A stretch of DNA of 64,000 bases from a bacterium (GTDB lineage: Bacteria > Gemmatimonadota > Gemmatimonadetes > Gemmatimonadales > Gemmatimonadaceae): NCBI GenBank assembly GCA_027484025.1, contig JAIXTI010000287.1, positions 5,137 through 69,136 on the forward strand. Reading direction: 5' to 3'. The position numbers and the translations under genes are program-made. Within the stretch, counting starts at the first letter, position 1; the number at the start of each line of letters is the position of its first letter. Positions 1-64,000 of this stretch are shown here, one piece after another. Below the pieces are notes generated by a model that searched no databases, was not told where the DNA came from, and saw only the letters and a program-made list of their open reading frames with translations.

Positions 1-1922
1 CGGTGCCGGTGCATGTCGAGGCGACCACGTTGGCAGCGCTCGCCAAACTGCCGGCCGACCGACCCGCGACGGCGAAAGCGTTTGCTGATGGACTCGTGAC
101 GGCCGCCGTCAACACCGGCAGTGTTGGTGAGGGCCAGCCTGCGCGTACATCCAAGGCGCGGCGTCAGTCGGCACCGATCGCGTGGGGCGTCACCGCGCTG
201 CTTGGCGCAGCACTCGCCTGGGTCTTGCTGCGTCCGTCTGCCTCGAGCGCCGGCGAGCCGTACGCCTATGAAATCACGTTGCCGGTAGGCGTGGCGATAT
301 CGGGCGAGGGCATTCTTTCCATCAGCCGCGACGGACGCACGCTGGTCATGCAAGGCGTCGACAGCGCCGGTCAGTCGATCTTTACGAAGACCCTTGGTGC
401 TGGAGAGTTCGCGCGGGTGAAGGGCACGTCCGGTGCCACCAGCGGCGGCTTCGTGTCTCCGGACGGTCGATGGATTATCGCGGAAAGATCAGGAAAGCTG
501 ACCAAGCTGCCGCTCGACGGGAGCGCACCACCGGAAGCCATCGTCGATGCGAGTTGGGGCAACGGTGTGTGGGCGCCGACCGATACGATCATCTACACGC
601 CGTCGTTCCAGAGCGGATTGATGGAGGTTTCCATCAACGGCGGGACTCCGAAGACGCTGACGACACCCGACACCGCGGCCGGTGAACTGGGACATTGGTG
701 GCCACACCTGCTGCCAGATGGTGATCATGTGCTGTTCACCAATTACGGCAGCAACGCCTCTCTCTGGGTCGTGTCGCGCAAGAGTGGTACCCGAAAGCGT
801 CTCGTGGAATCGGCGACCGGTGCACACTACTCGGCACGACACAAGCTGCTCTTTTTTGTGCGAGCCCGCACGCTGTTTGGCGTGCCGTTCGACGCCGATC
901 GACTCGAAGTCACCGGCAAGCCCGTCGGACTCGTCGATGATATCGCGACATCGGCAGGCTCGGCGTCGGCATCGTACGCCATCGCCGAGAACGGGACGCT
1001 GACGTACCTCAGCAGCAAGTCGAGCATGATTTCCAGTGTCCCGGTGCTGCTCGACCGCAGTGGCCGTGGCGATCCGGCGCTACCAACGATTGGTCAGTAC
1101 GAAAACCCCGCGCTTTCGCCCGACAAGCAACGGGTGGCGCTCAATGTGACGTTGCCGGGGGAAGTGACTGGTGACATCTGGGTCTTCCCTGTCGGGGCTT
1201 CGAATGGCACCAAGATTACCAACTCCCCCCGCCACGACTGGGGGCCGTCGTGGCTCCCGGACGGCCGCTCACTCGTGTACACCTCGGAAGACAAGTATTA
1301 CGCGCTCACCACGATTTCGGCCGATGGATCGAGCTCACCGAAGACGCTGCTCAACGGACCGATCGACCACGATGCCCCACGGGTCAGCGCCGACGGAAAG
1401 ACCGTGGTCTATATGCAATCGCTGGTGAAGGGCGTACGAGTTGGTGTCATTCGCCTCGACTCCTCTGCCAGCGAAGGCGTGTACCCCGATGGCGGGCGCA
1501 CCATTGGCCGCCCCGACCTGTCTCCCGACAATCGGTGGCTTGCGGTGGTCGATTACGAACAGGACAAGCGCAGTGTGTATGCCCAATCGTTTCCCGACCC
1601 CACGCGTGGCCGCGTGCGTGTGTCCGGTGCACAAGGCGACGAACCGCTCTTCACCCGCGGTGGCCGCGAAATTGTCTACCGTGTGGGAGATTCCGTCTTT
1701 GCGGTCCCCTTCGATCCCAATGCGGGCAAGGCCGGCACCCCCACGCTTCTGTTCTTCGGTCCGTTCGCATCGGATGCGTCGATCATCAGTTCCCGAAGCT
1801 GGGATGTCTCGCGCGATGGCGAAACGTTCCTCATGCTGCGGGAAACGCCTGATCGCTATCGGCGACAGGTCAACATTGTGCTCAACTGGCTCGACGACGC
1901 GGCTCGACGGGTGAAGCCATGA
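1..1922 (+). CDS. Ser/Thr protein kinase with TM helix and TolB/PD40 beta-propeller (5' part outside window)
   Basis: Starts with a kinase C-lobe tail (ALAKLPADRPATAKAF), then a TM segment (WGVTALLGAALAWVLL) and repeated SPDG/SRDG/SADG PD40 blades. Confidence 0.8.
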   Translation, partial: VPVHVEATTLAALAKLPADRPATAKAFADGLVTAAVNTGSVGEGQPARTSKARRQSAPIAWGVTALLGAALAWVLLRPSASSAGEPYAYEITLPVGVAISGEGILSISRDGRTLVMQGVDSAGQSIFTKTLGAGEFARVKGTSGATSGGFVSPDGRWIIAERSGKLTKLPLDGSAPPEAIVDASWGNGVWAPTDTIIYTPSFQSGLMEVSINGGTPKTLTTPDTAAGELGHWWPHLLPDGDHVLFTNYGSNASLWVVSRKSGTRKRLVESATGAHYSARHKLLFFVRARTLFGVPFDADRLEVTGKPVGLVDDIATSAGSASASYAIAENGTLTYLSSKSSMISSVPVLLDRSGRGDPALPTIGQYENPALSPDKQRVALNVTLPGEVTGDIWVFPVGASNGTKITNSPRHDWGPSWLPDGRSLVYTSEDKYYALTTISADGSSSPKTLLNGPIDHDAPRVSADGKTVVYMQSLVKGVRVGVIRLDSSASEGVYPDGGRTIGRPDLSPDNRWLAVVDYEQDKRSVYAQSFPDPTRGRVRVSGAQGDEPLFTRGGREIVYRVGDSVFAVPFDPNAGKAGTPTLLFFGPFASDASIISSRSWDVSRDGETFLMLRETPDRYRRQVNIVLNWLDDAARRVKP

Positions 1923-1940
1923 ACACTGATTCGCCACGTC

Positions 1941-2924
1941 ATGCCCCGTAGCTACACCGCCGAACTCGGCACCGCCCTCGCTGGCCGTTACCTCATCGAG
2001 GAACACCTCGGCAAGGGCGGCATGGCCACCGTATATCGCGCACTCGATCTCAAGCACGATCGCGCGGTCGCGCTCAAAGTGCTCAACCCCGAACTCGGGG
2101 CGGTGCTGGGAGCCGAGCGCTTTCTGACGGAGATCAAGGTCACCGCGACGATGCAGCACCCCAACCTGCTCACGCTTATCGACAGCGGAGAGGTGGGCGG
2201 ATTGCTGTACTACGTGATGCCCCTGCTCGACGGCGAGACCCTGCGCGCCTACATCGCGCGCAGCGGACAGTTGCCGGTGAACGACGCCGTGCGCATTGCG
2301 GCCGGTATTGCGCAAGCACTCGCGTATGCGCACGCGCGCGACATCATTCATCGCGATCTCAAGCCTGAGAACGTGATACTGCAACACGGGCAGCCCATCG
2401 TGCTCGATTTCGGTATCGCCCTCGCGCTGCGCAATGCCGGTGGCGCGCGCATGACGCAGACGGGCGTGGCGATGGGGACACCGCAGTACATGAGCCCCGA
2501 GCAGGCGAGTGGAGAGAAGCAGGTGGACGCGCGTGTCGACATCTACGCGCTTGGCACGCTTCTGTTCGAGATGCTCGCGGGTGAGGCGCCGCACACCGGT
2601 CCCACACCGCAGTCGGTCATGTCTCGCGTCATCACGACGGAAGCGCGTTCAATTGCGAGTGTGCGCCCACTGGTACCGGCACACATCGCGGCTGCCATCG
2701 CGAAGGCGTTGGCGCGCAACCCTGCCGACCGGTTCAGCACCGTCGACGAGTTTGTGGCAGCGCTACAGCGGCCGGCAGACGCGGTGACCACCGGCACGGG
2801 GCCGGCCGATGACATGTCTGGGATTTCATCATTCCGCCACGGGCATTCGACACCGATACTCATTGCGGTAGCGCTCGCTACGTTGGTCGTCGGATTCCTT
2901 GCCGGGAGACTGAGCACACCCTGA
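1941..2924 (+). CDS. Hanks-type Ser/Thr protein kinase with single C-terminal TM anchor
   Basis: LGKGGMATVY, VALKVL, HRDLKPENV, DFG and GTPQYMSPEQ motifs; C-terminal hydrophobic helix. Confidence 0.93.
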   Translation: MPRSYTAELGTALAGRYLIEEHLGKGGMATVYRALDLKHDRAVALKVLNPELGAVLGAERFLTEIKVTATMQHPNLLTLIDSGEVGGLLYYVMPLLDGETLRAYIARSGQLPVNDAVRIAAGIAQALAYAHARDIIHRDLKPENVILQHGQPIVLDFGIALALRNAGGARMTQTGVAMGTPQYMSPEQASGEKQVDARVDIYALGTLLFEMLAGEAPHTGPTPQSVMSRVITTEARSIASVRPLVPAHIAAAIAKALARNPADRFSTVDEFVAALQRPADAVTTGTGPADDMSGISSFRHGHSTPILIAVALATLVVGFLAGRLSTP

Positions 2925-4471
2925 TGCCGTCCGTCCGCTTCATCGACCTCACGTAGTTCGATCAGATCAACCTCGGCGCGACGCTCGTCCTGACCGCCGT
3001 GGTGTTTGCGTTTGCCATCGCCGTCGCCGGCGTGTGGCTGACGCAACGACGGCCGGCGATGCGGGCGCTGAGCGCCTATTGGGGGCTCTTTGCGAGCGCG
3101 GCGGCGCTCAATGTGTTTTCGTCGTGGAGCGGCGCCATCTGGCGTGACCGCATCCTCTCTCTGTCGCTCACGACACTGGTGGTCGCGCTCCACGCCGCGG
3201 CGGTGCCGTTCGCACGCGCGACGATGCGACACCTCGCTGACGACACCGCCGAAGCGCCAGTCGCGCGCACGGCGATGCTCTGGGGCCTCGGTGTGTGCGT
3301 GCTCCACGGGGTCGGAATCTGGGCCGCGCTGCGCTGGGTGCCCGACGTCCGCTTGGTACCGGTTATCTGGAGCAGGGCGTTGCACGCGGTCGTCTTTGCT
3401 GTTCCGGCCGGCTTCGCCTGGCAACAACAGCGGGTATCATCCCGCAATCGCTTGTCCATGCTGTTGCTGGCGGGCGGTTTCACCGCGCTTGCGGTCCGTG
3501 GCGTTCTCGAACTGGCGCTGGGGCTGCGCGCCGGCATGCCCGATCTGCCCACGTGGGCGGTGGCTTCGGCCATTCTTTTCAATCTGCTCGGATTCATCGC
3601 CCTCGGCGCGGCGTCACTCATCGCCATGGCTGCCGAAGAAGAAGCGATTGTCCGAAGACAAAGCGATGAACTGCAGCGCGCGGAACGTTTGCTGCAGCAG
3701 GGACAACGCCTCGAGTCGCTTGGACGCCTGGCCGGTGGTGTGGCGCACGACTTCAACAACGTGCTGGCCGTGGTCATGGCAACGGCGGAGAACCTGCGCG
3801 AGGACGCGCTGACCGCAGGGCAGTTGACGGAGATCGACGAAATCAGCGCTGCCGCAAACCGCGGGCGGTCACTCGTACGGCAGCTCCTCACCTTTGCTCG
3901 CCAGCAACCGGCTCGCACCGAAACGTTTGGGGCAGACGTGCAGCTCGGCGAGCTGCGCACGATGCTGACGCGCCTCGCCAAAGGCGTCGAGCTCCGCATC
4001 GCGCTCGATGCGGACAGCGCGCGGGTGCAAATGGATCGCTCGCAGTTCGATCAGGTGATGCTCAACCTCGTCGTCAACGCCCGCGATGCGTGCGAGGCTG
4101 GGGGACGCATATCCGTGTCGTCGACCGTTCGGCACGAGGCTCCTATGGGTGTGCTGGCTTCGCGCACGGCCGCAACACGAACCGGAGACGCTCCGCCGCC
4201 TGAGGCGTGGATTTGCATCGGCGTGGAGGACACCGGCAGCGGCATTCCCGCCGACATTCTCCCCAACATCTTCGAGCCGTTCTTCAGTACGAAGTCCCAG
4301 GAGCGCGGCACCGGGCTTGGACTGTCCACCGTCATGGGGATCGTGGCACGCGCCGGTGGCGACATGATCGTCGATTCGACGCCGGGGAGCGGCACACGAT
4401 TCGAGATCTGGCTTCCACTCGCGTCGGCGTCCGCGGCGCTGATGGCAGCGGCAGCGACGCCAATGGGCTGA
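2924..4471 (+). pseudogene. Membrane sensor histidine kinase (HisKA + HATPase) with in-frame TAG at codon 11; intact ORF from GTG 2999
   Basis: H-box GRLAGGVAHDFNN, N-box NLVVNARDA, DTGSGI, FFSTK and GTGLGL. ATG 2924 overlaps the kinase stop (TGATG) and is in frame, but TAG occurs at 2954-2956. Confidence 0.7.
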
Positions 4472-4527
4472 GCGTCGCCGGTTCACATCGTTTCGTCACT
4501 GCACGGCCGGTACGCGCGCCGCGAAGA

Positions 4528-6144
4528 CTACTTCGCGGCGCGTCGTGCCTGGTCTGCTTCCCACTCTTCGAACGGCCCGTCGAAGTCCATAAGCCGCGTG
4601 CCGTTGAACCACCACACGCGCGTCGCGACCTGACGCAGGAACGCGCGATCGTGGCTGACGATGAGCACCGTACCTTCGTACTCGTCGAGCGCATCTTCGA
4701 GCACTTCGATGTTTTCGACGTCGAGGTGATTGGTGGGTTCGTCGAGCACCAGCAGGTTGGCACCGGATAGAGTCATGAGCGCCAGCGCCATGCGCGCGCG
4801 CTCGCCACCGCTGAGCGTGCGGATTTCGCGGAAGACTTCTTCACCGCTGAAGCCGAACGCGCCCAAATGGTTCTGCACCTGTCCGCGATTCCAGAGCGGC
4901 CGCTGCGCCTGAATGGCGTCGAACATCGCCATGTTCAGCGGCAGGTCACTCAAATCCTGACGGAAGTACGCAGGGGTAATGGAACTGCCGACCTTGGTGC
5001 TCCCGCTCGCCGGTTCACGATCACCGAGCATCGTGGAAATGAACGACGACTTGCCGGCGCCGTTGGGGCCTACGAGTGCCACGAAATCGTTGCGCCGCAA
5101 GGTCGCCGTAAAGTCATCGACGAGTACGCGGCCGGGCACCTCCACACGGAGATCCTTGATGGCCACCACCTGATCGCCGCCGCGGTCGCCCACCTTGAAC
5201 TCGAGTGACATCGCGGCCGGATCGCCGGGCGGCGGCGCAAGGCGCGGCAACCGCTCGAGCCGCTTGCGCTTGCCCTTGGCCTGGAAGGAATTCACGCCGG
5301 CGATGTTCCGCTTGATGTATTCCTCTTCCTTCTTCACGTATGCGCGCTGCTTCTCCAACTCGCGTTCACGCGTGAGCCGTCGTTCGGCACGCTGCGGGAC
5401 GAACTGGCTGTAGTTCCCCTTGTACCACTCGCTCGACTTGGCCTCGATGTGCAGAATGTGCGTGCAGATGGCATCGAGGAACGCACGATCGTGTGAGACT
5501 ACCAGCACGGTCTCACCGGCATCCTTGAGCCACTCCTGCAACCACGAAATGGTGTCGAGATCGAGGTGGTTGGTGGGTTCGTCGAGCATGAGCAAGTCGG
5601 CAGGCGCAATGAGCTGCGCCGCGAGCCCCACGCGTCCGCGTTCACCACCCGACAGCGTCGACACGAGTCGCGTCTTCGACTCTTCGGCGTCGAAACCAAG
5701 ACCCTGCAACACGGCATCCACACGGGCGTGATACTCGTATCCGCCCATGTCGGCAAAGCGCTCCTGATCGTGCCCGAACTTCTCGAGCATCTCGTCGGTG
5801 ACCTTGTCGCCAAGCTCACCCAGCTTCATCGCCTGGTCGGCGATGCTCTGCTCCAGCGCGATCACCTCGCGCCACGCCGCCGCGCCAGCCTGCCACACCG
5901 TGGTCGCCCCTTCGAAAGCGCGATGCTGATCGAGCAACGCGTGGCGCATGCCCGGCTTGCGCGCCACGGCCCCCACGTTGGGCTGCCGGTCTCCGGTAAT
6001 GACGCTGAAGATCGACGACTTGCCGGCGCCGTTGCGCCCAATAATCCCCCACCGTTCGCCCTCGGCAACGGTGAAGGTGATGTTCTTGAGCAGTTCGGTG
6101 GCCCCGAAGGAGATACCGATATTGGAGCAGGAGAGAAGAGTCAC
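4528..6144 (-). CDS. ABC-F family ribosome-associated ATPase
   Basis: Two NBDs (GRNGAGKS, GPNGAGKS; LSGGER; LDEPTNHLD twice), a helical linker and no TM segments. Confidence 0.93.
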   Translation of the reverse strand: MTLLSCSNIGISFGATELLKNITFTVAEGERWGIIGRNGAGKSSIFSVITGDRQPNVGAVARKPGMRHALLDQHRAFEGATTVWQAGAAAWREVIALEQSIADQAMKLGELGDKVTDEMLEKFGHDQERFADMGGYEYHARVDAVLQGLGFDAEESKTRLVSTLSGGERGRVGLAAQLIAPADLLMLDEPTNHLDLDTISWLQEWLKDAGETVLVVSHDRAFLDAICTHILHIEAKSSEWYKGNYSQFVPQRAERRLTRERELEKQRAYVKKEEEYIKRNIAGVNSFQAKGKRKRLERLPRLAPPPGDPAAMSLEFKVGDRGGDQVVAIKDLRVEVPGRVLVDDFTATLRRNDFVALVGPNGAGKSSFISTMLGDREPASGSTKVGSSITPAYFRQDLSDLPLNMAMFDAIQAQRPLWNRGQVQNHLGAFGFSGEEVFREIRTLSGGERARMALALMTLSGANLLVLDEPTNHLDVENIEVLEDALDEYEGTVLIVSHDRAFLRQVATRVWWFNGTRLMDFDGPFEEWEADQARRAAK

Positions 6145-6230
6145 GCGGCGATGAAAGCGACAGGTGGAAGAGGTCGTTAAAATGTAATCTCTTAGGAGCG
6201 ATCTCCACCCGCTGACTGCAACTCTCTTCC

Positions 6231-7334
6231 GTGACCTCGGCTCCTCGCCCCATCGTCATCATCGGCGCCGGCCTCGCCGGTCTATACACCGCGCGCTTGC
6301 TGCACGCCGCCAACATACCGTGTGTCGTGCTCGAAGTACGCGACCGCATTGGCGGGCGCATTCTGTCCGTCGATGCGCACGGCACACCAAGCGCTGACGG
6401 ATTCGACCTCGGCCCTTCGTGGTTCTGGCCACAGGCGCAGCCAGTCATGGCAGAGCTGGTACAGGAGCTGGGGCTCGACGTATTTCCGCAGGCGAGCGAT
6501 GGCGACGTACTCTTCGAGCGGATGTCGCGTGAAGGACCGCAGCGATTTCAGAGCTATCCGCAGGAGGCGCGCAGTTTTCGTCTGGCGGGCGGAACCGCGG
6601 CGCTCGTACACGCCATCGCCGACGCGTTGCCGGCCGATTGCATCCAGCTCAACAGCCGAGTGACGCAGCTGGCACTCGAGGCCGATGGCGTAGCCGTGCA
6701 CGTTGTACGCAACGGCGACGCGATCACCATGCGCGCGTCGCATGTGGTGGCCGCTCTGCCGCCACGCTTGCTGGCGCATGCGGTCACCTTCTCGCCGGCG
6801 ATCGATGAAGTCGCGCGCAGCAAATGGAGCAGCACGCCCACGTGGATGGCGCCGCACGCCAAGTTTTTCGCGCTATACGAGCGAGCATTCTGGGCTGACG
6901 CGGGATTGAGTGGCACCGCGCAAAGCATGGTGGGGCCCATGCCGGAAATTCACGACGCTACCACGGCGTCTGGTCAGGCGGCGCTCTTCGGGTTTGTTGG
7001 CGTTGGTGCCGCTCAGCGTGCGGCCATGGGGGACGCCGCGCTCACCAACGCATGCATGGCGCAGCTCATTCGCCTGTTCGGCCCGGAGGCCGGTAAGCCA
7101 CGCGCGACGCTACTCAAGGACTGGGCCGCAGACGACTGCACCGCGACCGGCGAGGACCGTGTCCCGGGCGGACATCCAATGCCCGACCCAGCGCCGTGGG
7201 TTACTGGCGAGTGGGCGGACCGCCTGATACTCGGCGGGAGTGAAACAAGTACCAGCGAACCCGGATACCTCGCCGGAGCAGTGACCGCGGCGGAGTCAGC
7301 GGCTCGTCGCGTGATACTCAGCGCGAACCGTTGA
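6231..7334 (+). CDS. Flavin monoamine oxidase family FAD-dependent oxidoreductase
   Basis: IIGAGLAG dinucleotide fold, RDRIGGR, FDLGPSWFW and C-terminal SETS...GYLAGA. Confidence 0.88.
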   Translation: MTSAPRPIVIIGAGLAGLYTARLLHAANIPCVVLEVRDRIGGRILSVDAHGTPSADGFDLGPSWFWPQAQPVMAELVQELGLDVFPQASDGDVLFERMSREGPQRFQSYPQEARSFRLAGGTAALVHAIADALPADCIQLNSRVTQLALEADGVAVHVVRNGDAITMRASHVVAALPPRLLAHAVTFSPAIDEVARSKWSSTPTWMAPHAKFFALYERAFWADAGLSGTAQSMVGPMPEIHDATTASGQAALFGFVGVGAAQRAAMGDAALTNACMAQLIRLFGPEAGKPRATLLKDWAADDCTATGEDRVPGGHPMPDPAPWVTGEWADRLILGGSETSTSEPGYLAGAVTAAESAARRVILSANR

Positions 7335-7734
7335 GCGGATTTCGGCAGCCCCGTATACGTCCGGCCTCATTCGCCGTGGCATTGCTGCGCATAACCGGCA
7401 TGGGTGGCACCGCCGCTGAGTCGCGCACGAACACGGGCATGTTGCACGTCGTGGTGATCTCATCCGCGGTCACGGAACTCACGGTATCCTGATTGGGTAC
7501 TGCGGCCACCATTGCCCGCAGCGTCACCGAGTCGATGAGGACGGAGCGACGCAGCTGCCCCGGCGGCGTGGCCACGGAGAGCGAACCGGCGTACTGCTCG
7601 AGCGGCAACCTGCGCATGAACAGCGCAGACGAGGGCGGTGCCTGACGCGTGAGCGGAATGGTCTGTGCCTGCGCGGTGCTCGCGGCGCTGGCGAACAGTA
7701 TTCCGATGGCGAGAGGCCAATGGCGTGAAGTCAT
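7318..7734 (-). CDS. Hypothetical exported protein
   Basis: Signal peptide (WPLAIGILFASAASTAQA); two Cys near the C-terminus. Confidence 0.55.
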   Translation of the reverse strand: MTSRHWPLAIGILFASAASTAQAQTIPLTRQAPPSSALFMRRLPLEQYAGSLSVATPPGQLRRSVLIDSVTLRAMVAAVPNQDTVSSVTADEITTTCNMPVFVRDSAAVPPMPVMRSNATANEAGRIRGCRNPLNGSR

Positions 7735-7779
7735 CTGGTCAATTCCTGATTGTCGGGTGAACGTCTAGTGTCACGGGCA

Positions 7780-8595
7780 CTAGCGTACGTCGATGGCGCG
7801 CAGCATCCCCAGTTCAATATGTGGAAGCTTACGCGCCGGGTCGGCAATGAGGCAATACACCACATACCTCCCGATGGTCAAATCGACGGGCAAGTAGGCG
7901 ATCTCGCCGGCGCCGATCCGCGCCATCCCGGCCACGGTCGTGGCCACACTGTCGGGGTTCTCCGCTTCCATCCACTGCGCCATCGTCGCGCCATCGCGTA
8001 AACGCGCGAGTCGCAGCTGATGATCCTGCGCGCCGGTATTCTCAATGCGCAACAGTTGTTGGCCTGCTGCCCACTGTTCGTCGCCGGCATAGGCAAAGTC
8101 CATCAGGCGAACTGTCTGTGTATGCTTTGGCGCGGGAGTAGTGTCCGCCACCGCGGTCCCTCGCACATGGACTACGGCAGACTCACCGGCGCTTGCGTGG
8201 CGGTGCCCGTCATCTCCCCGCCGCACACAAGCCAGCACGTACACCCCACCGGCAAGCCGGACAATGACGTCGCTGCGAGCGCCGACTTCAGGGCCACCAA
8301 TGGCGACGGCCGGCGCCGGTGTCGCTGGTGCGGTGTCGAGCGCCGCAACAAACGCGGCGACATCGTCCGGCGTGCTTTCCGCGGGCAAGCGAAAGAGCAC
8401 GACAATGTGCTTCTCAGCGCCATCGTCCACGTGGACACGCGTCCAGCCCGATGCCGCCGAGTCGGGCGCGCTCATGTTGCCGGCACGTACGGTGATGGGC
8501 AGCGCGTTTTCCGCGGGCGACGGCGACGGCGCGCGCTCGCGACATCCGCTTAGCGCGGTGACAGCAATGAGTGAGAGCAACGGGAGGCGCGGCAT
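7780..8595 (-). CDS. Lipoprotein with two cupredoxin-like domains
   Basis: Lipobox ALSGC after ATG 8595; GxYxxxC...H motifs in both halves (YVLAC...H and YVVYC...PH...GM). Confidence 0.7.
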   Translation of the reverse strand: MPRLPLLSLIAVTALSGCRERAPSPSPAENALPITVRAGNMSAPDSAASGWTRVHVDDGAEKHIVVLFRLPAESTPDDVAAFVAALDTAPATPAPAVAIGGPEVGARSDVIVRLAGGVYVLACVRRGDDGHRHASAGESAVVHVRGTAVADTTPAPKHTQTVRLMDFAYAGDEQWAAGQQLLRIENTGAQDHQLRLARLRDGATMAQWMEAENPDSVATTVAGMARIGAGEIAYLPVDLTIGRYVVYCLIADPARKLPHIELGMLRAIDVR

Positions 8596-8596
8596 G

Positions 8597-9973
8597 CTAC
8601 TGGTTCTGCTTGAGGTTCGGCAACTTCTCGATGAACGCATGCATCTCGCGCAGCACATCGGCTTCGTGCGACATGAACACCGCGTGATTCGCGTTGGGGA
8701 TGAGCACCACTCTGGCCGTCGGCACGTCGCGCCCGAAGGCGCGCGCCTGCACTTCGGTCGTCTTGTCGGCGTCCAGCATGCCGGCTCGGGTGAGGGAATC
8801 CACGGTTGGCGGAATCAGGTGGGGATACGCATAGATCGCCAGCACCGGCACCGGGATGCGGGTGTGCTTCTGCATGCCGTTGAAGATGTACGTCGGGACC
8901 GCTTCCCAGGCTCGGGACGGTGGTGGCGTTGGCGGAGACGCCGTCAACGCGGCGAGCGAGATCGGCACATCGCGTTGGAGATCCGGCAGCGTGCGCTCGC
9001 GCAACCCGCGAAGCACCGCAATCTGTTCGGCGGGCGATGCACTCGACGCCAGACTGATGGTCTCGAGTTGACGTCGCACCTCGGCAGCACTCACGAACAG
9101 ATCGCCACGCCGGGTATCCTGAAACGCATACACGTATCCCGCGTCGAGATACACGAGCCCCGACACGCGCTCCGGAGCGCGCGCCGCGATGGAGCTCATC
9201 TCTGCGCCGCCGAACGACCAGCCGGCCAACACGGGCTTGGTGAGCTTGAGCGAATCGAGCACGGCGAGGACATCGTTGGCGAGACTATCCGTGCGATATC
9301 CCGTCGACGCAATGGTCGACGCGCCGTAGCCGCGGCGCGAAATGCCGAGCACGCGATACCGCTGCGCGAGCTTGGGGGCGAACGTGTTGAACACGTGCGC
9401 GCTGGAGCCGAGTCCGGGAAGCAGCACGAGTGGACGACCGGTCCCGCCCCAGTCGAGCACCTCGATCTGCACGTCCTTCGCGACGGTGACGAATCGTACC
9501 GTGGGCGCATTGACTGCGCGATACTCGGTCTCGGTGTTGTTGCGTCTCAGTGTGAACGGAAGCGTCGTGGTTCCTGAGCGCGAGCTGCCGGTCATGGTGA
9601 CGCCGTCGGCGTTAGTGCGCACCTCGTAGAGCGTACGCCCACTGAATACCGCGCGAAGTCCGCTGCTCAGCAACTGCACGGTGTCGGCAATCTGTCGGTC
9701 GTCCATCCCGCCCTGATCGAGCTGCACCAGGTACGCGGCCATGCGATGATCCGGCCCCTCGAACACGCGCACGATGATGCGTCGAGGCGTCGGCGACGAG
9801 GCAATGGTCCCCTGATAGTTCCCGACGAGGAACGCGCCGGGCTCCGCCTGCGGTGCCTGCGCTGACATGGCCGGCGCGCCGGCAATGAGTGCAGAGCTAA
9901 CCGCGAGCAAGCGTAATTCGGCGCTGCGCGTAACGGACACGAAGGCAGCGGCGCGAATTCCGCGTGTCAACAA
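8597..9973 (-). CDS. Exported alpha/beta hydrolase (start uncertain)
   Basis: LLPGLG oxyanion motif, GWSFGG nucleophile elbow, ANHAVF catalytic His; extra N-terminal domain. Confidence 0.85.
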   Translation of the reverse strand: MLTRGIRAAAFVSVTRSAELRLLAVSSALIAGAPAMSAQAPQAEPGAFLVGNYQGTIASSPTPRRIIVRVFEGPDHRMAAYLVQLDQGGMDDRQIADTVQLLSSGLRAVFSGRTLYEVRTNADGVTMTGSSRSGTTTLPFTLRRNNTETEYRAVNAPTVRFVTVAKDVQIEVLDWGGTGRPLVLLPGLGSSAHVFNTFAPKLAQRYRVLGISRRGYGASTIASTGYRTDSLANDVLAVLDSLKLTKPVLAGWSFGGAEMSSIAARAPERVSGLVYLDAGYVYAFQDTRRGDLFVSAAEVRRQLETISLASSASPAEQIAVLRGLRERTLPDLQRDVPISLAALTASPPTPPPSRAWEAVPTYIFNGMQKHTRIPVPVLAIYAYPHLIPPTVDSLTRAGMLDADKTTEVQARAFGRDVPTARVVLIPNANHAVFMSHEADVLREMHAFIEKLPNLKQNQ

Positions 9974-9986
9974 GATGCACCGTCTA

Positions 9987-10403
9987 TCACTTGGAGGCTT
10001 TCCCGTGTCCCTTGACCGCCGCCGTGATCAGCGCCTCCAGCGCCTTCTGGTCGATATCGGCGAGTCGCTTGATGTGCACGCAGCCCCCCTTGAGCTTTGC
10101 GGGTGCAATGGCGGCAAGCCGTTCGTCGAACTTGTCCGCGCTTCTCAGGCTGTACAGCACGATACTCTGCGCGCGTGGTGAGAACGCCATGAGCGGCCAG
10201 TCCATGGTCGACCCATCGGCGTACTTGATGGGGGCACTGCCGAAGCCGACGATCGCGTCACCCCAGAGCACAGGCTTGGCCTTCGTCGCCTTCTCACACA
10301 TGCGTGCGATGGCCTCACAGTCCGCGCGACGTTCGGCGGGCGTCAGCGCGGCAAGGTATTTCTCCACCGAGGCGGTGGTGGGGCGCGTCTTCGCTTCGGC
10401 CAT
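9987..10403 (-). CDS. DUF1801 (YdhG-like) domain protein
   Basis: KTRPTTASV...WGDAIVGFGS...WPLMAFSPR...GCVHIKRLADID pattern. Confidence 0.8.
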   Translation of the reverse strand: MAEAKTRPTTASVEKYLAALTPAERRADCEAIARMCEKATKAKPVLWGDAIVGFGSAPIKYADGSTMDWPLMAFSPRAQSIVLYSLRSADKFDERLAAIAPAKLKGGCVHIKRLADIDQKALEALITAAVKGHGKASK

Positions 10404-10538
10404 GGGCGACTTCCTCATGTCTGGAGTGGCGGGGGCGAACACCCCGAACTTACTGGTGTTACCCGTCGTCGCCAGAGGGCGACCTCGCGAATCACCGGAT
10501 CGCGCGATCAGTTCCCCCATCCCTGCGGCAACGAACTG

Positions 10539-12209
10539 CTACGCCTCCGTCATGTCATACGCGAGGTCGTACAGCATGACATCGACCAGCGCGATGAACA
10601 CCTGCAGGAAGAGCGCGACGGAGAACGCGAGCACGCCGACAACAGCCAACAGCGGACCGAAGCGGGTGGGCGAGAACGACAGCACCGACAGCACGCCCAT
10701 GGTTGCGAAGACCGCCACCAGCGGGAACAGAAAGATTGCACCGAACTGCGCAATCGCCATCGTGGCAAACGCGCGCGTCGGGAGTACCCGCTCCATCTCG
10801 GCAAGACGTTCCGGCGGCGTCGCGTCACCACCATGTCGATACACGTCGACATACGCCAACATGTTCTTGACGGCGTTACCCTTGGCGGTGCGCCCCACCG
10901 AGAGATACCGCGTGAGGGCGGTACGCAGCCACGCGATATACAACGCCACGCCGTCGAGTGCACCGCCAGTCGGCCCGACCACCGCGCGCGCAACGTTGCG
11001 CCACTGGATCGTCACGAACGGCCGCTCGCGCAGATCACCAAAGATGGTGGCGATGCTCGCCATGGCGAGCGGCGTGGCCAGCAGCATGGGAACCAGCAAC
11101 ACGAACATCCAGAGCGCCGGCTGCGCGTACCACGGCAGCAGCACGACCGCCGCGCCAATCGCCGCAGCGGCCACTCCCGGCAGGGCAAAGCACACGCCCA
11201 ACATCGACAACTCCGGCATGCGCTCAGCGAAGACGCCCAGCGCCCGCCGCATGCTTTCCCCAAATCCCGACGCGTGCGCGCGCATCGCGGCGGCAAATGA
11301 CGGCGCCGATTGAAAGCGCGTCTCCGGCTCCTTGGCCAGCGCGCGCCGCAGCACCGCTTCCACCTCGGCGGGGACGCCGGCATCTACAGGGAGTGGTGGA
11401 ATCTCCGCCACGAAGTGCTGCCGCAGCAGCGCACGCGTATCCCCGCGGAATGGCAGCGCCCCCGCGAGCATCTGGTATACCACGACGCCGAGGCTGTACA
11501 CGTCGCTGCGCAGATCGACGTTGTCACCAACACACTGCTCGGGTGACATGTACGCGGGCGTGCCAATCGATTCGCCAACCTGTGTTGCGGTCCCCGACGT
11601 CGCACGGTTCGTCGCGCCCTCGCTTTCGACCGGCAAGGCGGCATCCGGCTCCCGTCGCGCGAATGTGTCGTCGCGCAACTTGGCAATGCCGAAGTCGAGC
11701 AGCGTCACATGAAACCCGCTACGTGCGTCCGGCGTGAGCCAGATGTTGGCCGGCTTGAGATCGCGGTGCACCACACCACGCGCGTGTGCCGCCGCCAGGG
11801 CCGCGGCGACCTGCTCGACGATATCCACCACCTGCATCAGCGGCAGTCGCTTGCGCGTTTCGAGGACATCCTCGAGAGTTCCGCCGTGCAGCTGCTCCAT
11901 GACCAGATAGGCCACGTCGTGACCGGCCACCTGGTCGACCCCAAAGTCCGTGACGTTCACCACGTGACGATGCTGAATGCCGCCGGCGGCGCGCGCCTCG
12001 CGCACGAATCGTTCGGCGGCCGTGGCGTCGGCCAGCAGCTCGGGGTGCACCACCTTGAGCGCGACCGTGCGCCCGATGCCCACATGGTCGGCGAGGTACA
12101 CCGCCCCCATGCCTCCTTCGCCGAGCCGTCGCCCTATGCGGTACTTGTCGTGCAGCACGGCACCGGCGAGCCACGGCATGGTGTCAGTGAGCGCATCATG
12201 TTGGGACAT
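10539..12209 (-). CDS. Ser/Thr protein kinase with multi-TM C-terminal region
   Basis: LGEGGMGAVY, HRDLKPANI, LLDFG and GTPAYMSPEQ; several hydrophobic helices after the kinase domain. Confidence 0.92.
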   Translation of the reverse strand: MSQHDALTDTMPWLAGAVLHDKYRIGRRLGEGGMGAVYLADHVGIGRTVALKVVHPELLADATAAERFVREARAAGGIQHRHVVNVTDFGVDQVAGHDVAYLVMEQLHGGTLEDVLETRKRLPLMQVVDIVEQVAAALAAAHARGVVHRDLKPANIWLTPDARSGFHVTLLDFGIAKLRDDTFARREPDAALPVESEGATNRATSGTATQVGESIGTPAYMSPEQCVGDNVDLRSDVYSLGVVVYQMLAGALPFRGDTRALLRQHFVAEIPPLPVDAGVPAEVEAVLRRALAKEPETRFQSAPSFAAAMRAHASGFGESMRRALGVFAERMPELSMLGVCFALPGVAAAAIGAAVVLLPWYAQPALWMFVLLVPMLLATPLAMASIATIFGDLRERPFVTIQWRNVARAVVGPTGGALDGVALYIAWLRTALTRYLSVGRTAKGNAVKNMLAYVDVYRHGGDATPPERLAEMERVLPTRAFATMAIAQFGAIFLFPLVAVFATMGVLSVLSFSPTRFGPLLAVVGVLAFSVALFLQVFIALVDVMLYDLAYDMTEA

Positions 12210-12309
12210 GCGGCCAAGCTATCGTGCGCCAGAAGGCTTGGGCAGGGCTGGTCCCGCTGCGTGATACGTTGGCGGCTCGATACACCGTCCGACCCGGCAC
12301 CACGCTTCG

Positions 12310-13314
12310 CTACTTCTTGCCGTCGCGTGCGATCTGCGCAAAGCCCATGTTCACCGACGCACCGCCGCGCAGCACCGCCGCCGTGTATTTCTCCTTGTCG
12401 AGCTTCATGCCCCACGTCCCCGACTTGGTCTGCATGTCCGCACCAAGCGACCCGAGCGCTGACAAGCCTGCCGCGATGGCGTTGGCGACCTTCGGCGAGT
12501 CGTCCGTCGCCTCGCCAATCTGCCCCACGTCCTCCGTTGCCACATCCTCGAGCGAGGCCTTCGTCATCACCGACCCCCATTTCCCCTTGGGGGTAAAGAA
12601 GGGCATAGACGCGTAGAATTGCATGTCGGCCGAGATGCTCACGCTGGCCCCGCGCGACGTCACGCCATGCCGCTTGCTGCCGCCCAGCAGCGGCGCATCC
12701 ACGCGATACTCCGGCACCAGCACAATGGCGTCGCGGTCCTTGGCCACTTTGCGAAAGCCCCAGCCGTACCCCTGGAATGGCGGATCGATGGCCTGATCAT
12801 CGGTCGGCGTGGCCAACAGGTAGCTGTTGTTGGTGCCACGCGGCGAGTCGACGGGAACGCCGTACCCCTCTTCGGGCTTGTAGCGACCCATCTTCATGAC
12901 TTCCGCATCGCCCTTCACATCATCGTAGAGAAGTACGGTGTGTCCTGCAGCTCGCAGACGGGCCGCGAGGTCGTCCTGCAGTTCCTTCGCCAACCCCTGC
13001 ACGTAGGCCTTGTCGAGACCGGCCACCATGTACTTCCCCTTCGCCCGAACGGTTTTGCCATCGGTCTGATAGAAGCGACCACTGTTCACCACCGTCAGCG
13101 AGCCCTTGAGCGCCAACCGCAGCAGTACGGTGGGGATAAGGATCGTGCGCGGACCGCGCAGCTCGTCCTCGCCCCGCACATCGAGCTTGTCGCCCACGTT
13201 GATGGGATCGGGCACGGTGAGGGGAGCTCCCTGCGCCAGAACCGGGCGGAACGTGGAGACGGACAACGCCAGGATACCGCTCAGGAGTGACGCAGAACCG
13301 AACGACAAACGCAT
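12310..13314 (-). CDS. Hypothetical exported protein
   Basis: Signal peptide ending PVLA|Q after ATG 13314; protein-like composition; divergent from the BTAD regulator. Confidence 0.65.
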   Translation of the reverse strand: MRLSFGSASLLSGILALSVSTFRPVLAQGAPLTVPDPINVGDKLDVRGEDELRGPRTILIPTVLLRLALKGSLTVVNSGRFYQTDGKTVRAKGKYMVAGLDKAYVQGLAKELQDDLAARLRAAGHTVLLYDDVKGDAEVMKMGRYKPEEGYGVPVDSPRGTNNSYLLATPTDDQAIDPPFQGYGWGFRKVAKDRDAIVLVPEYRVDAPLLGGSKRHGVTSRGASVSISADMQFYASMPFFTPKGKWGSVMTKASLEDVATEDVGQIGEATDDSPKVANAIAAGLSALGSLGADMQTKSGTWGMKLDKEKYTAAVLRGGASVNMGFAQIARDGKK

Positions 13315-13500
13315 GACAGCCTCGGAAGACGAAGGGGACAGACACCGCATGACAGGCGGTGGATCGTAGGCCAAGCTAGTGTTGCACTTCGTTCCGTCCT
13401 CAACATGTCAACACGTTACGGCTATTGCACTTGGCCACCTGGTCCGCGCGAGGAGTGTCCATGACTTCCTCCCCGCAGTTCTGCGGCGTAGCGTTCAGGC

Positions 13501-15792
13501 ATGCCCGCCGCCCCTCATCGCCTGATCACCCTCGGTCGACTCACACTGCTTGACCCGACCGGGGTCGAACATCGCGATCTGGCCACGCGCAAACGCAAGC
13601 TGGCGCTCCTTACCCTCCTGGCCACGTCGAACCGGGCGTGGAGCCGCGATGCGCTCGTCGATCTCTTCTGGGGTGAGCATACGGAGACACGCGCTCGCCA
13701 CTCACTGAGCGACGCCCTCTCCCATCTGCGGCGCATACTCGGGCCTGACGCCATTGCCCAACGCCGCACCGAGGTCGCCCTCTCCGACGATCTGGCGTTG
13801 GCCGTGGACGTCCGCGAATTCCAGGAGGCCGTCCGCGCGCAGGAGTGGGAACGTGCCGTGGCCAGTTTCGGTGGCCCCTTCCTCGACGGCCTGCACCTTG
13901 GCGGATCGGCGCGACTCAGTCATTGGATCGACGACGAACAGCGTCGGCTCAATGCCCTGTTCGGCACGGCCGCGCGCGCCGAGTGTGAACGACTGCTGCG
14001 AGACGAAGCGTTCGATGCCGTGGCACTGCTGGCGAGTCGCTGGCTGGCGGTCGCGCCGACATCACCGCACGCCGCGCTCTTTCGCTTGCGTGCCTTGGCG
14101 GCTGCCGGCACCCCCGAAGCCGACCAGCGAGCACTCGACGACTACGCCGTGCTATCCCGACGGCTCGAGCAGGAGCTGGGTACCCGCCCCGATCGTACGG
14201 TCGTCGCGCTGATGCAGGAGATTGCCGCTCGGCAAGCCGCGCGGCAGCCAGACCCCGATGAGGAGCGTCAGTCAGTTCCCGTCGCGTCCGCGATCGCCGA
14301 GGAGATTGAACGGGTGGCGTCGCCTCGCGTTGTCGATGTGTCGCCGCCGTCATTGCCGCTCGCCTCTAACTGGAGCAATTGGCTCTCGCGGCGCCTCGGA
14401 GTCGTCGCCACAGCGACCGTCGCCGTGGCGTGCGGCCTGTTCTTCTGGCGCGGCTCGGCTTCACGAGCGGAGCAGCCAGCCAACATTGCGCCGCTCACCA
14501 GCTCGCCAGCGGCACAGGCGCTGTACGATCGCGCGGTGATCGCCTATGATCGCGACGGCAACAGACAGGAGGCAATCGCGCTGCTCGACAGCGCCATTGC
14601 GTACGACAGCAGCTTCGCGATGGCGTATCGTCGTCTTGGAATGATTTTCGACAACGGCGTCGACGGACGCAGTCGCTCCGTGCGCATGCTGACACTGGCC
14701 GCGCGTTACGCCGATCGGTTGCCACTCGCCGAGCGTCTGACCACGCTCGGCGCGTATCACCGCACCGTCACCGGCAACTTCGCGCGCGCCGGCTCTGCCT
14801 ATCGCGCGCTGCTCGATCTGAATCCCAATGATGCGCGTGCGTGGGGCAGCCTTGGCACCATCTACGACTATCTCGGCGATCGCGCGCGGGCAGTGGAGGC
14901 GTACGAACGCAGTCTCGCGCTCGACCCCAAACGTGCGCTCACGTGGATGAATGTTGCCGACGGTCGGTATACACTCGGCAATGTAGACGGGGCCTGGCGC
15001 TCACTCGATTCCATGGCCATCGCGTTTCCGGGTCATCCGGGGCTGTTCATGCGCACAGCGATGCTCGCACACGCGGAAGGGCAGCGGGAGCGCACGGAGG
15101 CGCAGTTGCGCGCACTGGTGTCGTCGTCTGCCGACAACGTGTACCAGCGCGCCGCCGGCGAGATGTTGCTGGCAAAGGCGTATTGGTCGTGGGGACGCTT
15201 CGACGAAGGTGATGCGGCGCGACGACGCTCGGTACACCTCGACCGTGCCCGTGGCGCGCCTGATGCGGCTCTCATCGGTGAAATCGATCTCGCGATGGCG
15301 TCCGTCGCGTTGCGGAGCGACACGGCACGAGCCCGTCGACAGCTCGCCGACGCACTGCAACGCACACCACTGCTGTCGCTCCCGGCACCCGATCGTCCGT
15401 ATCTCGAGGTCGCCCTCGCGTATGCCACGATGGCGATGCCCGGGAAGGCAACGGAGATGCTGCAGGCGTACCGCGACGGAACGGACACGACGAGTCGCTG
15501 GCGCCACGCGTCGCAAGAGCATCACGTACGCGGAGCCATCGCATTGGCTCAACGCAACTGGCGAGTGGCGATTCTCGAATTGAAGCAGGTGGCCGAGCCA
15601 CTGTGCAGCGTGTGTGGACTCCCGGAACTCGCAGTGGCGTACGTGCACGCGGGCCATCGCGACTCGGCCGCGATCGCGTACACTCAGTATCTGAAGACGC
15701 ACAGCCAGCGCCGGCTCGACATGACCGATGTGTGGCACGGGGAAGGCATGAGGCGCACCGCACGTGCATTGGCAATCGATACCGACCGGTAG
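13501..15792 (+). CDS. SARP/BTAD-type transcriptional regulator with TM helix and TPR repeats
   Basis: N-terminal winged helix (RLITLG...LALL...SRDALVDLFW...RARHSLSDALSHLRR), BTAD helices, a TM segment and TPRs. Confidence 0.85.
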   Translation: MPAAPHRLITLGRLTLLDPTGVEHRDLATRKRKLALLTLLATSNRAWSRDALVDLFWGEHTETRARHSLSDALSHLRRILGPDAIAQRRTEVALSDDLALAVDVREFQEAVRAQEWERAVASFGGPFLDGLHLGGSARLSHWIDDEQRRLNALFGTAARAECERLLRDEAFDAVALLASRWLAVAPTSPHAALFRLRALAAAGTPEADQRALDDYAVLSRRLEQELGTRPDRTVVALMQEIAARQAARQPDPDEERQSVPVASAIAEEIERVASPRVVDVSPPSLPLASNWSNWLSRRLGVVATATVAVACGLFFWRGSASRAEQPANIAPLTSSPAAQALYDRAVIAYDRDGNRQEAIALLDSAIAYDSSFAMAYRRLGMIFDNGVDGRSRSVRMLTLAARYADRLPLAERLTTLGAYHRTVTGNFARAGSAYRALLDLNPNDARAWGSLGTIYDYLGDRARAVEAYERSLALDPKRALTWMNVADGRYTLGNVDGAWRSLDSMAIAFPGHPGLFMRTAMLAHAEGQRERTEAQLRALVSSSADNVYQRAAGEMLLAKAYWSWGRFDEGDAARRRSVHLDRARGAPDAALIGEIDLAMASVALRSDTARARRQLADALQRTPLLSLPAPDRPYLEVALAYATMAMPGKATEMLQAYRDGTDTTSRWRHASQEHHVRGAIALAQRNWRVAILELKQVAEPLCSVCGLPELAVAYVHAGHRDSAAIAYTQYLKTHSQRRLDMTDVWHGEGMRRTARALAIDTDR

Positions 15793-15869
15793 CGTGAATC
15801 AGCGTTGACGCGCGCCGGTCAACGTGAACGGGTCGATCAGCGACGACACGTTCAAGTGCCGGCGCCCCC

Positions 15870-16133
15870 TCAGACGCGTTCCTCTGGATCAGCCAGGAAC
15901 CACTCGATGCGTCCGCACGCGACACACGCCAGCGTGGCGGCTGAACGGTTGGCCCAGTCGAGATTGAGGAACGACATCCCCGCGGTGTTGAGGAGCGCAC
16001 GCCCCTCGACGAACAGCTCCCCGCGGCAATGCGCGCAGCGTACGGGGAGCCCTGCGACTTCGAACTTCTCGCCGTCTGGGCCACTGGCCATGGCGGAGGC
16101 GCTGGCGGCGAGCATGTTGAACAGTTTCTTCAT
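15870..16133 (-). CDS. Small Zn-ribbon protein
   Basis: CAHC...CVACG cysteine pairs; ATGA overlap with the upstream gene. Confidence 0.7.
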   Translation of the reverse strand: MKKLFNMLAASASAMASGPDGEKFEVAGLPVRCAHCRGELFVEGRALLNTAGMSFLNLDWANRSAATLACVACGRIEWFLADPEERV

Positions 16134-17254
16134 GGCGTACTCGAGGGCATCCAGGTGAACTTGAACAGATCGACACCAATGGCGTAGGCATCGACCGCCT
16201 TGCCATTGGGCACCAGACGAATCTTATTCACCGCGCGACCCATCGGGACAGCGCGCCAGGTCGCTCCGCCGTCACTCGTTTCGTAGCCACCGGTAATGGC
16301 TCCCACCCAGCCGGTACGGTCGTCGACAAACCCTACGCCGAACTCCCGCACCGCGTGATTGCGTACGAGGGGTATTTCCTGCCACGTCTTGCCGCCATCG
16401 GTGGTCTTGGCCACCACACGCTGCGCCTGACTCGTGTCCGGATTGTAGTTCTGCACCGTGACGTATCCCACCAGTCGTGAGGGGAACGATCCCTTCCAGG
16501 TGAGCTCGAAGGGGCGCGGCCCCTCGTACACGCGTTGCCAGCTGCGACCGCCATCAGTGGTGCGGATGATCAGCGCGCGTGAGGTCGCCACGTCCGTACT
16601 CGTCGCGCCCATGATCAGCCCTTCGCTCTCGCTGAAGAACTTCACGTCGAGAATCATCGCGGTATGCGCCGAGAGATCGAGCGACGTCCAGCTTTCGCCG
16701 CCGTCGAGCGAGCGCAGCAGATACGCGGGCCCGCCTACGCGCCCGCCGGCGTGAATGACCGTGCGACGCGACAACGTGCCGGCGTTGACGAACTGTGACT
16801 GCAGCACGTCGATCGCACAAATGCCTTTCACCGAAGGGCCGGTGATGCCGGTAACCGGTTGCCACGTCGCGCCGCCATCACGCGAGCGATAGAGCGGCAG
16901 CGTGTCGGTCACACCGGGGAAGTAATCAGTGCCGATGTTGCCGGCAAAGATGAGCGAATCGTTCACGGCGCCGATGGCACGAAAGAAGGTGCCTGGCTTG
17001 TGCACCTGCTCGGTCCACGTCTCGCCGGCATTGGTGGTGCGGTAGATGCGGCCACTCCCGTTCACATACCAGCCGCGCGTGCTCGAAGAGAACGAGATGT
17101 CGTCCTGCTTCCCTGCATACGCCACGGTCGACAGCTTCGTCCACACGGTGTCGGGCAGGACAGGTACGATGGCCGCTGCACCAGCGTCGCGCGTTGGTGC
17201 AGCCGAGTACAGCGTCAGCCAACCGAGTGCAAGAACTACCGCAACCCGCGTCAT
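16130..17254 (-). CDS. Exported YCF48/BNR-repeat beta-propeller protein
   Basis: Repeated Asp-box motifs (TTNAGETW, SRDGGATW, SLDGGESW, TTDGGRSW, TTDGGKTW); signal peptide. Confidence 0.85.
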   Translation of the reverse strand: MTRVAVVLALGWLTLYSAAPTRDAGAAAIVPVLPDTVWTKLSTVAYAGKQDDISFSSSTRGWYVNGSGRIYRTTNAGETWTEQVHKPGTFFRAIGAVNDSLIFAGNIGTDYFPGVTDTLPLYRSRDGGATWQPVTGITGPSVKGICAIDVLQSQFVNAGTLSRRTVIHAGGRVGGPAYLLRSLDGGESWTSLDLSAHTAMILDVKFFSESEGLIMGATSTDVATSRALIIRTTDGGRSWQRVYEGPRPFELTWKGSFPSRLVGYVTVQNYNPDTSQAQRVVAKTTDGGKTWQEIPLVRNHAVREFGVGFVDDRTGWVGAITGGYETSDGGATWRAVPMGRAVNKIRLVPNGKAVDAYAIGVDLFKFTWMPSSTP

Positions 17255-17985
17255 TCGTTCACTTCCTTGCAGTACTGCTGCACCAACCGTGCAGCCTCAT
17301 CATCGCCCCGCTTGGCGGCCTCGGCGCCGTCAGCGCACGCTTCACCGATGCGCTCCAGCGCAAGATTCGACACGGCGCGATAGCGGTAGACCTCGGCGCC
17401 GCCCATCTTCAGGGCAATCGCGCGCGTCAGATCCTTCACGGCATCGCCATGGCGACCGGCGCGTCCATGTGTGTAGCCACGATAGTACCAACCGGCCGGA
17501 TCGTCCGGCGCTGCTTCCACGTAGCGCGAGAAGGCCATCATCGCGGCGGACTCGTTATCACGTTGACCATTGGCCATGCCTTCCAGCAGGAGGAGCGCAG
17601 GTGCCGCAAGGCCGACCCGTCGGGCTTTCGCGACATCATCGAGTGCACCGGCCGCATCGCCACTTCGAAGCCGGGTGGCCGCGCGCCCCGCGTAGGCGCC
17701 GCCAAACCGTTCGTCGAGCTTCAGCGCGGCGTCGTAATCGCTTCGCGATTTCGCGAGATCTCCCTGCTCGCGATGTGCGCGTGCGCGCATGGAGAACAGG
17801 GCCGGTGACGGCGCTGCCGAAAGCTGCTTGTCGAGCTCCGCAATTGCCTGGGCCCACTGTTCGGCATCGAGCAGACTGTCTGCGCGGGCAGTGTTGATGA
17901 CTGTTGGCGCTTGCGCTCTTCCAGTTTCGGGAAGTATGAGTACACAGAGCAGTGACAATTTGATGATGCGGGCACGCATGCTCAT
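17251..17985 (-). CDS. Exported TPR-repeat protein
   Basis: Signal peptide after MSMRAR; TPR patterns (WYYRG...A...DLTRAI; EACAD); ATGA overlap with the downstream gene. Confidence 0.8.
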   Translation of the reverse strand: MSMRARIIKLSLLCVLILPETGRAQAPTVINTARADSLLDAEQWAQAIAELDKQLSAAPSPALFSMRARAHREQGDLAKSRSDYDAALKLDERFGGAYAGRAATRLRSGDAAGALDDVAKARRVGLAAPALLLLEGMANGQRDNESAAMMAFSRYVEAAPDDPAGWYYRGYTHGRAGRHGDAVKDLTRAIALKMGGAEVYRYRAVSNLALERIGEACADGAEAAKRGDDEAARLVQQYCKEVNE

Positions 17986-18245
17986 GACTGGCTGAAGTGA
18001 TGACGGTGCGACCAGGAGGTACCGCACACTGCTACGGGAGCGAGGCGTGTGCGGTTTCGCTGCAAGAGGCATTACGGTGTGAATTGCGCCGAGACTTACC
18101 ACGTGGTCTTGCTTTGGAGAGGGCCGTCGAGGTGCCGACCTACACCGGCCACGCCGGTGAAAACGTTCGCCCCAGCTGTTGCCGGCCTGCCAGCCTTGGA
18201 GGTCTCCCCCAGGTCTGACCACGGTCACCGCACGCGCGCGTCACA

Positions 18246-20615
18246 TCAGAACTTCCAGTTGATCCCGATCACCGGGAAGAACGCGATCTGCTCGCGCCAC
18301 TCCACATTGCGGAGCTTGCTGTTCCACTGCTGTACCGAGCGATTGTCGCGGTTGGTGATGTTCTGCAGATCGAGGTAGGTGGAGAGCCACGACCCACGCA
18401 CGAGGAAGCGGCGATCGATACGCACATCGAGGCGGGCGTACGCCGGCGTACGGTCGCCATTGAACCGCTGCAAGTCGTACACGAGGCGATTCTGCTCCGA
18501 TGCCGCGATCGCGTTCAACGGGGTGAGGGGACGACCACTCGAGTAGCTTCCACGCGTGGAAAACTCCCATTTCGTGCCGCGCTTCGCGCCGAGGATGGCG
18601 GTGAACAGGTTGGGCGCATCGTAGCCACCCGGACGCCATTGTCCGTCGCGCGCACGATGCTCGACCTGTGAGCGGGTGTAGCTCACCTGGCCGTAGGTAG
18701 AGCCCGTGAACTTCTGCTGCGCAAAGAATTCGAGCCCGCGCGAACGCCCCGTTCCGTCGCTCGTCATCGGAAAGAGCAGTTCCTGCACACCGATCTGATC
18801 GCCGGTGTTCGCGAGCGAGAGTTGCGCGTAGTCGCGCGCCACGGGATAGTCGCGATACTGACGGTCGAAGGCCTCGACACTGAGTAACACGTTGTCGCGT
18901 GGAGTCCACCGCGCAGCCAGCACACTGTGATCGGCTCGCATCGGCGACAACGATGCGTTCGCCGGGACGTTCACGGTGTACACGATGGGAACCTGCTGAT
19001 GGTAGCGCCCCCAGGTACCGGAGACACTGAAGGCGGACGCCGCGCGCCACGTGATCGCCGCGCGGGGGCCGAGGCGCGACGCATTCGATTGCGCAAACCG
19101 ATCGCCACGCACGCTCGCGGCAGCGTCGACGGAACCGAAGGAACGCACGAGTTCGAGATACGCGCCTGCAATGTTTACCCCGTCCGTGCGATTCGCGGCC
19201 AGCGTGTCGACGCGGACACGGGACGCCGAGAACGGATTGTTCACACCGAACGGCGACGAGATCTCGGAGGTGATGGTGAGGCGCTTGGCGCTTGCCCCTA
19301 CATTCACATCCGCGAGGCCAGGCACGTTGAACGTCGCATCGTATCGCAGCGTGTATTCGTTCTCGCGCGCATCATTCACGAATACGGGCGTAGTGCCAAA
19401 GAAGTCCTCCCGTACGCGCACGTCGTTGGCATTGGTGCTGGCGCTTGCGACAAGCGTGCCCACGCCACGCGCACCCAGCAGGCGTTGCCACGACGCGCCG
19501 CCGGTCCAGCGATCACCACGAAAGCGCGTGGTGCCCGGCGGATCGGGATCGTCGGTATCCTCGGTCGTGCTCGTAAAGTCGATGCGGTCGAAGCCACCGA
19601 TGCCCACGAGCTTCACGACATCGCGCGCGCCGGGCCGCCATGTGAACTTCGCCTGAAAGTTCGTGGTATAGGGAACGGCCGTCAGGCCGATGAGCGGGGC
19701 GACGAGATCGAGATAGCTCTGCCGACCCGAGACGAGGTAGTTCGCTCGTGAGCCGAGCGGTCCTTCGGTGACGATGCCCGCCCCGGCGTTGCTCATGTCG
19801 AATTCGGTGCGACGACCATCAGGGTTCCCCTCGCGGAGCGAGATGTCGAGTACACTCGACAGGCGATTGCCGTAGCGCGGTCCGAATGCGCCGGCGAAGA
19901 AGGCCACGTCGCGCACCAGCTCGTTATTGAGCATACCGATGGGCCCTCCCGTGCTCCCCTGCCCCGCGAAGTGGTTCAGGTTGGGGACCTCGAGTCCGTC
20001 CACAAGGAAGAGATTCTCCATGGGGCTTCCGCCGCGGGCAATGATGTCATTGCGCGTGTCGTTGCCCGTGAGGACTCCTGGCATGGATTGCACCAGACGG
20101 CTCACGTCGCCGATAGCGCCGGGCGCTCGGCGAATCTCTTCGTAGCTCATCGTGATGCGCGAAGAGGGTGCGTTGCGCGGCGCGACGAACGACGCGTTGC
20201 CGGCGACGACCCGCGTGGCCGCCAGCGTCGCGGTGGCCGTTTCGAGTTGGACCTCCACCTGCGTGGGGCGCCCGGGATTGATGAGCAAGTCGCTCACCGT
20301 GGTGGGGCGATACCCGATGCGGAGGACGCGAATGACCTGCGTCCCGACCGGCGCACCGGTGATGGTGAATCGCCCTTCGGTATCCGACAGCGCGCCGGCC
20401 GTGCTGCCCACCAGCTGGACCTGCGCTTCGGCGACAGGCTGCTGGGTGTCCCGATCGAGGACTCGGCCTTGAATGGTGCCCGTGCGGGCGGGCTGTGCTG
20501 GGAGGGCCGACGGCGCTGCCGGTCGCGCGCCCTGTGCGTGTAGCCACGGCGGTGAGGCATGGGTGAGCAGCCCCATCGCGGCCGTTATCAACAACGCATT
20601 GCGAACCAGTAACAT
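18246..20615 (-). CDS. TonB-dependent receptor with N-terminal carboxypeptidase-regulatory-like domain
   Basis: Signal peptide, GRVLD...G.F.I domain, plug motif RGGSPMENLFLVDG...SSVLDISLREG, C-terminal GINWKF. Confidence 0.92.
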   Translation of the reverse strand: MLLVRNALLITAAMGLLTHASPPWLHAQGARPAAPSALPAQPARTGTIQGRVLDRDTQQPVAEAQVQLVGSTAGALSDTEGRFTITGAPVGTQVIRVLRIGYRPTTVSDLLINPGRPTQVEVQLETATATLAATRVVAGNASFVAPRNAPSSRITMSYEEIRRAPGAIGDVSRLVQSMPGVLTGNDTRNDIIARGGSPMENLFLVDGLEVPNLNHFAGQGSTGGPIGMLNNELVRDVAFFAGAFGPRYGNRLSSVLDISLREGNPDGRRTEFDMSNAGAGIVTEGPLGSRANYLVSGRQSYLDLVAPLIGLTAVPYTTNFQAKFTWRPGARDVVKLVGIGGFDRIDFTSTTEDTDDPDPPGTTRFRGDRWTGGASWQRLLGARGVGTLVASASTNANDVRVREDFFGTTPVFVNDARENEYTLRYDATFNVPGLADVNVGASAKRLTITSEISSPFGVNNPFSASRVRVDTLAANRTDGVNIAGAYLELVRSFGSVDAAASVRGDRFAQSNASRLGPRAAITWRAASAFSVSGTWGRYHQQVPIVYTVNVPANASLSPMRADHSVLAARWTPRDNVLLSVEAFDRQYRDYPVARDYAQLSLANTGDQIGVQELLFPMTSDGTGRSRGLEFFAQQKFTGSTYGQVSYTRSQVEHRARDGQWRPGGYDAPNLFTAILGAKRGTKWEFSTRGSYSSGRPLTPLNAIAASEQNRLVYDLQRFNGDRTPAYARLDVRIDRRFLVRGSWLSTYLDLQNITNRDNRSVQQWNSKLRNVEWREQIAFFPVIGINWKF

Positions 20616-20625
20616 GTGTGCTCCT

Positions 20626-20658
20626 GTGTTAGAAGATATAAAAAAGAGAGGTGTTAAC
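20626..20658 (-). promoter_or_regulatory. AT-rich promoter of the TonB receptor with TetR half-site(s)
   Basis: GTGTTAAC at 20651-20658 is the reverse complement of GTTAACAC in the tetR operator; GTGTTAG at 20626. Confidence 0.45.
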
Positions 20659-20678
20659 CAAAATCCCCGAAAAAACCA

Positions 20679-21344
20679 TCAGACAGTCGAACGCAGCCCC
20701 CGAAGCAGGGCGTGACCGATCCCCATCCCTACCTGATGCGCGGCGCGGGGATTGAGAATGTTCGAGGCGACGGCCATCGCCGCCACGCCGTGCAACCCGA
20801 GCCAGACCATCATGGCCACTTGCATGGGCTGGTGTGCGCCGGCCTCACCGGCCGCACACAATGCCTCGCAGGCGCGAATGAGGACGCCGAAGGCCGGGTC
20901 GTCGCGAAAATGCGCACTCTGGTCCGGCATCACACCGATGTCCGGCCGGTCGAGGAACATCACGCGGTAGCGTTCCGGTTTCGCCAGCGCGAATCGCAGG
21001 TACGCATCGCCCAAGGACATCATCCGCTCGTGGGGGGCGACATCGGGGCGGTCGGCGTCTTCGAGCGCGCGGGCGAACTGCTGGAACCACTTCTGAAGCA
21101 CCGCCTCAATCAGGGCATCGCGGTCGCGAAAATGCCGGTAAATCGTGGTGGGGGTGTACTGCGTGGCCTCCGCGACTTCCCGCAACGAGAACGCTTCGTA
21201 GCCCTTGTCGAGCAACTGCTCTTCGGCCACTTCGAGCAGCAAGTCGCGCAACCGCCCACGCTGTGCCTCGCGCCGCTCCGCCGAGCGGTTTTTGAGGCGA
21301 TCAGCGCGCGAATGGGTAGGGCTTGGCGGCTCTGCGTTACTCAT
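20679..21344 (-). CDS. TetR/AcrR family regulator
   Basis: HTH motif GYEAFSLREVAEAT..TPTTIYRHF.DRDAL. Confidence 0.92.
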   Translation of the reverse strand: MSNAEPPSPTHSRADRLKNRSAERREAQRGRLRDLLLEVAEEQLLDKGYEAFSLREVAEATQYTPTTIYRHFRDRDALIEAVLQKWFQQFARALEDADRPDVAPHERMMSLGDAYLRFALAKPERYRVMFLDRPDIGVMPDQSAHFRDDPAFGVLIRACEALCAAGEAGAHQPMQVAMMVWLGLHGVAAMAVASNILNPRAAHQVGMGIGHALLRGLRSTV

Positions 21345-21352
21345 ACACTTTA

Positions 21353-21379
21353 GTTAACACTGTTAACATACCGCGTCAA
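21353..21379 (-). promoter_or_regulatory. tetR promoter with palindromic operator
   Basis: GTTAACA-C-TGTTAAC palindrome at 21353-21367, just downstream of a TTGACG -35 hexamer (minus strand 21379-21374). Confidence 0.65.
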
Positions 21380-21399
21380 GGAGTACTGCGAGAGGCGGT

Positions 21400-21771
21400 C
21401 TACCCGGCGGGCTGGCTGAGCGCGAGGCGATTCCCCTCGCTGTCCTCGATCTCGGCCACGAACCCGGCCTCGCCGATGTCTTTCTTGTCATAAAGCACTG
21501 TGCTGCCGATCAGCCGCGCGCGGGCCAACGCCGCGTCGATGTCGACGACATCGAAATAGACGATGGCACCCGTTTTCGACGGCACGTAGACATCGCCCTT
21601 GGCCAGCGCCCCGCTCGCGCCGGGAAGCCCATCGGCACGCGGGAAGAAGGCCATCTCGTAGCCGTCGACCGTGCGCTTCTCGAGGGTGGTGCCAAGCACG
21701 ACCTCGTAAAAGCGCACCGCGCGATCGAGATTGGTGACGGGAATTTCGAAGTGATAGACGGGGTTGGTCAT
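21400..21771 (-). CDS. VOC/glyoxalase family protein
   Basis: HFEIPVTNLDRAVRFY...VYFDV.DID...AEIEDSEGNRLAL. Confidence 0.92.
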   Translation of the reverse strand: MTNPVYHFEIPVTNLDRAVRFYEVVLGTTLEKRTVDGYEMAFFPRADGLPGASGALAKGDVYVPSKTGAIVYFDVVDIDAALARARLIGSTVLYDKKDIGEAGFVAEIEDSEGNRLALSQPAG

Positions 21772-21959
21772 GGTGAGGCAAGTGATGCGTTCTTCGGCCT
21801 GTGAGCCAGCAGACAGTGGAATAGCGCGTCCATCAATCAAACGATCGGTCTAAGCAGCGAGCGTGATGCCTTTCGGTGTGTACCAACGGTCCTATCCTTC
21901 GGAGCAGGTCGCAGGGCACCACCAAGTGATTTCGTGAACCCACCACTGACAATACCTTC

Positions 21960-22340
21960 ATGAGGAAAGGCGCGCATAGCATCTCAGCCGCAACGGCCGA
22001 GCACTACGTCTGGGGTGATGGCGCCGACGGATGGCACCTCGTCCGGGCACCGGGGCTGAGCGTCATTCAGGAGCGTATGCCGCCGGGTTCCGCGGAGCAG
22101 CGTCATCGACACGCAGTCGCCCGCCAGTTCTTTTTCGTGCTTACCGGCCGCCTGCTCATCGAGGTGGAAGGCGTGCTGCATAGCCTTGACGCGCGCGAGG
22201 GTTTGGAGGTGGCACCGGGGATGGCGCATGAGGTGCGAAACGACAGTGCGTCGCCGGCCGAGTTTCTCGTGATCTCGCAGCCCCCAAGTCATGGCGACCG
22301 AATGAATGTCGCCAGCGAACGAAGCACCACGTCCGGCTGA
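21960..22340 (+). CDS. Cupin domain protein
   Basis: EHYVWG, HRHAVARQFFFVLTG and PGMAHEVRN cupin motifs. Confidence 0.88.
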   Translation: MRKGAHSISAATAEHYVWGDGADGWHLVRAPGLSVIQERMPPGSAEQRHRHAVARQFFFVLTGRLLIEVEGVLHSLDAREGLEVAPGMAHEVRNDSASPAEFLVISQPPSHGDRMNVASERSTTSG

Positions 22341-22445
22341 CCGAAACACTGCCCACCCACTGCTTCAACGAGGGGCATGGCGCTCGGGGGTGCGCATGAC
22401 CTCCGCCGTCATGACCGCATCGGTCATGGTATGCTCGGCAACGAC
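22340..22445 (-). pseudogene. Internally deleted MarR fragment (paralog of 28099-28575)
   Basis: 22381-22445 matches 28280-28344 at 55/65 nt by manual alignment; the next block matches 28147-28190. Confidence 0.8.
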
Positions 22446-22504
22446 GCTCACAGAAGGCGTCAAGCTCGAAGCATCGCGCTACTTGGTCGCCTCGCGCGGC
22501 TGGA

Positions 22505-22762
22505 TCAAGGCAAGACGAGCGCCGCATCGATATCGTCGACATCGAAGTACACGATCGCCCCTGCCTTCATCGGCACGTACACGTCGCCCTTCGCCAGTGC
22601 CCCGCTGGCACCGGGGAGTCCATCGGCACGCGGGAAGAAGGCCATCGCACATCCGTCAACCGTGCGCTTCTCGAGCGTCGTGCCCAGCACGAACTCGTAA
22701 TACCGAACCGCGCGATTGAGATCGGTGACGGGAATTTCGAACCGGTAGACGGGGTTGGTCAT
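22505..22762 (-). pseudogene. Truncated duplicate VOC gene
   Basis: 72 of the first 82 aa are identical to 21400-21771; then VLP-stop, so about 40 aa are missing. Confidence 0.85.
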
Positions 22763-22929
22763 ATTGGGACAGGCATGGGCGTAATCCCGTGTGTGGTGCC
22801 TGGATATTGTGTGCGCCGCGGCGAGGCGCGTCACATCGCGCAGTCTCCATTCGCCCGGAACGCACGGCAACTCCCGCGACCGCTTGCGCTTGGACGCATC
22901 CGGGCGCGGGAGCACACCAGCCAGGGGGC

Positions 22930-23739
22930 TCAGCCCTCGCAGGTGTTGTTGCCGACGATCTTCGCGATGTCTGCCTCGAGCTTTTGCTGTGCGGCGCTCA
23001 GGCGGAGACGCGCCGGCAGGACTTGCTCGAGAGCGCTGCTGATTTGCGCCTCGATGGCACTGCTGGTCTGCGTGCCGTTTCGCAGCGCCGTGATCTTCGC
23101 CAGGGCCTGATCGATGACGGCCACATCAGCCGCGATCGCCGATGAGAAAGCCTGAACGAGCGTGGCGATCTGCTGTGTCTGTGCGGGTGAAAGCACGGGA
23201 CCGTTCGCGCATGTGGCGAGCCACTCGCGCTGCGCAGGCGACAGGATGGCCTCGATAGCGGCGAAATAGGCGGCGCGGGCGGCTTCGAGACGCTTCTGAA
23301 TCTCGGCGCCAGTGGCCATGATGGCATCGATGCTTGCCGAAGTGGCCCCGGATTGCCGAGCGGAGCGTGCCTGAGCGACAATCGCGTCGTAGGCCGCAAC
23401 ATCTGACGCCATGTCCTTTTCGTGCTTCGCCTCGAGAGCGTTCAACTGCGCCTGCTGCGCAGACGTCAACGCCAATGACGCCGGAAGTCGAGACACCAAC
23501 GCGCCCGTCGATATCGCCGCACGGGCACCGGCTCGCGCGGCACTCTGCGCGATCGCGGTCGTTGATCGGATCAGGCTATCGTTTGCCGTCGCCTGCGCCG
23601 CCAGCACGCCGCTGCCGACGTCGGTCGACGAAGGCGCCACGGGCGCGGCATCGCTACACGCCGTGACGAGAACCAACCCAGCGACCGGTATCCAAACCGG
23701 CGCGACGACCGCTCGGCCGCGCTTGTAGAACCCGAACAT
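22930..23739 (-). CDS. Lipoprotein with tandem Spy/CpxP-like (LTxxQ) helical repeats
   Basis: GGAG SD before ATG 23739; lipobox VTAC; LALTSAQQAQ, ILSPAQRE and VLSPAQTQQ motifs. Confidence 0.7.
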   Translation of the reverse strand: MFGFYKRGRAVVAPVWIPVAGLVLVTACSDAAPVAPSSTDVGSGVLAAQATANDSLIRSTTAIAQSAARAGARAAISTGALVSRLPASLALTSAQQAQLNALEAKHEKDMASDVAAYDAIVAQARSARQSGATSASIDAIMATGAEIQKRLEAARAAYFAAIEAILSPAQREWLATCANGPVLSPAQTQQIATLVQAFSSAIAADVAVIDQALAKITALRNGTQTSSAIEAQISSALEQVLPARLRLSAAQQKLEADIAKIVGNNTCEG

Positions 23740-23815
23740 GTGATGCTCCTGAGAAGATGTGAGATCGCAGCACCGGCGCTTGAACCAAACCTTCACGCCC
23801 ACTGCTAGATGTTCC

Positions 23816-23844
23816 ACACCAACGGTGCGCAGCACCCTGACACC
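23816..23844 (-). promoter_or_regulatory. Candidate ECF promoter GGTGTCAGGGT-N14-GTGT (copy 1)
   Basis: Same motif and spacing as 24424-24452; directly after the sigma stop codon and upstream of the Spy-like gene. Confidence 0.6.
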
Positions 23845-23845
23845 T

Positions 23846-24409
23846 TCACGATCGACACTCCTTCAGCCGCTGTCGCAGTGACCGCAATGCACGACTCATC
23901 TGCGTTTCGACGGTTTTCACCGAAATGTCGAGCATCATGGCAATCTCGTTGTACGTCAGCCCACGCTGCCGACTGAGCAGGAATATCTCGCGTGCACCAG
24001 GCGCGAGTGTGGCAATGGCATCGAAGAGTGATCGCTGCAGCTCCGCCGCCGCGAGATTCTTTTCCACACTCGGTGTAGCATCGGCAATCTGCTCGGTGAC
24101 GTCGGAGTCACTCGCTATCGTACGCTGCTGTCGACGCTGATTTCGTACGTAGTTGAATGCGCGATTGCGACACGCTTGAAACAGATAGGCCGGCAGCCCA
24201 TCTGGAATGTCGACGGCCCGACGCTGCCGCCAGGTCGCGAGCAAGGCATCCTGTACGATGTCTTCCGCTGCCATGGCGTCACGCACGATCAGGTACACGG
24301 CCGACGCCAATCGTGGGTGCAGTTCGCGCGCCACACTGTCGAACGCGTCCGTGAGCGCTACATCGTCCTGCGGCCAGATGCGGTCTGGTGATTGCTCAGG
24401 GCTCGACAT
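23846..24409 (-). CDS. ECF RNA polymerase sigma-70 factor (FecI-like)
   Basis: Region 2 AEDIVQDALLATW..R, region 4 REIFLLSR..GLTYNEIA..LDISVKTVETQMSRAL. Confidence 0.93.
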   Translation of the reverse strand: MSSPEQSPDRIWPQDDVALTDAFDSVARELHPRLASAVYLIVRDAMAAEDIVQDALLATWRQRRAVDIPDGLPAYLFQACRNRAFNYVRNQRRQQRTIASDSDVTEQIADATPSVEKNLAAAELQRSLFDAIATLAPGAREIFLLSRQRGLTYNEIAMMLDISVKTVETQMSRALRSLRQRLKECRS

Positions 24410-24423
24410 GCCAGCTATAAAGG

Positions 24424-24452
24424 GGTGTCAGGGTACGACGACGTGCATGTGT
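24424..24452 (+). promoter_or_regulatory. Candidate ECF promoter GGTGTCAGGGT-N14-GTGT (copy 2)
   Basis: Upstream of fecR; identical motif and spacing to 23816-23844. Confidence 0.6.
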
Positions 24453-24535
24453 CCTTGAGGGCAGATGAACGCTGCTTCCATTCAAGACACCCGCAGCACG
24501 CGCCACCCCGACTTGTTCCGCACACTGGAATTCCT

Positions 24536-25615
24536 ATGTCTCAACCGACGCAGGGGGAAGACGATCTCCGCTGGCTGGAAGCCACCCGGCTTGTCGCTGG
24601 TGGACTCGATGAGTCCGTTGTCTCACCGGCGCGCGCCTGGTTGCTCTCCACCGCGGAGGGTCGGGCCGCTCTTGAAGAGGCCCAGCTCGCATGGACCGAA
24701 GCAGCACCGCTCGCTGCGATGCCTAGCGTCGCGTGGGACACCGATCAGACCATGCGGCGGTTTCAGGCAGCCCGCGCCGTTGATGCGGCCTTCCACAGAT
24801 CGGTTGGAGTAGCGGCAGACGCACTGCCGGCAAGAAAGTCGGCTCGAGTTGGTTTTTCGCACACCGTTGCGCCAGGGGGCATTCGCTGGTGGGGCTTGGC
24901 AGCGGCCGCGACGTTGGCCGTGGCGGTCATCGGAGGGGCCATGTGGCAGCGCCTCGCTACCGTCCGTGCAGACAGGACAGACGTCGCCACCGTGGCCCTG
25001 TCGGCCGCTTCGGGCGCTGCGCCTCGAGCGGTGGCGCTCGCTGATGGTTCACAAGTCACACTGGCTCCCGGTAGTACCCTGCGAAGTGCACCCGGATACG
25101 GCTCGGAGCACCGACTACTCGAGCTCGTTGGCGATGCGTTGTTTACGGTAAAGGCCGGCCCACATGCGTTTCAGGTGCGAACGGGCGACGTGCTCGTGGA
25201 GGACGTGAGCACGTCCTTTGTCGTGCGAGGACGGGACGATGGGGTGCTCGTCGTCGTGGTCGATGGCGCGGTCGTCGTGGGTGCGCGTCGAGATACATTG
25301 CGTGTCGGGACTGGTGGCATGGTCGCGAAGGATGGCCTCATCGCGCCGCTCGATCGGGCGTCGATACGGAGTGCGACGGCCTGGCCGCAGGGTGTGTTGG
25401 TGTTTGCCGATGAACCGTTGCGCGAAGTAGCGCGACGCCTGAGCCGGTGGACGGGGCAGACCTTACGGGTCGACGCGGCGCTCGAGGAGCAGCCGGTCAC
25501 CGTCACCTTCGACGGTGAGTCGCCGAGCGTGATGTTCGAGGTGCTGGCCACCACGGTGGGGGCGTCGCTCGAGTCAACGCCCTCTGGGTGGAGGCTTCGC
25601 CGCAATTCACCATGA
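24536..25615 (+). CDS. FecR family anti-sigma/transmembrane transducer
   Basis: N-terminal W-containing helices, a TM segment, LADGSQVTLAPGS..R, and C-terminal W..G.LVF.DEPL.EV...L.R. Confidence 0.88.
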   Translation: MSQPTQGEDDLRWLEATRLVAGGLDESVVSPARAWLLSTAEGRAALEEAQLAWTEAAPLAAMPSVAWDTDQTMRRFQAARAVDAAFHRSVGVAADALPARKSARVGFSHTVAPGGIRWWGLAAAATLAVAVIGGAMWQRLATVRADRTDVATVALSAASGAAPRAVALADGSQVTLAPGSTLRSAPGYGSEHRLLELVGDALFTVKAGPHAFQVRTGDVLVEDVSTSFVVRGRDDGVLVVVVDGAVVVGARRDTLRVGTGGMVAKDGLIAPLDRASIRSATAWPQGVLVFADEPLREVARRLSRWTGQTLRVDAALEEQPVTVTFDGESPSVMFEVLATTVGASLESTPSGWRLRRNSP

Positions 25616-28065
25616 CCGCATGCAGCTGCTGGGCACGACGGGTGATGATCTGTGCGGCGCTGATGCTTCTGGTTCGCGACGCCGATGCGCTGCCACGTCC
25701 TCGAGGCGACAGGCGCGAGTCACCGTGTCGGGGGGACGAGTCGTCCACCGGTCGTAGCGCATGGCAGCTTCATCGCGTGCCGTTGATTCAGGCGCTGCAG
25801 GACATCGCTGTACGGGCTGGCTGGCGGGTGTCGTTCAGTAGCGAAGCGCTGCCGGACACACGTGTATCGGTGTGGTGCGAGCCGTTTGATGGACTCGCGG
25901 CCGTGCGAGTCGTGCTTGCCGGGACGCGACTCCGCGCGGTGCTGCGCGACGGACTGCTGATCGTGGCGCCACCCGCCGAGGGGCGACGCCCAATTGATGG
26001 AGAGGAATGGGCGCGCCTGCAGCACCTGCCGATGCAGCGAATCGAGGCGCAACGCCCAGCGTCCTCTTCGCTCCTCACCTCCGTCGTCACGGGCGCCGGT
26101 GCGGCCGCGACCGTGATCGACGCCAACGGTTCGCTCACGCGTGGTGAGCTGTCGGTAGGCGAAACACTGCGCGGGCAGTTGCCCGGATTGGCGGCCTGGG
26201 ATCGCGGCGCCGGGGCGCTGCGCATCGCCAGTGTACGCGGTCGGGGGGCAGACGGTGGCGCCGGGGTGAAGATATTCATTGATGGCATCGAAGCCGCCGA
26301 CCCCTCATCGGTCCTGGCGCTGGATATGCGCAGCATCGCCCGGCTGCAGTGGTTACCTGGCGGCGCCGGCGCCTCGGTGTACGGGACCGACGCACTCGAT
26401 GGCGTGCTCGCGATCAGCACCCGGGCCGCGTCTCGTGATAACGACTCGGCGCTCTCCCTCGCGTCGTTGCGCCTCGGGGCCGCCGGTTCGCGGTTGCAAC
26501 CGGGCTCCTTGTGGTCGATCGACGGCGCAGCGTCCAGACGGTGGGTCCGCACGGTAGGCAAACGCGACGACGGCGCCGGCCACGTGTCCCCGGCGTTTCG
26601 TCTCGCCTCCGGGGTGACCGGCTCGTTTGAGCAGCAGGACGTACCATTCGGTATCATGCCGATCCGCGTGGCGGGTGTCGCATGGTCGGCGAGCGTCGAC
26701 GCGAAACGTTGGCGTGCACAGCTCAACGTGCGCGGCGCCGCCGGCCGACAGTTTCTCGCGTTCGAGCCGATCCCGGCTGTGCCGAATACCCACAGCCGAT
26801 CCGCGCCGGCCAGTGCGCCAGCGCTGGACGAGGAGCGGGTGCGCGATGGACACGCCGGTGTGTCGCTGCACTGGGGCGGGTCCCGCGCAATGCACGCGGT
26901 GCAATTGGCCGTGTCCTACTCCAATCGCGAGGCCGGCAGCGTGGCGCAGCGTCGCTCGATGCTCGACAGCATTCGCGTGGCCTGGCGCGGACCCGTGCAA
27001 CGAACGACTGCCCGATACCGCAGCGAAGTCCCCCTAGTGGGCACGGCGCTGGCGCTGTCGCTCGCAGGTGATGCCGGATATCTGGTGCGCACGGCACCGG
27101 ACAGCAGCGGTTTCGCCAACGCGCTTGGAGACAGCTCGATCGCACAATCCCTGGTGGGTGGAAGCGCCATTCTCCAGGCGACGCACTCACGCTTGCGCTG
27201 GTCCGCGGGTCTGCGAAGAGAGTGGAATAGCGCGGTGGGGCGGGACGTTCGCTGGTTCTGGCTCCCGTCCGCCGGGGCGCAATTCGATATGCCGGCACTC
27301 GGCGCGCTCGCCTCACGTCTGCGCGTGGCGTATGGCAGCAGCGCGCGCGCGCCCGCGCCTTCGATGAGTGCGGCGCGAAGCACGTCCCGCTTTCTGCAGC
27401 GGGCGAACCCAACGCTACCTGGCGAGCGTCAGCGGGCCGCCGAAGTTGGAGTAAACGGCGTATTCGGCTCGGCGGCAACGCTCGACATCACGGCGTATCG
27501 CCAACGCACCGAGGGCTTCACTCAACTGGTGGCCACGGGGCGCATCGACACGGTGGACGGGGGGCTGCGGCGTGAGCTTCAGTACGGCGTGCTGGGAACG
27601 GTCGAGGCACAGGGACTCGAGTTCAGTGGCACATGGCGCACCAGATGGGGAGAGGGGCGCGGGAGCGGGACGCTGCTGCGCTCGCGCGTCGTGACGCTGA
27701 CGCCAGAGTACCGAGGCGTCTTGTCTGTAGGAGCCGAGCCGCTGGAGGCCCCGCAACGCAACGGTGCCGTATCGTGGACCACGCGCCGCGGGAAGAATCA
27801 GTTGACGGTGGGCGCCAGTGTGATTGGCGCATGGCGGACGGCGGCGTGGGGATGCGTACTCTCCCGCGACGCCGGTTGTGACGCGAATACTCCCGTCATT
27901 GTCCCCATGGTCGCCCGCTGGAACGCCACATTCGAGGGCGCGCCGTTGGCCGGGTGGCGATGGCGCGTGCGCGGCGAGAACCTCAACGACAATCAGCGGG
28001 TGGACGGGAGCCCCGGACTCATCAGGCCGGGGCGGGCATTTTCCCTCGAGATTGGCCGTTGGTGA
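25612..28065 (+). CDS. TonB-dependent receptor/transducer with STN-like N-terminal extension (divergent)
   Basis: ATGA overlap with fecR; STN-like PLIQALQDIA..AG..VSFS; plug FIDGI...YG.DA.DGV..ISTR; barrel-like C-terminus. Confidence 0.78.
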   Translation: MTACSCWARRVMICAALMLLVRDADALPRPRGDRRESPCRGDESSTGRSAWQLHRVPLIQALQDIAVRAGWRVSFSSEALPDTRVSVWCEPFDGLAAVRVVLAGTRLRAVLRDGLLIVAPPAEGRRPIDGEEWARLQHLPMQRIEAQRPASSSLLTSVVTGAGAAATVIDANGSLTRGELSVGETLRGQLPGLAAWDRGAGALRIASVRGRGADGGAGVKIFIDGIEAADPSSVLALDMRSIARLQWLPGGAGASVYGTDALDGVLAISTRAASRDNDSALSLASLRLGAAGSRLQPGSLWSIDGAASRRWVRTVGKRDDGAGHVSPAFRLASGVTGSFEQQDVPFGIMPIRVAGVAWSASVDAKRWRAQLNVRGAAGRQFLAFEPIPAVPNTHSRSAPASAPALDEERVRDGHAGVSLHWGGSRAMHAVQLAVSYSNREAGSVAQRRSMLDSIRVAWRGPVQRTTARYRSEVPLVGTALALSLAGDAGYLVRTAPDSSGFANALGDSSIAQSLVGGSAILQATHSRLRWSAGLRREWNSAVGRDVRWFWLPSAGAQFDMPALGALASRLRVAYGSSARAPAPSMSAARSTSRFLQRANPTLPGERQRAAEVGVNGVFGSAATLDITAYRQRTEGFTQLVATGRIDTVDGGLRRELQYGVLGTVEAQGLEFSGTWRTRWGEGRGSGTLLRSRVVTLTPEYRGVLSVGAEPLEAPQRNGAVSWTTRRGKNQLTVGASVIGAWRTAAWGCVLSRDAGCDANTPVIVPMVARWNATFEGAPLAGWRWRVRGENLNDNQRVDGSPGLIRPGRAFSLEIGRW

Positions 28066-28098
28066 TTCCCGAAGCGCGCAACTGGCGTCGCTCCGGCC

Positions 28099-28575
28099 TC
28101 AGGCGGTTAGCAGCTGTACCAACGACTGCAGCGCCAGGTTCGGCGTCCCAAAGAACTGCGCATCCACCGCCTCGACCAGCGGCAGCGCGCGGCGCACGAG
28201 ACGCCGACCCGTCGCGGTGGATACGAGGCGCTTTGCGCGCGCGTCGTCCGGATGCGCCCTGCGCTCGACGTATCCTTTGCGCTCGAGCGTGCGCATGACC
28301 TCCGAGGTCATGACCGCATCGGTCGCGGTGTGCGTGGCCACGACGGTTTGCGTAACGGGCACGTCGGGCGACTCCGCCTCGAGCCACACGACCGTTGCCA
28401 GCAACACGAACTGCGCGTGGGTAAGGTCGAGATCGTCGAGCGCCGCCCGGATGGCCCGCTGCCACGCCGATGCCACCTGCCAGAGGAGAAAGCCGGCACT
28501 CTCGGCGGGTCCGGCAAAGCGGGAGCCCACCGCCGTCGCCCCGCGTCCGGCCGCCGCGCGGGAACGCTCAGACAT
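28099..28575 (-). CDS. MarR family regulator
   Basis: SAGFLLWQV...LTHAQFVLL...LERKGYVERR.HP.D.RAKR. Confidence 0.92.
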   Translation of the reverse strand: MSERSRAAAGRGATAVGSRFAGPAESAGFLLWQVASAWQRAIRAALDDLDLTHAQFVLLATVVWLEAESPDVPVTQTVVATHTATDAVMTSEVMRTLERKGYVERRAHPDDARAKRLVSTATGRRLVRRALPLVEAVDAQFFGTPNLALQSLVQLLTA

Positions 28576-29014
28576 GCGACAGCTCCGGAGCCATGATCAC
28601 CGCCAGCGTGCGCACCGCCCTGTCCGCATCGGCGGCGAGTACCGGTCCGAGCAGTCGTGCGGCGAGCCACCCCAACGGCCCACCAATGCAGACACGATGC
28701 ACGATGCGCGTTTTCCCCGCGGCCGTGGGCGTGAGTCGATGTTCGAAATCGAGACGGACCAGTGGCACGCGGACATGCGGCAGGACCGCGCGACTGTCAA
28801 AGCGCGCCGGCGCTTCCACATGGGTCAGCGTGAAGGTCGTCGGTGGCCCCTGCTGGGCTTCCAGTCGGCCGACGGCGCCAACGACGAACGCTCCATGAAG
28901 CGCCGCGCGGCGGAGCGAGGGATCCCACTCGACCCAGCGCGGGACGTCGGCATAGTGCGCCCAGAGCGCCGCCGGGGGCAGCTCCGATTCAGCGTGTGCC
29001 TCGTGCATCCACAT
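28568..29014 (-). CDS. SRPBCC/polyketide cyclase family protein
   Basis: LW..YADV.RW.EWDP...F.VG..G; overlaps the marR start. Confidence 0.8.
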   Translation of the reverse strand: MWMHEAHAESELPPAALWAHYADVPRWVEWDPSLRRAALHGAFVVGAVGRLEAQQGPPTTFTLTHVEAPARFDSRAVLPHVRVPLVRLDFEHRLTPTAAGKTRIVHRVCIGGPLGWLAARLLGPVLAADADRAVRTLAVIMAPELSHV

Positions 29015-29035
29015 GGACTCTCCCCGAAAGGGTTT

Positions 29036-29076
29036 GTAGTACGTGTACGTAGCACAATACTACGTACACGTACTAC
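29036..29076. promoter_or_regulatory. Perfect 17-bp inverted repeat, candidate MarR operator
   Basis: GTAGTACGTGTACGTAG-cacaata-CTACGTACACGTACTAC lies about 20 nt upstream of the SRPBCC-marR operon. Confidence 0.6.
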
Positions 29077-29270
29077 CGTCGTCAACCACGTCGGGGCGCG
29101 CCGCGTCCTGGCGAGGTCGTGCCGTAACGCGTAGCCGGGCAGATAGGCGGCACGACTCCCCCGCGTGTCGTCATGGCACGGAGGTCCACGTTGATTTCGT
29201 CCACTCCACGCCGCACCTTCCACATGCCCGGACACACCCGGCATGCTCCCCTTTCTCGTATTCGACGATC

Positions 29271-30221
29271 ATGGAACTGCGGCATCTGCGCTACTTCGTT
29301 CGTGTCGCCGAGCTCGAGCACTTTGGCCGCGCCGCGACCAAACTGAATGTGTCGCAGCCCGCGCTGTCCCAGCAGATCGCAGAACTGGAACGCGAAATCG
29401 GCGTCGCGCTCTTCGAACGCCGTCCGCGCGGCGTGCTCCTCTCCGACGCAGGCCGGCTGATGCTCACGCGCGCACGCGAGATTCTGGCCGCCGTCGATAC
29501 GGCGGTGGAGGATACCCGCGACGTGGGGCTCGGACGGAAAGGGCGCCTGCTCGTCGGGCTGCCCGAAGGGAATCGCGCCCTCGCGGTGATCCGTCGCGCC
29601 GTGGAGCGGTTTCGTAGTGAGCGCCCCGACGTGGAGCTGGTCACCACGGGGCTTCCGTGGAGCGAACAGCCACGGGAGGTGCTCGATGGTCGACTCGATG
29701 TAGCCTTCTGCTGGCAAGTTGCCGACATGACCGCGGCCGATGACGGGCGCGATCAAGCGAGCGCCCCGCATGCGGTCGGCCTGGCGTGGCACGCGCTCTT
29801 TGCGGATCCCGGTTGCTATGTGCTCGTGGAGCAGGCGTCCCCGCTGGCCACGCAGGAGTCCGTGTCCATGAGTGACCTGCACGGGCGTCCGTTGGCGATC
29901 GTATCGCGAGAGCTGCTGCCGGTGCTCTTCGATCGCATCACGGCCGCCGTGCGGGCGGCCGGTGGCCCCGCGCCGTCCGTGACCGACGGTGTGCGCACCG
30001 CTGCTGCGTTGACGCCATTGCTCACGACCAACGATGGATGGGCGCTCATTCCAGAGTCACTCAGGACGGCCGCACCGCCGGGCACGGTGGCGCGCCCACT
30101 CGCGGACTTCAGCATTCCCGGATCGCTCGATGTGCTTTGGCGTGAAGGCGATGAACGCGTCACCGTACACGCATTCGTGCAACTCGTGCGTGAAGTCAGC
30201 GAGGAAGAACGCGCGTCATAA
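29271..30221 (+). CDS. LysR family regulator
   Basis: MELRHLRYF...HFGRAA..LNVSQPALSQQI..LE.E.GV.LFER. Confidence 0.93.
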   Translation: MELRHLRYFVRVAELEHFGRAATKLNVSQPALSQQIAELEREIGVALFERRPRGVLLSDAGRLMLTRAREILAAVDTAVEDTRDVGLGRKGRLLVGLPEGNRALAVIRRAVERFRSERPDVELVTTGLPWSEQPREVLDGRLDVAFCWQVADMTAADDGRDQASAPHAVGLAWHALFADPGCYVLVEQASPLATQESVSMSDLHGRPLAIVSRELLPVLFDRITAAVRAAGGPAPSVTDGVRTAAALTPLLTTNDGWALIPESLRTAAPPGTVARPLADFSIPGSLDVLWREGDERVTVHAFVQLVREVSEEERAS

Positions 30222-30327
30222 GTGTGGCCGATGAGCCGATCGCGAGAAGGTATTGGACGCCTCACGCGGCACTCCGTACCGTGCGATGTCCCTGCCACTT
30301 CGGCCATCGACATCCGTGAGGCTTCCC

Positions 30328-30825
30328 ATGCGCACGCTCTCGCTTCAATCACCGTTGTCTGCCTTGATCGCCGAGAGCTTGCTCGCAAGCCAGGACGCGT
30401 GGCACCGATACCACCTGGTCACCGCCGGCGTAACGACCGACCGCGTCGCTGAGATCGCGCAAATCTTGCAGCTCAGCCCGCGCACGATCGCCGAGGCGCT
30501 GCAAATCGACTCGCATCGCGTGAATAGAGGTAGCGCGCAGATCCAGCTGTTGCCGCATCACGCGGAACGTGTTGTCGGACTGATGGCGATTATCGGTTCG
30601 GTACTTGCCGGTGCGCTCCCGGACACCGTTCACGCCGAAGCGTGCGACGACGCGGATACGGCAGCGGTTGGTCGAACCCTGGGCGTGTGGTTGACGTCAC
30701 GGTGCGCGCCGCTGCACGGGGCACCGCCTCTGCACTGGCTCGACCTCGCCGACGGGCGGGAGTTCGTGCGAACGCTCGCCATACAGTCGGTGGGGCACCG
30801 TGTCGAAGCGCGGCGCGGCGCGTAA
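30328..30825 (+). CDS. Xre/MbcA/ParS-type antitoxin-like protein
   Basis: HTH-like N-half, AERVVGL, and C-terminal WL...C.PL.G..PL..LD...G...V pattern. Confidence 0.6.
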   Translation: MRTLSLQSPLSALIAESLLASQDAWHRYHLVTAGVTTDRVAEIAQILQLSPRTIAEALQIDSHRVNRGSAQIQLLPHHAERVVGLMAIIGSVLAGALPDTVHAEACDDADTAAVGRTLGVWLTSRCAPLHGAPPLHWLDLADGREFVRTLAIQSVGHRVEARRGA

Positions 30826-30841
30826 TCCAACAATGCAAACG

Positions 30842-30880
30842 ACGACGACGCCGCTGGCCTACGGCCAGCGGCGTCGTCGT
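30842..30880. repeat. Perfect 18-bp hairpin between convergent genes
   Basis: ACGACGACGCCGCTGGCC-tac-GGCCAGCGGCGTCGTCGT. Confidence 0.75.
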
Positions 30881-30906
30881 GACAGGGTACATGTCGATGT
30901 CGTGTT

Positions 30907-31701
30907 TCAGCGCGATGGACGCACGCGCATGAGCCACACACCAACCGTAATCAGGTACAACGGCAACAGCACGTTGGAGATTTCCGCGACCGGATCGAAG
31001 ACCGACGTCATGTTGCGGAACATGCCCATCCATCCGGCCATCGCCGTGACTCCGCCAAACACCGCGAGCCTGACGTTCGACCGCTGCCAGAGCAGCCAGC
31101 TCAACGCGAGAAAACTGCCGTACATGGTGAGCTCACCAACGAACTCGCCAAGACCATTGCCGAGATAGCGATTCATCGCATCGCCTACCGCATACAGCAC
31201 CGACGCCTCACTTGGCGATGCCATTGCTGCATGTTCCGCGAGTGTCCACTGCAGCGTGCTCCAACGTGCGAGCCCCAACGTCATGGCCAGCGATGAGACC
31301 ACCTGCAGCGCCAGCGCGGCCGAAAACACACCGCGAGCACGCACATCATCATGCGGTCCTACCAAGACCGATGCACTCAAGGCGACGGCCGGAATGAGTA
31401 GCAGGGGCAGCAATGCATACAACACCCACACGGCACGACCGGTAGTTCCCAGCGTGAGGAGTGCCGGCAGCGACTTCTCCGAGGGCAGGTCGAGCACATC
31501 GGGATACCCGAACGCGCTCGCCAACCACGCGAAGACGGCAATGAAGCCAATGCTGGCAGCGAGCAGCAACAGCCCCGCGAGTTTTGGCGCGACGCGCGCA
31601 GCGGCGGGCGCGGGCGCCAAGGTGGCGGCCGGTGTCGTGGCGCCAACGTGCCACACCGCGGCGTCGGCGGGGGGAATGAACATCGAGTCGGGAGTCGTCA
31701 T
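30907..31701 (-). CDS. DUF4386-like integral membrane protein
   Basis: F.YPDVL..P motif, multiple TM helices, YLGNGLGEF.G. Confidence 0.75.
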   Translation of the reverse strand: MTTPDSMFIPPADAAVWHVGATTPAATLAPAPAAARVAPKLAGLLLLAASIGFIAVFAWLASAFGYPDVLDLPSEKSLPALLTLGTTGRAVWVLYALLPLLLIPAVALSASVLVGPHDDVRARGVFSAALALQVVSSLAMTLGLARWSTLQWTLAEHAAMASPSEASVLYAVGDAMNRYLGNGLGEFVGELTMYGSFLALSWLLWQRSNVRLAVFGGVTAMAGWMGMFRNMTSVFDPVAEISNVLLPLYLITVGVWLMRVRPSR

Positions 31702-31712
31702 GAGTAACCTCG

Positions 31713-32561
31713 TCAGAAGGCGGCGCCGAGCCCGGCACCGAAGCTCAGTTGCTGCCGATCGCCAAGCTGCTTGGTAATGGGGCTGGCGGCGGCATCATGC
31801 AGGAGACGTCGTGCGCTGGCGAAGCCGGCGAGTTGCCAGCGCGAGTTCAGGGCGTACATCGCCGTCAGCGATGCCCCGGCGTCGAGCGCACCGTGCCGTG
31901 CGGTGAAGGCCGGCAACGTAAGGACCGACGACGCAACCGGCGTTACCGAGAAGTACCGACGGTTCCAGGTGGCATCGGCATACGTGCCGGAGGCGCTGCC
32001 AATGAGCAGCGTGCGCGCACCAAGCGGCCGACGATAACTCGCACGAAGCAACGCCGTGTGTCCGTCGTTCACGCCGCTCACATCGCGTACGACCTGAAGC
32101 ATGAGACGTGCTTCGTCGCCTTGTGCGAGTCCCACGCCACGGGAGACGGCGACGAACGCGCCGAGTTCTGCGGCCAGACCGATACTGGAGAGCGAGGCGG
32201 TGGTCGTGCGCGCGAGATCGCGTGCTTCGCGGCCGAACGTGAGGTTGAGCGCCGGCCCGGCTTCCCACCACGCGCCTGGGCGAATGGAGAGTCGCGCCGA
32301 GGTCCCATCGAGCGCCAGTTGCCAGCCGTTGCCGCCGAGTTGTCCGGCAACGTACGGAATGACCTGTTGTGTCCCGGCGCCCGGGAACGACGGGACACTG
32401 GCCATGCCGCCAAAGAGCACGCCGTGCACGCCGCCTCGGGGCGGCATTGGTGACTGTGCGATCGCTGTGGTGGCGTGCAGCGCACCGACTGCCGCGGTGC
32501 ACAGAGCGGCGTACCGACGAGACCGATCGGAACGTCGCCAACGAGTGATGATGCGGAACAT
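31713..32561 (-). CDS. MipA/OmpV family outer-membrane protein
   Basis: P.F.G......IP pattern, ..RYFSVT, A.SP..KQ, C-terminal GLGAAF. Confidence 0.82.
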   Translation of the reverse strand: MFRIITRWRRSDRSRRYAALCTAAVGALHATTAIAQSPMPPRGGVHGVLFGGMASVPSFPGAGTQQVIPYVAGQLGGNGWQLALDGTSARLSIRPGAWWEAGPALNLTFGREARDLARTTTASLSSIGLAAELGAFVAVSRGVGLAQGDEARLMLQVVRDVSGVNDGHTALLRASYRRPLGARTLLIGSASGTYADATWNRRYFSVTPVASSVLTLPAFTARHGALDAGASLTAMYALNSRWQLAGFASARRLLHDAAASPITKQLGDRQQLSFGAGLGAAF

Positions 32562-32658
32562 GTAATGACTCCGAAGTATGATCGTCGCCAGACGACGATC
32601 GTGTGGAGGAAGGACGGTCCGACGTTGCCGCATGCGCGCGCATCGCGGCGACGGCAGA

Positions 32659-33207
32659 TCAGAGATCCCAGCCGAGTCCCACGGTGGGATTGACCCGGGT
32701 GGCAGAACGCGCCGAAGACCGCAGCCATCCGACGCCCAGGCGTCCCGTCATGCGGTGCGCCCATCCGTTGCGACCAAAGCGTTGCCGCACCCCGCCGTCG
32801 AGAATCCACGAGTCGGACCACTCCGACGAGCGCGAGTTGGCAAACGACACGGACGCGTAGGGGGAGGTCATGGCCTGCGGACGCAACGCGAGGCCGGCCC
32901 CGAAGCGGAGAAAGTGGGTCGTGGGCCGGTCGTCGCCACGCCAATCGTCGCGGCGAATGATGGTGGGGTAGTGCCCGACGAAGACCATGAACGCGCCTCG
33001 TCGCAACTCGAGACCGGTGCCAGGGTTACGGAACACCGTCACGGTCAGCTGCCACGATTCGCCGCCTGATTCGCGGCGGGGCGTTGATGCGGCGGCCGAT
33101 GCGGCAGCCGTTAGCGGTGTCAGAGCGTGTTGCGCCGCCAGTGGGGTGCCGAACGTGAGGGCGAGGCAGGCGAACGGCAATTGCTGCAGAAAGCGTCGTC
33201 GAGACAT
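32659..33207 (-). CDS. Hypothetical exported beta-rich protein
   Basis: SRRRFL plus signal peptide; alternating amphipathic strands; ends VGLGWDL. Confidence 0.6.
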   Translation of the reverse strand: MSRRRFLQQLPFACLALTFGTPLAAQHALTPLTAAASAAASTPRRESGGESWQLTVTVFRNPGTGLELRRGAFMVFVGHYPTIIRRDDWRGDDRPTTHFLRFGAGLALRPQAMTSPYASVSFANSRSSEWSDSWILDGGVRQRFGRNGWAHRMTGRLGVGWLRSSARSATRVNPTVGLGWDL

Positions 33208-33297
33208 CGGGATCCTTGGCGAGGGTGATGATCCCAGCCTAGGCAATCGCGACGGCGGCGTCCAAGACGCAGTTCTGCTGAGTGTGATCGGTTGTGC

Positions 33298-34542
33298 TTA
33301 TGGGTACAGCGCCGCACGCCGCGCCAACAAGAACGCCCGCACCGCCGGCGACTCCGTAAGCCCGCTCGCCATGTCGTACGCAACCTCGGCCTCGTCGCGG
33401 CGTCCGAGTGCCGCCAGAATGTGCGCCCGCAACGCCCACCACGGCTGGTACGCGCGCACGACATCAGCGGGCAGTGCGTCGATGTGCGCGAACGCTTCCA
33501 GCAATTGCCCCGCCTGCGCCATGACCGCCGCCCTATTCACCGCGACGCCAATCGTGGGCGCGAACGCCCACAACGCGTCGTACAGCGTGAGCAGCGTATC
33601 GGGCGCGACACGATGTCCGCGACGACGGGCGACATGCAGCGACTGAATAGCCGCCTCCGTCTGGTAACGCCCTGGTGACAACAACTTCGCCGCCCGCACC
33701 AACAAGCGCTCGGCGTCGGCAATCGCGTTCTGATCCCACGCGTCGTGCTGCTGCTCATCGAGCGGCACATAGCGGCCGTCTGCCGAGTGTCGCGTGGTAC
33801 GACGCGCATGGCAATACAGCATGAGGCTCAGGAGTCCGAGCGCTTCCGCCTGTTCCGGCAAGGCGTCCACCACCACCTGCGCCAACCAGATCGCCTCGTC
33901 GGCCAGCACAATCTGCGACGAGTCTCCACCAGTCACCGCATCCCACGCCGTCCCGAAGGCGGCGTAGATGGCGTCGAGCACGGTGGGCACGCGCGTGGCG
34001 AGTTCAGAGGCCTCCGGTAGCGCAAAGCGAATGCCGGCATCACGCAGCTTCTGTTTGGCCCGCACCAAGCGTTGCGCCATGGCCGACGGCTTGACCAGAA
34101 ACGCCGCCGCAATGCGGTCCGCGTCGAGCCCGAGCACCACCTGTAGCATGAGTGGCGCGTGCACCGCCTGATCGATGGCCGGATGCGCACACGCGAACAA
34201 CAGCATCGCGCGCTGGTCCGGCAACGCCGGGCTCTCAGCGGTGGCGTCGGGGCGCAACAGTGTGGCCGCATATTCGAGCGCCGGTGCGGCCGTGTTCACC
34301 ACCGCGGCGTGTCGCGCCGCATCGGCCAACCGGCGGCGTGCGACGGCGAGCAGCCACGCATCGGGATGGTCAGGCACCCCCGCGGTTGGCCACTGCTGCA
34401 GCGCCGCCGCGAACGCGTCACTCAGCGCATCCTCGGCCTCCGCGACATCGCGTGTGCGCGCCGCGAGCGTCGCCACCAGACGACCGTAGGCGCTCCGTGC
34501 CGCCCATTCGACGGCACGGAGCGCCGGGGTGCTGTCGCTCAC
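33298..34542 (-). CDS. ECF42-type sigma factor with C-terminal TPR extension
   Basis: YGRLVA.L...AEDAL..AF..AL..WP..G.P..P.AWL; LLFACAHPA; AQRLVRAK; GRYQ.EAAI; GTG start overlaps the yciI stop. Confidence 0.9.
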   Translation of the reverse strand: MSDSTPALRAVEWAARSAYGRLVATLAARTRDVAEAEDALSDAFAAALQQWPTAGVPDHPDAWLLAVARRRLADAARHAAVVNTAAPALEYAATLLRPDATAESPALPDQRAMLLFACAHPAIDQAVHAPLMLQVVLGLDADRIAAAFLVKPSAMAQRLVRAKQKLRDAGIRFALPEASELATRVPTVLDAIYAAFGTAWDAVTGGDSSQIVLADEAIWLAQVVVDALPEQAEALGLLSLMLYCHARRTTRHSADGRYVPLDEQQHDAWDQNAIADAERLLVRAAKLLSPGRYQTEAAIQSLHVARRRGHRVAPDTLLTLYDALWAFAPTIGVAVNRAAVMAQAGQLLEAFAHIDALPADVVRAYQPWWALRAHILAALGRRDEAEVAYDMASGLTESPAVRAFLLARRAALYP

Positions 34543-34904
34543 GCGCCAATCGGGGGCGGCGGCAACATGGGGCGCACCTCCACCGAGCCGGTGGCGGCCG
34601 CCGGACAGCGCGCCGCCCACGCCAACGCGGCATCGAGGTCGGGGACGTCGATCATGAACAGCCCGCCGAGCAATTCCTTGGTCTCCGTAAACGGGCCGTC
34701 CTGTACCAGACGCTCGTTACCGCGGAGGCGCACCGTGGTGGCCATGGCCGGTGCATGCAGCCCCGCACCACCACGTGCGACGCCAGCCTCTACGAGGGCC
34801 TGTGAGTACGCGGTGTACGCCGCCCAATACGCGGGCGCACGGGTGGGATCTTCGCGCGCCGCGAGTTCGGCGGGTGTTTCGTATACGAGAATGGCGTAGT
34901 TCAT
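34539..34904 (-). CDS. YciI/DGPF family protein
   Basis: DGPFTETKELLGG motif; WAARCP...VEVRP. Confidence 0.92.
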   Translation of the reverse strand: MNYAILVYETPAELAAREDPTRAPAYWAAYTAYSQALVEAGVARGGAGLHAPAMATTVRLRGNERLVQDGPFTETKELLGGLFMIDVPDLDAALAWAARCPAAATGSVEVRPMLPPPPIGA

Positions 34905-34994
34905 GAGAGAAGTGTCGGTGATGAGGAGATGAAGTCAAATTCGCGGTCGACGGTTCGCAACCGCACGGGTACCATCGTTACGGTCTGAGACCGG

Positions 34995-35468
34995 TCACTT
35001 GCCCGGCATGTTGGCCGCGTGCGGATTGTCGCGATGCGGGCGCAGTTCGACGGCGAGCGCTGCCGATGGAGCGAGCTTGGCGAGCGCCTCGGCGGCGGCA
35101 CGTGTTGGGGCGGCAATCACGAAATAGCCGCCAAGTCGCGCGCCGCTGACAGCGCCATCGGCGGAGCCGGTGCCACGAACCGTTACCGTGACCTTCTCGT
35201 CGAGTGCCGAGCCACCACGCAGAGCGCCCGCCTTCATCAGCGCCGCCGCAAAGTTGTCGTAGCTGGTCCAGTAGGCGTCGCTCTTGGCCGCCGAGGTCCG
35301 ATTGGCCAGATCGGCCGGGCGCTCGTAGATCAAAACGGTATACAGCTGTTCGGTGGTCTTGGGCGCCCCCATGGGAGCGGGCGCTTGGGCCAGCGCGCGG
35401 CCACTCGATAGGAACGCGGCAGCAACGAGCATGGTGACGACGGCTCGACGGGCAACTACGACGGGCAT
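34995..35468 (-). CDS. Signal-peptide-bearing YciI-like protein
   Basis: Paralogous YTVLIYE...YW..Y...L..AG..RGG..L...LGGYFVI...VELRP; N-terminal signal peptide ending ALA|Q. Confidence 0.78.
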   Translation of the reverse strand: MPVVVARRAVVTMLVAAAFLSSGRALAQAPAPMGAPKTTEQLYTVLIYERPADLANRTSAAKSDAYWTSYDNFAAALMKAGALRGGSALDEKVTVTVRGTGSADGAVSGARLGGYFVIAAPTRAAAEALAKLAPSAALAVELRPHRDNPHAANMPGK

Positions 35469-35533
35469 GGAGAGTACTCCGTGATCGACAGGGTGCTGAA
35501 CACCGCCTCGTATCTCGGGGCGGACACCCGGTA

Positions 35534-35560
35534 GTCGCGTGAGCACCCGCGGAATCGACA
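35534..35560 (-). promoter_or_regulatory. ECF42-type promoter TGTCGA-N17-CGAC
   Basis: Minus strand reads TGTCGA ttccgcgggtgctcacg CGAC, upstream of the yciI-yciI-ecf42 operon. Confidence 0.7.
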
Positions 35561-35578
35561 ACGGCCACACAATCATTT

Positions 35579-35860
35579 TTAACGATCGGAATCGGGGACC
35601 CCGAGGCTCCCTTCATTCAGCTCCGCCGGTAACTGCGCCCGCGTCTCCGCATCGAGCCGGTCCCAGCGTTCATTACGCAGCGCCCCTGCCAGCGCCCAGA
35701 GCAGGTTGGTGCTCACCCGCCCCGCGCGATGAAAGAGCACCCGGCGAAAGGCGCCAACGGCACCCAACGCCCGCAGCTCCTGCGGTGCGCGGATACCCGC
35801 CGATACCAGCAGGCGCGCCGAGCGCGTGGTACCAAAGCTGAGGTGGTGTGCCGGGCGTTG
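35579..35860 (-). pseudogene. TfoX C-terminal-like ORF lacking a start codon
   Basis: AGI....LRALGAVGAF.R...NLLWALAGAL.N.RW..L pattern; no in-frame ATG/GTG/TTG after the GNAT stop. Confidence 0.5.
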
Positions 35861-35888
35861 TCGTAACGAAAGGGCCGTGCGGGTGGAC

Positions 35889-36461
35889 TTAAGCCAACCA
35901 CTCCTCGCGCAAGATGCCGTACCACACTTCGTCAATCAGTTCGCCGCGGGTGGTGCGGTTCTGCCGAAGTGTTCCTTCGCGGACAAGACCGATCTTCTCC
36001 ATGACACGCTGCGACGGGACATTGCGAACGTCGGCCATGGCCCGCACGCGAACGAGCTGCTGGCGCGCGGTGAATGCCGTATCCAGCACGGCCCGCGCAG
36101 CCTCTGTGGCGTACCCCTGCCCCCACACCCACGGCGCCAGTGACCACCCCAGCTCGCCAATCATGCCGTCGCAGACGAACCGTATGTTGATGCCGCCCAC
36201 CACCGTATCGTCCAACGTGATCGCCCACGCCTCATGTACAACGGGATCCAACGCCTTCATGGCGGCGACAAACTCCACCGCATGATCGCGAGTGTACGGC
36301 ACGGGTACAGGCAGGTAGCGACTCCACGGCTCGAGCGTAGCGTACGCGACAATGTGATCGACGTCGCCATCGCGGTAGGGCCGGAGCACGAGACGGGGCG
36401 TTATGAGCCGCTCGGGAGATGACGACACGGGTCTGAACTGTCGCAGAGGCTCTGGGGGCAC
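35889..36461 (-). CDS. GNAT N-acetyltransferase (RimJ/RimL-like)
   Basis: T.RLVLRP, ELGWSL....WGQGYATEA, N..SQRVMEKIG...EG.LR. Confidence 0.9.
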   Translation of the reverse strand: MPPEPLRQFRPVSSSPERLITPRLVLRPYRDGDVDHIVAYATLEPWSRYLPVPVPYTRDHAVEFVAAMKALDPVVHEAWAITLDDTVVGGINIRFVCDGMIGELGWSLAPWVWGQGYATEAARAVLDTAFTARQQLVRVRAMADVRNVPSQRVMEKIGLVREGTLRQNRTTRGELIDEVWYGILREEWLA

Positions 36462-36617
36462 GGTAATTCAACTGGCCTACACCCACAATATGACTAGTGA
36501 TGTGACAGGCGACGAGTGGGATTTCGCTGAGCGAGCGTCGTTGACCTTGCTGTCGTCCGATCGAGTGATTCGCGCGTTCTTCTCAGCAGCGGTCTGGTAG
36601 CCGCTACCGCCGCACCC

Positions 36618-37010
36618 TCATTCGGTCGTCTTGCCGTCGAAGTGCTCGGTATCTTCTTCAGCAGCAGCCCGCGTGCGGTGCACCACGCCATCCAGATGAT
36701 TAGGCGGCGCGTACAGCGTGTAGAGCTTGAGCGGCGCGGTACCCGTGTTGACAATGTTGTGCCGTGCACCGGCCGGCACCACGATCGCAAAACCTTCGTG
36801 GATGGTGGTGTGCACTCCATCGATGATCGCTTCGCCATCTCCCTGCTCTACGCGAAAGAATTGATCGAGCGTGTGCACCTCCGCACCGATCTCTTCCTGT
36901 GGCTTGAGCGCCATCACCACGAGCTGGCAGTGCTTGGCAGTGTAGAGCACCTGCCGGAACGCCGTGTTCTCCACCGCGATCGTTTCGATGTTCTGGATGT
37001 ACCCTTTCAT
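36618..37010 (-). CDS. Cupin domain protein
   Basis: FRQVLYTA.H.QLVVM.L, EIGAEVH..DQFFRVEQG, PLKLYTLYAPP.H. Confidence 0.9.
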   Translation of the reverse strand: MKGYIQNIETIAVENTAFRQVLYTAKHCQLVVMALKPQEEIGAEVHTLDQFFRVEQGDGEAIIDGVHTTIHEGFAIVVPAGARHNIVNTGTAPLKLYTLYAPPNHLDGVVHRTRAAAEEDTEHFDGKTTE

Positions 37011-37087
37011 GTGTGCTCTCTGGCCATAGGCGACGACGGCGCACGACCGGTGTCGGGCGCTGTCTCCTGTGGGTGCAAGAGATGCGC

Positions 37088-37570
37088 CTACCCTCCACCG
37101 CCGAGCTGGCACCCATCCGCTACAGTGCCGGTGTATCGCACGAACAGCAGAGTGCGACTGACGAACAGCACGCGCGCCGAGACGTGCATACTGTCGGGCG
37201 TGAGACGAGCCGTCGCGGATATCGTGCGGCCGGCCTCTGGTGGACTGAGCCGCCCCGTCCATCGTTGCTGTCGAGTGTCCCACGTGAAGTTGTGGAACAG
37301 GCGCGAACCACAGCGAGGCGCGGCGCCGTCCTTCGGCTTTTCCGCCGGGAGGCCGACAAGAACGCCGCACCACGGCCCCTGCGCCCCGTCCGCCGCTGAA
37401 CCGCAGGCGCCCATGCGCACCACCGCCCCCTTCTGCGGATCCCACCACAATCCGTCTGGCGCGCGCGGCGGGGCCGACTGTGCACCCAGTACGCCACACC
37501 ACGGGGGGCCTAGAGCCGTCGCGACACACAGCCCGGCCACGGTACGCCAAAGACTCGAAAGTTGGGACAT
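37088..37570 (-). CDS. DUF2147-like exported protein
   Basis: G.W......VV....CG....CG.L...W.G.L..PE.GRT pattern. Confidence 0.7.
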   Translation of the reverse strand: MSQLSSLWRTVAGLCVATALGPPWCGVLGAQSAPPRAPDGLWWDPQKGAVVRMGACGSAADGAQGPWCGVLVGLPAEKPKDGAAPRCGSRLFHNFTWDTRQQRWTGRLSPPEAGRTISATARLTPDSMHVSARVLFVSRTLLFVRYTGTVADGCQLGGGG

Positions 37571-37661
37571 ACACCACGAGTGAAGGTCAGACAACGAATC
37601 ACCGCATGAGCGGCGTGTGGCAGGGTGTACCGGCAGCCGCCGCCCGGCGTTAGCACCGCCC

Positions 37662-37690
37662 CCTAACATTCCCCCAGCCTCGGCGGTACA
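37662..37690 (+). promoter_or_regulatory. Candidate ECF promoter CCTAACAT-N14-CGGTACA (copy 1)
   Basis: Directly upstream of the ECF gene; same motif and spacing as 39238-39266. Confidence 0.65.
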
Positions 37691-37705
37691 TGGTGAGAAC
37701 GACCC

Positions 37706-38326
37706 ATGTCACCAGCCGACGCCAACGCCCCGGGCTCCGCCACCCCTGTGCCGAACAGCGCCCCCGCCGATCTCGCGACCGCCGAAGAGCGGGCGCTGAC
37801 CGCAAGGGTGGTGCTGGGCGATCGGGACGCGTTTGCCCTGCTGGTGGGTCCACATCTGGCGCGTGCCCTGTTGCTGGCCCGACGCCTGCTCAAGAACCAC
37901 AACGATGCTGAAGACCTGGTGCAGGACGCGGCGCTTCGGGCGCTGGAGCGCTTCGACCAGTTCGACCGGTCGCGGTCGTTCGCTCCCTGGTTCATTCGGC
38001 TGCTCATGAACCTCGGCTTGCAGCAGCAGGAGAAGATCGGCCGCCGCTCCCACGAACCCCTGGAGCTGCATACCGCCGAGGTAGACCGACAACAGGAGCC
38101 GGAGAGCGCCGACTTCTGGCACGCCTTTCACGAGGCCGTCGATACGCTGCCGGCGCGACAGCGCTCGATCATCATGCTCTTCGATGTCGACGGCTATTCC
38201 GGCGCCGAGATCGCGGACCTGCTTGGGATCTCGCCCGAGAATGTCCGCTGGCACCTGCACACCGCGCGTCGCACGCTCCGGCCTCTATTGCGGGCGTACC
38301 ACCCTGACCCGAACTTCCACCCGTGA
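37706..38326 (+). CDS. ECF RNA polymerase sigma-70 factor
   Basis: GD.DAF..LV, DAEDLVQDA.LRA, F.PW..R, region 4 GYSGAEIA..LGIS...VRW.LH.AR..LR. Confidence 0.92.
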   Translation: MSPADANAPGSATPVPNSAPADLATAEERALTARVVLGDRDAFALLVGPHLARALLLARRLLKNHNDAEDLVQDAALRALERFDQFDRSRSFAPWFIRLLMNLGLQQQEKIGRRSHEPLELHTAEVDRQQEPESADFWHAFHEAVDTLPARQRSIIMLFDVDGYSGAEIADLLGISPENVRWHLHTARRTLRPLLRAYHPDPNFHP

Positions 38327-38338
38327 ACGGATCGCCTC

Positions 38339-38785
38339 ATGCCCACTGATTCCACGTCGCCGCCGCCGGACGACCCGGTGCGCGAGCCTATCCTGTCTGC
38401 GGCGCTCACCGCCGTCGACCGCGAGCATACGGTAAGCGCCGAGTCGCTGCAGCGCCTCGAGCAACGGCTGGCCGCCGCCCTCGCGGTGACAGCGGCGCGG
38501 ACGCCAGCCCCTGCGCCAGTGCTGGCCCCCAGTGCGGGGAACAGCCTCGCCAATGGCATCGTGCTCTGCTTGCAGCGCACGCAGCGGTGGGCGCCTGCCG
38601 CCGCCGTAGCGGCGGCCGCGGCGGTGCTGGTCGCGCTCTCCATGACGCCTCCACGCGCGGCGACCACGTCCGTGTCGCTTGTGGCGTACGCCGGTGGACG
38701 AACGGGCGCCGCGCTGCTGGCGGACGAGGCGCTTGGGCTGAACGTGACCCCTGCGCAAATGCTCGGCAAAGGAGCGGCGCAATGA
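38339..38785 (+). CDS. Putative single-pass anti-sigma factor
   Basis: Follows the ECF gene; one TM segment (WAPAAAVAAAAAVLVAL). Confidence 0.6.
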   Translation: MPTDSTSPPPDDPVREPILSAALTAVDREHTVSAESLQRLEQRLAAALAVTAARTPAPAPVLAPSAGNSLANGIVLCLQRTQRWAPAAAVAAAAAVLVALSMTPPRAATTSVSLVAYAGGRTGAALLADEALGLNVTPAQMLGKGAAQ

Positions 38786-39222
38786 ACACGCCACCGTCCG
38801 CGCGTCCGCCGCGCAGTGCGATGTTGATCTTCGCGGTGCTGCTCGTGTCCGCCGCAGGCGCGGGCGTGGCGCTCGACCGCGTGTATCTCGCACGTAGCGG
38901 ACAGCTGGGACTCCCAGGGATGACGGGAGCGCCACCCGTATCTCGTCCATCAGAGGAACAGCTCACCGAAATCTTCGAGGTGCTGCGCCGTGAGCTTGGA
39001 CTCCGCGACGATCAGGTGCCGGCCGTGCGCCGTATCATTGCCCTGCAAATCGATGATCTCGAACGTTTGCGCCGATCACTGCGCCCGGAAATCGATAGCA
39101 TCTTCGAAGTGACGCGCGACTCGCTCGACGTGGTACTCGACGCGGCGCAACGCGCACGTCGTGATGCATTGCTTGCCAAGATGGCGCCCCTGACCGACTC
39201 GGCGGGGCTGCGACGCCGCTGA
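38782..39222 (+). CDS. Periplasmic Spy/CpxP/ZraP-like sensor
   Basis: ATGA overlap; TM/signal segment; LRRELGL.DDQ...VLDAAQRAR LTxxQ-like motifs. Confidence 0.7.
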   Translation: MNTPPSARPPRSAMLIFAVLLVSAAGAGVALDRVYLARSGQLGLPGMTGAPPVSRPSEEQLTEIFEVLRRELGLRDDQVPAVRRIIALQIDDLERLRRSLRPEIDSIFEVTRDSLDVVLDAAQRARRDALLAKMAPLTDSAGLRRR

Positions 39223-39237
39223 CACGCGCGACACGCG

Positions 39238-39266
39238 CCTAACATCGTCGTCCGCCCGCCGGTACA
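39238..39266 (+). promoter_or_regulatory. Candidate ECF promoter CCTAACAT-N14-CGGTACA (copy 2)
   Basis: Upstream of the ABC exporter operon; identical motif and spacing to 37662-37690. Confidence 0.65.
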
Positions 39267-39354
39267 GACTCGTGCGGGGCGGTGTTCCACCGGCCACCTC
39301 GTCGTCTTCGCGGAGCCTTGAGCGAGGCGTAACGACCGGTGGCAGGACAGTCAC

Positions 39355-40479
39355 ATGGGACGTATCGCGATCGCCATGCTCGTACGAGATGGCAGCCGCT
39401 ACCTCGGTTTGGTGGTGGCACTCGCCTTTACCGCGCTGGTCATTACCCAGCAGCCAGCCACGCTGCTCGGTGTCATGGCACGCACCACCGCGCTCATTCG
39501 CGACACGGGCGGCGTGGATCTGTGGGTCATGGATCCCAAGGTGCTGTACGTGGAAGAGCCCAAGCCCATGGTAGACGGCATGCTGTATCGCGTACGGGGA
39601 GTGCCCGGTGTCGCGATGGCCGCACCGTTTTATAAGGGGCAGGCTCGGGTGCGGCTCTCCGATGGCTCGTTTCAGAATTGCGAGATCATTGCCGTCGATC
39701 CGGCGTCGTTCATTGGCGCACCATCACGCCTGTCGCCGAGCAGCCTGGCGGCGTTGCGCGAGAGTGATGCCATTCTGGTAGACCGGGCCGGTGCACGCAC
39801 GCTGCAAAACACGACAGTAGGCGCCACCGTAGAACTGAACGACACCCGTGCGCGCGTGGTGGGGTTGTACGATGCGTCGGCGGGCTTTCAGACACTGCCA
39901 CGCCTGTACACCGCGTGGACGCGCATTCGCAACTTCGTACCCGCCGAGCGCAAGATGCTGTCGTATGTGCTGGTGCAACTCGCGCCCGGCTACGACGCGG
40001 AACAGGTCGCGCGCGACATCGAGCAGCGCACTGGCCTGCAGGCCGTCCCCACGCAGCGTTTTGCCGCGATGACACGCGATTGGTTCCTCAAGAACTCCGG
40101 CGTCATGGCCACGTTCTTCGGGTCGAGCCTCATTGCGATGCTCATCGGCATCTTCATTGCCGCGCAGACGTTCCGCAACTTCACCATCGATCACATTCGT
40201 TACTTCGGTGCCATTGCGGCCATGGGCGCGTCGTTTGGCCAACTCGTGCGCATGGTGTTGCTGCAGGCGGGGATGGCGGGCGCCGTTGCGACCGGCATTG
40301 GTGTCGGCGCGGCTTCGCTGATCTCGTATGGCTCCCGCTCGTCCGAAGTGACTTCGAACATTGCGCCGTGGCAGCTCGGACTGTCCGTCGCGGTCATGCT
40401 CTGTGTGGGTGGTGCTGTGGCGCTGCTCTCGGTGCGTAAGCTGCGCGGCCTCGAGCCGGCTGCTGTGTTCCGGGGCTGA
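39355..40479 (+). CDS. ABC exporter permease (FtsX/DevC-like)
   Basis: N-terminal TM, periplasmic domain (DLWVMDP...VRGVPGV), and three C-terminal TMs. Confidence 0.88.
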   Translation: MGRIAIAMLVRDGSRYLGLVVALAFTALVITQQPATLLGVMARTTALIRDTGGVDLWVMDPKVLYVEEPKPMVDGMLYRVRGVPGVAMAAPFYKGQARVRLSDGSFQNCEIIAVDPASFIGAPSRLSPSSLAALRESDAILVDRAGARTLQNTTVGATVELNDTRARVVGLYDASAGFQTLPRLYTAWTRIRNFVPAERKMLSYVLVQLAPGYDAEQVARDIEQRTGLQAVPTQRFAAMTRDWFLKNSGVMATFFGSSLIAMLIGIFIAAQTFRNFTIDHIRYFGAIAAMGASFGQLVRMVLLQAGMAGAVATGIGVGAASLISYGSRSSEVTSNIAPWQLGLSVAVMLCVGGAVALLSVRKLRGLEPAAVFRG

Positions 40480-40482
40480 TCC

Positions 40483-41271
40483 ATGGCCTCGCTCACATCA
40501 CACGCCAACACGACAGCGGCCATGCCACTCGCCGTCGAATGCCGCGGCATTTCGCGCGGCTTCGATAGCGCCACTGGACGTATACCGGTGCTGCAAGGCG
40601 TCGATCTTGCTCTCCCCGCTGGCGAAGTCGCCATGCTGCTGGGTCCATCAGGGTGCGGCAAGACCACACTCATTCAAATCCTGGCGGCCATGCTCGATGC
40701 CGACGCCGGAGACTGCACCGTGTTCGGCACCACCATTACCGCCATCAGTGCCGTTGCACGCACGCAATTTCGTCAGCGCATGATCGGGTTCTGCTTTCAG
40801 CAGTATCAACTCATTCCGACACTCACGGCTGCGGAGAACGCCGCGATTCCGCTGCTCATTGCCGGCGTCCCCATGCCGCGCGCGGTGGAGCGGGCGCGGC
40901 ACGAACTCGATGCGTTGGGGCTCGGCGACCGGACCGGATATCGCCCCAACCAACTCTCCGGCGGACAACAGCAACGCGTTGCCATTGCCCGCGCGGTGGT
41001 ACACGAACCGCGACTGGTGGTGTGCGACGAACCCACCAGCGCGCTCGATCACCGCGCCGGTCAAGCGGTCATGACGCTGCTGCGGGAGCGAATCGTTCGC
41101 CCCGACCGGTGTGTCATCATCGTCACGCACGACAATCGCATTCTCTCGTATGCCGACCGCACCTGCCACATGGAAGACGGTCGCATCACGGCGGTAGAAG
41201 GCACCGACGCTCGGCAACACTCCACGCGCTCGTCTGCGGATTCCGCGGCGACAGCGCTGAACGCTCACTGA
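40483..41271 (+). CDS. ABC exporter ATP-binding protein (DevA/LolD-like)
   Basis: [32 protein letters not shown]. Confidence 0.93.
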
Positions 41272-41280
41272 AGAACTCCC

Positions 41281-42264
41281 ATGCGTACCAGTATTCTTGC
41301 GCGCGCGCGCACCCTCGGCAGCCGTCACGTGTTGCATGCCCTCGCCATTGGAGGAACGCTCACTGCGTTGCTCGTGTCTTTCTCGTCGGCACCCGCAGCG
41401 CAGCCGGCCGCAGTGCGCTCCTCGCCACCGCCCGCTATCCCGTTTCGCGACTACGTCTCCGGGGCGGCGCTCATCGAGTCCGCAAATAAGGACGTGCTGG
41501 TCGCGGCACCGGCCGCGGGGGTGCTGTCGGCCGTACACGTGCAGGTGGGCGATGACGTGAAGGCTGGCGACCCACTGTTCACACTCGATCAGCGCGCTTC
41601 ACAGGCGGAGGTGGCGACGCGCCACGCCGCACTCGCCGTGGCCCGCGCGGAGTTGACGGAACTGCAGGAGTCCGTCAACAAGGCCACACTCGAAGAGCAA
41701 CGTGTGAGCATGGTCGACGACCCACGCGCCGTGAGCGACGAAGAGCGCACGACCCGCCGGAGCGCGCTCCGTTTGGCGCAGGCGCAGGTCGCCACCGCGT
41801 CCGCGAGAGTAGAGGCGCGCACGGCCGAGCTGGAGGCGGCGCAGGTAGCGCAACGTGAACGCGTGGTGCGGGCGCCCATGAACGGCACCGTGTTGAGCGT
41901 ATCGGCGCGTCCCGGTGAGGCGGTAGGTGGGAGCGGCAGCAGTGCGCCGATACGGCTGGGTCGTGTCGATCGGCTCCACGTGCGGGTGGATATCGACGAG
42001 AACGACGCCTGGCGCATTCGTGCCGGCACGCGTGCGCGCCTCATCATGCGCGGCAATGATCGCCTTACGGCCGACTTGGAGTACGAGTATACCGAGCGTT
42101 ACGTGCGCCCCAAGACGTCACTCACCGGTGCCTCGACGGAGCGTGTCGACACTCGCGTGCTGCAGCTGGTCTACTCGCTGCCTTCGGATCGCTTGCCGCT
42201 GTACGTGGGGCAGCAGGTCGATGTGATCGTGGAGATCGTCAAACCCAAGACGGAGGGGCAATGA
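41281..42264 (+). CDS. HlyD/periplasmic adaptor subunit
   Basis: Lipoyl-like V.VGD.VKAG..LF.LD, coiled coil, RAPMNGTV, ERVDTRVLQ. Confidence 0.9.
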   Translation: MRTSILARARTLGSRHVLHALAIGGTLTALLVSFSSAPAAQPAAVRSSPPPAIPFRDYVSGAALIESANKDVLVAAPAAGVLSAVHVQVGDDVKAGDPLFTLDQRASQAEVATRHAALAVARAELTELQESVNKATLEEQRVSMVDDPRAVSDEERTTRRSALRLAQAQVATASARVEARTAELEAAQVAQRERVVRAPMNGTVLSVSARPGEAVGGSGSSAPIRLGRVDRLHVRVDIDENDAWRIRAGTRARLIMRGNDRLTADLEYEYTERYVRPKTSLTGASTERVDTRVLQLVYSLPSDRLPLYVGQQVDVIVEIVKPKTEGQ

Positions 42265-43610
42265 TCACGCGTCAGCACCGATTGGCCGTGGGGGTGTGCG
42301 CGCTCCTGCTGAGCGCGGCATGCGGCGGCCGTAGCCAGCCGTCTGTGTCACCAGTCCCCGTCGCGACGGCCGCCGACTCCAATGCGGGGTGGTGGCGAGG
42401 GTTTGGCTTGCCGGCGCTCGATACGCTCGTTGATGCCGCGTTGAAGAACAACCCCGATATTCAGCTGTCGATTGCCCGACTGGCCGAAGCGCGCGCCACG
42501 ATGCGCGGCACCAATGCCAATTGGGATCCGAGCGTGTCGCCGACTGCCTCGTATACCAGATCGGAACAGGTGATCGGTAACTTCGGGGCCATCTCTACCA
42601 CCGTGGCGAGCGTGTCCACCACGGCCTCATGGGAGCTGGATCTCTTTGGTCGCTTGCGAAAGGAGCGTGCGGCCGGTGTGGCCGACGGGATTACGGCGGC
42701 GTACGATGCGGCCGACGTGCGACGCACTACCGTGGCGGAGATCGCGCGTGTCTACTTCGATGTCCTCAGTACGTCGCACGAGGTAGCGGTACTCGAAGCG
42801 CAACGCATGGCGCGTCGTACCGCACGGTCGCTCGAGGCGAGTCGCGCACGGGTCGGATTGAACGGCGGCAGTGATTCCCTTCGTGCCGATGGCGACGAAC
42901 GCAACGTGCTCGTGCAGTTGACCACCGTACGCGCCCGTCGCGCCGAGCTGCTGTCAGATCTCGCAGCGCTCACGGGGAGCTCCATCGTGTGGGTCGACTC
43001 GGTCGTCGCACTGACGGCACGTCTGGAAGTACGCGTGCAAGTCCCCGAGAACGGAATCCCGGCCGATTGGTTGCGCTTGCGCCCGGATGTCCGCGCTGCT
43101 GAGTCGCGAGTGGTGGCGGCCGCTGCTCGTGTAGAGGCGGCCAAGCGAGCCTTGCGCCCGAGCCTGTCGTTGGCCGGCAGTACCGGGCGCAACCGGACGA
43201 ACGAAAGCAGCTGGGTGCCCACGTGGTCGTTCGGGCCCTCGCTCGCCATCAACGTGCCCACGCGAGCCGGTCGCGCGCAGGTGAGTGTGCGCGAGGCGCA
43301 ACTCAGTCAACGCGAGATCGAGTGGCGTCAGGCCGTGCGTGACGCGGCATCTGACGTGGAAGTCGCGTTTGCCCGCGTGCGGGAATTCGAAGAGCGCCTC
43401 AAACGTCAGCGCGAATCCGTCTCGGGGTATCAGGCCATGGTGTCGCTGTCACAGTCGCGATTCACCAGCGGATTGGCAGACTACCGAGCGGTCCTCGATG
43501 ATCAGCGCACCCTGCTGGAGGCGGAGCGTACGCACGTGGAGTACTGGACTGCGTACGCCAAAGCGGTAGTGACGCTGATGCAGGCCACGGGAGCGCCGGA
43601 AGTGCGTTGA
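42261..43610 (+). CDS. TolC/NodT family outer-membrane efflux lipoprotein
   Basis: Lipobox LSAAC, WW..F..P.L..LV..AL.NN.D, WELDLFG, LRPDVRAAE. Confidence 0.92.
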   Translation: MITRQHRLAVGVCALLLSAACGGRSQPSVSPVPVATAADSNAGWWRGFGLPALDTLVDAALKNNPDIQLSIARLAEARATMRGTNANWDPSVSPTASYTRSEQVIGNFGAISTTVASVSTTASWELDLFGRLRKERAAGVADGITAAYDAADVRRTTVAEIARVYFDVLSTSHEVAVLEAQRMARRTARSLEASRARVGLNGGSDSLRADGDERNVLVQLTTVRARRAELLSDLAALTGSSIVWVDSVVALTARLEVRVQVPENGIPADWLRLRPDVRAAESRVVAAAARVEAAKRALRPSLSLAGSTGRNRTNESSWVPTWSFGPSLAINVPTRAGRAQVSVREAQLSQREIEWRQAVRDAASDVEVAFARVREFEERLKRQRESVSGYQAMVSLSQSRFTSGLADYRAVLDDQRTLLEAERTHVEYWTAYAKAVVTLMQATGAPEVR

Positions 43611-43673
43611 TGGGGCGAGGTGCTATCGTACAGCGGCAACGCTTGTACGCCGATTCACCACACCTGCCGCCCC

Positions 43674-44237
43674 ATGCCCATCACTGTCGGCGAAACCCTC
43701 AAGGCTCCCACTCGCGCCGTGTGGCGCGAGTGGCTCATCGCGCACCACGCTGACAAACGGGAAGTCTGGCTTATCGCCGATGACCGCCCCGACGTCCCCA
43801 CGGTGGACTACCTCGACGCGGTCGAAGAAGCGCTCTGCTTTGGATGGATTGACAGCATCGCCAAACGCCTCAACCCCACCGAACGGGTACAGCGTTTCTC
43901 CCCTCGTCGCGCCAAGAGCAACTGGACGGAACTGAACAAGGCGCGCGCGCGACGACTCATCGCGCTGGGGCTCATGACCGACGCCGGTCGCGCCACGCTC
44001 CCCGATCTCGATGCGCCGTTCGTGTTGGCCGACGACATACGGCAGGCGCTCGTCGCCGCTGGCGCGTGGGATTTTTTTGCGGCGACACCGCCGCTCTACC
44101 AACGCGTACGCGCCGGCTACGTGGAGGAGCAACGCCGCGTGCCCCTCGAATTCACCAAACGTCTGAACAGCTTGCTGGAGAAGAGTGCGGCCGGCAAGCT
44201 GTTCGGCGGCTGGAACGATGGTGGGCGGTTGGGCTGA
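43674..44237 (+). CDS. YdeI/OmpD-associated family protein
   Basis: R..WR.WL..HH, Y.DAVEEALCFGWID, RFSPRR.KS.W...N. Confidence 0.88.
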   Translation: MPITVGETLKAPTRAVWREWLIAHHADKREVWLIADDRPDVPTVDYLDAVEEALCFGWIDSIAKRLNPTERVQRFSPRRAKSNWTELNKARARRLIALGLMTDAGRATLPDLDAPFVLADDIRQALVAAGAWDFFAATPPLYQRVRAGYVEEQRRVPLEFTKRLNSLLEKSAAGKLFGGWNDGGRLG

Positions 44238-44660
44238 GCACGGAGGGAGCCGGTAAACAGTCTGCACGTGCGACGAGATCCGAGGTGCTGTTGTCGCATA
44301 GATCCACGAATGTTCCCGCTGTCCTATAGGTAAAGGTCGCGATCTTCACGCCGAGGCCACGTCCGACGTACCGATCGTACTTCACGATTGCCGGGCCTCG
44401 ACGGCCTCGTGAGCCTGCGCGGCAGTTTCACTGCGATGAATCGACGTTGAACCGTAGCAGGAGTACCAATGGGATGAGCGCGTACGCGGGCAGAACCGTC
44501 ACTCCCCATACTGCCCAGGGCATGTGGAATGCTCCAACCAGCACGGCGAGATCGAGCATGACGGTCCCTGCGACATCGTGTAGGTCTCCATGAACGTTCC
44601 GATCACGGGCGACCCCTTGTCGGCCGTGACCCCCGAGAGATCGCCGCGTGCCTCCAGCTC

Positions 44661-44716
44661 CGCTTGATCCGCCGTGCGCTCATTTCTGGCGCGATGACCG
44701 CACGGGCGATCAAGCC
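44661..44716. promoter_or_regulatory. Inverted pair of mar/sox/rob-box-like sites
   Basis: GCTTGATCCGCCGTGCG (44662-44678) and CGCACGGGCGATCAAGC (44699-44715) are 15/17 complementary. Confidence 0.55.
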
Positions 44717-44792
44717 GCCGCCCGCAGGCCGTATCATCTTTGTGGACGTTCATCCTTTCGCATACCACTACTGCTCTGAAACGGCGACGGCC

Positions 44793-45629
44793 ATGACCGA
44801 CAGTCCCCCCCGCCACATTCCGTGGGTGGAGCGCATGCTCCGCACGCTCGATCACATCCACACGCATCTCGACGCCGACGTGAACCCGGCGGAGCTCGCG
44901 CGCCTCGCCGGCTTTTCGCCGCACCATTTCCATCGTGTATTCCGCGGCATGGTCGGCGAGTCCGTCATGGGTTACGTGCGGCGCCTCCGTCTCGAACGGG
45001 CCGCGCTGCGCCTCAAGCATGGTGAGGCGTCGGTCTCTGCCGTGGCCATCGATTCCGGCTACGGGTCGCACGAAGCGTTCACCCGTGCGTTTCGTGAGCG
45101 CTTTGGAATAGTGCCCAGCGCATTTCGCGACACGGGCATCGCCAGCGAGCCGCCCATTCGTTTGTTGCGTGAGCCGGAGCGGCAGTTGCTTGCGGCACGC
45201 CACATTGGCGCCTACGAGGGCGTCGGCGCCGCATGGGAAACGCTCATTGGCGTCGCCGGACGCTTGGGCTGGTTGGCCACACCGCCCACCACCATGGGGC
45301 TGGTGTACGACGATCCCGACATCACCGAGGCGGCCCAGTGCCGCTACGAAGCCGCCATTGTCGTGCCCGACGGACAACCAGCCGTCGTCCCGGAATGGGC
45401 GCCGCCCACCATGATCGTGCGTACACTTCCGGCGGGTACCTGGGCCTGCCTGGTGCACGTGGGCGGCTACGACAGTATCCAGTCGACCTACGACGCATTG
45501 CTCGGGCAAGCGCTGCCACGTCGAGGCATCGAGCTCGCCGACGAACCCACCGTAGAAGTCACCCTCGACGATCCGCGCACCACGCCGCCCGATCGGCTGC
45601 GCACGGACATCCGCGTGCGACTCACATGA
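44793..45629 (+). CDS. AraC family regulator with GyrI-like effector domain (Rob-like architecture)
   Basis: LA..AGFSP.HFHRVF, A...G..SHEAFTRAF..., then H.G.Y...G...YDDP..T...CRY. Confidence 0.92.
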   Translation: MTDSPPRHIPWVERMLRTLDHIHTHLDADVNPAELARLAGFSPHHFHRVFRGMVGESVMGYVRRLRLERAALRLKHGEASVSAVAIDSGYGSHEAFTRAFRERFGIVPSAFRDTGIASEPPIRLLREPERQLLAARHIGAYEGVGAAWETLIGVAGRLGWLATPPTTMGLVYDDPDITEAAQCRYEAAIVVPDGQPAVVPEWAPPTMIVRTLPAGTWACLVHVGGYDSIQSTYDALLGQALPRRGIELADEPTVEVTLDDPRTTPPDRLRTDIRVRLT

Positions 45630-46072
45630 CCGCAAAACGCCAACGTGCCTCGCGCACCATCGAGCCGCGCATCGTGGTGCTGACCGAACCGAAAGGAAAC
45701 GCGTATCCCCCGGGTCGCATGCTGATCGCGTCTCCGGACACGATCGCTGCCATCGTGCAGCGCATTCCGCGCGGACAGGTGTTGCGGCTCGGCGATTTGC
45801 GAGCGGCGCTCGCGACCGCGTACGACGCGAACTATACCTGCCCCATGACCACCGGCATTTTTCTGCGCATGCTCGCCGAAGACGTCGACCGCGCCGGAAC
45901 CGGTGACGACATGCCGTGGTGGCGCGTAGTGCGGGACAACGGCGCGCTCCTCGACAAGCTGCCCGGTGGTGCCGCGGGGCAGCAGCAGCGGCTGGAGCGC
46001 GATGGCATCGTGGTACCGACCTCCAAAAGCAAACGGGTGCCGGCGGTGGCCGAGCGGGCGTGGGTGCCGTAG
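45626..46072 (+). CDS. MGMT/ATL-like DNA-binding protein
   Basis: IP.G.V...GDL, PWWRVV motif, QQ.RLE.DG; ATGA overlap with araC. Confidence 0.75.
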   Translation: MTAKRQRASRTIEPRIVVLTEPKGNAYPPGRMLIASPDTIAAIVQRIPRGQVLRLGDLRAALATAYDANYTCPMTTGIFLRMLAEDVDRAGTGDDMPWWRVVRDNGALLDKLPGGAAGQQQRLERDGIVVPTSKSKRVPAVAERAWVP

Positions 46073-46194
46073 CGGCCGGGCACCGCTTGGCTGCTACCCT
46101 TCATCGTACCCCGGGGGGCGCTATAGCCGAATGACGAGGCGCTGCCGATCTTTCTCAGAAAGGCCGGCGAGCGTTCCTCCAATCGGTTTCCTGC

Positions 46195-47472
46195 ATGGCA
46201 CCGCCCGACGATCCGCTGCAGCATGCTCAACAGGAGGCCCTCCTCCTGTTGTCACGGCTCATGCTCTTCCTGTGGACGCCCATCTTCGCGTTCGGGATTG
46301 TCATTCGCTGGAGTGAAACCGATCAACGGGCGCTGCTGGTGCTGGTCATGACGGGTGTACCACTGCTGGGCGGATTGCTGCGCCTGCCCAACTGGAGCGT
46401 CGAGCGGCGCGCGTGGATCGCTATTCTCGTGATCATGGCGCTGTCCATGCCGGCCATCGTGTTGAACGGACCGCGCACGCTCTCGACCATGGCCGTCGCC
46501 CTCGTCGTGACGCTGGCCATGATGTTTCAGCACGTCCGCTCCGCCATCGTGATCCTCGGCGCTTTTCTCGCGGCCGCCATGGTGGGGCTCTGGCTTGCGT
46601 CGCAGGGGGTAATCACGCCAGCACTGCCCGATGATCAACTCCCCATTCGCTACCGCCTCATCACGCTGGGCGTGACCTTCTCCGGGCTTTGGTTCAGCGC
46701 CCGCGTCTTGCAACGCACGGTGCAGATTTATCGCGATGCGCAGGCCGCCGCCGAACAGCGACAGGAAGCGATGCTCGAGGCGCAGCGCGAGGCCGAACTG
46801 CTCCAACGCCGTGAATTGGTGAACACCGTCACGACAGGGCTCACGCACGATCTGGCCAACGTCGTGCAGGTCATGACGTCCACCGCCGAACTGCTGGAAG
46901 AGGAGCCGCTTCGTGAGGAAGCGCAGCAGTCCGTGCAGGATCTCCAACGCGTGGGGAACGATGCGGCGTTGCGCCTGCGCACTATTCTGAGTGTGGGTCG
47001 TCCCCCGTCGGACCGCGAACAGCAGACATCGGTCGATGAACTGTTTGCACGTCTCGACCTGCTGCTGCGCCCCATCCTCGGCCGCCGAGTTCAGCTCACG
47101 CTGCAGGCCGACGCCGCACTCCCATTACTCGCCATCGATCGTGGTCGCCTCGAACAGATTCTGCTCAACCGCGCGCTCAACGCGCGCGACGCGATGCCGG
47201 ACGGCGGGACGCTGCGCATCGCCGCGAAAGCGGCGCCGGGAGGCGCGGCCATCCACGTCGCCGACTCCGGCGTCGGCATTGCCCCGGCGCTTCAAGCACG
47301 CATCTGGGAGCCGTTCTACACCACCAAGACGTCAGAACGCGGCACCGGGCTCGGGCTCGCGATGGTCGCGCGCATTCTCGAAAGCACGGGCGGACGCGTA
47401 CAACTCACGAGTGCGCTCGGCGTAGGCACCACGTTCTCGCTGTGGCTGCCAGCGGTAACCGCGACGCTGTAG
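46195..47472 (+). CDS. Membrane sensor histidine kinase (no receiver domain)
   Basis: About 5 TMs, THDLAN H-box, NARDAM, DSGVGI, FYTTK and GTGLGL. Confidence 0.88.
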   Translation: MAPPDDPLQHAQQEALLLLSRLMLFLWTPIFAFGIVIRWSETDQRALLVLVMTGVPLLGGLLRLPNWSVERRAWIAILVIMALSMPAIVLNGPRTLSTMAVALVVTLAMMFQHVRSAIVILGAFLAAAMVGLWLASQGVITPALPDDQLPIRYRLITLGVTFSGLWFSARVLQRTVQIYRDAQAAAEQRQEAMLEAQREAELLQRRELVNTVTTGLTHDLANVVQVMTSTAELLEEEPLREEAQQSVQDLQRVGNDAALRLRTILSVGRPPSDREQQTSVDELFARLDLLLRPILGRRVQLTLQADAALPLLAIDRGRLEQILLNRALNARDAMPDGGTLRIAAKAAPGGAAIHVADSGVGIAPALQARIWEPFYTTKTSERGTGLGLAMVARILESTGGRVQLTSALGVGTTFSLWLPAVTATL

Positions 47473-47523
47473 CGACACGGTTGCAACGCTGTTCAATCGC
47501 GCCGCGATTTGGGCCGCTACGCA

Positions 47524-47556
47524 CGACAGGGTCCCCAACCACTGGGGACCCTGTCG
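47524..47556. repeat. Perfect 14-bp hairpin between convergent genes (terminator or REP-like)
   Basis: CGACAGGGTCCCCA-accac-TGGGGACCCTGTCG. Confidence 0.65.
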
Positions 47557-47578
47557 CATTTCACGATGCCATCAAGCG

Positions 47579-48526
47579 TCAGCCAATCGGGATCGCCGAA
47601 GCGTTCGCCGCGAGCCAACCGTCGAAGTCCTGCAGCGCCGGGTACAGCTGACGGCTCTTCGCGGCGTCGCGGGCCGCCTGGAACGTCTCACCCTGCAGCT
47701 GCTGGTACTGGAACATGTTGCCCAGATCTTCGGCGCCCGGGAAGCCGAGGCCGCGGTACGTGTCGAAGGGCACGTCAAAGAAGTGCACCGTGCGTCCGAT
47801 GGCGCGTCCAAGCTTGGCGGCCATCTCTTCGCCCGACAACGATTCGCCGGCGGCGCCGATGTACTGACCAACCGTCGAGGTGCCCTGCTTGAAGATACCG
47901 AGCGCGACACCGCCGATATCCTGCGCGGCAATGCCGGGGAGCTTCACGCCGCCCAACGGGAAGGCCAACACCAGGTCGCCATTCTCACCGGCGCGCGGGC
48001 CCATGCCGAAGTGAATCAGGTTGTCCCAGTAGAACGCCGCCGCGAGGAACGTGGTCGGGGCGCCTTCGTTCGTGAACACATGGTCGACCGCACCCTTGGA
48101 ATCGAAGTGCGGCACGTTGTACTTGCCATGCAGCACCGGCAACGTGGAGCCGTCGGCCGGGTACGCGAGACGCGTGTCTTCGAGCGTCGACCACACCACG
48201 TGCTGCACGCCGGCCGCCTTCGTGGCGCGCGCGATGTTGGAGGCCTGCACGCCTTCGCGCTCGGCGTTGAAATGCTCCCAGAAGTTCGTCACCACGAAGG
48301 CGCCGTAGGCACCGGCCAGCGCCGCGCCAAGCGTCTCCGGCTTGTCGGCATCGCCGGCGACGACTTCGATACCGAGCGCCGCCAAGGCCTTGGCCTTGTC
48401 CGACTCCGGGTTACGCGTGACGGCACGCGCGACGAAGCCGCTGGAGGGGTCGGCCGCGATAGCCCGCGCCAAGCCGCCACCCTGTGCACCGGTCGCACCG
48501 AAAACGGCGATGATCTTCTGGGACAT
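47579..48526 (-). CDS. NmrA/HSCARG family NAD(P)-binding protein
   Basis: VFGATGAQGG, RAVTRNP.S.KA, FVVTNFW, PHFDSK. Confidence 0.92.
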   Translation of the reverse strand: MSQKIIAVFGATGAQGGGLARAIAADPSSGFVARAVTRNPESDKAKALAALGIEVVAGDADKPETLGAALAGAYGAFVVTNFWEHFNAEREGVQASNIARATKAAGVQHVVWSTLEDTRLAYPADGSTLPVLHGKYNVPHFDSKGAVDHVFTNEGAPTTFLAAAFYWDNLIHFGMGPRAGENGDLVLAFPLGGVKLPGIAAQDIGGVALGIFKQGTSTVGQYIGAAGESLSGEEMAAKLGRAIGRTVHFFDVPFDTYRGLGFPGAEDLGNMFQYQQLQGETFQAARDAAKSRQLYPALQDFDGWLAANASAIPIG

Positions 48527-48700
48527 CTATGCTCCGAATCAACAAGTTTAGTAATGAGATATAAGCGTCCCACGTAGATACCACTATCAATGATGCGGCG
48601 CAAGCGGCTCGGCTCGGCACGCCGAGCGCTTATTCTGGCGCCGGGAATCCTTGGTCCGTATGCTTTGCCCGGATGGTTACCCCCAGCCGGTACCAAGCGC

Positions 48701-49129
48701 ATGAAACCTGTCAGCGAATTGCTCAAGAAGCATGACGGCACGCTGTGGCACGTGACTCCCGACATGACGGTGTACGCCGCCGTCGAAAAGCTCGCCCGGC
48801 TCGACGCCGGCGCCCTGCTGGTCATGGATGGCGACCGTCTCGCCGGCGTCTTCTCGGAGCGTGATTACACGCGCAAGATCACGCTGGCCGGCCGCAACTC
48901 GAAGGAAACGCTCGTGTCGGAGATCATGACCGCGAACGTCATCACCGTGAACGCCACGACGCGCACGCGCGAGTGCATGTCGCTGATGAGCGCACGCAAA
49001 ATCCGACACCTTCCCGTGGTCGAAGGCGAGCGCGTGCTGGGCATGATCTCCATTCGCGACATCATGGACGACATCATCGCCGACCACGAACACACGATCG
49101 CGTCGCTCGAGAGCTATATCCAGTCGTAG
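48701..49129 (+). CDS. CBS domain protein
   Basis: GALLV...GVFSERDY.RK, IMT, IRHLPVV...GMISIRD. Confidence 0.92.
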   Translation: MKPVSELLKKHDGTLWHVTPDMTVYAAVEKLARLDAGALLVMDGDRLAGVFSERDYTRKITLAGRNSKETLVSEIMTANVITVNATTRTRECMSLMSARKIRHLPVVEGERVLGMISIRDIMDDIIADHEHTIASLESYIQS

Positions 49130-49152
49130 TCGACGAGACGCGTCACGCGCGA

Positions 49153-49731
49153 TCAGTCATCGGCGAACAGTTCGCGCAGGGGCATTTCGAACCCCGGCAG
49201 TACGGAATCGCCGCGCAGCGTGTCACCGATCTCGAGCACCGAGATGCTGCCATCGGCGCGATACACCACGACCTGCTCACGATCGGGATCGATACTCCAC
49301 ACGAGCAGCGTCCCCGCTTCGAGCCAGGTGCCCACTTTGGTGATCACCGCACCGACCCGATCGCTGGGTGAGCGCACCTCAATGGCAAGATCGGGGGCGA
49401 ACGCCGGAAACCCATTGGGGATTGGCGCGGGGTGGCGCTCACGCGAGACGTAGGCGAGATCGGGCGCGCGGACAGTGTCCGGATTGCGGGCCAGCGTAAA
49501 GCCGGGGTCGAGCGTGGCGAGGCGGCCGCGCCTGGTGGCCCATCCATTCGCCTGCTGCTCCTTCGCCAGATGAATACCGAGCGCAGTGCCGAGCCGGAGG
49601 CCAACGTCGCCATGTCGAAAGCTCGCCGGTTCGCGTACCACGACCTGCCCGCGTACGAGCTCAACACGCTTGCCGGGTACGTGGTAGCCGACCAACTGTT
49701 CGGCCGTCATGACATCGGGAGCGGTAATCAT
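49153..49731 (-). CDS. Uma2 family PD-(D/E)xK endonuclease-like protein
   Basis: ELVRG, VRAPDLAY, PDLAIEV.SP, VWSIDP, VLPGF. Confidence 0.88.
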   Translation of the reverse strand: MITAPDVMTAEQLVGYHVPGKRVELVRGQVVVREPASFRHGDVGLRLGTALGIHLAKEQQANGWATRRGRLATLDPGFTLARNPDTVRAPDLAYVSRERHPAPIPNGFPAFAPDLAIEVRSPSDRVGAVITKVGTWLEAGTLLVWSIDPDREQVVVYRADGSISVLEIGDTLRGDSVLPGFEMPLRELFADD

Positions 49732-49808
49732 GCGGTGTCTCCGCCGTGACGATTGGGTTCGAGTCATTCCCAACGGTAGGTACGTACCGTCAGCGCACCG
49801 TCAGCACG

Positions 49809-50915
49809 TTACGACAAAAAGGTACGCTGTGCACGCGCCAACCGCTGCACCCCGTCGCGCAGCATATCGCTATCGTAGTGCGCAAAGCTGAGCCGCACCG
49901 TGTCGCCAAACTGGTCACCCGTCGCGAAGCGTGCACCCGCGTGAAACGCCACCCGCGCTTCGCGCGCGACGGGCAGGAGCTCCACCGCCGACACCCCCGG
50001 CAGCTGCATCCACACGAAGTACCCGCCGCTCGGTTCCACAAAGCGCGCCTCGGGAATGGCGTCGCGCAACGCCGCACAGAGCACGCGACTGCGCTCGGCG
50101 TACACCAGCTTCAGGTCGTCGAGCACGCGGTCGGCCATGCCGAGGATGATGAGACTGTGCACGACGCCCGACGTGAAGGGGTTGAGCCCGCCGCCACTCT
50201 GGACGAGCCCCGCCTGCATGATGCGCTCGAGCAGCGCCGGCGCGCCGTGTATCCAGCCAAGCCGCAGCCCGGGGGCGCAGATTTTTGAGAACGAGCCGAG
50301 CGAGAGCACGCGCGCATCGCTGGCATACATGGCCAGCGACGGCGGCGGCGGCGTACCGAAGTCGAGCAGCTGATACACCTCGTCGGCCACGACGAGCACG
50401 TCGTGCGCGGCGCAGGCCGCCAGCAGCCGCTCGCGTCGCGCTGCTGACAGCGTGATGCCGGTGGGATTCTGAAACGACGGAATCGTGTAGAGCAGCGCCG
50501 GCTGGTGTGTGGCCAGGGCATCGCGCAGCGCGTCGATCTGCATGCCTTCGTGGTCGATGGGAATACCCACCACACGCAGCCCGTGATCGCGGAAAATGTC
50601 GAGCGCAAGAAAGTACGTGGGCGCTTCGACGAAAATCGTGTCGCCGGGTTTGGTGAAGAGCGTGCAGCACAAGTCGAGCGCCTGCGAGTTGCCCGCGGTG
50701 GTCATGAGCTGTGACGCGCTCACCGGCATGGCATAGCGACGCGTGAGGAAGTCCGCGAGCGCGCTCAGAAACGGGGTTTCGCCCTGATCATCGCCGTAGC
50801 GCAACCAGCGTGGATTCTGCTGCGCCAAAAAGTGACTGCCTGCGGTGCGCAACGCTTCCGTCGGAAGCAGCGACAGCGACGGCTGGCCTTTGCCGAAGTC
50901 GATGAGAGGCGGCAC
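49809..50915 (-). CDS. PLP-dependent aminotransferase class I/II
   Basis: GGAG SD before GTG 50915; FQNPTG, ADEVY, SFSKICAPGLRLGW. Confidence 0.9.
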   Translation of the reverse strand: MPPLIDFGKGQPSLSLLPTEALRTAGSHFLAQQNPRWLRYGDDQGETPFLSALADFLTRRYAMPVSASQLMTTAGNSQALDLCCTLFTKPGDTIFVEAPTYFLALDIFRDHGLRVVGIPIDHEGMQIDALRDALATHQPALLYTIPSFQNPTGITLSAARRERLLAACAAHDVLVVADEVYQLLDFGTPPPPSLAMYASDARVLSLGSFSKICAPGLRLGWIHGAPALLERIMQAGLVQSGGGLNPFTSGVVHSLIILGMADRVLDDLKLVYAERSRVLCAALRDAIPEARFVEPSGGYFVWMQLPGVSAVELLPVAREARVAFHAGARFATGDQFGDTVRLSFAHYDSDMLRDGVQRLARAQRTFLS

Positions 50916-51038
50916 GGATGCTCCACAAATGAACACGGTGAGGATCTCTGCCAAGCTACACCGTGTCACAGCAGAACGGCGCCCCAACCGAAGTCGGGGC
51001 GCCGTGCGCTTTCCTACAGGACTCTTCCAGTGGTGCGC

Positions 51039-51527
51039 TTACATCACCGGCCGGTCATGCCCGCTGTCTTTGTCGGCCCGATGCTGATTGCGCAGATCGC
51101 GCACTTGATCGTGCGCCGCGCGGACGTCGTCGGCCTGGCGGACCACCAGCGGACGAAGCGTACTCGGCAGCGACTTTTCGAGGGCGGCGCTGTACGCCTT
51201 CTTGGCGTAGTCCTCGCCGCGCTCGCACTCGTCGAGAATGGACTGGTCGTCGTCGCTGGACAGCGCGGCTTTCACCGCCATCCACCCGCGATTCGCTGCG
51301 CCGGCAACGTGGCCGAGGTCGGCCGGCTTTCCGCCGAAGGTCTCGACCTGCACTTCGAGCTCATGCTTGAAGGCAGCGCGCTGTGACGAAAGCGTCGTGA
51401 ACAGCTGCTTGAGTTGCGGATCTTCCGCACGGTCGGCAGCGGTCTTGAAGCCCTGCTCGCCGTCACGACACGTTTCGATCAAATCGTTCACGACCGAAAT
51501 AGCGTCTTTGTTGATGTCGTCCGACAT
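51039..51527 (-). CDS. PA2169/DUF2383 four-helix-bundle protein
   Basis: LN/VN.LIETC.DGE.GF...A, GW..VK, ECERGED.A..AY. Confidence 0.88.
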   Translation of the reverse strand: MSDDINKDAISVVNDLIETCRDGEQGFKTAADRAEDPQLKQLFTTLSSQRAAFKHELEVQVETFGGKPADLGHVAGAANRGWMAVKAALSSDDDQSILDECERGEDYAKKAYSAALEKSLPSTLRPLVVRQADDVRAAHDQVRDLRNQHRADKDSGHDRPVM

Positions 51528-51666
51528 GGCTCTCCTGGTTGCAGTGAGTTGAGCGGGCGCGCGGGATACGCCCGCCGCTTCCACTGCAGGTGCAAGGCAC
51601 GAGCCAGCACCAGGAGACTTTGGTGAGATAGGACGCGCGGAACGTTTTCTACGGGGACAAGTCCCG

Positions 51667-52845
51667 TTACTTCGCCGCCTTGATCAACCGCTCCTGCACC
51701 GCGCGCAGCGGCAGCGTGGGTGCGCCGGTGATGTTCCACGCGTTGAACACCACGACCATGTCCTGATCGGGGAACGCCATGGGGAACTGCCCGCCAAAGC
51801 CCGAGCCGGCCCAGATGAGCTTGTCCTTCTGCACGGGATTGCTGTACAGCCACCACTTGTAGCCGTACTGCGGCGCACCGGCGCGCGTGCTGGTGGCGAT
51901 GTGCGGCGTGACCGATTCGCGCACCCACTGTTCAGACACAACGGTTGCACCGTTCCAGCGACCACCCTGCAACCACAGCTGCCAGATGCGCGCGAGGTCA
52001 CGCGCTTCGAGGTAGAGACCGCCCTCGGTATCGATGGTGCCCGACGGCGTGCGCTTCCACTGCCAGTTGGTAATGCCCAGTGGCGCAAACAGATGACGCG
52101 CGGCGTACTCCTCGATGTCCACACCGGTGGCGCGAAAGAAGATGTGCGCGAGCAGCGCGCTCTCACCGCTGCTGTAATTGAACTGTGTACCGGGTTCGCG
52201 CATCATGGGCCGGTCGATCGTGAACTTGACCCAGTCCGGGCTGGCCTCGAGTGCGCCCGCCGTGTTGCGCGGATCGCTGTACGGAATGCTTTCGTTCCAA
52301 TCGAAGCCGCCCGACATCGTGAGCAGGTGACGAATGGTGATGCGCCGCTTGCGATCATCGAGGTTCGCAACCGTGGTGGTGTCCCAAAACTTGAGAATGG
52401 GCGTGTTGATGTCCGGGAAGTCGCCGCGCGTGATGGCGGCACCAATGACCGCCGAGGCCACCGTCTTGGACACCGACTGCAACGTGTGCAGTGTGCCCCG
52501 CCGGTAGGTGGGGTGCCACCACGGGTTGAAATAGTTGAACGGGCCCGTGGGGTCGTGCGAGTTGTTGAGCGACGACGTCGAGCGCAACGAGTCGCCGTAG
52601 ATGCGGTCGTAGTCGCGCGCGTACGACTTATCCATCACGATGGTGCCGCGACGGATGACGAGCATGCGATCGATGTTGCCGTACTTCCCCGCCGTGATCT
52701 CGGCGTGCAGGCTATCGAGCACGGCGGCGTTGAGGCCAAGCTTTTGCGGCGTGGAGGTGGGCCACGTGAACGGCTTGGGCTGAGCGCCAAGCGACGAGGC
52801 CATGAGCAGCGCGAGCGCGGCGGCGGGGAGGGAGAGGCGGGTCAT
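51667..52845 (-). CDS. Serine hydrolase (beta-lactamase class C/NylB-like), exported
   Basis: SVSK (SxxK), IRHLLTM, PG..FNYSS, QYGY.WW, G.GGQ. Confidence 0.9.
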   Translation of the reverse strand: MTRLSLPAAALALLMASSLGAQPKPFTWPTSTPQKLGLNAAVLDSLHAEITAGKYGNIDRMLVIRRGTIVMDKSYARDYDRIYGDSLRSTSSLNNSHDPTGPFNYFNPWWHPTYRRGTLHTLQSVSKTVASAVIGAAITRGDFPDINTPILKFWDTTTVANLDDRKRRITIRHLLTMSGGFDWNESIPYSDPRNTAGALEASPDWVKFTIDRPMMREPGTQFNYSSGESALLAHIFFRATGVDIEEYAARHLFAPLGITNWQWKRTPSGTIDTEGGLYLEARDLARIWQLWLQGGRWNGATVVSEQWVRESVTPHIATSTRAGAPQYGYKWWLYSNPVQKDKLIWAGSGFGGQFPMAFPDQDMVVVFNAWNITGAPTLPLRAVQERLIKAAK

Positions 52846-52899
52846 GGCGGAGAATGTACAGGCGGGGCGGGGGGGCTGCTCTTTGCGCTATCTGCCTTT

Positions 52900-53069
52900 A
52901 CTGCCACTGCGGTTCGGGTTTGACCTGCTACTGCGGTTTTGGACTGCCACCGCGGTTCTGGACAGCCACGGCGGTTGGGGAACACTGCCGTTGGGGTTTG
53001 TGCGGAAGGCGCCGTCCGGCTTCGCCGGCTCGGCGCCTCTTTGGTGGTTGGGGTACTGCTACTGCGGTC
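52900..53069 (+). repeat. Degenerate 15-bp tandem repeats (ACTGCYACYGCGGTT) with embedded GC hairpin
   Basis: Units at 52900, 52924, 52943, 52962, 52984 (short) and 53055; hairpin at 53007-53038. Confidence 0.75.
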
Positions 53070-53074
53070 CTAAA

Positions 53075-53107
53075 GGGGTCAGAGTCCTTTTGCGATGTCG
53101 TTGAACG
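53075..53107 (+). repeat. GGGGTCAGAGTC element, half copy with core GTTGAACG
   Basis: Left arm plus core at the same offset as the 59791 copy; right arm absent. Confidence 0.75.
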
Positions 53108-53111
53108 CCGG

Positions 53112-53582
53112 TTACCGCAGTGTAAGCCGCACCCCTTGCAGCGGCTTCGGAGTCTCCGGCGCGGGAGCCGGTGCCCCCGTGGCATCAAACAGCTTGGCAT
53201 TTTCGGTGGCGGTGAGGGAATCGCCCTGCACCCTGATTTGCATCGTGAGCTCTAGGCGCCCCGTGTACTGATGCGTGGTGCGGTCGGCCGATAGCTCCAC
53301 CCATTTGGCTTCAATGCGGTCGCCCCGATTTATCCAGATGCCCTTGCCGTCACTGTCGCTGCTGCGCGCATTGCCGGCATCCGGATTGGCCTGCTGCATG
53401 GTGCCGTCGCCGTTGAACACGTACAGGTGGTGCGGAAACGGCGCGTTCGGGTCGTGCACCAGCCAGGTCCCCACGATCGGATGCACCGCGGCCGCGTGTT
53501 CGCGTTCGTCATCGCACCCCACCGCGCTCGTCGTGCCGACCAACAGCAGTGGGAAAATGACGAGCTTGCTGAATGAGCGCAT
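53112..53582 (-). CDS. Hypothetical lipoprotein
   Basis: Lipobox SAVGC; beta-rich body (IVGTW, F..DGT, G.G.W). Confidence 0.65.
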   Translation of the reverse strand: MRSFSKLVIFPLLLVGTTSAVGCDDEREHAAAVHPIVGTWLVHDPNAPFPHHLYVFNGDGTMQQANPDAGNARSSDSDGKGIWINRGDRIEAKWVELSADRTTHQYTGRLELTMQIRVQGDSLTATENAKLFDATGAPAPAPETPKPLQGVRLTLR

Positions 53583-53654
53583 GACGCAGCGGGTGTTGGG
53601 AATGGAAAGGGTGAACACTCCCACAACATACGGTGACGGCAGCGCGCTTGCCCC

Positions 53655-54962
53655 CTACACCCAGCTCCACCCCAGCGCCGCGATGCACGTCACCACGAGG
53701 GCGACACTGACCCACCCCAACCGGTTGGCCGACGGCGTGGCGCGCAACGGCCCCATGATCGTTGCGTCGGCGCTGAGTCGCATCAACGCAATCAGATGCA
53801 GCGGCAGCACCACCGCGTTGAGCACCTGACTCGAGTAGATGAGCGAGATCAGCGGCAGTCCGGGGAGCGACACGACACTCACCGCCGTCACCGTCAACGC
53901 CACAAACGCGGCGTAGAACCACTGGAAGTGCCGCGCATCGAGATCGAGCGACGCCGGCTCTCCGGCCCCCTCGGCGATCGAATAGGCCGTGGCGATGGGA
54001 ACGATGGCGGCAGCGAGCAGCGACGCACCCAGCAACCCGGCGCCGAAAAACACCGTGGCAAACGAGCCTGCCAGCGGACGCAACGCCGACGCGGCATCGG
54101 CGGCCGTTTCAATGCGCACTCCCGCCTGGTGCAGCGTCGCCGCACAGGCCACCGCGATCGCGAGCCCGATCACGCCCGTGAGCACCGACCCGATGATCAC
54201 GTCCCAGCGGGCAAAGCGCAGCGACTCCGTGGTGATGCGCTTGTCGACCGCATACGACTGAATGAACGCCAGCCCCCACGGCGCGAGCGTCGTGCCCAAG
54301 GACGCCGTGAGTGCCACCCAGCCGGCGTCGCTCGTGGGCAGACGCGGAATGAGCGCACCGGCAACGACCTCCGACCACACGGGCCGCGCGAGTACGCCAT
54401 CGACGATGTACAGCGCGAGCGTCGACGAAATCAGCAGCAGCACATGCTCGACGCGATGGAACGAGCCAAGCAGCACGACGAGCGTGATGAGCACCCCGGC
54501 CACCGGCGCACTGATCCACGCCGGCACCCCAATGAGCGACCCGGCGGCGGCAATGCCGGCGTACTCCGCACAGATGGTCCCGAAGTTCGCGAAGAGCAAC
54601 AGCACGACCGACAGATAGCCCCAGTTGCGTCCCCATTTCTCGCGGATGATGCCCACGAACCCCTTGCCGGTGGCCGCGCCAATGCGGACCGCCACCAGAT
54701 GGAACTGCACCAGCAGCACCGTCGAGAGGGGAATGATCCAGAGCAGCCGGTAGCCGTGATCGGCGCCAAGGACCGAGTACGTGGTGATGCCAGCCGGATC
54801 GTCGTCGGAGAGCCCCGCGAGCAAGCCGGGACCGAGCACCACCAGGAACGCCGCCAGCGCCGACGCCCCGGCCGCGCGCAGCGTGGCGAAGCGCGCCGAG
54901 AAACCGCGGCGCGTGTGCGCAACACCATGTGGGGTGACGTCCGGCGGCTCAGCGCGCTTCAA
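53655..54962 (-). CDS. SLC11/NRAMP-related divalent cation transporter (NRMT-like)
   Basis: GPGLLAG.SDDDPAGITTYS, GY.LLW, GTTLAPW...IQS, SQVLNAV.LP; about 11 TMs. Confidence 0.88.
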   Translation of the reverse strand: MKRAEPPDVTPHGVAHTRRGFSARFATLRAAGASALAAFLVVLGPGLLAGLSDDDPAGITTYSVLGADHGYRLLWIIPLSTVLLVQFHLVAVRIGAATGKGFVGIIREKWGRNWGYLSVVLLLFANFGTICAEYAGIAAAGSLIGVPAWISAPVAGVLITLVVLLGSFHRVEHVLLLISSTLALYIVDGVLARPVWSEVVAGALIPRLPTSDAGWVALTASLGTTLAPWGLAFIQSYAVDKRITTESLRFARWDVIIGSVLTGVIGLAIAVACAATLHQAGVRIETAADAASALRPLAGSFATVFFGAGLLGASLLAAAIVPIATAYSIAEGAGEPASLDLDARHFQWFYAAFVALTVTAVSVVSLPGLPLISLIYSSQVLNAVVLPLHLIALMRLSADATIMGPLRATPSANRLGWVSVALVVTCIAALGWSWV

Positions 54963-54976
54963 GGAGTCCGCTTCAA

Positions 54977-55096
54977 GGGGTCAGAGTCGTGGGCATCGCC
55001 GGAGGGTCGGGGGGCAACAAGGGGTCAGAGTCGTTTGCATGGCCGGAGGGTCGGGGGGCAACGAGGGGTCAGAGTCGTTTTTGGGGTCAGAGTCGT
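54977..55096 (+). repeat. Tandem array of four GGGGTCAGAGTCGT arms
   Basis: Arms at 54977, 55021, 55065 and 55083; two near-identical 44-bp units. Confidence 0.85.
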
Positions 55097-55642
55097 TTAC
55101 CGCGCTGGCTCCGCGCCGTCGCCCGGACGATCAATACGGTACAGCACGTGGGTGGACGGCGTACCGTGCACCACGAAATCATCTTCGCGTGCAAAAACAG
55201 CGCCGATTTTTTCGACGGCCTTCCGTGAGCGCCAGTTGGTTTTGCCAATGTGAAACCACACCGTGTCCACGTACTGAAAGGCGTAGTCGAGCATCAACCG
55301 CTTGAGCTCGCCGTTCGTCGTGCCGCCCCAATGCGTGCGCGCGAGGAACGTAAAGCCAATGCAGACCGAGCGCTCATCCGGTTTGCTCTCGTAGTAGCGC
55401 GAGGAGCCGATGATGCGCTCAGTGGCGCGATCGATGACCACGAAGGCGGAGCCCGACGCCAGCGCACTCGCAAAAAATCCGGCTTCGAAGACCGGGCGCA
55501 GGTAGCGCGTGGGCTCCGGATGAATCGCCCAGATCTCAGGGTCGGCCGCGGCCGCGTACAGCATCTCGAGATCGTCCGCGCGAAGCGGACGCACGAGCAG
55601 CGTCGGGCCGACGAGGGTCGGTTGCCAGTCAGGACTTTTCAT
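55097..55642 (-). CDS. GNAT N-acetyltransferase
   Basis: QPTL.G....RPL, IIGSSRYY, IGFTFL.R..WG...N.ELK.LML, N.RS.KAVEKIG. Confidence 0.9.
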   Translation of the reverse strand: MKSPDWQPTLVGPTLLVRPLRADDLEMLYAAAADPEIWAIHPEPTRYLRPVFEAGFFASALASGSAFVVIDRATERIIGSSRYYESKPDERSVCIGFTFLARTHWGGTTNGELKRLMLDYAFQYVDTVWFHIGKTNWRSRKAVEKIGAVFAREDDFVVHGTPSTHVLYRIDRPGDGAEPAR

Positions 55643-55654
55643 GGTGCTCGAACG

Positions 55655-56197
55655 CTACGGCTTCACCGCACTCCACGCCGGACACGGCGGTGCCGTCCCC
55701 GCGCCGCGCGGTGCGCCTTCGGGACGTGGCAGCGTATCGGTCACCTGCATGACTTCGACGTCGAAGATGAGTGTGGCACTGGGCGGAATCACCGGCGGGC
55801 GTCCCTTCTCCCCGTACCCCAGCTGATACGGAATGATGAGGCGACGCGCGCCGCCAACACGCATCCCTTCAAAGCCGGCATCCCACCCGGCAATGACGCG
55901 CCGGAACCCCTGCGGAAAACTGATGGGGTTCTTGGCCGCACCAGCGTTGGTCGTGTCGCGCGACGAATCGAACTTCTTGCCGTCGGTCGTCCACCCGGTG
56001 TAGTGCGCAAAAATGCAGCTCCCCGCTGTGACCGGTGCGCCGGTGCCGACGCGCGTATCGACGGCACTCAACGTAAAGAGCGCGCGCGGCTTGTCGTTCA
56101 CCGCGGGGATGGGTGCGGCGTACTTGGGTGCGCGGGCGCAGGCGGCAATCAGCAACGTCGTGAGCGACAGCGCGAGCGTTGTGGTGACGTGCTTCAT
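55655..56197 (-). CDS. FKBP-type peptidyl-prolyl isomerase, lipoprotein
   Basis: HYTGW..DG.KFDSS, VIAGWD.G..GM.VGG.R.L.IP..LGYG, IPP.ATL.FDVE; lipobox IAAC. Confidence 0.93.
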   Translation of the reverse strand: MKHVTTTLALSLTTLLIAACARAPKYAAPIPAVNDKPRALFTLSAVDTRVGTGAPVTAGSCIFAHYTGWTTDGKKFDSSRDTTNAGAAKNPISFPQGFRRVIAGWDAGFEGMRVGGARRLIIPYQLGYGEKGRPPVIPPSATLIFDVEVMQVTDTLPRPEGAPRGAGTAPPCPAWSAVKP

Positions 56198-56394
56198 GCG
56201 TCGTTCTCCACGCGCGCCGCCATGATCTCCGCTTTCTCCCGAAAGCTGACCGACGCGCCGCATTGCGTGCAGCAGTAGTTGCCAGTGCGCTCCCCCATGT
56301 CGTACTCCCGCGAGAAAGCAGGATGGGCGCACGGCTTGTCGCCCCACACCCGCTTGAGCTCAGTGGCCTTTTTCTTCTGCACGAATACCCTCAT
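56194..56394 (-). CDS. Small putative Zn-binding protein (66 aa)
   Basis: C.HP...YCCTQCG; ATGA overlap with the FKBP gene. Confidence 0.65.
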   Translation of the reverse strand: MRVFVQKKKATELKRVWGDKPCAHPAFSREYDMGERTGNYCCTQCGASVSFREKAEIMAARVENDA

Positions 56395-56468
56395 GGAGCG
56401 TGAGTGAGACGACCGCCGCCCAACGGAGGCGCGCCGCCAGCGAAAGCTAGCGGCACGCGCCGCCGCAG

Positions 56469-57359
56469 CTACTTCACCTGCTGCCGGAACAGCGCCACCG
56501 TGCGGTCCCACGCCAGCTTCGCCGCCGCAGCATCATAGCGCGGCGTCGTGTTGTTGTTGAAGCCGTGCTGCGTACCGGCATACAGGTGCCGCTCGTACTT
56601 CACGCCGGCGGCTTTGAGCGCCGCTTCGAACTCCGGCCAACTCGCGTTGATGCGCGGATCGTTCTCGGCCGACTGAATCATGAGCGGCGCCTTGATGTTC
56701 GGCACATCGGGCAGATTGGGCGCGGACCCGTAGAAGGCCACACCAGCCGACAAGTCGGCGCCGAGTTTGGTGGCGAGATAATTCACCATCCCACCGCCAT
56801 AGCAGAAGCCCACTGCGCCGATTTTTCCGGTGCACTCCGGGCGGGCCTTGAGGACGGCAGCGGCCGCCATGAAGTCTTCGCGCGTCTTGGCCTGATCGAG
56901 CTTGGGGAACAGCTCACGTGCCTTCTCTTCGTCGCCGGGATAACCACCAAGCGGGAACAGCGCGTCGGGAGCGAATGCCACGAAACCGTCGGTGGCCAGT
57001 CGACGCGCAATATCCTCGATGTGCGGATTGAGCCCGCGATTCTCGTGAATGACGAGGATGCCCGGTGCGCGGCCGCTGCCACTCGGCTTGGCGAGATACC
57101 CGCGCATCGTGCCGTAGCCGTTCGGCGACGCGTACTCGAGGTATTGCTGTTCGATGCGCGCATCGTCGTGCGCGACCGTCTGCGCCTCGAGAAACTTGGG
57201 GCTCAACTGTTCCAGCAACATCGCCGCCGTCACGCCGCCCACGGCATACTTGGCCGCACGATCGAGGAAGGTGCGACGGTCGATACCACCGTGCACGTAC
57301 GCGTCGAACAGGATGAGTAGATCCTGATCGAAATCGTGTGCGGACTTGTGCGGGTTCAT
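56469..57359 (-). CDS. Dienelactone hydrolase family protein (YghX-like)
   Basis: RRTFL twin-arginine-like segment, HENRGLNPHI.D, GFCYGG, HGF.N..TPRYD. Confidence 0.92.
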   Translation of the reverse strand: MNPHKSAHDFDQDLLILFDAYVHGGIDRRTFLDRAAKYAVGGVTAAMLLEQLSPKFLEAQTVAHDDARIEQQYLEYASPNGYGTMRGYLAKPSGSGRAPGILVIHENRGLNPHIEDIARRLATDGFVAFAPDALFPLGGYPGDEEKARELFPKLDQAKTREDFMAAAAVLKARPECTGKIGAVGFCYGGGMVNYLATKLGADLSAGVAFYGSAPNLPDVPNIKAPLMIQSAENDPRINASWPEFEAALKAAGVKYERHLYAGTQHGFNNNTTPRYDAAAAKLAWDRTVALFRQQVK

Positions 57360-57433
57360 GGGCGATCTCGAAGGGAGTGAGAAGGATGCGGAGTGGAACG
57401 CACGAGTGATCGCGAAGCGGGTGCTGCGGGATC

Positions 57434-57715
57434 TCAGCGCGCGCCCAAGGTGCGCACGGCCAGCGGGAGCACCTCGTTGCACCGGTGCGTGATGTTGCGT
57501 CCGGCCGAGTCTGGGAAGGAAGCGAAATCGACCGACATCGAATCGCGCCGCGTGAGCGCTTTGCCGTAGGCTTCGCGGCACTCGGCGGCGCTGTGCATAC
57601 CGTGCACCGGTGCCAGCGCCAACTTGCTCACCAGGACGACGATACCGAACACGAGCGCTACCACGCCGGTGCGACGCAGCAGGCGCGATGGAAGCGAAGC
57701 AGATGAGTCAAACAT
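57434..57715 (-). CDS. Hypothetical small membrane-anchored protein
   Basis: One TM segment; two Cys (ECREAY...RCNEV). Confidence 0.5.
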   Translation of the reverse strand: MFDSSASLPSRLLRRTGVVALVFGIVVLVSKLALAPVHGMHSAAECREAYGKALTRRDSMSVDFASFPDSAGRNITHRCNEVLPLAVRTLGAR

Positions 57716-57811
57716 GGATTCTCCCGCGTGACAGGACGCTGCAATCGATCGTGTCTGAACTCGGTTCAGGCCGAATTTGTCACATAGCGGCACGACTTGG
57801 CGAGGGGCAAA

Positions 57812-57866
57812 GGGGTCAGAGTCGTCGATTGGGCGTTCAACGAGTCCGCTCAACGACTCTGACCCC
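57812..57866. repeat. Complete 55-bp inverted-repeat element
   Basis: GGGGTCAGAGTCGT + 27 nt + ACGACTCTGACCCC. Confidence 0.9.
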
Positions 57867-57880
57867 TTGTGTTCCGCTCG

Positions 57881-58390
57881 TCACCGCGCGTGAAGCTCGC
57901 GAAGCACCTTCTGAATGAACGGCCCCTTCTCCACGGAGTATACGGCTTTGTCCCATTGTGTGGCGGCCGCCACGCGAAGCTTCTCGGCGCGGTAGTCACG
58001 TACGAGTTGTGGGTCGCTGCGCAACGCGTCACGAAACATCAGCTTCTCCACCCAGGCGGGCGCAGGTAGGATGTACAGGTGCAGCTGCACCGCTCGCCGG
58101 CCGTCCACGTCTTTCACGTAGTAGCGACGATCGGGATCATCGCCGTGCGGTCCGCGATAGGCATAGCCGAGCAGCTCGAGCGGCGCGATGCACGCGTTGG
58201 CGGCATGCTCGTTGGCTACGGCAACGGCGATGTCGAGCACAGGCTTTCCCAGAAGGCCCGGTACGGCCGTGCTGCCCACGTGCTCGATCGCGATGAGATG
58301 CGGAGCAGCGACCTGGCTGAGGCGCACCGCTTCGTCTGCGAAGCGGGCCGCCCACAGGCCATCGTGTTCAATGAGGCGGAGGAGTCCCAT
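57881..58390 (-). CDS. GrpB/UPF0157 nucleotidyltransferase-like protein
   Basis: IEHVGSTAVPGL..KP.LDI, LH.Y, FRD.LR, Y..EK. Confidence 0.88.
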   Translation of the reverse strand: MGLLRLIEHDGLWAARFADEAVRLSQVAAPHLIAIEHVGSTAVPGLLGKPVLDIAVAVANEHAANACIAPLELLGYAYRGPHGDDPDRRYYVKDVDGRRAVQLHLYILPAPAWVEKLMFRDALRSDPQLVRDYRAEKLRVAAATQWDKAVYSVEKGPFIQKVLRELHAR

Positions 58391-58403
58391 TGGTGGGAGA
58401 AAA

Positions 58404-58453
58404 GGGGTCAGAGTCGTGCCTGGGAATGAAGAGTAAATGGGGGTCAGAGTCGT
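58404..58453 (+). repeat. Two direct GGGGTCAGAGTCGT arms, 22 nt apart
   Basis: Arms at 58404 and 58440, between divergent grpB-like and araC genes. Confidence 0.85.
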
Positions 58454-58527
58454 GGCGTCCAAGAGCAAGAGGTCGGCAGAAGGGCAGGGATGTCGGCCGT
58501 GTCGTCGGCACCGCAGTTTTCGGGCGT

Positions 58528-59307
58528 ATGCCCAAGTCGCCTCCCACCAACCGCTACGCCCCGGTCCCCGATGGTTTCCCCATTCGGGACGCGTCGGTGC
58601 GCTACACGGAACTACCCCCCCCGCACGATCTGGCGGCCGTCGTACACTGCTTCTGGGAACTGCGCACAGTCACCGAGCTATCGGAAGACTTTCTGTATCA
58701 CGCGCTCCCCGACGCGTGCGTGAACCTGCTGTTCAATCGACTGGACCCCGCCATTGCCGGCATTACGGCGCTGCACACATCGGCCACCACGCTCAACTTG
58801 GGCACGGTGTTTCACTATGTGGGCGTGCAGCTCTTTCCGGGGGCGTGGCACGGCGGCGGTGACGAACTCACCGACCGCTACGTGGGCACGCCGTATCAGG
58901 GGGCGCTCCCGCTCGTCGCAACAAACGCAAAGCTCGCGGGGCTCGCGTTCCCCGACGCCACACACCATCTGGCCGAGCTGGTGCGATGGTGCGTCGCGCA
59001 GCAATACGTGGTCCCCAACCCCGTCACGGCGCGTATTCTGTCGCAGTTGCATGCCATTCGGACCGTGGCCGATATGGCGACGCTCGTGGGGGTGACGCCC
59101 AGACAGCTGCAGCGCACGCTCAAGCGACAAACGGGATTTGCGCCGCACGACCTGCTCAAGGTGTTGCGCGTACAGCAATCGTTCCGCCAACACTATCTCG
59201 ACTTGTACGCCGATCAGGCGCATTTCATCCACGCCTTTCGGGATGCCACCGGATACACACCCGTGCAGTACCGCAAACGCTTCGGCGGCTCATCGCACAG
59301 CGACTGA
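58528..59307 (+). CDS. AraC family regulator (DUF6597-type N-terminus)
   Basis: Y.E..PP..LA..V.CFW, LPD.C..L, RQLQR...GF.P, YADQAHF...F....G.TP. Confidence 0.88.
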   Translation: MPKSPPTNRYAPVPDGFPIRDASVRYTELPPPHDLAAVVHCFWELRTVTELSEDFLYHALPDACVNLLFNRLDPAIAGITALHTSATTLNLGTVFHYVGVQLFPGAWHGGGDELTDRYVGTPYQGALPLVATNAKLAGLAFPDATHHLAELVRWCVAQQYVVPNPVTARILSQLHAIRTVADMATLVGVTPRQLQRTLKRQTGFAPHDLLKVLRVQQSFRQHYLDLYADQAHFIHAFRDATGYTPVQYRKRFGGSSHSD

Positions 59308-59316
59308 TCGCGACAC

Positions 59317-59349
59317 GTCCGATTTGTACAATACCGCGTCGTGCATGCT
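59317..59349 (+). promoter_or_regulatory. Possible AraC-activated promoter of the VOC gene
   Basis: AT-rich GTCCGATTTGTACAATAC, then CATGCT 17 nt after GATTTG; between araC and voc. Confidence 0.3.
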
Positions 59350-59392
59350 GGTTAGCCTCCCAACTCCACCTGAACCCTTTGGAGACTTGGTG

Positions 59393-59773
59393 ATGACGAT
59401 GCACAACGCGATTGGCTGGTTCGACCTGTACGTGGACGACCTGGATCGGGCCGCGAAGTTTTACGAAACGGTGTTCCAGCAGACGCTGGAGCCCATGGGT
59501 GACCCCACCGGCGAAACGGTCATGCGGAGCTTCCCCGGCAACATGCAGGCATACGGGGCCGCCGGGGCCCTGGTGAAGGCGCCGCACGCGCGCCCGGGGA
59601 TCGGCGGTTCGCTGCTCTACTTCAGCGTGGAAGACTGCGCCGTACAGCAGGCGCGCGTGGCCGACGCGGGGGGCACGCTCGTGCGTCCCAAGTTTTCCAT
59701 CGGACAGTTCGGCTGGGTGGCCCTCTGCATGGACACCGAGGGGAACATGTTCGGGCTCAATTCCATGAAGTAG
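59393..59773 (+). CDS. VOC/glyoxalase family protein
   Basis: IGWFDLYVDDL.RA.KFY, YFSVEDC, DTEGNMFGL.S. Confidence 0.9.
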   Translation: MTMHNAIGWFDLYVDDLDRAAKFYETVFQQTLEPMGDPTGETVMRSFPGNMQAYGAAGALVKAPHARPGIGGSLLYFSVEDCAVQQARVADAGGTLVRPKFSIGQFGWVALCMDTEGNMFGLNSMK

Positions 59774-59790
59774 CCAGCCAGTGGCTCAAA

Positions 59791-59845
59791 GGGGTCAGAG
59801 TCGTTTTGCCGACTTGTTGAACGTGCGCGCAACGACTCTGACCCC
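59791..59845. repeat. Complete 55-bp inverted-repeat element (core inverted relative to 57812)
   Basis: GGGGTCAGAGTCGT + 27 nt + ACGACTCTGACCCC. Confidence 0.9.
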
Positions 59846-59853
59846 TTTTGTAG

Positions 59854-61980
59854 CTACGCCCACTTGAGCGTCTCATCCGCAATGGGCAGCGTACGAATCC
59901 GCTTCCCCGTCGCCGCAAAGATCGCGTTGCACACCGCGGGCGCCGCAGGCGGCAGTGCCGGTTCACCGAGCCCCGTTGGCGGTGCCGATGACTTGATGAA
60001 ATGCACATCGACCACCGGCGGCGCATGCTGCATGCGCAGCATCGGGTACTTGTTGAAGTTCGTCTGCGCGGCCGCGCCGCGTTCGATGGTCACTTTCTGA
60101 AACCACGCCGCGCTGATGCCATCGAGCATCGAGCCCTGCACCTGCGCCTCGGCGCCGCTCACGTTCACAATGGTGCCGGCATCGACGGCCGCCGTGAGCT
60201 TCCTGATCGTGAGTTCGCCCGCTTTGCTTACCGCAACATCGGCCACGATGGCTACGTACGCGCCATTCGCAAAGCAGATGGCGAACCCCTGCCCCTCACC
60301 GCGCGGACGCGCTTTGCCCCAGTTGGCCTTCTCGGTCGCGAGCTTCAACACGGCGGTCATCTTGCCGGCGTCAAAACGCGGCGACGCGGGCACAGTCGCG
60401 AGCATGTCGAGCGTAAACGCGAGCGGTTCCTTGCCGGCCGCGTGCGCGAGTTCATCCATGAAACATTGCGTGGCCCACGTGTTGCCGTTGTCACCCGGCG
60501 CGCGCCAGAAGCCTGTGGGAATGCCGCCGCGCAACTTGCTCGACCGCACCGTCGAGCCTGGAATGGCATTGAACGGAAAACCGGTAGCCGACATATCACC
60601 CGGCCCGCCCTGCATTTTCACGAACTCGTCGTTGAGGGCAACGACCTTCCCGGCGCTGTCCAGCCCCGCCGAGAAAAAGTGCCATCCGTTGGAGCGATAG
60701 TTGTCGTGCGCAAAATCCTGTTCGCGCGTCCAGGTGAGTTTGATGGGTGTGCCCGCCAGTCGCTTCGCGATTGCCGCCGCTTCGAGCGAAAACTCGTTGC
60801 TGCCGCGTCGGCCAAAGCCGCCACCCAGTCGCGTGATGTGCACCTTCACGTCTTTCGCCGCGATCCCCAGCCCCTTTGTAACCAGCCCCTGTCCTGTGGC
60901 CGGAATTTGCGTGGGCGTCCACATCTCCATCACACCATCCTTGAACCACGCGGTGCAGTTCTGCGGCTCCAGCGTGGCGTGCGCGAGGAACGGATAGTGG
61001 TACACCGCTTCGACCGCCTTCGCACCAGACGGCAGCGCCGCTGGCGCGTTGGCCTTGGCCAGCGTCACCGCTTGCGCAGCCATGTCCGCGCTGCTCTGCG
61101 AGACTTGTGCCCCTTCGTTCCACTGCACCTTGAGCGCTTTCGTCGCGCTGAACGCATTCCACGTGGAATCCGCGACTACGGCCACACCCGATGGCAGCCC
61201 CGCAATGCCACTCAACACGAACGCATCGCGAACGCCGGGCTTGGCCTTTACCTCATCGAGGTTCGCGCTCCCCACTTCACCACCAAACACCGGACACTTG
61301 GTATACGTCGCGTAGAGCATCCCCGGCAGCTTCACATCAATGCCAAAGAGCGGCGCACCCTTCACGATCTGCCTGTTGTCCACGCCCGCAATACGGGTGC
61401 CGAGCAACTTGAAGGTGCTCGGATCCTTGAGCGAGAGGTTGGCGGGAGGCTGCAGCAGCGCGGCCTTGGTAGAGAGTGCGCCATACGATGCCTTTCGGTT
61501 CGATGCCGCGTGCATCACCATGCCGTCTGCGGTGGTGCACTCGCTCGCGCTCACCTTCCACTCCTGCGCCGCGGCCTCTACGAGCACGGCCCGTGCAGCG
61601 GCGCCGGCGCGGCGCATCGCCATGTAGTTCGCGACCGTACTTCCGCTGCCAACGCTGAACTGACGACCATACGCCGGATTCAAGTCGCCCTGCACGACGG
61701 TCACCTGCTCCCATTTCACATCGAGCTCTTCGGCGATGATCATGGGGAGCGACGTCTTGATGCCCTGCCCCATTTCCGAGTTGGGCGCGACGAGCGTGAC
61801 AGCGCCGCTCGGCGCGATGCTCACGAACACGTTGGGGGCGAAGTCCGCAGCAGGTGCGAGCGCCGCCGTACTCGAGGCCATCGCCTCTGCGGTATCCAAC
61901 GCACTCGCGACCATCAACCCGCCGCCAACCAGTCCACTGATCTTGATGAACTGGCGTCGATCAATCTGTTGGTGAGTCAT
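59854..61980 (-). CDS. Xanthine dehydrogenase family molybdopterin subunit (isoquinoline 1-oxidoreductase beta-like)
   Basis: RRQFIK, SEMGQG..T.LP...[42 protein letters not shown]. Confidence 0.93.
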
Positions 61981-62468
61981 TCGCGCTTCCCGTTAGCTGG
62001 AGTCGTCGTCGCGGCCAACTCGGCGGCGCGCTTGATGCCGGCACGAATGCGTGTGTACGAGGCGCAGCGGCATACGTTGCGCGCCATGGCCGAGTCGATA
62101 TCGGCGTCGGTGGGACGCGGCTTGGCCTTGAGCAAAGCGGCCGCCGCCAGAATCTGTCCGCCCTGACAGTAGCCACACTGCGGCACATCGAGCTCGCACC
62201 ACGCATCTTGCAGCGCGCGCGCTTGCGGTGTGTCGATGCCTTCAATCGTGGTCACGGCCGCCGCGCCCACGGTGGAGATGGGCGTACGACAGGATCGGGT
62301 AGGCACACCGTTCACGTGCACGGTACAGGCGCCGCATTGCGCGATGCCGCAGCCGAACTTGGTGCCGGTGAGCTCCAGCGAATCGCGCAACACCCACAAC
62401 AGGGGTGTGTCGGATTCCACCTCGACGCTTCTGGACGTGCCGTTCACGTTGAGTGTGTACTTGCCCAT
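61977..62468 (-). CDS. (2Fe-2S)-binding subunit (isoquinoline 1-oxidoreductase alpha-like)
   Basis: GTKFGCG..QCGACTV and QCGYCQ.GQI...NVCRC..Y.RI. Confidence 0.95.
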   Translation of the reverse strand: MGKYTLNVNGTSRSVEVESDTPLLWVLRDSLELTGTKFGCGIAQCGACTVHVNGVPTRSCRTPISTVGAAAVTTIEGIDTPQARALQDAWCELDVPQCGYCQGGQILAAAALLKAKPRPTDADIDSAMARNVCRCASYTRIRAGIKRAAELAATTTPANGKRE

Positions 62469-62700
62469 ATGCCGCTCCACGAAATCGTTTCGAGTGTTGC
62501 GCTTGCGCGTGGCTCCCGACAAACATGGCTCGCGTCGCCGTTTTTCGCACGACGAGGAGGCAGACCCCGACGATCACCAGTTGTGCCGTGACGTCATCAA
62601 GGCCGCGCTGTCCCCCGTGGACATTACGCGACAGGCCGAAGCGGAGGATCGTGACTTTCGGCCGTTGCGCCATCACCGCGCATCATGCTAGTTCACACCC

Positions 62701-63210
62701 ATGACCTTCGCCCGCATTGCCGCGCTCCCTTTTCAGGTGAGCGGTAACCATCAGGTCTTTGCCAATGGCACGGTGACCACCACCGAAGAGCGTCGCCACG
62801 GCGTGCTGCGCCTCGAGGGGGCCACGCTCACCGTGCAGTGGCGGGTGGAGCGAAAAATCCAGAAGATCGGTCCGGAAACGCGCACCGATGTCGAGCGCGA
62901 TGGCATGCGTTCTGTCCCGGTGCGCGTAGATCAGCTGGGCGACGCACGCGTCCGGACCCGCGGACGCTGGTTTTGGCGCACCTGGGAGCTGGTGCTCACG
63001 GCGCGCGACCTCTCAGCGTTCGATCCACTCGCCGGCCACGACGGCTTCGCGTTCGAACACCCGGCCGAACTGGTGTTGCCCGTGCGCAGCGCTGACATCG
63101 AGCTGGCACGGGAGTTCGCCTCCGAGGTGGAGCTGGCGGTGGCCGAACTGGCCCTCAGCGCCGCCGAGCACGCCGCGGCACACAAGGCGCTCGGCCCGGA
63201 CGCGACCTAA
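62701..63210 (+). CDS. Hypothetical protein
   Basis: 169-aa ORF with protein-like composition; fills the space between flanking genes. Confidence 0.6.
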   Translation: MTFARIAALPFQVSGNHQVFANGTVTTTEERRHGVLRLEGATLTVQWRVERKIQKIGPETRTDVERDGMRSVPVRVDQLGDARVRTRGRWFWRTWELVLTARDLSAFDPLAGHDGFAFEHPAELVLPVRSADIELAREFASEVELAVAELALSAAEHAAAHKALGPDAT

Positions 63211-63219
63211 AAGCTAAAA

Positions 63220-63370
63220 GGGGTCAGAGTCGTTGATCGCGGTCTCACCACTCCGGCAAAAGGGGTCAGAGTCAAAAAAGGGGTCAGAGTCGTTTTGGCG
63301 GTTCAACGACCCTGACCCCTTTTGGCGCTGACCCCTTTTTTGACTCTGACCCCTTTTTGACTCTGACCCC
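63220..63370. repeat. Nested inverted array of GGGGTCAGAGTC arms
   Basis: Forward arms at 63220, 63262 and 63280; reverse arms at about 63306-63319, 63328-63335, 63342-63353 and 63359-63370. Confidence 0.9.
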
Positions 63371-63377
63371 TTTTGGG

Positions 63378-64000
63378 CTACCGCGCCGGCCGCGCCTCCG
63401 GCTGCCCGCCCGGACGCCACGCGGGCCGCGGACCATCGGAGAGCAGCCGCACCGCTTTGGCGGTCGCACTGATCACCTGCGCCATATGCGCCACGTTCAC
63501 CGTGCCCGCTTCGTCGCGCGGATCGTGATACGGCGTCGCGAGGTTGTAGCTGGAGAGCGAATGCGCCGGAATGCCGATGCGCGCAAAGGCGGCGTTGTCG
63601 CTGCGGGTAAAGAAGCTCTGCCCCGGACGCGGATCGGCCACGAGCGGAATGCCGTTGTCGGCCAGCAAATCGCCCAACGTGCTGCGCTCGTAGCCCGTGA
63701 GCCACGCTTTGCCAAAGCCGCCCGCGAGTGAATCGGGATGCGCGATCATCTCGATGTTGAGATCCACCACCGTGTTGGCGAGCGGCAGCAGCGGATGCTG
63801 CAAATACCAGCGCGTACCAAAGCCTCCCACCTCTTCGCCCGTGATGGACATGAAGAGAATCGTGCGCTTGGGACGCGGACCGCTGCGCAGCGCGCGCGCA
63901 ATTTCGAGCAGCGCAATGTTCCCCGACGCGTCATCGTCGGCACCATTGTTGATGGAGTCGCCGTTCACCGCGCGCCCGACACCAATGTGATCGTAGTGCG
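63378..64000 (-). CDS. M28 family metallopeptidase (5' part outside window)
   Basis: AHYDH, NGADDDASG, GEE.G..G, NIEMI, RSDN..F, YH...DE. Confidence 0.92.
   Translation of the reverse strand, partial: HYDHIGVGRAVNGDSINNGADDDASGNIALLEIARALRSGPRPKRTILFMSITGEEVGGFGTRWYLQHPLLPLANTVVDLNIEMIAHPDSLAGGFGKAWLTGYERSTLGDLLADNGIPLVADPRPGQSFFTRSDNAAFARIGIPAHSLSSYNLATPYHDPRDEAGTVNVAHMAQVISATAKAVRLLSDGPRPAWRPGGQPEARPAR

Follow-up and report, generated by a model that had tools for sequence, protein, structure and literature searches.

A bipartite motif found on both sides of a FecI-like ECF sigma factor gene in Gemmatimonas is, in our reading, the target promoter of that sigma factor within a cell-surface-signalling module (probability roughly 0.85). 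The motif is present in two full copies that are unique in the genome, its position and sequence are conserved, and its -35 box co-varies with the sigma paralogue. The adjacent sigma is the presumed recognising factor, and the positions of transcription start given below are predicted ones. We analysed a window of 64,000 nucleotides (C199:5137-69136) within a 4.74-Mb assembly of 65% G+C, called here the source genome; coordinates are positions in this window unless a contig is named.

Genes and predicted promoter sites of the locus

The sigma factor gene (23846-24409, minus strand) encodes 187 amino acids with matches to Pfam Sigma70_r2 (PF04542, 42.9 bits) and Sigma70_r4_2 (PF08281, 52.9 bits), both above the cut-offs. 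As a small protein with sigma-2 and sigma-4 domains only, it belongs to the ECF factors (group IV). TIGR02937 scored 103.9 bits and TIGR02985 135 bits against a cut-off of 126.4, and the recognition helix of region 4.2 reads SVKTVETQMSRAL. The first-pass annotation had called the factor FecI-like, a description that agrees with its FecR-type neighbour and with a TonB-dependent transducer.

The neighbour, a FecR-like transmembrane anti-sigma factor gene (24536-25615, plus strand), encodes 359 amino acids with FecR and FecR_C domains, both above the cut-offs (PF04773, 44.5 bits; PF16344, 26.1 bits). Its stop codon overlaps the ATG of the transducer gene as ATGA, and because of this overlap we regard fecR and the transducer gene as one operon. 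A profile search, an AF2 model and Foldseek led to the annotation of the transducer gene (25612-28065, plus strand), whose product would combine an N-terminal signalling domain with a SusC-like plug. The protein is too divergent for Pfam, which returned no STN or Plug match, and NCBIfam gave only weak TonB-receptor matches. A profile built from six transducer orthologues matches SusC plugs and the PupA signalling domain (2a02_A, E=8e-4). In the AF2 model, which is of low confidence (mean pLDDT 53), residues 59-127 form a beta-alpha-beta-beta-alpha-beta-beta domain, and a plug and barrel come after it. Foldseek with this model retrieved TonB-dependent transporters, FoxA and FpvA included, with E-values down to 1.5e-14. 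These comparisons give moderate support to a transducer that would carry an N-terminal signalling (STN) domain and a plug closest to that of SusC/RagA.

Downstream of the sigma gene lies a gene for a 269-aa protein of the LTXXQ (Spy/CpxP-like) type (22930-23739, minus strand), predicted to be a periplasmic lipoprotein. PF07813 matched at 30.9-34.1 bits, above its cut-off of 24.3. A lipobox-like LVLVTAC closes the N-terminal stretch, which reads as a signal, and the protein would be exported to the periplasm as a lipoprotein. Comparison of orthologues showed a conserved GGAG (Shine-Dalgarno) 5' of the ATG, and LTXXQ orthologues lie 3' of the sigma gene in loci L002, L003, L004, L021, L023, L043 and L044. 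The locus is thus a cell-surface-signalling trio of sigma factor, FecR and transducer with a periplasmic lipoprotein. Genes for a TetR regulator (20679-21344) and a LysR regulator (29043-30221) are neighbours of the locus, and no SusD gene, Fur box or siderophore genes adjoin it.

The first predicted promoter, P_spy, faces the lipoprotein gene (23816-23844, minus strand) and reads GGTGTCAGGGT-GCTGCGCACCGTTG-GTGT, with a -35 box TGTCAGGGT at 23842-23834, a spacer at 23833-23820 and a -10 box GTGT at 23819-23816. It starts 2 nt past the sigma stop codon, and its -10 box lies 76 nt upstream of the lipoprotein ATG at 23739. P_fecR, the predicted promoter of the fecR-transducer operon (24424-24452, plus strand), reads GGTGTCAGGGT-ACGACGACGTGCAT-GTGT, with the -35 box TGTCAGGGT at 24426-24434 and GTGT at 24449-24452. 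Its -35 core begins 16 nt past the start codon of the sigma gene, which lies on the other strand, and its -10 box is 83 nt upstream of the fecR ATG. Both the exact repeat of an 11-mer followed by GTGT 14 nt later and its placement, once on the minus strand after the sigma stop facing the Spy-like gene and once on the plus strand facing fecR and the receptor gene, had been pointed out in the first-pass annotation, and the gene calls agree. The third site, P_sig (24487-24513, minus strand), is a weaker candidate promoter for autoregulation of the sigma gene. It reads AGTCGGGGT-GGCGCGTGCTGCGG-GTGT (boxes AGTCGGGGT at 24513-24505 and GTGT at 24490-24487, spacer at 24504-24491), has two mismatches in the -35 box, and sits within the fecR leader face-to-face with P_fecR, its -10 box ending 77 nt from the sigma ATG. 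All three sites are 76-83 nt upstream of a start codon and oriented toward that gene.

ECF promoters usually follow the consensus GGAAC (-35) and CGT (-10). The -35 and -10 sequences of the sites described here are unlike that consensus; read as TGTCAG-N17-GTGT, the motif has ordinary ECF geometry. We scanned positions 22700-25000 and found no sigma-70 consensus promoter, terminator or Rfam element at the promoter sites. Two matches in the same interval, one to an S4 leader within the lipoprotein ORF and below threshold, the other to mir-275, were judged to be chance. A leaderless sigma-A promoter for the sigma gene is a tentative candidate at most, the AT-rich patch 6-12 nt before the ATG fitting TAnnnT inconsistently.

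Conservation of the motif and co-variation with the sigma factor

The first-pass annotation had read the repeat and its fixed spacing as a pair of outward-facing ECF promoters. The repeat alone is no proof of this. A shuffle test for the fixed pattern gave an expectation of 0.09 matches. In first-order Markov copies of the window, where any 11-mer with a 4-mer 14 nt later was counted if it recurred within 1 kb, such pairs appeared in 84 of 100 random 64-kb copies, with a mean of 2.1. Since pairs of this kind are usual in random windows, the repeat by itself is not significant; what makes the sites non-random is their position, their uniqueness in the genome and their conservation across genomes.

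A genome-wide scan for the motif, which the first-pass annotation had proposed, found the 11-mer GGTGTCAGGGT, and likewise GTCAGGGT-N14-GTGT, at two places only in the whole 4.74-Mb assembly. We also scanned the source genome with a weight matrix built from sites of other genomes only. Among 18.9 million positions, P_fecR ranked first (24.7-24.8 bits) and P_spy second (24.1 bits), and the next best position scored 18.1 bits. Positions at or below 18.1 bits were considered as extra regulon members and set aside; most of those checked lie within stop-free frames of 588-762 aa and are probably background.

Twelve further loci from about 11 other Gemmatimonadaceae genomes carry TGTCAGGGT-N14/15-G(T/G)GT at the two corresponding places, and the spacers have diverged. 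The first copy sits just past the sigma start codon on the other strand, facing fecR; the second, in every locus, comes directly after the sigma stop and faces the lipoprotein gene. The spacing is 14 nt and occasionally 15, and the -10 box is GTGT or GGGT. A P_fecR-type site was found in 12 of the 12 other loci examined. The copy after the sigma stop of L022 is degenerate (TGTAGGGGG) and overlaps the stop codon. In the footprint loci (L002-L006 and L021-L023) the distance between the boxes is held at 14-15 nt at either end of the sigma gene. Information content across 15 sites peaks sharply at the 9-mer and at GTGT, and the spacers and flanks have drifted. Three loci, L043, L044 and L045, were kept out of the matrix, and in each the two best matches fell at the two expected positions. 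Judged from these alignments, the conserved -35 core is the 9-mer TGTCAGGGT and not the 11-mer, and the pattern is the footprint classically left by a promoter that a sigma factor encoded in the locus recognises. The proposal of outward promoters gains strong support from the footprinting and further support from the co-variation described below.

The gene order, with the lipoprotein gene following the sigma gene on one side and the fecR-transducer pair leading away on the other, is the same in every orthologous locus. An orthologue of the sigma factor occurs in 10 of 87 species genomes of the genus, the source genome included, and in one genome of a neighbouring genus; the same-genus locus L006 is more distant. 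The closest named record by sigma factor is Gemmatimonas sp. DEX182b (81% sigma identity), whose genome NZ_CP050872 is the nearest complete one. Scans of genome and metagenome contigs with the sigma added one close locus, L023, and the remaining matches in those contigs were distant ECFs with the motif absent. Close relationship among many of the compared genomes makes the independent observations fewer than the sites. Although most random 64-kb windows should hold some 11+4 pair within 1 kb, an origin of the two copies by chance, or as leftovers of the terminal inverted repeats of a mobile element, is effectively refuted by these comparative data: the boxes recur at the same two positions in 12 further loci of about 11 genomes with synteny kept, the sites rank first and second genome-wide with a matrix from other genomes, and no transposase is present.

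Most genomes of the genus encode a paralogous sigma factor (about 40% identity), the copy of the source genome lying at C152:24284-24760. Its surroundings have the same layout, with a lipoprotein gene downstream and a divergent fecR-transducer operon. Members of this family (G000:C152 and L007-L020) carry (A/G)CGTAGGGT-N14-GTGT on both flanks, and on either side of the L015 sigma gene, in a different family of the order, stands CTGTAGGGGT-N15-GTGT. Two further paralogue-type sites (C19:1980 and C68:44336) are not convincingly upstream of genes and were discarded. The divergent arrangement of sigma and fecR, which the first-pass annotation had regarded as unusual, is in fact conserved in at least three related sigma families of Gemmatimonadales.

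Across these families the -10 box and the spacing are common, and the 5' half of the -35 box changes with the sigma factor. When the proteins are aligned, the two sigma groups share the region-2 segment YL.Q..RNRALNHLR, and the region-4.2 helix reads SVKTVETQMSRAL in this sigma (SVKTVETQM) as against SVKAVEANMSRAL in the paralogue (SVKAVEANM). The sigma-4 domain of ECF factors reads the -35 element and the sigma-2 domain the -10 element. If each sigma read the motif beside its own gene, one would expect the -35 box and region 4.2 to differ and the -10 box and region 2 to be shared, as is seen.

This pattern also bears on which protein reads the sites. They might be ECF promoters of a different sigma factor, such as the G000:C152 paralogue, with the present sigma gene embedded in a foreign regulon. 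The paralogue motif does share AGGGT-N14-GTGT, making cross-talk conceivable, and a few orthologous sites have TGTAGGGG variants that resemble the boxes of other families. However, whether the -35 box contains TGTC or ACGT goes with the family of the adjacent sigma in all loci, most genomes of the genus possess the paralogue and CGTAGGGT sites without this sigma, and TGTCAGGGT sites were found beside orthologues of this sigma, in a search limited to those loci. We therefore consider recognition by a different sigma very improbable.

We attach a similarly low probability to the boxes being operators of a classical transcription factor of the LysR, MarR or TetR kind. Regulator genes of this sort are close at hand, LysR at one side and TetR at the other. 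The motif, however, is asymmetric and bipartite, a long and a short box at a fixed 14 nt with no palindrome or direct repeat, and it is always directed at a downstream gene. The unit of sigma, fecR, receptor and lipoprotein genes is kept in all orthologous loci, and an operator for a neighbouring regulator would leave aside the change of the -35 box together with the region-4.2 helix across the paralogous systems. Recognition by the locally encoded sigma is the reading we carry forward.

Probable autoregulation and the predicted circuit

P_sig scored 15.9 bits and ranked tenth of the 18.9 million positions when its own sites were left out of the matrix, and third with the full matrix. Homologues stand at the same distance, 77-78 nt from the sigma ATG, in L021 (22.7 bits, a perfect GTCAGGGT), L023 (13.7 bits) and L002 (12.5 bits), with diverged spacers. 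These three and the source genome form one clade of the sigma tree (support 84/88). In eight of the twelve other loci the matrix scan found no P_sig-type site. The fecR leader around P_sig could account for part of its conservation. On balance we lean towards P_sig being functional in the source genome, and since the site is shared across the four-genome clade, autoregulation of the sigma is likely there. The first-pass annotation had the sigma driving two outward units without driving itself from those two sites. Both outward sites are supported, but the third site makes self-drive probable in the source genome.

Elsewhere the sigma gene seems to be served differently. In the paralogous family a conserved TAGTATA precedes the sigma gene and resembles a housekeeping -10 element. 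We conclude that in the ancestral design the sigma was expressed from a non-cognate promoter and acted on two outward cognate promoters, and that the clade of the source genome added a weak autoregulatory promoter. With about 20 bp between the predicted starts of P_sig and P_fecR, in a divergent region of 126 bp, the two leaders would cross and polymerase footprints would overlap; competition between these promoters is speculation on our part.

A P_sig transcript is also the starting point for an explanation in which the 11-bp inverted repeat acts in RNA, ACCCUGACACC of the 5' UTR pairing with GGUGUCAGGGU of the 3' flank, looping out the sigma ORF and controlling translation or processing. Start at P_sig and read-through of the stop would indeed put both arms on one RNA, and the 5' arm lies 14-24 nt upstream of the sigma AUG. 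Pairing leaves the conserved GTGT exactly 14 nt outside each arm unexplained, however, and the same motif is present in loci without a P_sig-type start. There are no compensatory changes, both arms just holding the consensus, and complementarity is the automatic by-product of two opposed promoter copies. We rate this explanation slightly below even the operator and different-sigma readings.

With the motif taken as the cognate promoter of the adjacent sigma, a circuit can be proposed whose signalling steps are borrowed from the Fec/Pup/Fox paradigm (PMC9249621). By analogy, the transducer would bind a ligand and pass a signal to FecR, which would release or activate the sigma factor. RNA polymerase with this sigma would then initiate about 6-10 nt downstream of each GTGT. 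Firing of P_fecR would raise the translationally coupled fecR-transducer pair, giving more receptor and replenishing the anti-sigma factor. Firing of P_spy, an internal promoter abutting the sigma stop codon, would raise the LTXXQ lipoprotein. In the sub-lineage that has it, the weaker P_sig would raise the sigma factor and, by read-through, expression of the lipoprotein gene. The circuit is clear but fairly ordinary. A stringent -35 box of 9 nt is somewhat unexpected for a FecI-like sigma, because these factors have been reported to be weak in -35 recognition (PMC7776599).

We also considered a bolder combined reading, in which Gemmatimonadales hold mutually orthogonal pairs of FecI-like sigma factors and promoters and P_sig of the source clade competes with P_fecR; taken as a whole it is tentative and rather unlikely. 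Under it, the pairs would be set apart by unusually long, stringent -35 boxes (TGTCAGGGT, ACGTAGGGT or CTGTAGGGGT) with a common -10 GTGT, and specificity would come from about three residues of region 4.2, KTVETQ versus KAVEAN. A newly gained P_sig would stand face-to-face with P_fecR, the 5' ends of the transcripts being mutually antisense, and self-amplification of the sigma factor would compete with synthesis of anti-sigma factor and receptor for one stretch of DNA.

Comparison with known signalling systems

The locus shares with the FecI-FecR-FecA system of Escherichia coli an ECF sigma factor, a membrane regulator of the FecR type and a TonB-dependent transducer whose N-terminus holds a signalling domain, as well as a tiny local sigma regulon centred on the receptor gene (PMC9249621). 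In E. coli, fecIR is one operon driven by sigma-70 and Fur and free of autoregulation, and the fecA promoter is the only one that FecI drives (PMC9249621). Here, in contrast, the sigma gene stands by itself, fecR would share a transcript with the transducer gene under predicted control of the sigma factor, the LTXXQ lipoprotein gene is a second predicted target, and the third site suggests autoregulation. The promoter sequence is unrelated to that of the Fec system, and no Fur box or link to iron was seen at the locus.

With the SusC-linked ECF systems of Bacteroidetes (ECF10; ECF239 and ECF240 of ECF classification 2.0) the locus has in common the FecR-like anti-sigma factor, a sigma that passes TIGR02985 ('Bacteroides expansion family 1') and a SusC/RagA-like transducer plug. 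According to PMC7826278, experimental work on a member of ECF240 had yet to be done. Unlike in those systems, the host belongs to Gemmatimonadota, no SusD or carbohydrate-binding gene is adjacent, and the sigma gene is divergent from fecR instead of standing in a sigma, anti-sigma, susC row. ECF241 resembles the present locus in having a gene for a CpxP/Spy/LTXXQ-kind protein next to a FecI-like sigma (PMC7826278). Its partner is a two-transmembrane 'heavy-metal resistance' protein (PF13801) that has been proposed as the anti-sigma factor itself, FecR being missing (PMC7826278), whereas the present locus encodes a canonical FecR, and its LTXXQ protein resembles the lipoprotein product of a target gene. 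In Pfam, the match of the LTXXQ protein to PF13801 is insignificant (E=5).

The target promoter of ECF41, TGTCACA-N16-CGTC/TGTT (PMC3426412), is similar in its TGTC-type -35 box, its short G/T-rich -10 box and its spacing of 16-17 nt. ECF41 systems also have a very small regulon adjoining the sigma gene, and the sigma often lacks its own motif upstream (PMC3426412). They differ in that ECF41 sigmas have a fused C-terminal regulatory domain and no anti-sigma factor, and in that the -35 box described here extends to AGGGT and the -10 box is GTGT.

Our literature search found no work on Gemmatimonas ECF systems, and none from the wider Gemmatimonadota is known to have been studied. FecI-like sigma factors are reported to read the -35 element loosely, and they make up more than their share of the ECFs for which promoter prediction gave nothing significant (Todor et al., PMC7776599). 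The locus and its paralogues offer a clean promoter model for the class in which prediction most often fails (PMC7776599), a predicted complete regulon of three transcription units, and a natural switch of -35 specificity linked to a few residues of sigma-4. Possible uses lie in the annotation of Gemmatimonadota regulons and in orthogonal parts for synthetic circuits. What is understood of ECF signalling does not change. The locus is predicted to be a local ECF regulon with a predicted cognate promoter, a further case of a known kind of system.

The sigma 3' end and operon boundaries in the window

In the window, the -35 box of the predicted lipoprotein promoter begins 2 nt past the stop codon of the ECF sigma gene (23846-24409, minus strand). 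Two orthologous loci from other genomes pack these elements more tightly, the -35 box overlapping the sigma stop at L021 (TGA inside CGTGATGTCAGGGG) and at L022 (TAG inside GATGTAGGGGG). A terminator cannot lie between the sigma gene and the lipoprotein gene. Within the LTXXQ coding sequence of the latter, a sub-threshold match to the Rfam S4-Bacteroidia ribosomal leader (23127-23170, minus strand; 26.6 bits, E=0.008, gathering score 34.7) is most likely due to chance.

On the other flank, fecR ends and the receptor gene begins within a shared ATGA (25612-25615), which implies that the anti-sigma factor and the transducer would be translationally coupled. The fecR-TBDR operon is bounded by a convergent 158-aa ORF on the minus strand immediately past the receptor gene (28099-28575), and a LysR-type regulator gene (29043-30221, plus strand) comes next.

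Of the 101 repeat pairs (an 11-mer and a 4-mer 14 nt later, repeated within 1 kb) among those listed in the look-elsewhere count for the window, nearly all were supplied by two dense repeat clusters at ~55010-55095 and ~63257-63365.

A paralogous sigma system and a third -35 variant

Beyond the window, the same genome (G000) encodes a paralogous FecI-like sigma, ~40% identical to the window's sigma, within the locus C152:22944-25812, with counterparts at loci L007-L020; most genomes of the genus carry it. Its locus is arranged as in the window, with a lipoprotein gene downstream and a divergent fecR-TBDR operon, and (A/G)CGTAGGGT-N14-GTGT is found on each flank of the sigma, on C152 and at L007-L020. 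Also conserved across these loci is a (G)TAGTATA(C) element on the sigma strand, ~100-150 nt upstream of the sigma gene. It resembles a housekeeping TAnnnT -10 box, and on this reading the paralogous sigma would not drive its own gene.

At L015, from a genome in another family of the order (G035), a third -35 variant, CTGTAGGGGT-N15-GTGT, flanks the sigma on both sides (~2089, plus strand, and ~1462, minus strand). The L015 sigma is 44% identical, and its region-4.2 helix reads SVKTVETLM. The presence of putative promoters on both flanks in another family argues that the design with two outward promoters predates the genus.

Length of the fecR leader

The GTGT box lies only ~9-11 nt upstream of the fecR ATG in the paralogous systems (L008, L011, L012, L014, L016, L017, L019, L020 and G000:C152:~24085, minus strand), and the fecR mRNA of these systems would therefore be predicted to be leaderless or almost so, whereas fecR leaders in the family of the window's sigma span 40-100 nt.

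Follow-up and report, generated by a model that had tools for sequence, protein, structure and literature searches.

The window, by which we mean the whole 64 kb stretch of DNA that was analysed, contains an ECF sigma factor gene followed by two small genes and a tripartite ABC exporter, with further genes on both sides:

36618-37016, minus strand: Cupin_2 gene (Pfam Cupin_2, E = 4e-15), 71 nt downstream of the DUF2147 gene
37088-37570, minus strand: secreted DUF2147 (lipocalin-like) protein, 160 aa (Pfam DUF2147, 29.7 bits versus 27)
37626-37654, minus strand: candidate third ECF promoter with the boxes GCTAACGC-N14-CGGTACA, arranged back to back with the sigma promoter
37662-37690, plus strand: putative autoregulatory ECF promoter, -35 box CCTAACAT, 14-nt spacer, -10 box CGGTACA
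37706-38326, plus strand: ECF sigma factor, 206 aa (Pfam Sigma70_r2 and Sigma70_r4_2; TIGR02937)
38339-38785, plus strand: putative membrane anti-sigma factor, 148 aa (position, topology)
38782-39222, plus strand: small envelope protein, 146 aa, LTXXQ/Spy/CpxP superfamily (ortholog profile, Pfam)
39238-39266, plus strand: putative second ECF promoter, boxes identical to those of the sigma promoter
39355-40479, plus strand: ABC exporter permease (Pfam MacB_PCD and FtsX; a single FtsX unit)
40483-41271, plus strand: ABC ATPase subunit (Pfam ABC_tran)
41281-42264, plus strand: periplasmic adaptor, a membrane fusion protein (Pfam HlyD_3, HlyD_D23, Biotin_lipoyl_2)
42261-43610, plus strand: outer-membrane channel, NodT-type (Pfam OEP, E = 9e-41; TIGR01845 outer_NodT)
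43620-44237, plus strand: OmdA/YdeI-domain gene (Pfam OmdA, E = 1e-6), 10 nt past the outer-membrane gene

The sigma factor scores 89.1 bits against TIGR02937 (cut-off 42.9) and is 93% identical to a protein of Gemmatimonas groenlandica. Among solved structures SigW comes closest (E = 1e-15); CnrH (E = 4.6e-9) ranks behind SigW, SigE and SigH. In the alignment the second protein displays a conserved N-terminal DPxRD..L..AL motif, one transmembrane segment and a periplasmic tail of about 45 aa. Searches with the window copy and 10 orthologues gave no match in Pfam, NCBIfam or PDB, and neither HxxxCxxC nor a known anti-sigma domain is present; it is position and topology that suggest a putative role as anti-sigma factor. 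Its stop codon overlaps the next start codon (ATGA) in the window and in all 10 orthologous loci fetched, and the two genes are translationally coupled.

The third protein begins with a hydrophobic anchor or signal and carries two degenerate LTXXQ motifs. A profile of its orthologues matches Spy (PDB 3oeo, E = 9e-5), and Pfam LTXXQ matches six of 11 orthologues (best 8.7e-7) versus two of 11 for Metal_resist (0.027). The window's own copy, however, is below the Pfam LTXXQ threshold, so that the term Spy/ZraP-like, used in the earlier note, holds for the family and is sub-threshold for this copy. Like CpxP, Spy and ZraP, it is a helical LTXXQ-motif protein encoded within the regulon on which it probably feeds back. 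It differs from them in its degenerate motifs, in a conserved hydrophobic N-terminal stretch that is followed by GVAxDR, and in being partnered with an ECF/anti-sigma pair instead of a two-component kinase.

Of all proteins in the module the permease is best conserved (97% identity in G. groenlandica, 86% in locus L083, 54% in L088). The best-scoring NCBIfam models for permease and ATPase are DevC (41.6 bits versus a cut-off of 290) and DevA (208 versus 295.8, the next matches being MacB and LolD), and the adaptor reaches 85 bits with RND_mfp (cut-off 94.9) and 65 bits with DevB (129). The channel scores 222.6 bits with TIGR01845 (cut-off 210.05), and its gene start overlaps the stop of the adaptor gene. 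Pfam and NCBIfam thus agree with the earlier gene calls from the sigma factor through the NodT-type channel. The exporter had also been called DevBCA-like, which is correct at the superfamily level only, as all three Dev models stay far below their cut-offs at the family level. With DevBCA-HgdD, the cyanobacterial heterocyst glycolipid exporter, and with MacAB-TolC it shares the design of a Type VII-style ABC exporter, namely a permease of the FtsX type that has a periplasmic core domain, an ATPase that is either fused or separate, a membrane fusion protein and a TolC/NodT channel. The gene order C-A-B-OMP differs, however, from the B-C-A of DevBCA, and unlike in MacB the ATPase is unfused. 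The OmdA gene is possibly co-transcribed with the exporter; it lies outside the conserved module and is absent at the same position in L081, L083 and L088.

The bipartite motif CCTAACAT-N14-CGGTACA occurs exactly twice in the 64 kb, at 37662-37690 and 39238-39266 on the plus strand, just as first reported. The spacers are identical in length and different in sequence. With A and T at about 0.175 each and C and G at about 0.325 each, only about 4e-5 second copies are expected by chance in the 128 kb of two-strand sequence. A core-motif scan, which the earlier note had proposed, was run on the window with CTAACA-N16-GGTAC and at most one mismatch; it gave three matches versus 0.22 expected, and three matches were reached in none of 100 shuffles. 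The first copy lies 15-16 nt upstream of the sigma ATG, the second 15 nt past the stop of the LTXXQ gene and 88-89 nt ahead of the permease ATG. The general form is a -35 element CC[T/C/A]AAC with a gap of 16 nt between AAC and the -10 CGGTA. In SigW promoters AAC and the -10 CG are likewise 16 nt apart. The AAC, in which ECF promoter logic had been recognized, indeed belongs to a canonical ECF box shape and is shared with the -35 elements of SigW (TGAAAC) and SigE (GGAACTT) (PMC6713349).

The candidate third site, which makes up the third match of the scan and was missed in the first inspection, is weaker and lies 55 nt upstream of the DUF2147 start codon. With a weight-matrix score of 13-14 bits it is, taken alone, at chance level. 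In G. groenlandica both boxes are kept and the spacer is changed; in L083, however, the site was not found. The DUF2147 protein has a signal-peptide-like N-terminus, and a lipocalin fold has been stated for DUF2147 (bioRxiv 10.1101/2025.07.29.667474). Homologues are encoded divergently to the sigma gene in L081 and L082 (67-68% identity) and in L083 (38%), and a DUF2147 gene is also the terminal gene of the exporter operon in L170/L171. We regard the gene as a candidate third member of the regulon. The Cupin_2 gene is possibly a passenger of the divergent transcript; according to the gene lists of L081/L082 it is absent at the same position in G. groenlandica.

When five orthologous exporter leaders are aligned (sigma identity 56-93% in the four with a complete sigma gene), conservation is confined to the two boxes and a TGCGGG block, and the spacer drifts. 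Equivalent sites upstream of the sigma operon are found at nine loci beyond the window copy (L081, L085, L086, L087, L088, L169, L170, L171, L172). More distant Gemmatimonadota homologues yielded 13 matches in 12 of 28 loci, and all but one of these (12/13) lie ahead of the sigma gene on its own strand. A weight matrix trained on the autoregulatory sites only assigns 21.7-22.9 bits to the exporter sites. Within each genome the -35 variant (CCTAAC, CCCAAC or CCAAAC) is common to the sigma factor's own and the neighbouring target promoters, and lineage-specific -35 and -10 variants co-vary between them. We note, however, that the sigma-proximal -35 element of L083 is degenerate (CCTATC). The module is syntenic between genomes while the flanks differ. 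These comparative data favour promoters that are read by the adjacent sigma factor, and they support the view that the motif acts like an ECF-type promoter, both in autoregulation and ahead of the adjacent ABC exporter. The earlier proposal that one motif serves both operons appears well founded, given conserved boxes, drifting spacers, co-varying variants and the motif on both strands in a sister clade.

Relatives in the phylum appear to wire the same triad to several different pumps. In L170/L171 it is divergent from a different MacB-type operon (OEP-MFP-ABC-permease-DUF2147), and the intergenic region between sigma and exporter carries the motif in both orientations; L011 is arranged the same way. 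We count this arrangement, which looks like an independent rearrangement, in favour of control by the adjacent sigma factor. In L008 and L016 an OMP gene, an MFP gene and an RND-sized gene come after the triad, and the RND gene of L008 was confirmed as multidrug-type (MdtB/C-like), not Czc-type. Some other relatives pair the triad with outer-membrane receptor-type genes. Against the proposed circuit counts that the close orthologues L085, L086, L087 and L169 have the triad without an adjacent pump.

Could the exporter be expressed mainly by read-through from the sigma promoter, in one seven- or eight-gene operon with a redundant or inactive internal motif? No terminator-like site was found or predicted between the two operons (39222-39355), and in L008 there is a direct overlap between the LTXXQ gene and the pump genes, which leaves no space for a promoter. 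The only RNA-like public contig is X22. This contig of a putative RNA run (235 nt, 39161-39395) crosses the internal motif and does not start there; if X22 is RNA, read-through is shown, but it may be DNA carry-over and is from a different strain. Moreover, five orthologues retain perfect internal boxes while spacer and flanks diverge, a pattern unexpected for a neutral site, and we hold expression mainly by read-through to be unlikely. Quite unlikely, in our view, is that the motifs are real ECF promoters read by a paralogous sigma factor encoded elsewhere, the adjacent one having another regulon. Many Gemmatimonadota ECF sigma factors have AAC/CGT-type promoters, a second sigma-like gene is present in the window (33298-34620), and L012-L014 and L086 have additional ECF paralogues close to the homologues. 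The motif, however, follows the orthologues of the window sigma through unrelated genomic contexts, and the -35/-10 variants shift jointly at sigma's own promoter and the neighbouring targets. We give next to no probability to a chance duplication, or a short dispersed repeat fragment, without regulatory role. This reading draws on no more than the general possibility, high-GC genomes being rich in short repeats, whereas here only two boxes of 7-8 nt match, the 14-nt spacers differ, and position and orientation are conserved across at least 10 genomes; the five-leader alignment and the within-genome sharing of variants effectively refute it.

The earlier note had drawn a parallel to metal sensing by CnrYXH. 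The third protein would then bind periplasmic metal and free the sigma factor via the anti-sigma factor, and the pump would export the metal or a chelate. CnrYXH-CnrCBA of Cupriavidus metallidurans (ECF291) indeed also comprises a sigma factor, a one-TM anti-sigma factor, a periplasmic helical modulator and an adjacent tripartite pump. The anti-sigma protein of the window has a short conserved cytoplasmic segment similar in size to CnrY, and CnrX binds its metal through side chains of His, Glu and Met. A sigma factor, a small transmembrane protein and a small periplasmic protein make up a fitting layout, the CnrX family Metal_resist matches weakly as given above, and the main text of Casas-Pastor et al. 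(PMC7826278) takes the architecture with a '+2 heavy-metal resistance protein' as metal-related. However, the window +2 protein lacks metal-ligand residues and has neither His nor Cys, so that CnrX-type metal sensing is unsupported. Furthermore, its LTXXQ/Spy signal is stronger than that of Metal_resist, the sigma factor is nearer to SigW and SigE and only distantly CnrH-like, and the gene order is sigma-first and not cnrYXH. The pumps are DevCA-like ABC, MacB-type ABC and multidrug-type RND, not Czc/Cus-type, and the window output is an ABC exporter in place of a Czc-type RND pump. The metal-sensing parallel thus finds no support, and we consider such a sensor very unlikely.

We therefore think it likely that the locus is a self-contained, autoregulated ECF sigma circuit of a freshwater Gemmatimonas which drives the exporter. 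At rest the one-TM protein would keep the sigma factor at the membrane, and the LTXXQ protein would modulate it from the periplasmic side, like CpxP on CpxA or CnrX on CnrY. An envelope insult, more likely by misfolded envelope proteins or by toxic compounds of hydrophobic or amphipathic nature than by metals, would release the sigma factor, and with RNA polymerase it could fire all three promoters. Sigma and its inhibitors would be amplified in a feedback, the DUF2147 carrier would be produced, and the raised exporter, probably also reached by read-through from the sigma operon, could clear its substrate from the periplasm or outer leaflet via the outer-membrane channel.

To call this circuit undescribed, as was done before, is too strong. 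According to the main text of Casas-Pastor et al. 2021 (PMC7826278), in the groups ECF281 and ECF290 the sigma gene (position 0) is followed by an anti-sigma gene (+1) and by one for a small 'heavy-metal resistance' protein (+2); the architecture of sigma, anti-sigma and LTXXQ-type protein is thus already catalogued computationally. The likeness to these groups of the ECF classification 2.0, that is, anti-sigma at +1, a CnrX/LTXXQ-type protein at +2 and an autoregulated promoter predicted from sequence, is one of gene architecture. Their anti-sigma factors are, however, zinc-finger (ECF281) or RskA-like (ECF290), whereas the window +1 protein is without a Pfam match in 11 orthologues, and linkage to a pump and DUF2147 is not mentioned for either group in that main text.

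The sigmaW-RsiW system of Bacillus subtilis resembles the window in its sigma factor, SigW being the closest solved one, and in the same promoter shape AAC-N16-CG(G)TA. Precedents exist for ECF control of MacB-type pumps. The yknWXYZ operon is reportedly a sigmaW target; sigmaW induces this MacB-type ABC pump with an HlyD-like adaptor, which protects against toxic compounds. RsiW is a zinc-binding class I anti-sigma factor that is cleaved by regulated proteolysis. The Bacillus system differs from the window in that it lacks an LTXXQ partner and, as a monoderm system, an outer-membrane channel. In Pseudomonas aeruginosa the ECF sigma factor PvdS controls pvdRT-opmQ, a MacB-type tripartite ABC exporter which recycles pyoverdine; PvdS is an iron-starvation sigma factor without a triad of the window type. 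The exporter cassette of the window is also widespread in metagenomes without an adjacent sigma gene.

Two exact copies of one bipartite motif precede the ECF sigma operon and the exporter operon. The earlier note had claimed an 8-mer plus 7-mer with equal 14-nt spacing at both places, and this is borne out to the nucleotide. A scan for the core pattern with at most one mismatch brought up a third site, which that note had lacked. The three candidate promoters are:

37662-37690 (+), putative sigma-operon promoter, CCTAACAT-N14-CGGTACA, 0 mismatches, 15 nt before the sigma ATG
39238-39266 (+), putative exporter promoter, CCTAACAT-N14-CGGTACA, 0 mismatches
37626-37654 (-), third site facing the DUF2147 gene, GCTAACGC-N14-CGGTACA, back to back with the sigma promoter

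Both plus-strand copies have the same spacing but unlike spacers (TCCCCCAGCCTCGG and CGTCGTCCGCCCGC). Estimated from base composition for both strands of 64 kb, about 4e-5 second copies are expected by chance. CTAACA-N16-GGTAC with at most one mismatch has three matches in the window against 0.22 expected, a number reached in none of 100 shuffles. The -35 boxes of the third site and the sigma promoter are separated by 7 nt. No sigma-70 promoter was predicted in either intergenic region. Two other matches were rejected, one at 28115-28143 (-) with three mismatches, which lies within the 3' end of a gene and faces a convergent gene, and a PWM match of 14.4 bits at 34030-34058 (-), which is at noise level (9.7 matches per 231 kb in shuffles).

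AAC in the -35 element is followed 16 nt later by CGGTA, and with this CGT/CGTA-like -10 element, the fixed spacing and the position just upstream of its own operon the sigma promoter has the features of an autoregulated ECF promoter. Beside the -35 consensus of SigW (TGAAAC) and SigE (GGAACTT) this is a canonical ECF shape (PMC6713349), as the earlier note had argued from the AAC. The genes concerned are:

36618-37016 (-), cupin gene, after the DUF2147 gene
37088-37570 (-), DUF2147 secreted protein, 160 aa (Pfam PF09917, 29.7 bits, gathering threshold 27)
37706-38326 (+), ECF sigma (Sigma70_r2 44.6 bits, Sigma70_r4_2 55.9 bits, TIGR02937 89.1 against 42.9)
38339-38785 (+), one-TM protein at position +1, 148 aa, no family match
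38782-39222 (+), LTXXQ/Spy-like protein at position +2, 146 aa, start overlapping the +1 stop
39355-40479 (+), FtsX/MacB_PCD permease (MacB_PCD 46 bits, FtsX 41 bits)
40483-41271 (+), ABC ATPase as a separate gene (ABC_tran 115 bits)
41281-42264 (+), HlyD-type adaptor (HlyD_3/HlyD_D23)
42261-43610 (+), NodT-type outer-membrane channel (OEP 140 bits, outer_NodT 222.6 against 210 bits)
43620-44237 (+), OmdA/YdeI-domain gene, 10 nt past the channel gene

The arrangement is conserved. A DUF2147 gene divergent from sigma, then the +1 and +2 genes, permease, ATPase, adaptor and channel are also found in the Gemmatimonas groenlandica loci (L081/L082) and in a 67% relative (L083/L084). Locus L088 (56%) has the same order from sigma to the outer-membrane channel, and no DUF2147 homologue was detected in it; the truncated contig L173 has this order from the end of the sigma gene to the channel. 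The module is syntenic as a unit although the flanks differ between genomes. When the five orthologous exporter leaders are aligned, only CC[T/C]AACATC, CCGGTAC and a nearby downstream TGCGGG block are conserved, and the 14-nt spacer and the flanks diverge.

The cross-genome scan that had been proposed as a check also speaks for the motif. An equivalent site lies upstream of the sigma operon in nine further orthologous loci (L081, L085-L088, L169, L170, L171 and L172). Among the matches listed from genome and metagenome contigs, the sigma homologues of 38-49% identity and permease homologues of 35-46% served as outgroups; around these distant Gemmatimonadota sigma genes, 425 kb contained 13 listed matches scoring 14 bits or more, spread over 12 of 28 loci. 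Twelve of these matches share the strand of sigma and lie 100-850 nt upstream of it, and the thirteenth (locus L011) faces a divergent pump operon. With a PWM built from the autoregulatory sites alone, the exporter sites of L083, L173 and L088 score 21.7-22.9 bits, the noise level being 12-14 bits (9.7 matches per 231 kb in shuffles).

Such sites could be read by a paralogous sigma factor instead of the adjacent one. The best argument for the adjacent sigma is that the promoter variants co-vary within genomes. The -35 variant is common to the sigma's own and the neighbouring target promoters and differs by lineage: CCTAAC in the window, G. groenlandica, L083 and L173, CCCAAC in L088, L170 and L171, and CCAAAC in L172, where three of four sites have it and the remaining, weak one reads TCAAAC. 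In L170/L171 the -10 box has moreover changed from CGGTA to [C/G]TGTAG jointly at both promoters. Taken with the leader conservation and the sites in relatives, it is well supported at the level of sequence that a single ECF promoter type serves both the sigma operon and the exporter, as the earlier note had proposed.

L083 has two sites, at 9956-9984 and 11560-11588. Its exporter promoter matches that of the window perfectly. The sigma-proximal -35 box of this locus is degenerate (CCTATCGC) and a DUF2147-facing site was not found in it; autoregulation may be weakened in this lineage. The TGCGGG(G) block (39274-39281 in the window) lies 8-14 nt past the -10 box, near the expected transcription start, and is kept in all five exporter promoters (window, L081, L083, L173 and L088). 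It is not explained by an RNA element, as the 88-nt exporter leader gave no Rfam match and no convincing conserved fold (-4 kcal/mol, positive covariation term).

The internal promoter is probably not the only source of exporter transcripts. No terminator was predicted after 39222, and X22, a putative RNA run of a G. groenlandica-like strain, gave a single 235-nt contig of uncertain nature (39161-39395). It reaches from the end of the +2 gene across the internal promoter into the permease gene and yields no transcription start; within the motif its differences are confined to the spacer. Read-through from the sigma promoter thus probably adds to the internal promoter.

The third, DUF2147-facing promoter is a weak candidate and the least secure element of the circuit. 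Its boxes are conserved between the window and G. groenlandica while the spacer has changed, and its PWM score of 13-14 bits falls in the range of 12-14 bits that is noise level. It gains support from the fact that DUF2147, described as lipocalin-like (bioRxiv 10.1101/2025.07.29.667474), occurs twice in different positions.

With only regions 2 and 4 and passing scores in the TIGR02937 and Pfam models, the sigma factor belongs to the ECF (group 4) sigma-70 proteins. It is 93% identical to the G. groenlandica protein; the organism is a freshwater Gemmatimonas and the region is present in lake metagenomes. The +1 protein has a conserved N-terminal DPxRD..L..AL..VD motif, a variable linker, one TM segment and a periplasmic tail of about 45 aa. 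Across 11 orthologues it gave no accepted match in Pfam (E<=1), NCBIfam or the PDB and has neither a zinc-finger nor any other Cys/His motif. A PDB match to a cytochrome c555 trimer (E=3e-4) was set aside, as no stretch passes alone and it looks like an artefact of Ala-rich low complexity. Its stop overlaps the +2 start by 4 nt (ATGA), and this overlap is kept in all ten orthologous loci fetched, which suggests that both proteins are made together and act together. From its position, topology, conserved N-terminal motif and this translational coupling we regard the +1 protein as the putative anti-sigma factor.

The label Spy/ZraP-like given earlier to the +2 protein holds at the family level. 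Pfam LTXXQ matches 6 of 11 orthologues (best E=8.7e-7), Metal_resist matches two of them weakly (E>=0.027), and the ortholog profile matches E. coli Spy (E=9e-5); the window copy itself is degenerate (LGLRDDQ, VLDAAQR) and below threshold. Its AlphaFold model has a mean pLDDT of 60, with 70-83 in a helical hairpin core, and a Foldseek search of the PDB with this moderate-confidence model returned nothing below E=2.7; the family assignment is taken from the profile matches.

The exporter is a MacB-type (type VII) tripartite ABC exporter with all parts in one operon; it differs from E. coli MacB in that the ATPase is a separate gene. ECF control of MacB-type pumps reportedly has precedents in sigmaW with yknWXYZ and in PvdS with pvdRT-opmQ. 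The earlier description as DevBCA-like is tenable at the level of the superfamily, where Dev models are the best or near-best NCBIfam matches. The scores are, however, far under the cut-offs for DevC (41.6 against 290.35 bits), DevA (208 against 295.8) and DevB (65.3 against 129), and the gene order is permease, ATPase, adaptor and outer-membrane protein rather than devBCA.

Which signal the circuit senses may be considered by comparison with known systems. In groups ECF281 and ECF290 the anti-sigma stands at +1 and is followed at +2 by a 'heavy-metal resistance protein', and ECF291 (CnrH) has a full metal pump operon (PMC7826278). The circuit resembles ECF281/ECF290 in the CnrX/LTXXQ-type +2 protein, a likeness of the family, the window copy being below threshold. 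The anti-sigma of ECF281 is a zinc-finger protein and that of ECF290 is RskA-like, whereas the +1 protein is of neither type (0 of 11 orthologues with a Pfam match). The parallel to metal sensing by CnrYXH, drawn in the earlier note, turns out to be weak. CnrX carries a His/Met/Glu metal site (Metal_resist), whereas the 146-aa +2 protein has no His and no Cys and does not fit this description; a CnrX-type metal site is therefore unsupported. The closest solved sigma is SigW (E=1e-15), and CnrH (E=4.6e-9) comes behind SigW, SigE and SigH. The order cnrY-cnrX-cnrH with a Czc-type RND pump also contrasts with sigma, TM protein, LTXXQ protein and ABC exporter in the window. Because of the pump types found with the sigma, +1 and +2 genes, we consider toxic organic compounds or damage to envelope proteins a more likely signal than metals; this is the most speculative step of our proposal.

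We suggest that the circuit could operate as follows. The +1 membrane protein would hold the sigma factor, and the LTXXQ protein would modulate this holding from the periplasm, in analogy to CpxP-CpxA and CnrX-CnrY. An envelope insult would then release the sigma factor. Free sigma could act on its own operon, which would give positive feedback and also resupply its own inhibitors, and it would drive the exporter and probably the DUF2147 gene.

In relatives the triad of sigma, +1 and +2 genes is wired differently. In L170/L171 (sigma 54-55% identical) it is divergent from another exporter operon with genes for OEP, MFP, ABC ATPase, a 416-aa MacB-type permease and DUF2147, and the short intergenic region carries the motif on either strand. 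The layout of L011 is the same, and in L001 MacB-type pump genes lie upstream of sigma on the opposite strand. In L008 and L016 genes for an outer-membrane protein, an adaptor and a protein of 1036-1052 aa come directly after the triad; in L008 this last protein is a multidrug-type, MdtB/C-like RND permease, with 1217 bits for RND_permease_2 and 402 bits for the CusA/CzcA family. In L172, from a 5.3-Mb Gemmatimonadota genome, CCAAACGT-N14-[C/T]GGTAC is found at 5821-5849 (-), 7195-7223 (+) and 9535-9563 (+). It precedes three units, namely a 243-aa gene with the sigma operon, a 1255-aa CarboxypepD_reg protein and an operon of TonB-dependent receptor, DUF4249, DsbD and thioredoxin genes, so that the local regulon consists of outer-membrane proteins and no pump. 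The close orthologues L085, L086, L087 and L169 have the triad alone, and at 35-46% identity the permease-ATPase-adaptor-channel cassette occurs widely in metagenomes, with no sigma beside it among the matches listed. Given these varied pairings, triad and pump appear as separable modules, joined several times and always via this promoter. In L002, L004, L007, L010, L012-L015, L017 and L020, largely Longimicrobium/Longimicrobiaceae, the promoter is about 580-850 nt upstream of sigma; the operon should therefore have an additional first gene, as in L172.

That the triad is repeatedly paired with pumps of unrelated types points to a general sensor for efflux induction. Tentatively, and with more doubt than confidence, one might go further and regard the triad as a portable, pump-agnostic sensor of the Gemmatimonadota, in which one co-evolving promoter has repeatedly been wired to DevCA-like ABC, MacB-type ABC and multidrug RND pumps, the DUF2147 lipocalin would carry substrates through the periplasm to the ABC pumps, and the +1 protein would represent a new class of anti-sigma factors, its periplasmic tail being sensed by the Spy-like chaperone. 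The recurrence of DUF2147 beside MacB-type pumps suggests a concrete role for this domain, whose function is not known.

The idea of an undescribed circuit can be kept in part. The ECF281/ECF290 architecture is already catalogued (PMC7826278) and the kind of system is known. New here are the unclassified putative anti-sigma, an LTXXQ partner that lacks metal ligands, and the predicted outputs, a DevCA-like ABC pump with DUF2147; the third site, the DUF2147 member and the family-wide conservation go beyond the earlier note. Understanding of ECF signalling is unchanged, and the circuit is a clean example without surprise. Gemmatimonadota are abundant in soils and lakes, and to our knowledge none of their ECF regulons has been characterised by experiment. 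The locus offers a complete testable circuit, with a sigma factor, defined outputs and three candidate promoters for which a consensus can be stated. The consensus CC[T/C/A]AAC-N16-CGGTA is usable for regulon prediction in any complete genome of the group, and the sigma/promoter pair might find use as an orthogonal expression switch.

Some neighbouring genes may be mentioned. A 440-aa sigma-70-like gene at 33298-34620 (-) has Sigma70_r2, a weak r4_2 and a C-terminal DUF6596; its product, an ECF-type sigma that carries a fused extension, has no relation to the studied circuit. A GNAT gene (Acetyltransf_3, 35889-36461, -) and a gene for an Uma2-family putative endonuclease (49153-49773, -) are unremarkable neighbours, unconnected with the circuit. 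Just past the pump operon, at 44664-45629 (+), lies a gene for an AraC-family regulator with a GyrI-like small-molecule-binding domain, which is not conserved beside the module in relatives and is of a type typical of xenobiotic sensing.

Follow-up and report, generated by a model that had tools for sequence, protein, structure and literature searches.

We found a family of short intergenic repeats in the window (the whole stretch of DNA analysed, 64 kb), and put at roughly 80% the probability that the copies are REP-type units and REPIN-like inverted doublets of a TIRYT / subclass 2.1 / group 1 RAYT system. This reading draws on the repeats, their geometry, their association with a gene, the fold of the encoded protein and polymorphism among strains. 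TIRYTs are RAYT-like genes flanked by inverted repeats that share GGGGWSAS (Di Nocera, De Gregorio & Rocco 2013, PMC3733652); they correspond to subclass 2.1 TnpA-Y1 (Quentin et al. 2018, PMC6006769) and to group 1 RAYT (Bertels et al. 2017, PMC5581495). Since the 12-nt core of the repeat, GGGGTCAGAGTC, is the end sequence that flanks group 1 RAYT (TIRYT) genes, we assign the copies to a known class of miniature mobile repeat and do not regard them as unprecedented. An earlier sequence-only reading had called the family uncatalogued, a label not supported in view of the 2013 description and 2018 classification of these genes and their inverted repeats.

Repeat sites and anatomy

The 64-kb window was scanned for GGGGTCAGAGTC with up to one mismatch. 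This gave 17 matches, every one within 53075-63370, against a dinucleotide-shuffle expectation of 0.21, and none of the shuffles reached 17. The 16-mer AAGGGGTCAGAGTCGT, with up to three mismatches, recovered the identical 17 copies, and neither search found any in the first 53 kb, as the sequence-only reading had reported. When two mismatches were allowed in the 12-mer, a partial copy at 63324-63335 was added, together with three chance-level matches elsewhere in the window; the 17 matches and this partial copy bear out the earlier count of about 18 arms at six intergenic sites. All six lie between ORFs with Pfam support and five adjoin a stop codon, the exception (58404/58440) being placed between the divergent starts of GrpB and AraC. 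By crude gene calls, the roughly 32 intergenic gaps of 1-52.8 kb are all free of copies, against four of eight with copies in 52.8-64 kb; the two remaining sites were missed in this count as they fell inside over-extended first-start ORF calls. The host of the window is a freshwater Gemmatimonas-like genome.

A short motif that is invariant across species and stands in inverted pairs at gene ends, like Neisseria uptake sequences, might be a DNA uptake sequence or a site bound by a nucleoid or regulatory protein. We consider this extremely improbable given the strong clustering (all 17 copies within 11 kb, after 53 kb with none), the nested arrays and partial copies, and the occurrence of the motif with a flanking RAYT gene in distant phyla.

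The leftmost site (53072..53107, + strand) is a half doublet, with one REP unit (core 53075-53086) followed by GTCGTTGAACG, a partial inner-arm copy; it has no right arm and adjoins the stop of ORF 53112-53624. At 54974..55096 (+) four direct REP units (cores 54977, 55021, 55065 and 55083) make up a tandem array, 2.4 copies of a 44-bp unit and a further unit of 18 bp, with the Nramp start and the GNAT stop on either side. The first complete REPIN-like doublet of 55 nt (57809..57868, unstranded; cores 57812/57855) has arms at 57812-57825 (+) and 57853-57866 (-) and a partial inner-arm copy in its spacer, and stands 15 nt downstream of the GrpB stop. Two direct REP units (58402..58453, +; cores 58404 and 58440) separate the divergent GrpB and AraC-family genes. 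The second 55-nt doublet (59788..59848, unstranded; cores 59791/59834), inverted in orientation relative to the 57812 copy, lies between convergent glyoxalase and aldehyde-oxidase (MoCoBD) genes. Finally, a compound cluster at 63216..63374 (unstranded), also between convergent genes, contains units at 63220+, 63262+, 63280+, 63308- (1 mismatch), 63342- and 63359-, and the partial CTGACCCC at 63324-63335.

Each REP unit consists of the conserved 12-nt core and short A/T-rich flanks that are partly self-complementary. The Gemmatimonad consensus is TTCAA-core-GTTGAA, and the 5' flank in the window's lineage is (C)AAA(A). A long hairpin results when two units stand with GGGG outward, an arrangement that also brackets the RAYT gene in relatives. 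Adjacent unit pairs in the Gemmatimonad loci and the window were +/- in 46 cases and -/+ in one. The two 14+27+14 units proposed earlier are real; over 60 nt that take in the spacer, one is 83% complementary to the other. A fixed length is contradicted by the gap between the 12-nt cores, which runs from 4 to 63 nt across the 46 doublets; a gap of 31 nt was seen only in the two window doublets and one orthologue. The supposed asymmetric core of the spacer reads GA(G/C)TCGTTGAACG and repeats part of the canonical inner arm GAGTCGTTGAAC; it is thus no separate functional core. As for the recurrence of this core elsewhere, it was confirmed at 53089 (53072-53107 is 83% identical to 59788-59823) and is weak (67%) at 63234-63260. 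Integron, CRISPR and uptake-sequence readings were rejected on anatomy.

The doublets examined fold strongly as DNA, with z from -5.5 to -14. The doublet at 57809-57868 gave a DNA hairpin of -22.3 kcal/mol (z -5.5) and an RNA hairpin of -46 kcal/mol (z -6.9) with a U run; the DNA hairpin at 59788-59848 had z -6.3, and RNA hairpins in the 63216-63374 cluster reached -78 kcal/mol. Three properties of the single unit count against the RAYT reading: it folds no better than shuffles (z about 0.3-0.5), complementarity between its flanks is modest (mean 2.95 vs 2.19 paired bases, with only 4-6 flanking bases tending to pair), and its consensus TTCAAGGGGTCAGAGTCGTTGAA has no 5' GT[AG]G (GTAG/GTGG) tag. 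The lengths of the A run and the T run on the two sides of a unit did not correlate. Doublets were not detected by a simple terminator scan because their loops exceed 8 nt, and Rfam yielded only sub-threshold matches to microRNA hairpin models, so the doublet is not a known RNA family.

Between convergent genes the doublets probably act as bidirectional terminator-like hairpins. This role could also be all that is left to them: the copies may have spread long ago and now be immobile relics kept for a host function, as bidirectional terminators or mRNA stabilisers, with copy number changing by slippage and homologous recombination and not by a transposase. Such relics would be consistent with doublets that lie between convergent genes, preceded by A runs and followed by T runs, with their strong RNA folds on both strands and with cores conserved at orthologous sites. 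We nevertheless think it unlikely that they are relics, as seven of the 17 copies, being single or direct units, cannot form a hairpin, one site is in the promoter region of divergent genes, doublets escape the simple terminator scan, and termination does not require an invariant 12-mer common to several phyla.

Association with a RAYT-type gene

The same motif, inverted with GGGG outward, flanks a Y1/HuH gene of about 220-250 aa in related Gemmatimonadaceae and in many Gammaproteobacteria. Such RAYT-type genes, the HuH enzyme bordered by these arms that the sequence-only reading had proposed to look for, were found in the Gemmatimonadaceae loci L036, L058, L066, L118-L120 and L128 and the gammaproteobacterial loci L001, L015 and L105. 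Units were + upstream and - downstream of the gene in L058, L036, L066, L118-L120, L128/L129 and L105. GGGGTCAG, which fits GGGG[AT][CG]A[CG], was present on both sides of the gene in L058, L036, L066, L105, L118-L122, L126-L128 and L136-L138. Loci from the genome scan were chosen via an exact 16-mer, so motif statistics drawn from them are biased, which counts against the RAYT reading. We also chose homologues by protein only (P0036, P0058, P0097 and P0115, 53-59% identical to the L058 RAYT), and all four carried TCAAGGGGTCAG.. upstream and ..CTGACCCCTTGA downstream. Genes between inverted ends were all Y1/HuH, except for one PLD-like passenger in L032.

The RAYT-type system is spread across phyla and is also found on plasmids. 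Three RAYT copies lie within 4 kb in P. citrea, and other species have several motif loci per genome; dispersed copies, a check suggested earlier, were seen in other genomes. Viral contigs gave six single motif matches only and were uninformative. In three soil contigs the RAYT positions are syntenic, as expected for a domesticated gene, a point for the relic explanation.

Protein tests were done on the relatives' genes because the window has no RAYT. Pfam Y1_Tnp (PF01797) matched the relatives' RAYT proteins, and the NCBIfam model REP_Tyr_transpos scored 70.6 bits versus 23 bits for IS200 (cut-off 55). The Gemmatimonad proteins of L058 and L036 are 43-49% identical, and the P. citrea protein of L105 46-58% identical, to the published TIRYTs psu_2716, sml_1152 and cps_4446; identity to the E. 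coli RAYT is about 20%. H60/H62 and Y120 are invariant among the aligned RAYT proteins. The best PDB match was 4ER8, TnpAREP of E. coli (profile E 6e-4, fold E 9.8e-9), while a phmmer search with one RAYT against the PDB gave no match. A C-terminal extension of about 80-110 aa is predicted by a model to form helices at 158-196. For the TIRYT / subclass 2.1 / group 1 kind this extension is expected to be HTH-like (Bac_DnaA_C, HTH_23 or HTH_28); no Pfam HTH family matched the C-terminal part at E <= 5.

The absence of a RAYT gene from the 64 kb, which agrees with the earlier statement that no mobilising gene lies in the window, counts against the RAYT reading. The window's genome is represented in runs X1 and X2, and a contig from these runs matches part of the L036 RAYT at 81% identity. 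With a depth of 7.05 it falls in the 6.6-7.3 range of most window contigs, and its loose ends translate to RAYT motifs. The matching metagenome depth suggests that the genome with the window repeats also encodes a RAYT. Of the earlier proposal of a non-autonomous element mobilised by a RAYT, the REPIN-like repeat tied to a RAYT-type Y1/HuH gene was upheld, and the fixed length and asymmetric core were not.

Variation among strains and a possible mechanism

Strains and relatives were compared at the repeat sites, and both filled and empty sites, proposed earlier as a check, were found. At orthologous sites the cores were identical while flanks and spacers diverged; the relative L029, for example, keeps the 53072..53107 unit with an identical core and diverged flanks. 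It has two units at the 54974..55096 site versus four in the window. Run X4 has an empty allele here, with 40 unrelated nt in place of the entire segment 54965-55124, and X3 and X4 both lack the Nramp gene together with this cluster. Synteny with L115 (95% identity to the right) ends exactly at the 58440 unit. The L142 doublet orthologous to 59788..59848 shows no differences in the arms and four in the spacer, the coding DNA being 92.8% identical, and its left neighbouring gene differs from that of the window; run X3 has a 61-nt tandem duplication of this doublet. Runs X3 and X4 have an empty allele at 63198-63377, with AAACTGA in place of 180 nt. Among the RNA runs, just one contains 6% of the window's words.

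Gene and cluster jointly absent in some strains, synteny breaks that coincide with copies, and copies that separate small accessory genes would be expected of single-gene cassettes exchanged by a site-specific recombinase at integron attC-like or dif-like sites, in line with the recombination site with an oriented spacer offered by the sequence-only reading. The genes called in the window and at every locus include no integrase or recombinase, genes point in both directions, arm spacing is variable, what looked like an oriented spacer copies part of an arm, and the motif flanks a Y1 transposase gene; we found no support for such sites and give them hardly any credence.

At the 63216..63374 site L142 has one doublet with an 11-nt direct duplication. 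Compared with the empty allele it is the single clean filled/empty pair, a 64-nt insertion with an 11-nt target duplication. A clean insertion is not what immobile relics would give, and the target duplication counts against the RAYT reading, since IS200/IS605-type single-strand transposition makes none. Direct repeats of at least 8 nt occurred in the flanks in 8 of 67 cases, an apparent enrichment over 32 of 1340 with shuffled partners; a same-locus control (8/63 vs 7/126, p 0.095) showed none, and target duplication was therefore dropped as general evidence. Outer repeat ends repeatedly show partial duplications, whose breakpoints lie on either side of the central CT of GACT-CT-GACCCC. Small tandem additions (15-18 nt) were also seen, which could come from slippage, as the relic explanation supposes.

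The duplication around the L142 insertion, the excision-like footprints at the outer ends and the behaviour of the repeats as terminal inverted repeats with GGGG outward would suit miniatures moved by another duplication-making transposase (e.g. DDE), for which the repeat would be a cut-and-paste terminal inverted repeat and the RAYT link secondary. Such a mover is very unlikely: Y1/HuH genes are what lies between the inverted ends (L032 apart), no DDE gene is consistently close by, and flanking direct repeats are not enriched in the same-locus control.

Under the RAYT reading, a RAYT encoded elsewhere in the genome would bind the unit on single-stranded DNA, cut within or beside the core and rejoin the ends, and could thereby add, delete, duplicate or move units and doublets in trans. 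Because the duplication breakpoints bracket it, the central CT is taken as the likely cut region. By analogy, the model would be E. coli TnpAREP, for which cleavage and rejoining have been shown, together with the C|T cleavage described for enzymes from E. coli, S. maltophilia and Marinomonas. In the RAYT literature covered, no group 1 / subclass 2.1 enzyme is reported to cut DNA, which counts against the RAYT reading. Repeat copies may further serve as breakpoints for gene-order change.

A more specific and rather doubtful possibility is that RAYTs of group 1 / subclass 2.1 do not use the peel-and-paste of IS200/IS605 to spread their repeats but take another route, with a cut at the central CT of a core invariant across phyla, a target duplication of about 10-19 nt, 'staircase' excision footprints and single-gene modules shuffled in variable regions. 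If true, this would be the first sequence-level handle on how the largest RAYT group, biochemically uncharacterised in the literature covered, works. The lineage offers a repeat family with an invariant 12-nt core, natural filled and empty alleles, and breakpoints that may indicate the cut site. The repeats mark a structurally variable region and cause contig breaks in Gemmatimonadaceae assemblies. The basic REP/RAYT picture is unchanged by these findings.

Comparison with known systems

No other RAYT group is as widely distributed as group 1 / subclass 2.1, whose repeats have been described as lacking or only moderately abundant; REP-like sequences were not reported for subclass 2.1 (Quentin et al., PMC6006769). 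A literature search for the 12-mer returned primer matches only. The closest likeness is to TIRtrons/TIRYT: the relatives' protein is 43-58% identical over its full length and has a long C-terminal extension, the gene lies between inverted repeats whose outer part fits GGGGWSAS, and repeats occur elsewhere as singles, dimers and clusters. The present family differs in its abundant REPIN-like doublets, in a 12-nt core that is invariant from Gemmatimonadaceae to many Gammaproteobacteria, and in the lack of a Pfam HTH match in the relatives' C-terminal part. No Gemmatimonad family of this type appears in the TIRYT, subclass 2.1 and group 1 papers; Di Nocera's gma 794 falls in a different TIRYT group (PMC3733652).

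Canonical REP/BIME/REPIN systems (group 2/3 RAYT; E. coli TnpAREP, Pseudomonas fluorescens REPINs) share extragenic inverted doublets that form hairpins, repeats that flank a Y1/HuH gene, copy number that varies by strain, and 4ER8 as the best structure. Their unit is an imperfect palindrome with a stable hairpin, for which single units here do not qualify. The repeat described here is without the 5' GT[AG]G tag and has a 12-nt core between weak A/T flanks in place of a G+C-rich stem; protein identity is only about 20%, and some genomes hold several gene copies. With IS200/IS605 and PATE-type miniatures the family shares the Y1/HuH catalytic fold and an expected recognition of single-strand hairpins. 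IS200/IS605 ends are distinct same-strand hairpins, whereas here they are inverted copies of one motif, and its TnpA is about 130-150 aa, compared with about 220-250 aa for the relatives' RAYT, which falls below the IS200 model cut-off.

Repeat units in the window

Seventeen matches to GGGGTCAGAGTC, the 12-nt core of the REP-type unit, were found in the whole window at ≤1 mismatch (0.21 expected from shuffles), all of them within 53075-63370. A 16-mer search with ≤3 mismatches returned the identical 17 copies and none in the first 53 kb, and allowing 2 mismatches added a partial copy at 63324-63335. The copies occupy six sites, each intergenic and bounded by Pfam-supported ORFs (Nramp, GNAT, FKBP, dienelactone hydrolase, GrpB, AraC-family regulator, glyoxalase, MoCoBD aldehyde oxidase and its 2Fe-2S subunit, M28 peptidase). 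A stop codon adjoins five of these sites; the sixth (58404/58440) lies between divergent gene starts. The sequence-only reading had counted about 18 arms at six intergenic sites, mostly abutting stop codons and absent from the first 53 kb, and this was borne out. Crude gene calls gave ~32 intergenic gaps in the first 52.8 kb, 0 of them with a copy, and 8 gaps in the last 11 kb, 4 of them with a copy; two of the six sites are missing from this count, being covered by over-extended ORF calls. Given this, and since the first 53 kb form no special core block (they encode kinases, regulators, transporters and hydrolases), the clustering of copies in the last 11 kb is real and is not explained by gene content.

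The unit consensus is TTCAA-GGGGTCAGAGTC-GTTGAA(C) in Gemmatimonads and ATCAA(N)-core-GTTGAT in Gammaproteobacteria. Adjacent pairs were arranged +/- in 46 cases vs -/+ in one (+ and - denoting unit orientation), so that GGGG faces outward. Doublets of two inverted units fold as DNA hairpins (z -5.5 to -14). For units that were single or in direct order, folding was no better than in shuffles, and flank pairing within units was slightly above that of shuffled partners (2.95 vs 2.19 bases). The 55-nt units at 57812-57866 and 59791-59845, whose cores were described earlier as matching when one is inverted, were 83% complementary over 60 nt including the spacer. To their subfamily also belongs a half copy at 53072-53107, where a recurrence of the core had been noticed at 53089. 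The proposed fixed length and asymmetric oriented core did not hold for the family: the core-to-core gap within pairs ranges from 4 to 63 nt, and GA(G/C)TCGTTGAACG, the sequence of the '27-nt oriented core', copies part of the canonical inner arm GAGTCGTTGAAC. The 14+27+14 layout and the oriented core are accidents of the window's subfamily; the layout is not a property of the whole family.

Some further features were observed. Inside a 44-bp tandem unit (54990-55017 and 55034-55061), GGAGGGTCGGGGGGC resembles a decayed REP core at 9/15 positions, so the array may alternate intact and degenerate units. Five copies of a 14-mer like CTGCCACTGCGGTT (52901-53069; spaced 19-24 nt, apart from a single 93-nt interval) were found within the 266 nt of intergenic DNA upstream of a beta-lactamase-family gene (51667-52845); the last is conserved in the relative L029, the others being outside the aligned stretch. 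They bear no relation to the REP motif and may be operator or binding sites. An 825-aa ORF (25588-28065) with no Pfam match at E ≤ 1e-5 lies where the window is richest in G+C (0.68-0.69).

Associated RAYT genes and spread of the family

A Y1/HuH gene whose product has the TnpAREP fold constantly accompanies the repeats. Pseudoalteromonas citrea (L105) has three units of ~810 bp with inverted copies at their ends, and each encodes a ~240 aa protein matching Pfam Y1_Tnp; it scored 70.6 bits on the NCBIfam model for REP-associated tyrosine transposases (RAYTs), below the cut-off of 80, and 23 bits, lower still, on the IS200 model. By tblastn, three Gemmatimonad loci (L058, L066, L036) had homologues whereas the window had none, in agreement with the earlier statement that no mobilising gene lies there. 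At these three loci + units lie upstream of the gene and - units downstream, often two per side, and the downstream unit overlaps the ORF end. The family is large (>5,900 proteins at E ≤ 1e-20) and, against the bias of motif-selected loci, contexts were also collected for homologues picked by protein similarity alone. Three mutually syntenic soil contigs (L118-L120) had the same + / - architecture. In four more distant lineages (L121, L122-L125, L126 and L127), whose proteins share 53-59% identity with the L058 RAYT, the upstream sequence was TCAAGGGGTCAG.. and the downstream one ..CTGACCCCTTGA in every case; two of them vary in the second half of the core. Around the gene for P0135 from a freshwater Gemmatimonas sp. 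(L128) lie four + and three - units, whose flanks are A-rich like those typical of the window's units. An arm-flanked Y1 transposase, which the sequence-only reading had proposed to look for, was found in both Gemmatimonadaceae and Gammaproteobacteria, and the idea of a RAYT/HuH-mobilised element was right in kind.

When a profile of the family was searched against the PDB, E. coli TnpAREP (4ER8) ranked first, and its HuH and Tyr positions aligned with those of the profile. The AlphaFold model of P0135 (pLDDT 86.9) had the same best fold match (E 9.8e-9), followed by IS608 and ISDra2 TnpA structures. In X1/X2, freshwater metagenome runs containing the window's genome, one contig matched the conserved part of the RAYT gene from L036 at 81% identity. 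Its depth (7.05 vs 6.6-7.3 for most window contigs) and its loose ends, which translate to the P0135-like QWMGRKYVVA and VRAPAEFPWS, suggest that the window's genome has its own RAYT.

A scan for AAGGGGTCAGAGTCGT, with one genome per species, gave at least 116 stretches; by our own arithmetic, chance alone would give ~280 single matches to a 16-mer over 596 Gb. Among the matches listed, multi-copy stretches concentrate in Gemmatimonadaceae, with four widely separated sites on the chromosome of Gemmatimonas sp. DEX182b, and Gammaproteobacteria (e.g. Pseudoalteromonas, Thalassotalea, Rheinheimera, Chromatiales, Thioalkalivibrio), with one betaproteobacterial locus (Azoarcus L095). Ends such as AAAGGGGACAGATCT and GGGGTCAGAGCAAA occur in plasmid-borne relatives; the family-wide motif is therefore GGGG(A/T)(C/G)AG, and the full 12-mer marks one sub-lineage common to Gemmatimonadaceae and many Gammaproteobacteria.

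Several loci showed additional arrangements. L105 2900-7560 holds three full and one truncated RAYT copies in ~4.7 kb, the full copies having a common conserved ~60-nt leader with a REP unit at its end. The gene has thus proliferated here in the manner of an insertion sequence, whereas soil Gemmatimonadaceae have single copies in syntenic positions. In Pseudoalteromonas luteoviolacea (L032 594-1973), a 1.37-kb segment with inverted REP bounds contains, where a RAYT would be, a PLD-like (PLDc_2) 339-aa gene, which may be a passenger or coincidentally flanked. The L122-L125 arrangement, with an unannotated 189-aa gene downstream of RAYT, occurs on 23 contigs, several with an IS1595-family transposase gene upstream.

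Strain differences and proposed mechanism

Units are gained and lost between strains. The reference relative was MAG CANGXD01, the closest among the matches listed (coding identity ~89-93%). Its orthologue of the 53075 unit has an identical core and diverged flanks, and that of the 59791 doublet differs at four spacer positions but not in the arms; at the 54977 cluster the window has four units and CANGXD01 two. Synteny breaks exactly at the 58440 unit and also at the 59791 doublet, on its left edge. Freshwater metagenome contigs were aligned to the window for allele comparison. An allele in runs X3 and X4 has AAACTGA in place of 63198-63377, and in related strains of these runs the Nramp gene and its upstream REP cluster (53655-55101) are jointly missing, with 32 nt instead. 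Repeats are absent at 54965-55124 in an X4 allele, and in X3 the 59791 doublet is tandemly duplicated (61 nt). The only clean filled/empty pair was the close relative L142 vs the X3/X4 allele, with a 64-nt insert and an 11-nt direct duplication, CGGCCCAAACT. The sequence-only reading had proposed comparing strains for filled and empty sites and target duplications; empty alleles were found, and this pair shows a duplication. Flanking direct repeats tested positive vs shuffled partners but were not enriched vs same-locus controls, so we take the L142 duplication as a single unexplained case. IS200/IS605-type transposition makes no target duplication of this 11-nt type.

Gene neighbours differ in close relatives over the whole 53-64 kb stretch. 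L141/L142 (closest relative among the matches listed) carry several toxin-antitoxin genes (HigB-like, ParE/PhdYeFM, Unstab_antitox) at 1-3200 and 12650-13715, and more REP doublets lie at 2003-2394 and 16512-16536; such content of the counterpart region would fit a variable accessory region.

Cleavage and rejoining of single-stranded REP DNA is the established activity of E. coli TnpAREP, and for the enzymes of E. coli, S. maltophilia and Marinomonas the cut falls at C|T. On the basis of this biochemistry we propose that the RAYT would bind single-stranded DNA at the unit, cut it within or next to the core and join the ends, whereby units or doublets could be added, removed or relocated in trans. 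A tandem partial copy (the last 2-8 core bases plus ≥7 flank bases) was present on the outer side of 35/299 units and the inner side of 5/293, with control 7-mers recurring likewise in 1.2%; the window has one, at 63324-63335. The commonest boundaries, GACT|CTGACCCC and GACTCT|GACCCC, recur across species and phyla and bracket the central CT, a clue to the putative cut site. Multi-step 'staircases' of ever shorter 3' unit pieces plus flank, such as ..CTGACCCCTTGATCCCCTACCCCTTGATCCCCTACCCCTTGATCCGCTCCCTTGATCCGCTTGATCC, were also seen (L127 3830-3910, L016 3781, L064 5252, L105 4883); these could arise by hairpin-induced replication slippage, without any enzyme. Doublets between convergent genes form strong RNA folds on both strands, followed by U runs, which makes a putative secondary, terminator-like role plausible.

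Relation to described RAYT classes

Canonical REPs carry a GT[AG]G tag, whereas none was found in the unit of the window's family. Because of this absence, the element is best filed under TIRYT / subclass 2.1 rather than with canonical REPs. RAYT-like 'TIRYT' genes with flanking terminal inverted repeats, forming 'TIRtrons', were described by Di Nocera et al. 2013 (PMC3733652); GGGGWSAS is common to some of these repeats, and some form moderately abundant families present as singles, dimers and clusters. Quentin et al. 2018 (PMC6006769) placed most TIRYTs in their own subclass 2.1, equal to group 1 of Bertels et al., and restated the consensus as GGGG[AT][CG]A[CG]; REP-like sequences were not reported near subclass 2.1 genes. 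Group 1 is the most widely distributed RAYT group, plasmids included, and its flanking 16-mers are moderately frequent (Bertels et al. 2017, PMC5581495). When proteins were placed via the supplementary alignment of Di Nocera et al. 2013 (PMC3733652), those of L058 and L036 showed 43-49% and that of L105 46-58% full-length identity to psu_2716, sml_1152 and cps_4446, whereas identity to the E. coli RAYT was only ~20% and covered just part of the length. The interest of the family rests on its cross-phylum invariant core, natural filled/empty alleles and recurrent breakpoints, which open group 1 enzymes to experiment. Although first taken to be uncatalogued, the Gemmatimonadaceae family is a new, unusually clear member of a described class (TIRYT / subclass 2.1 / group 1 RAYT, with GGGGWSAS ends).
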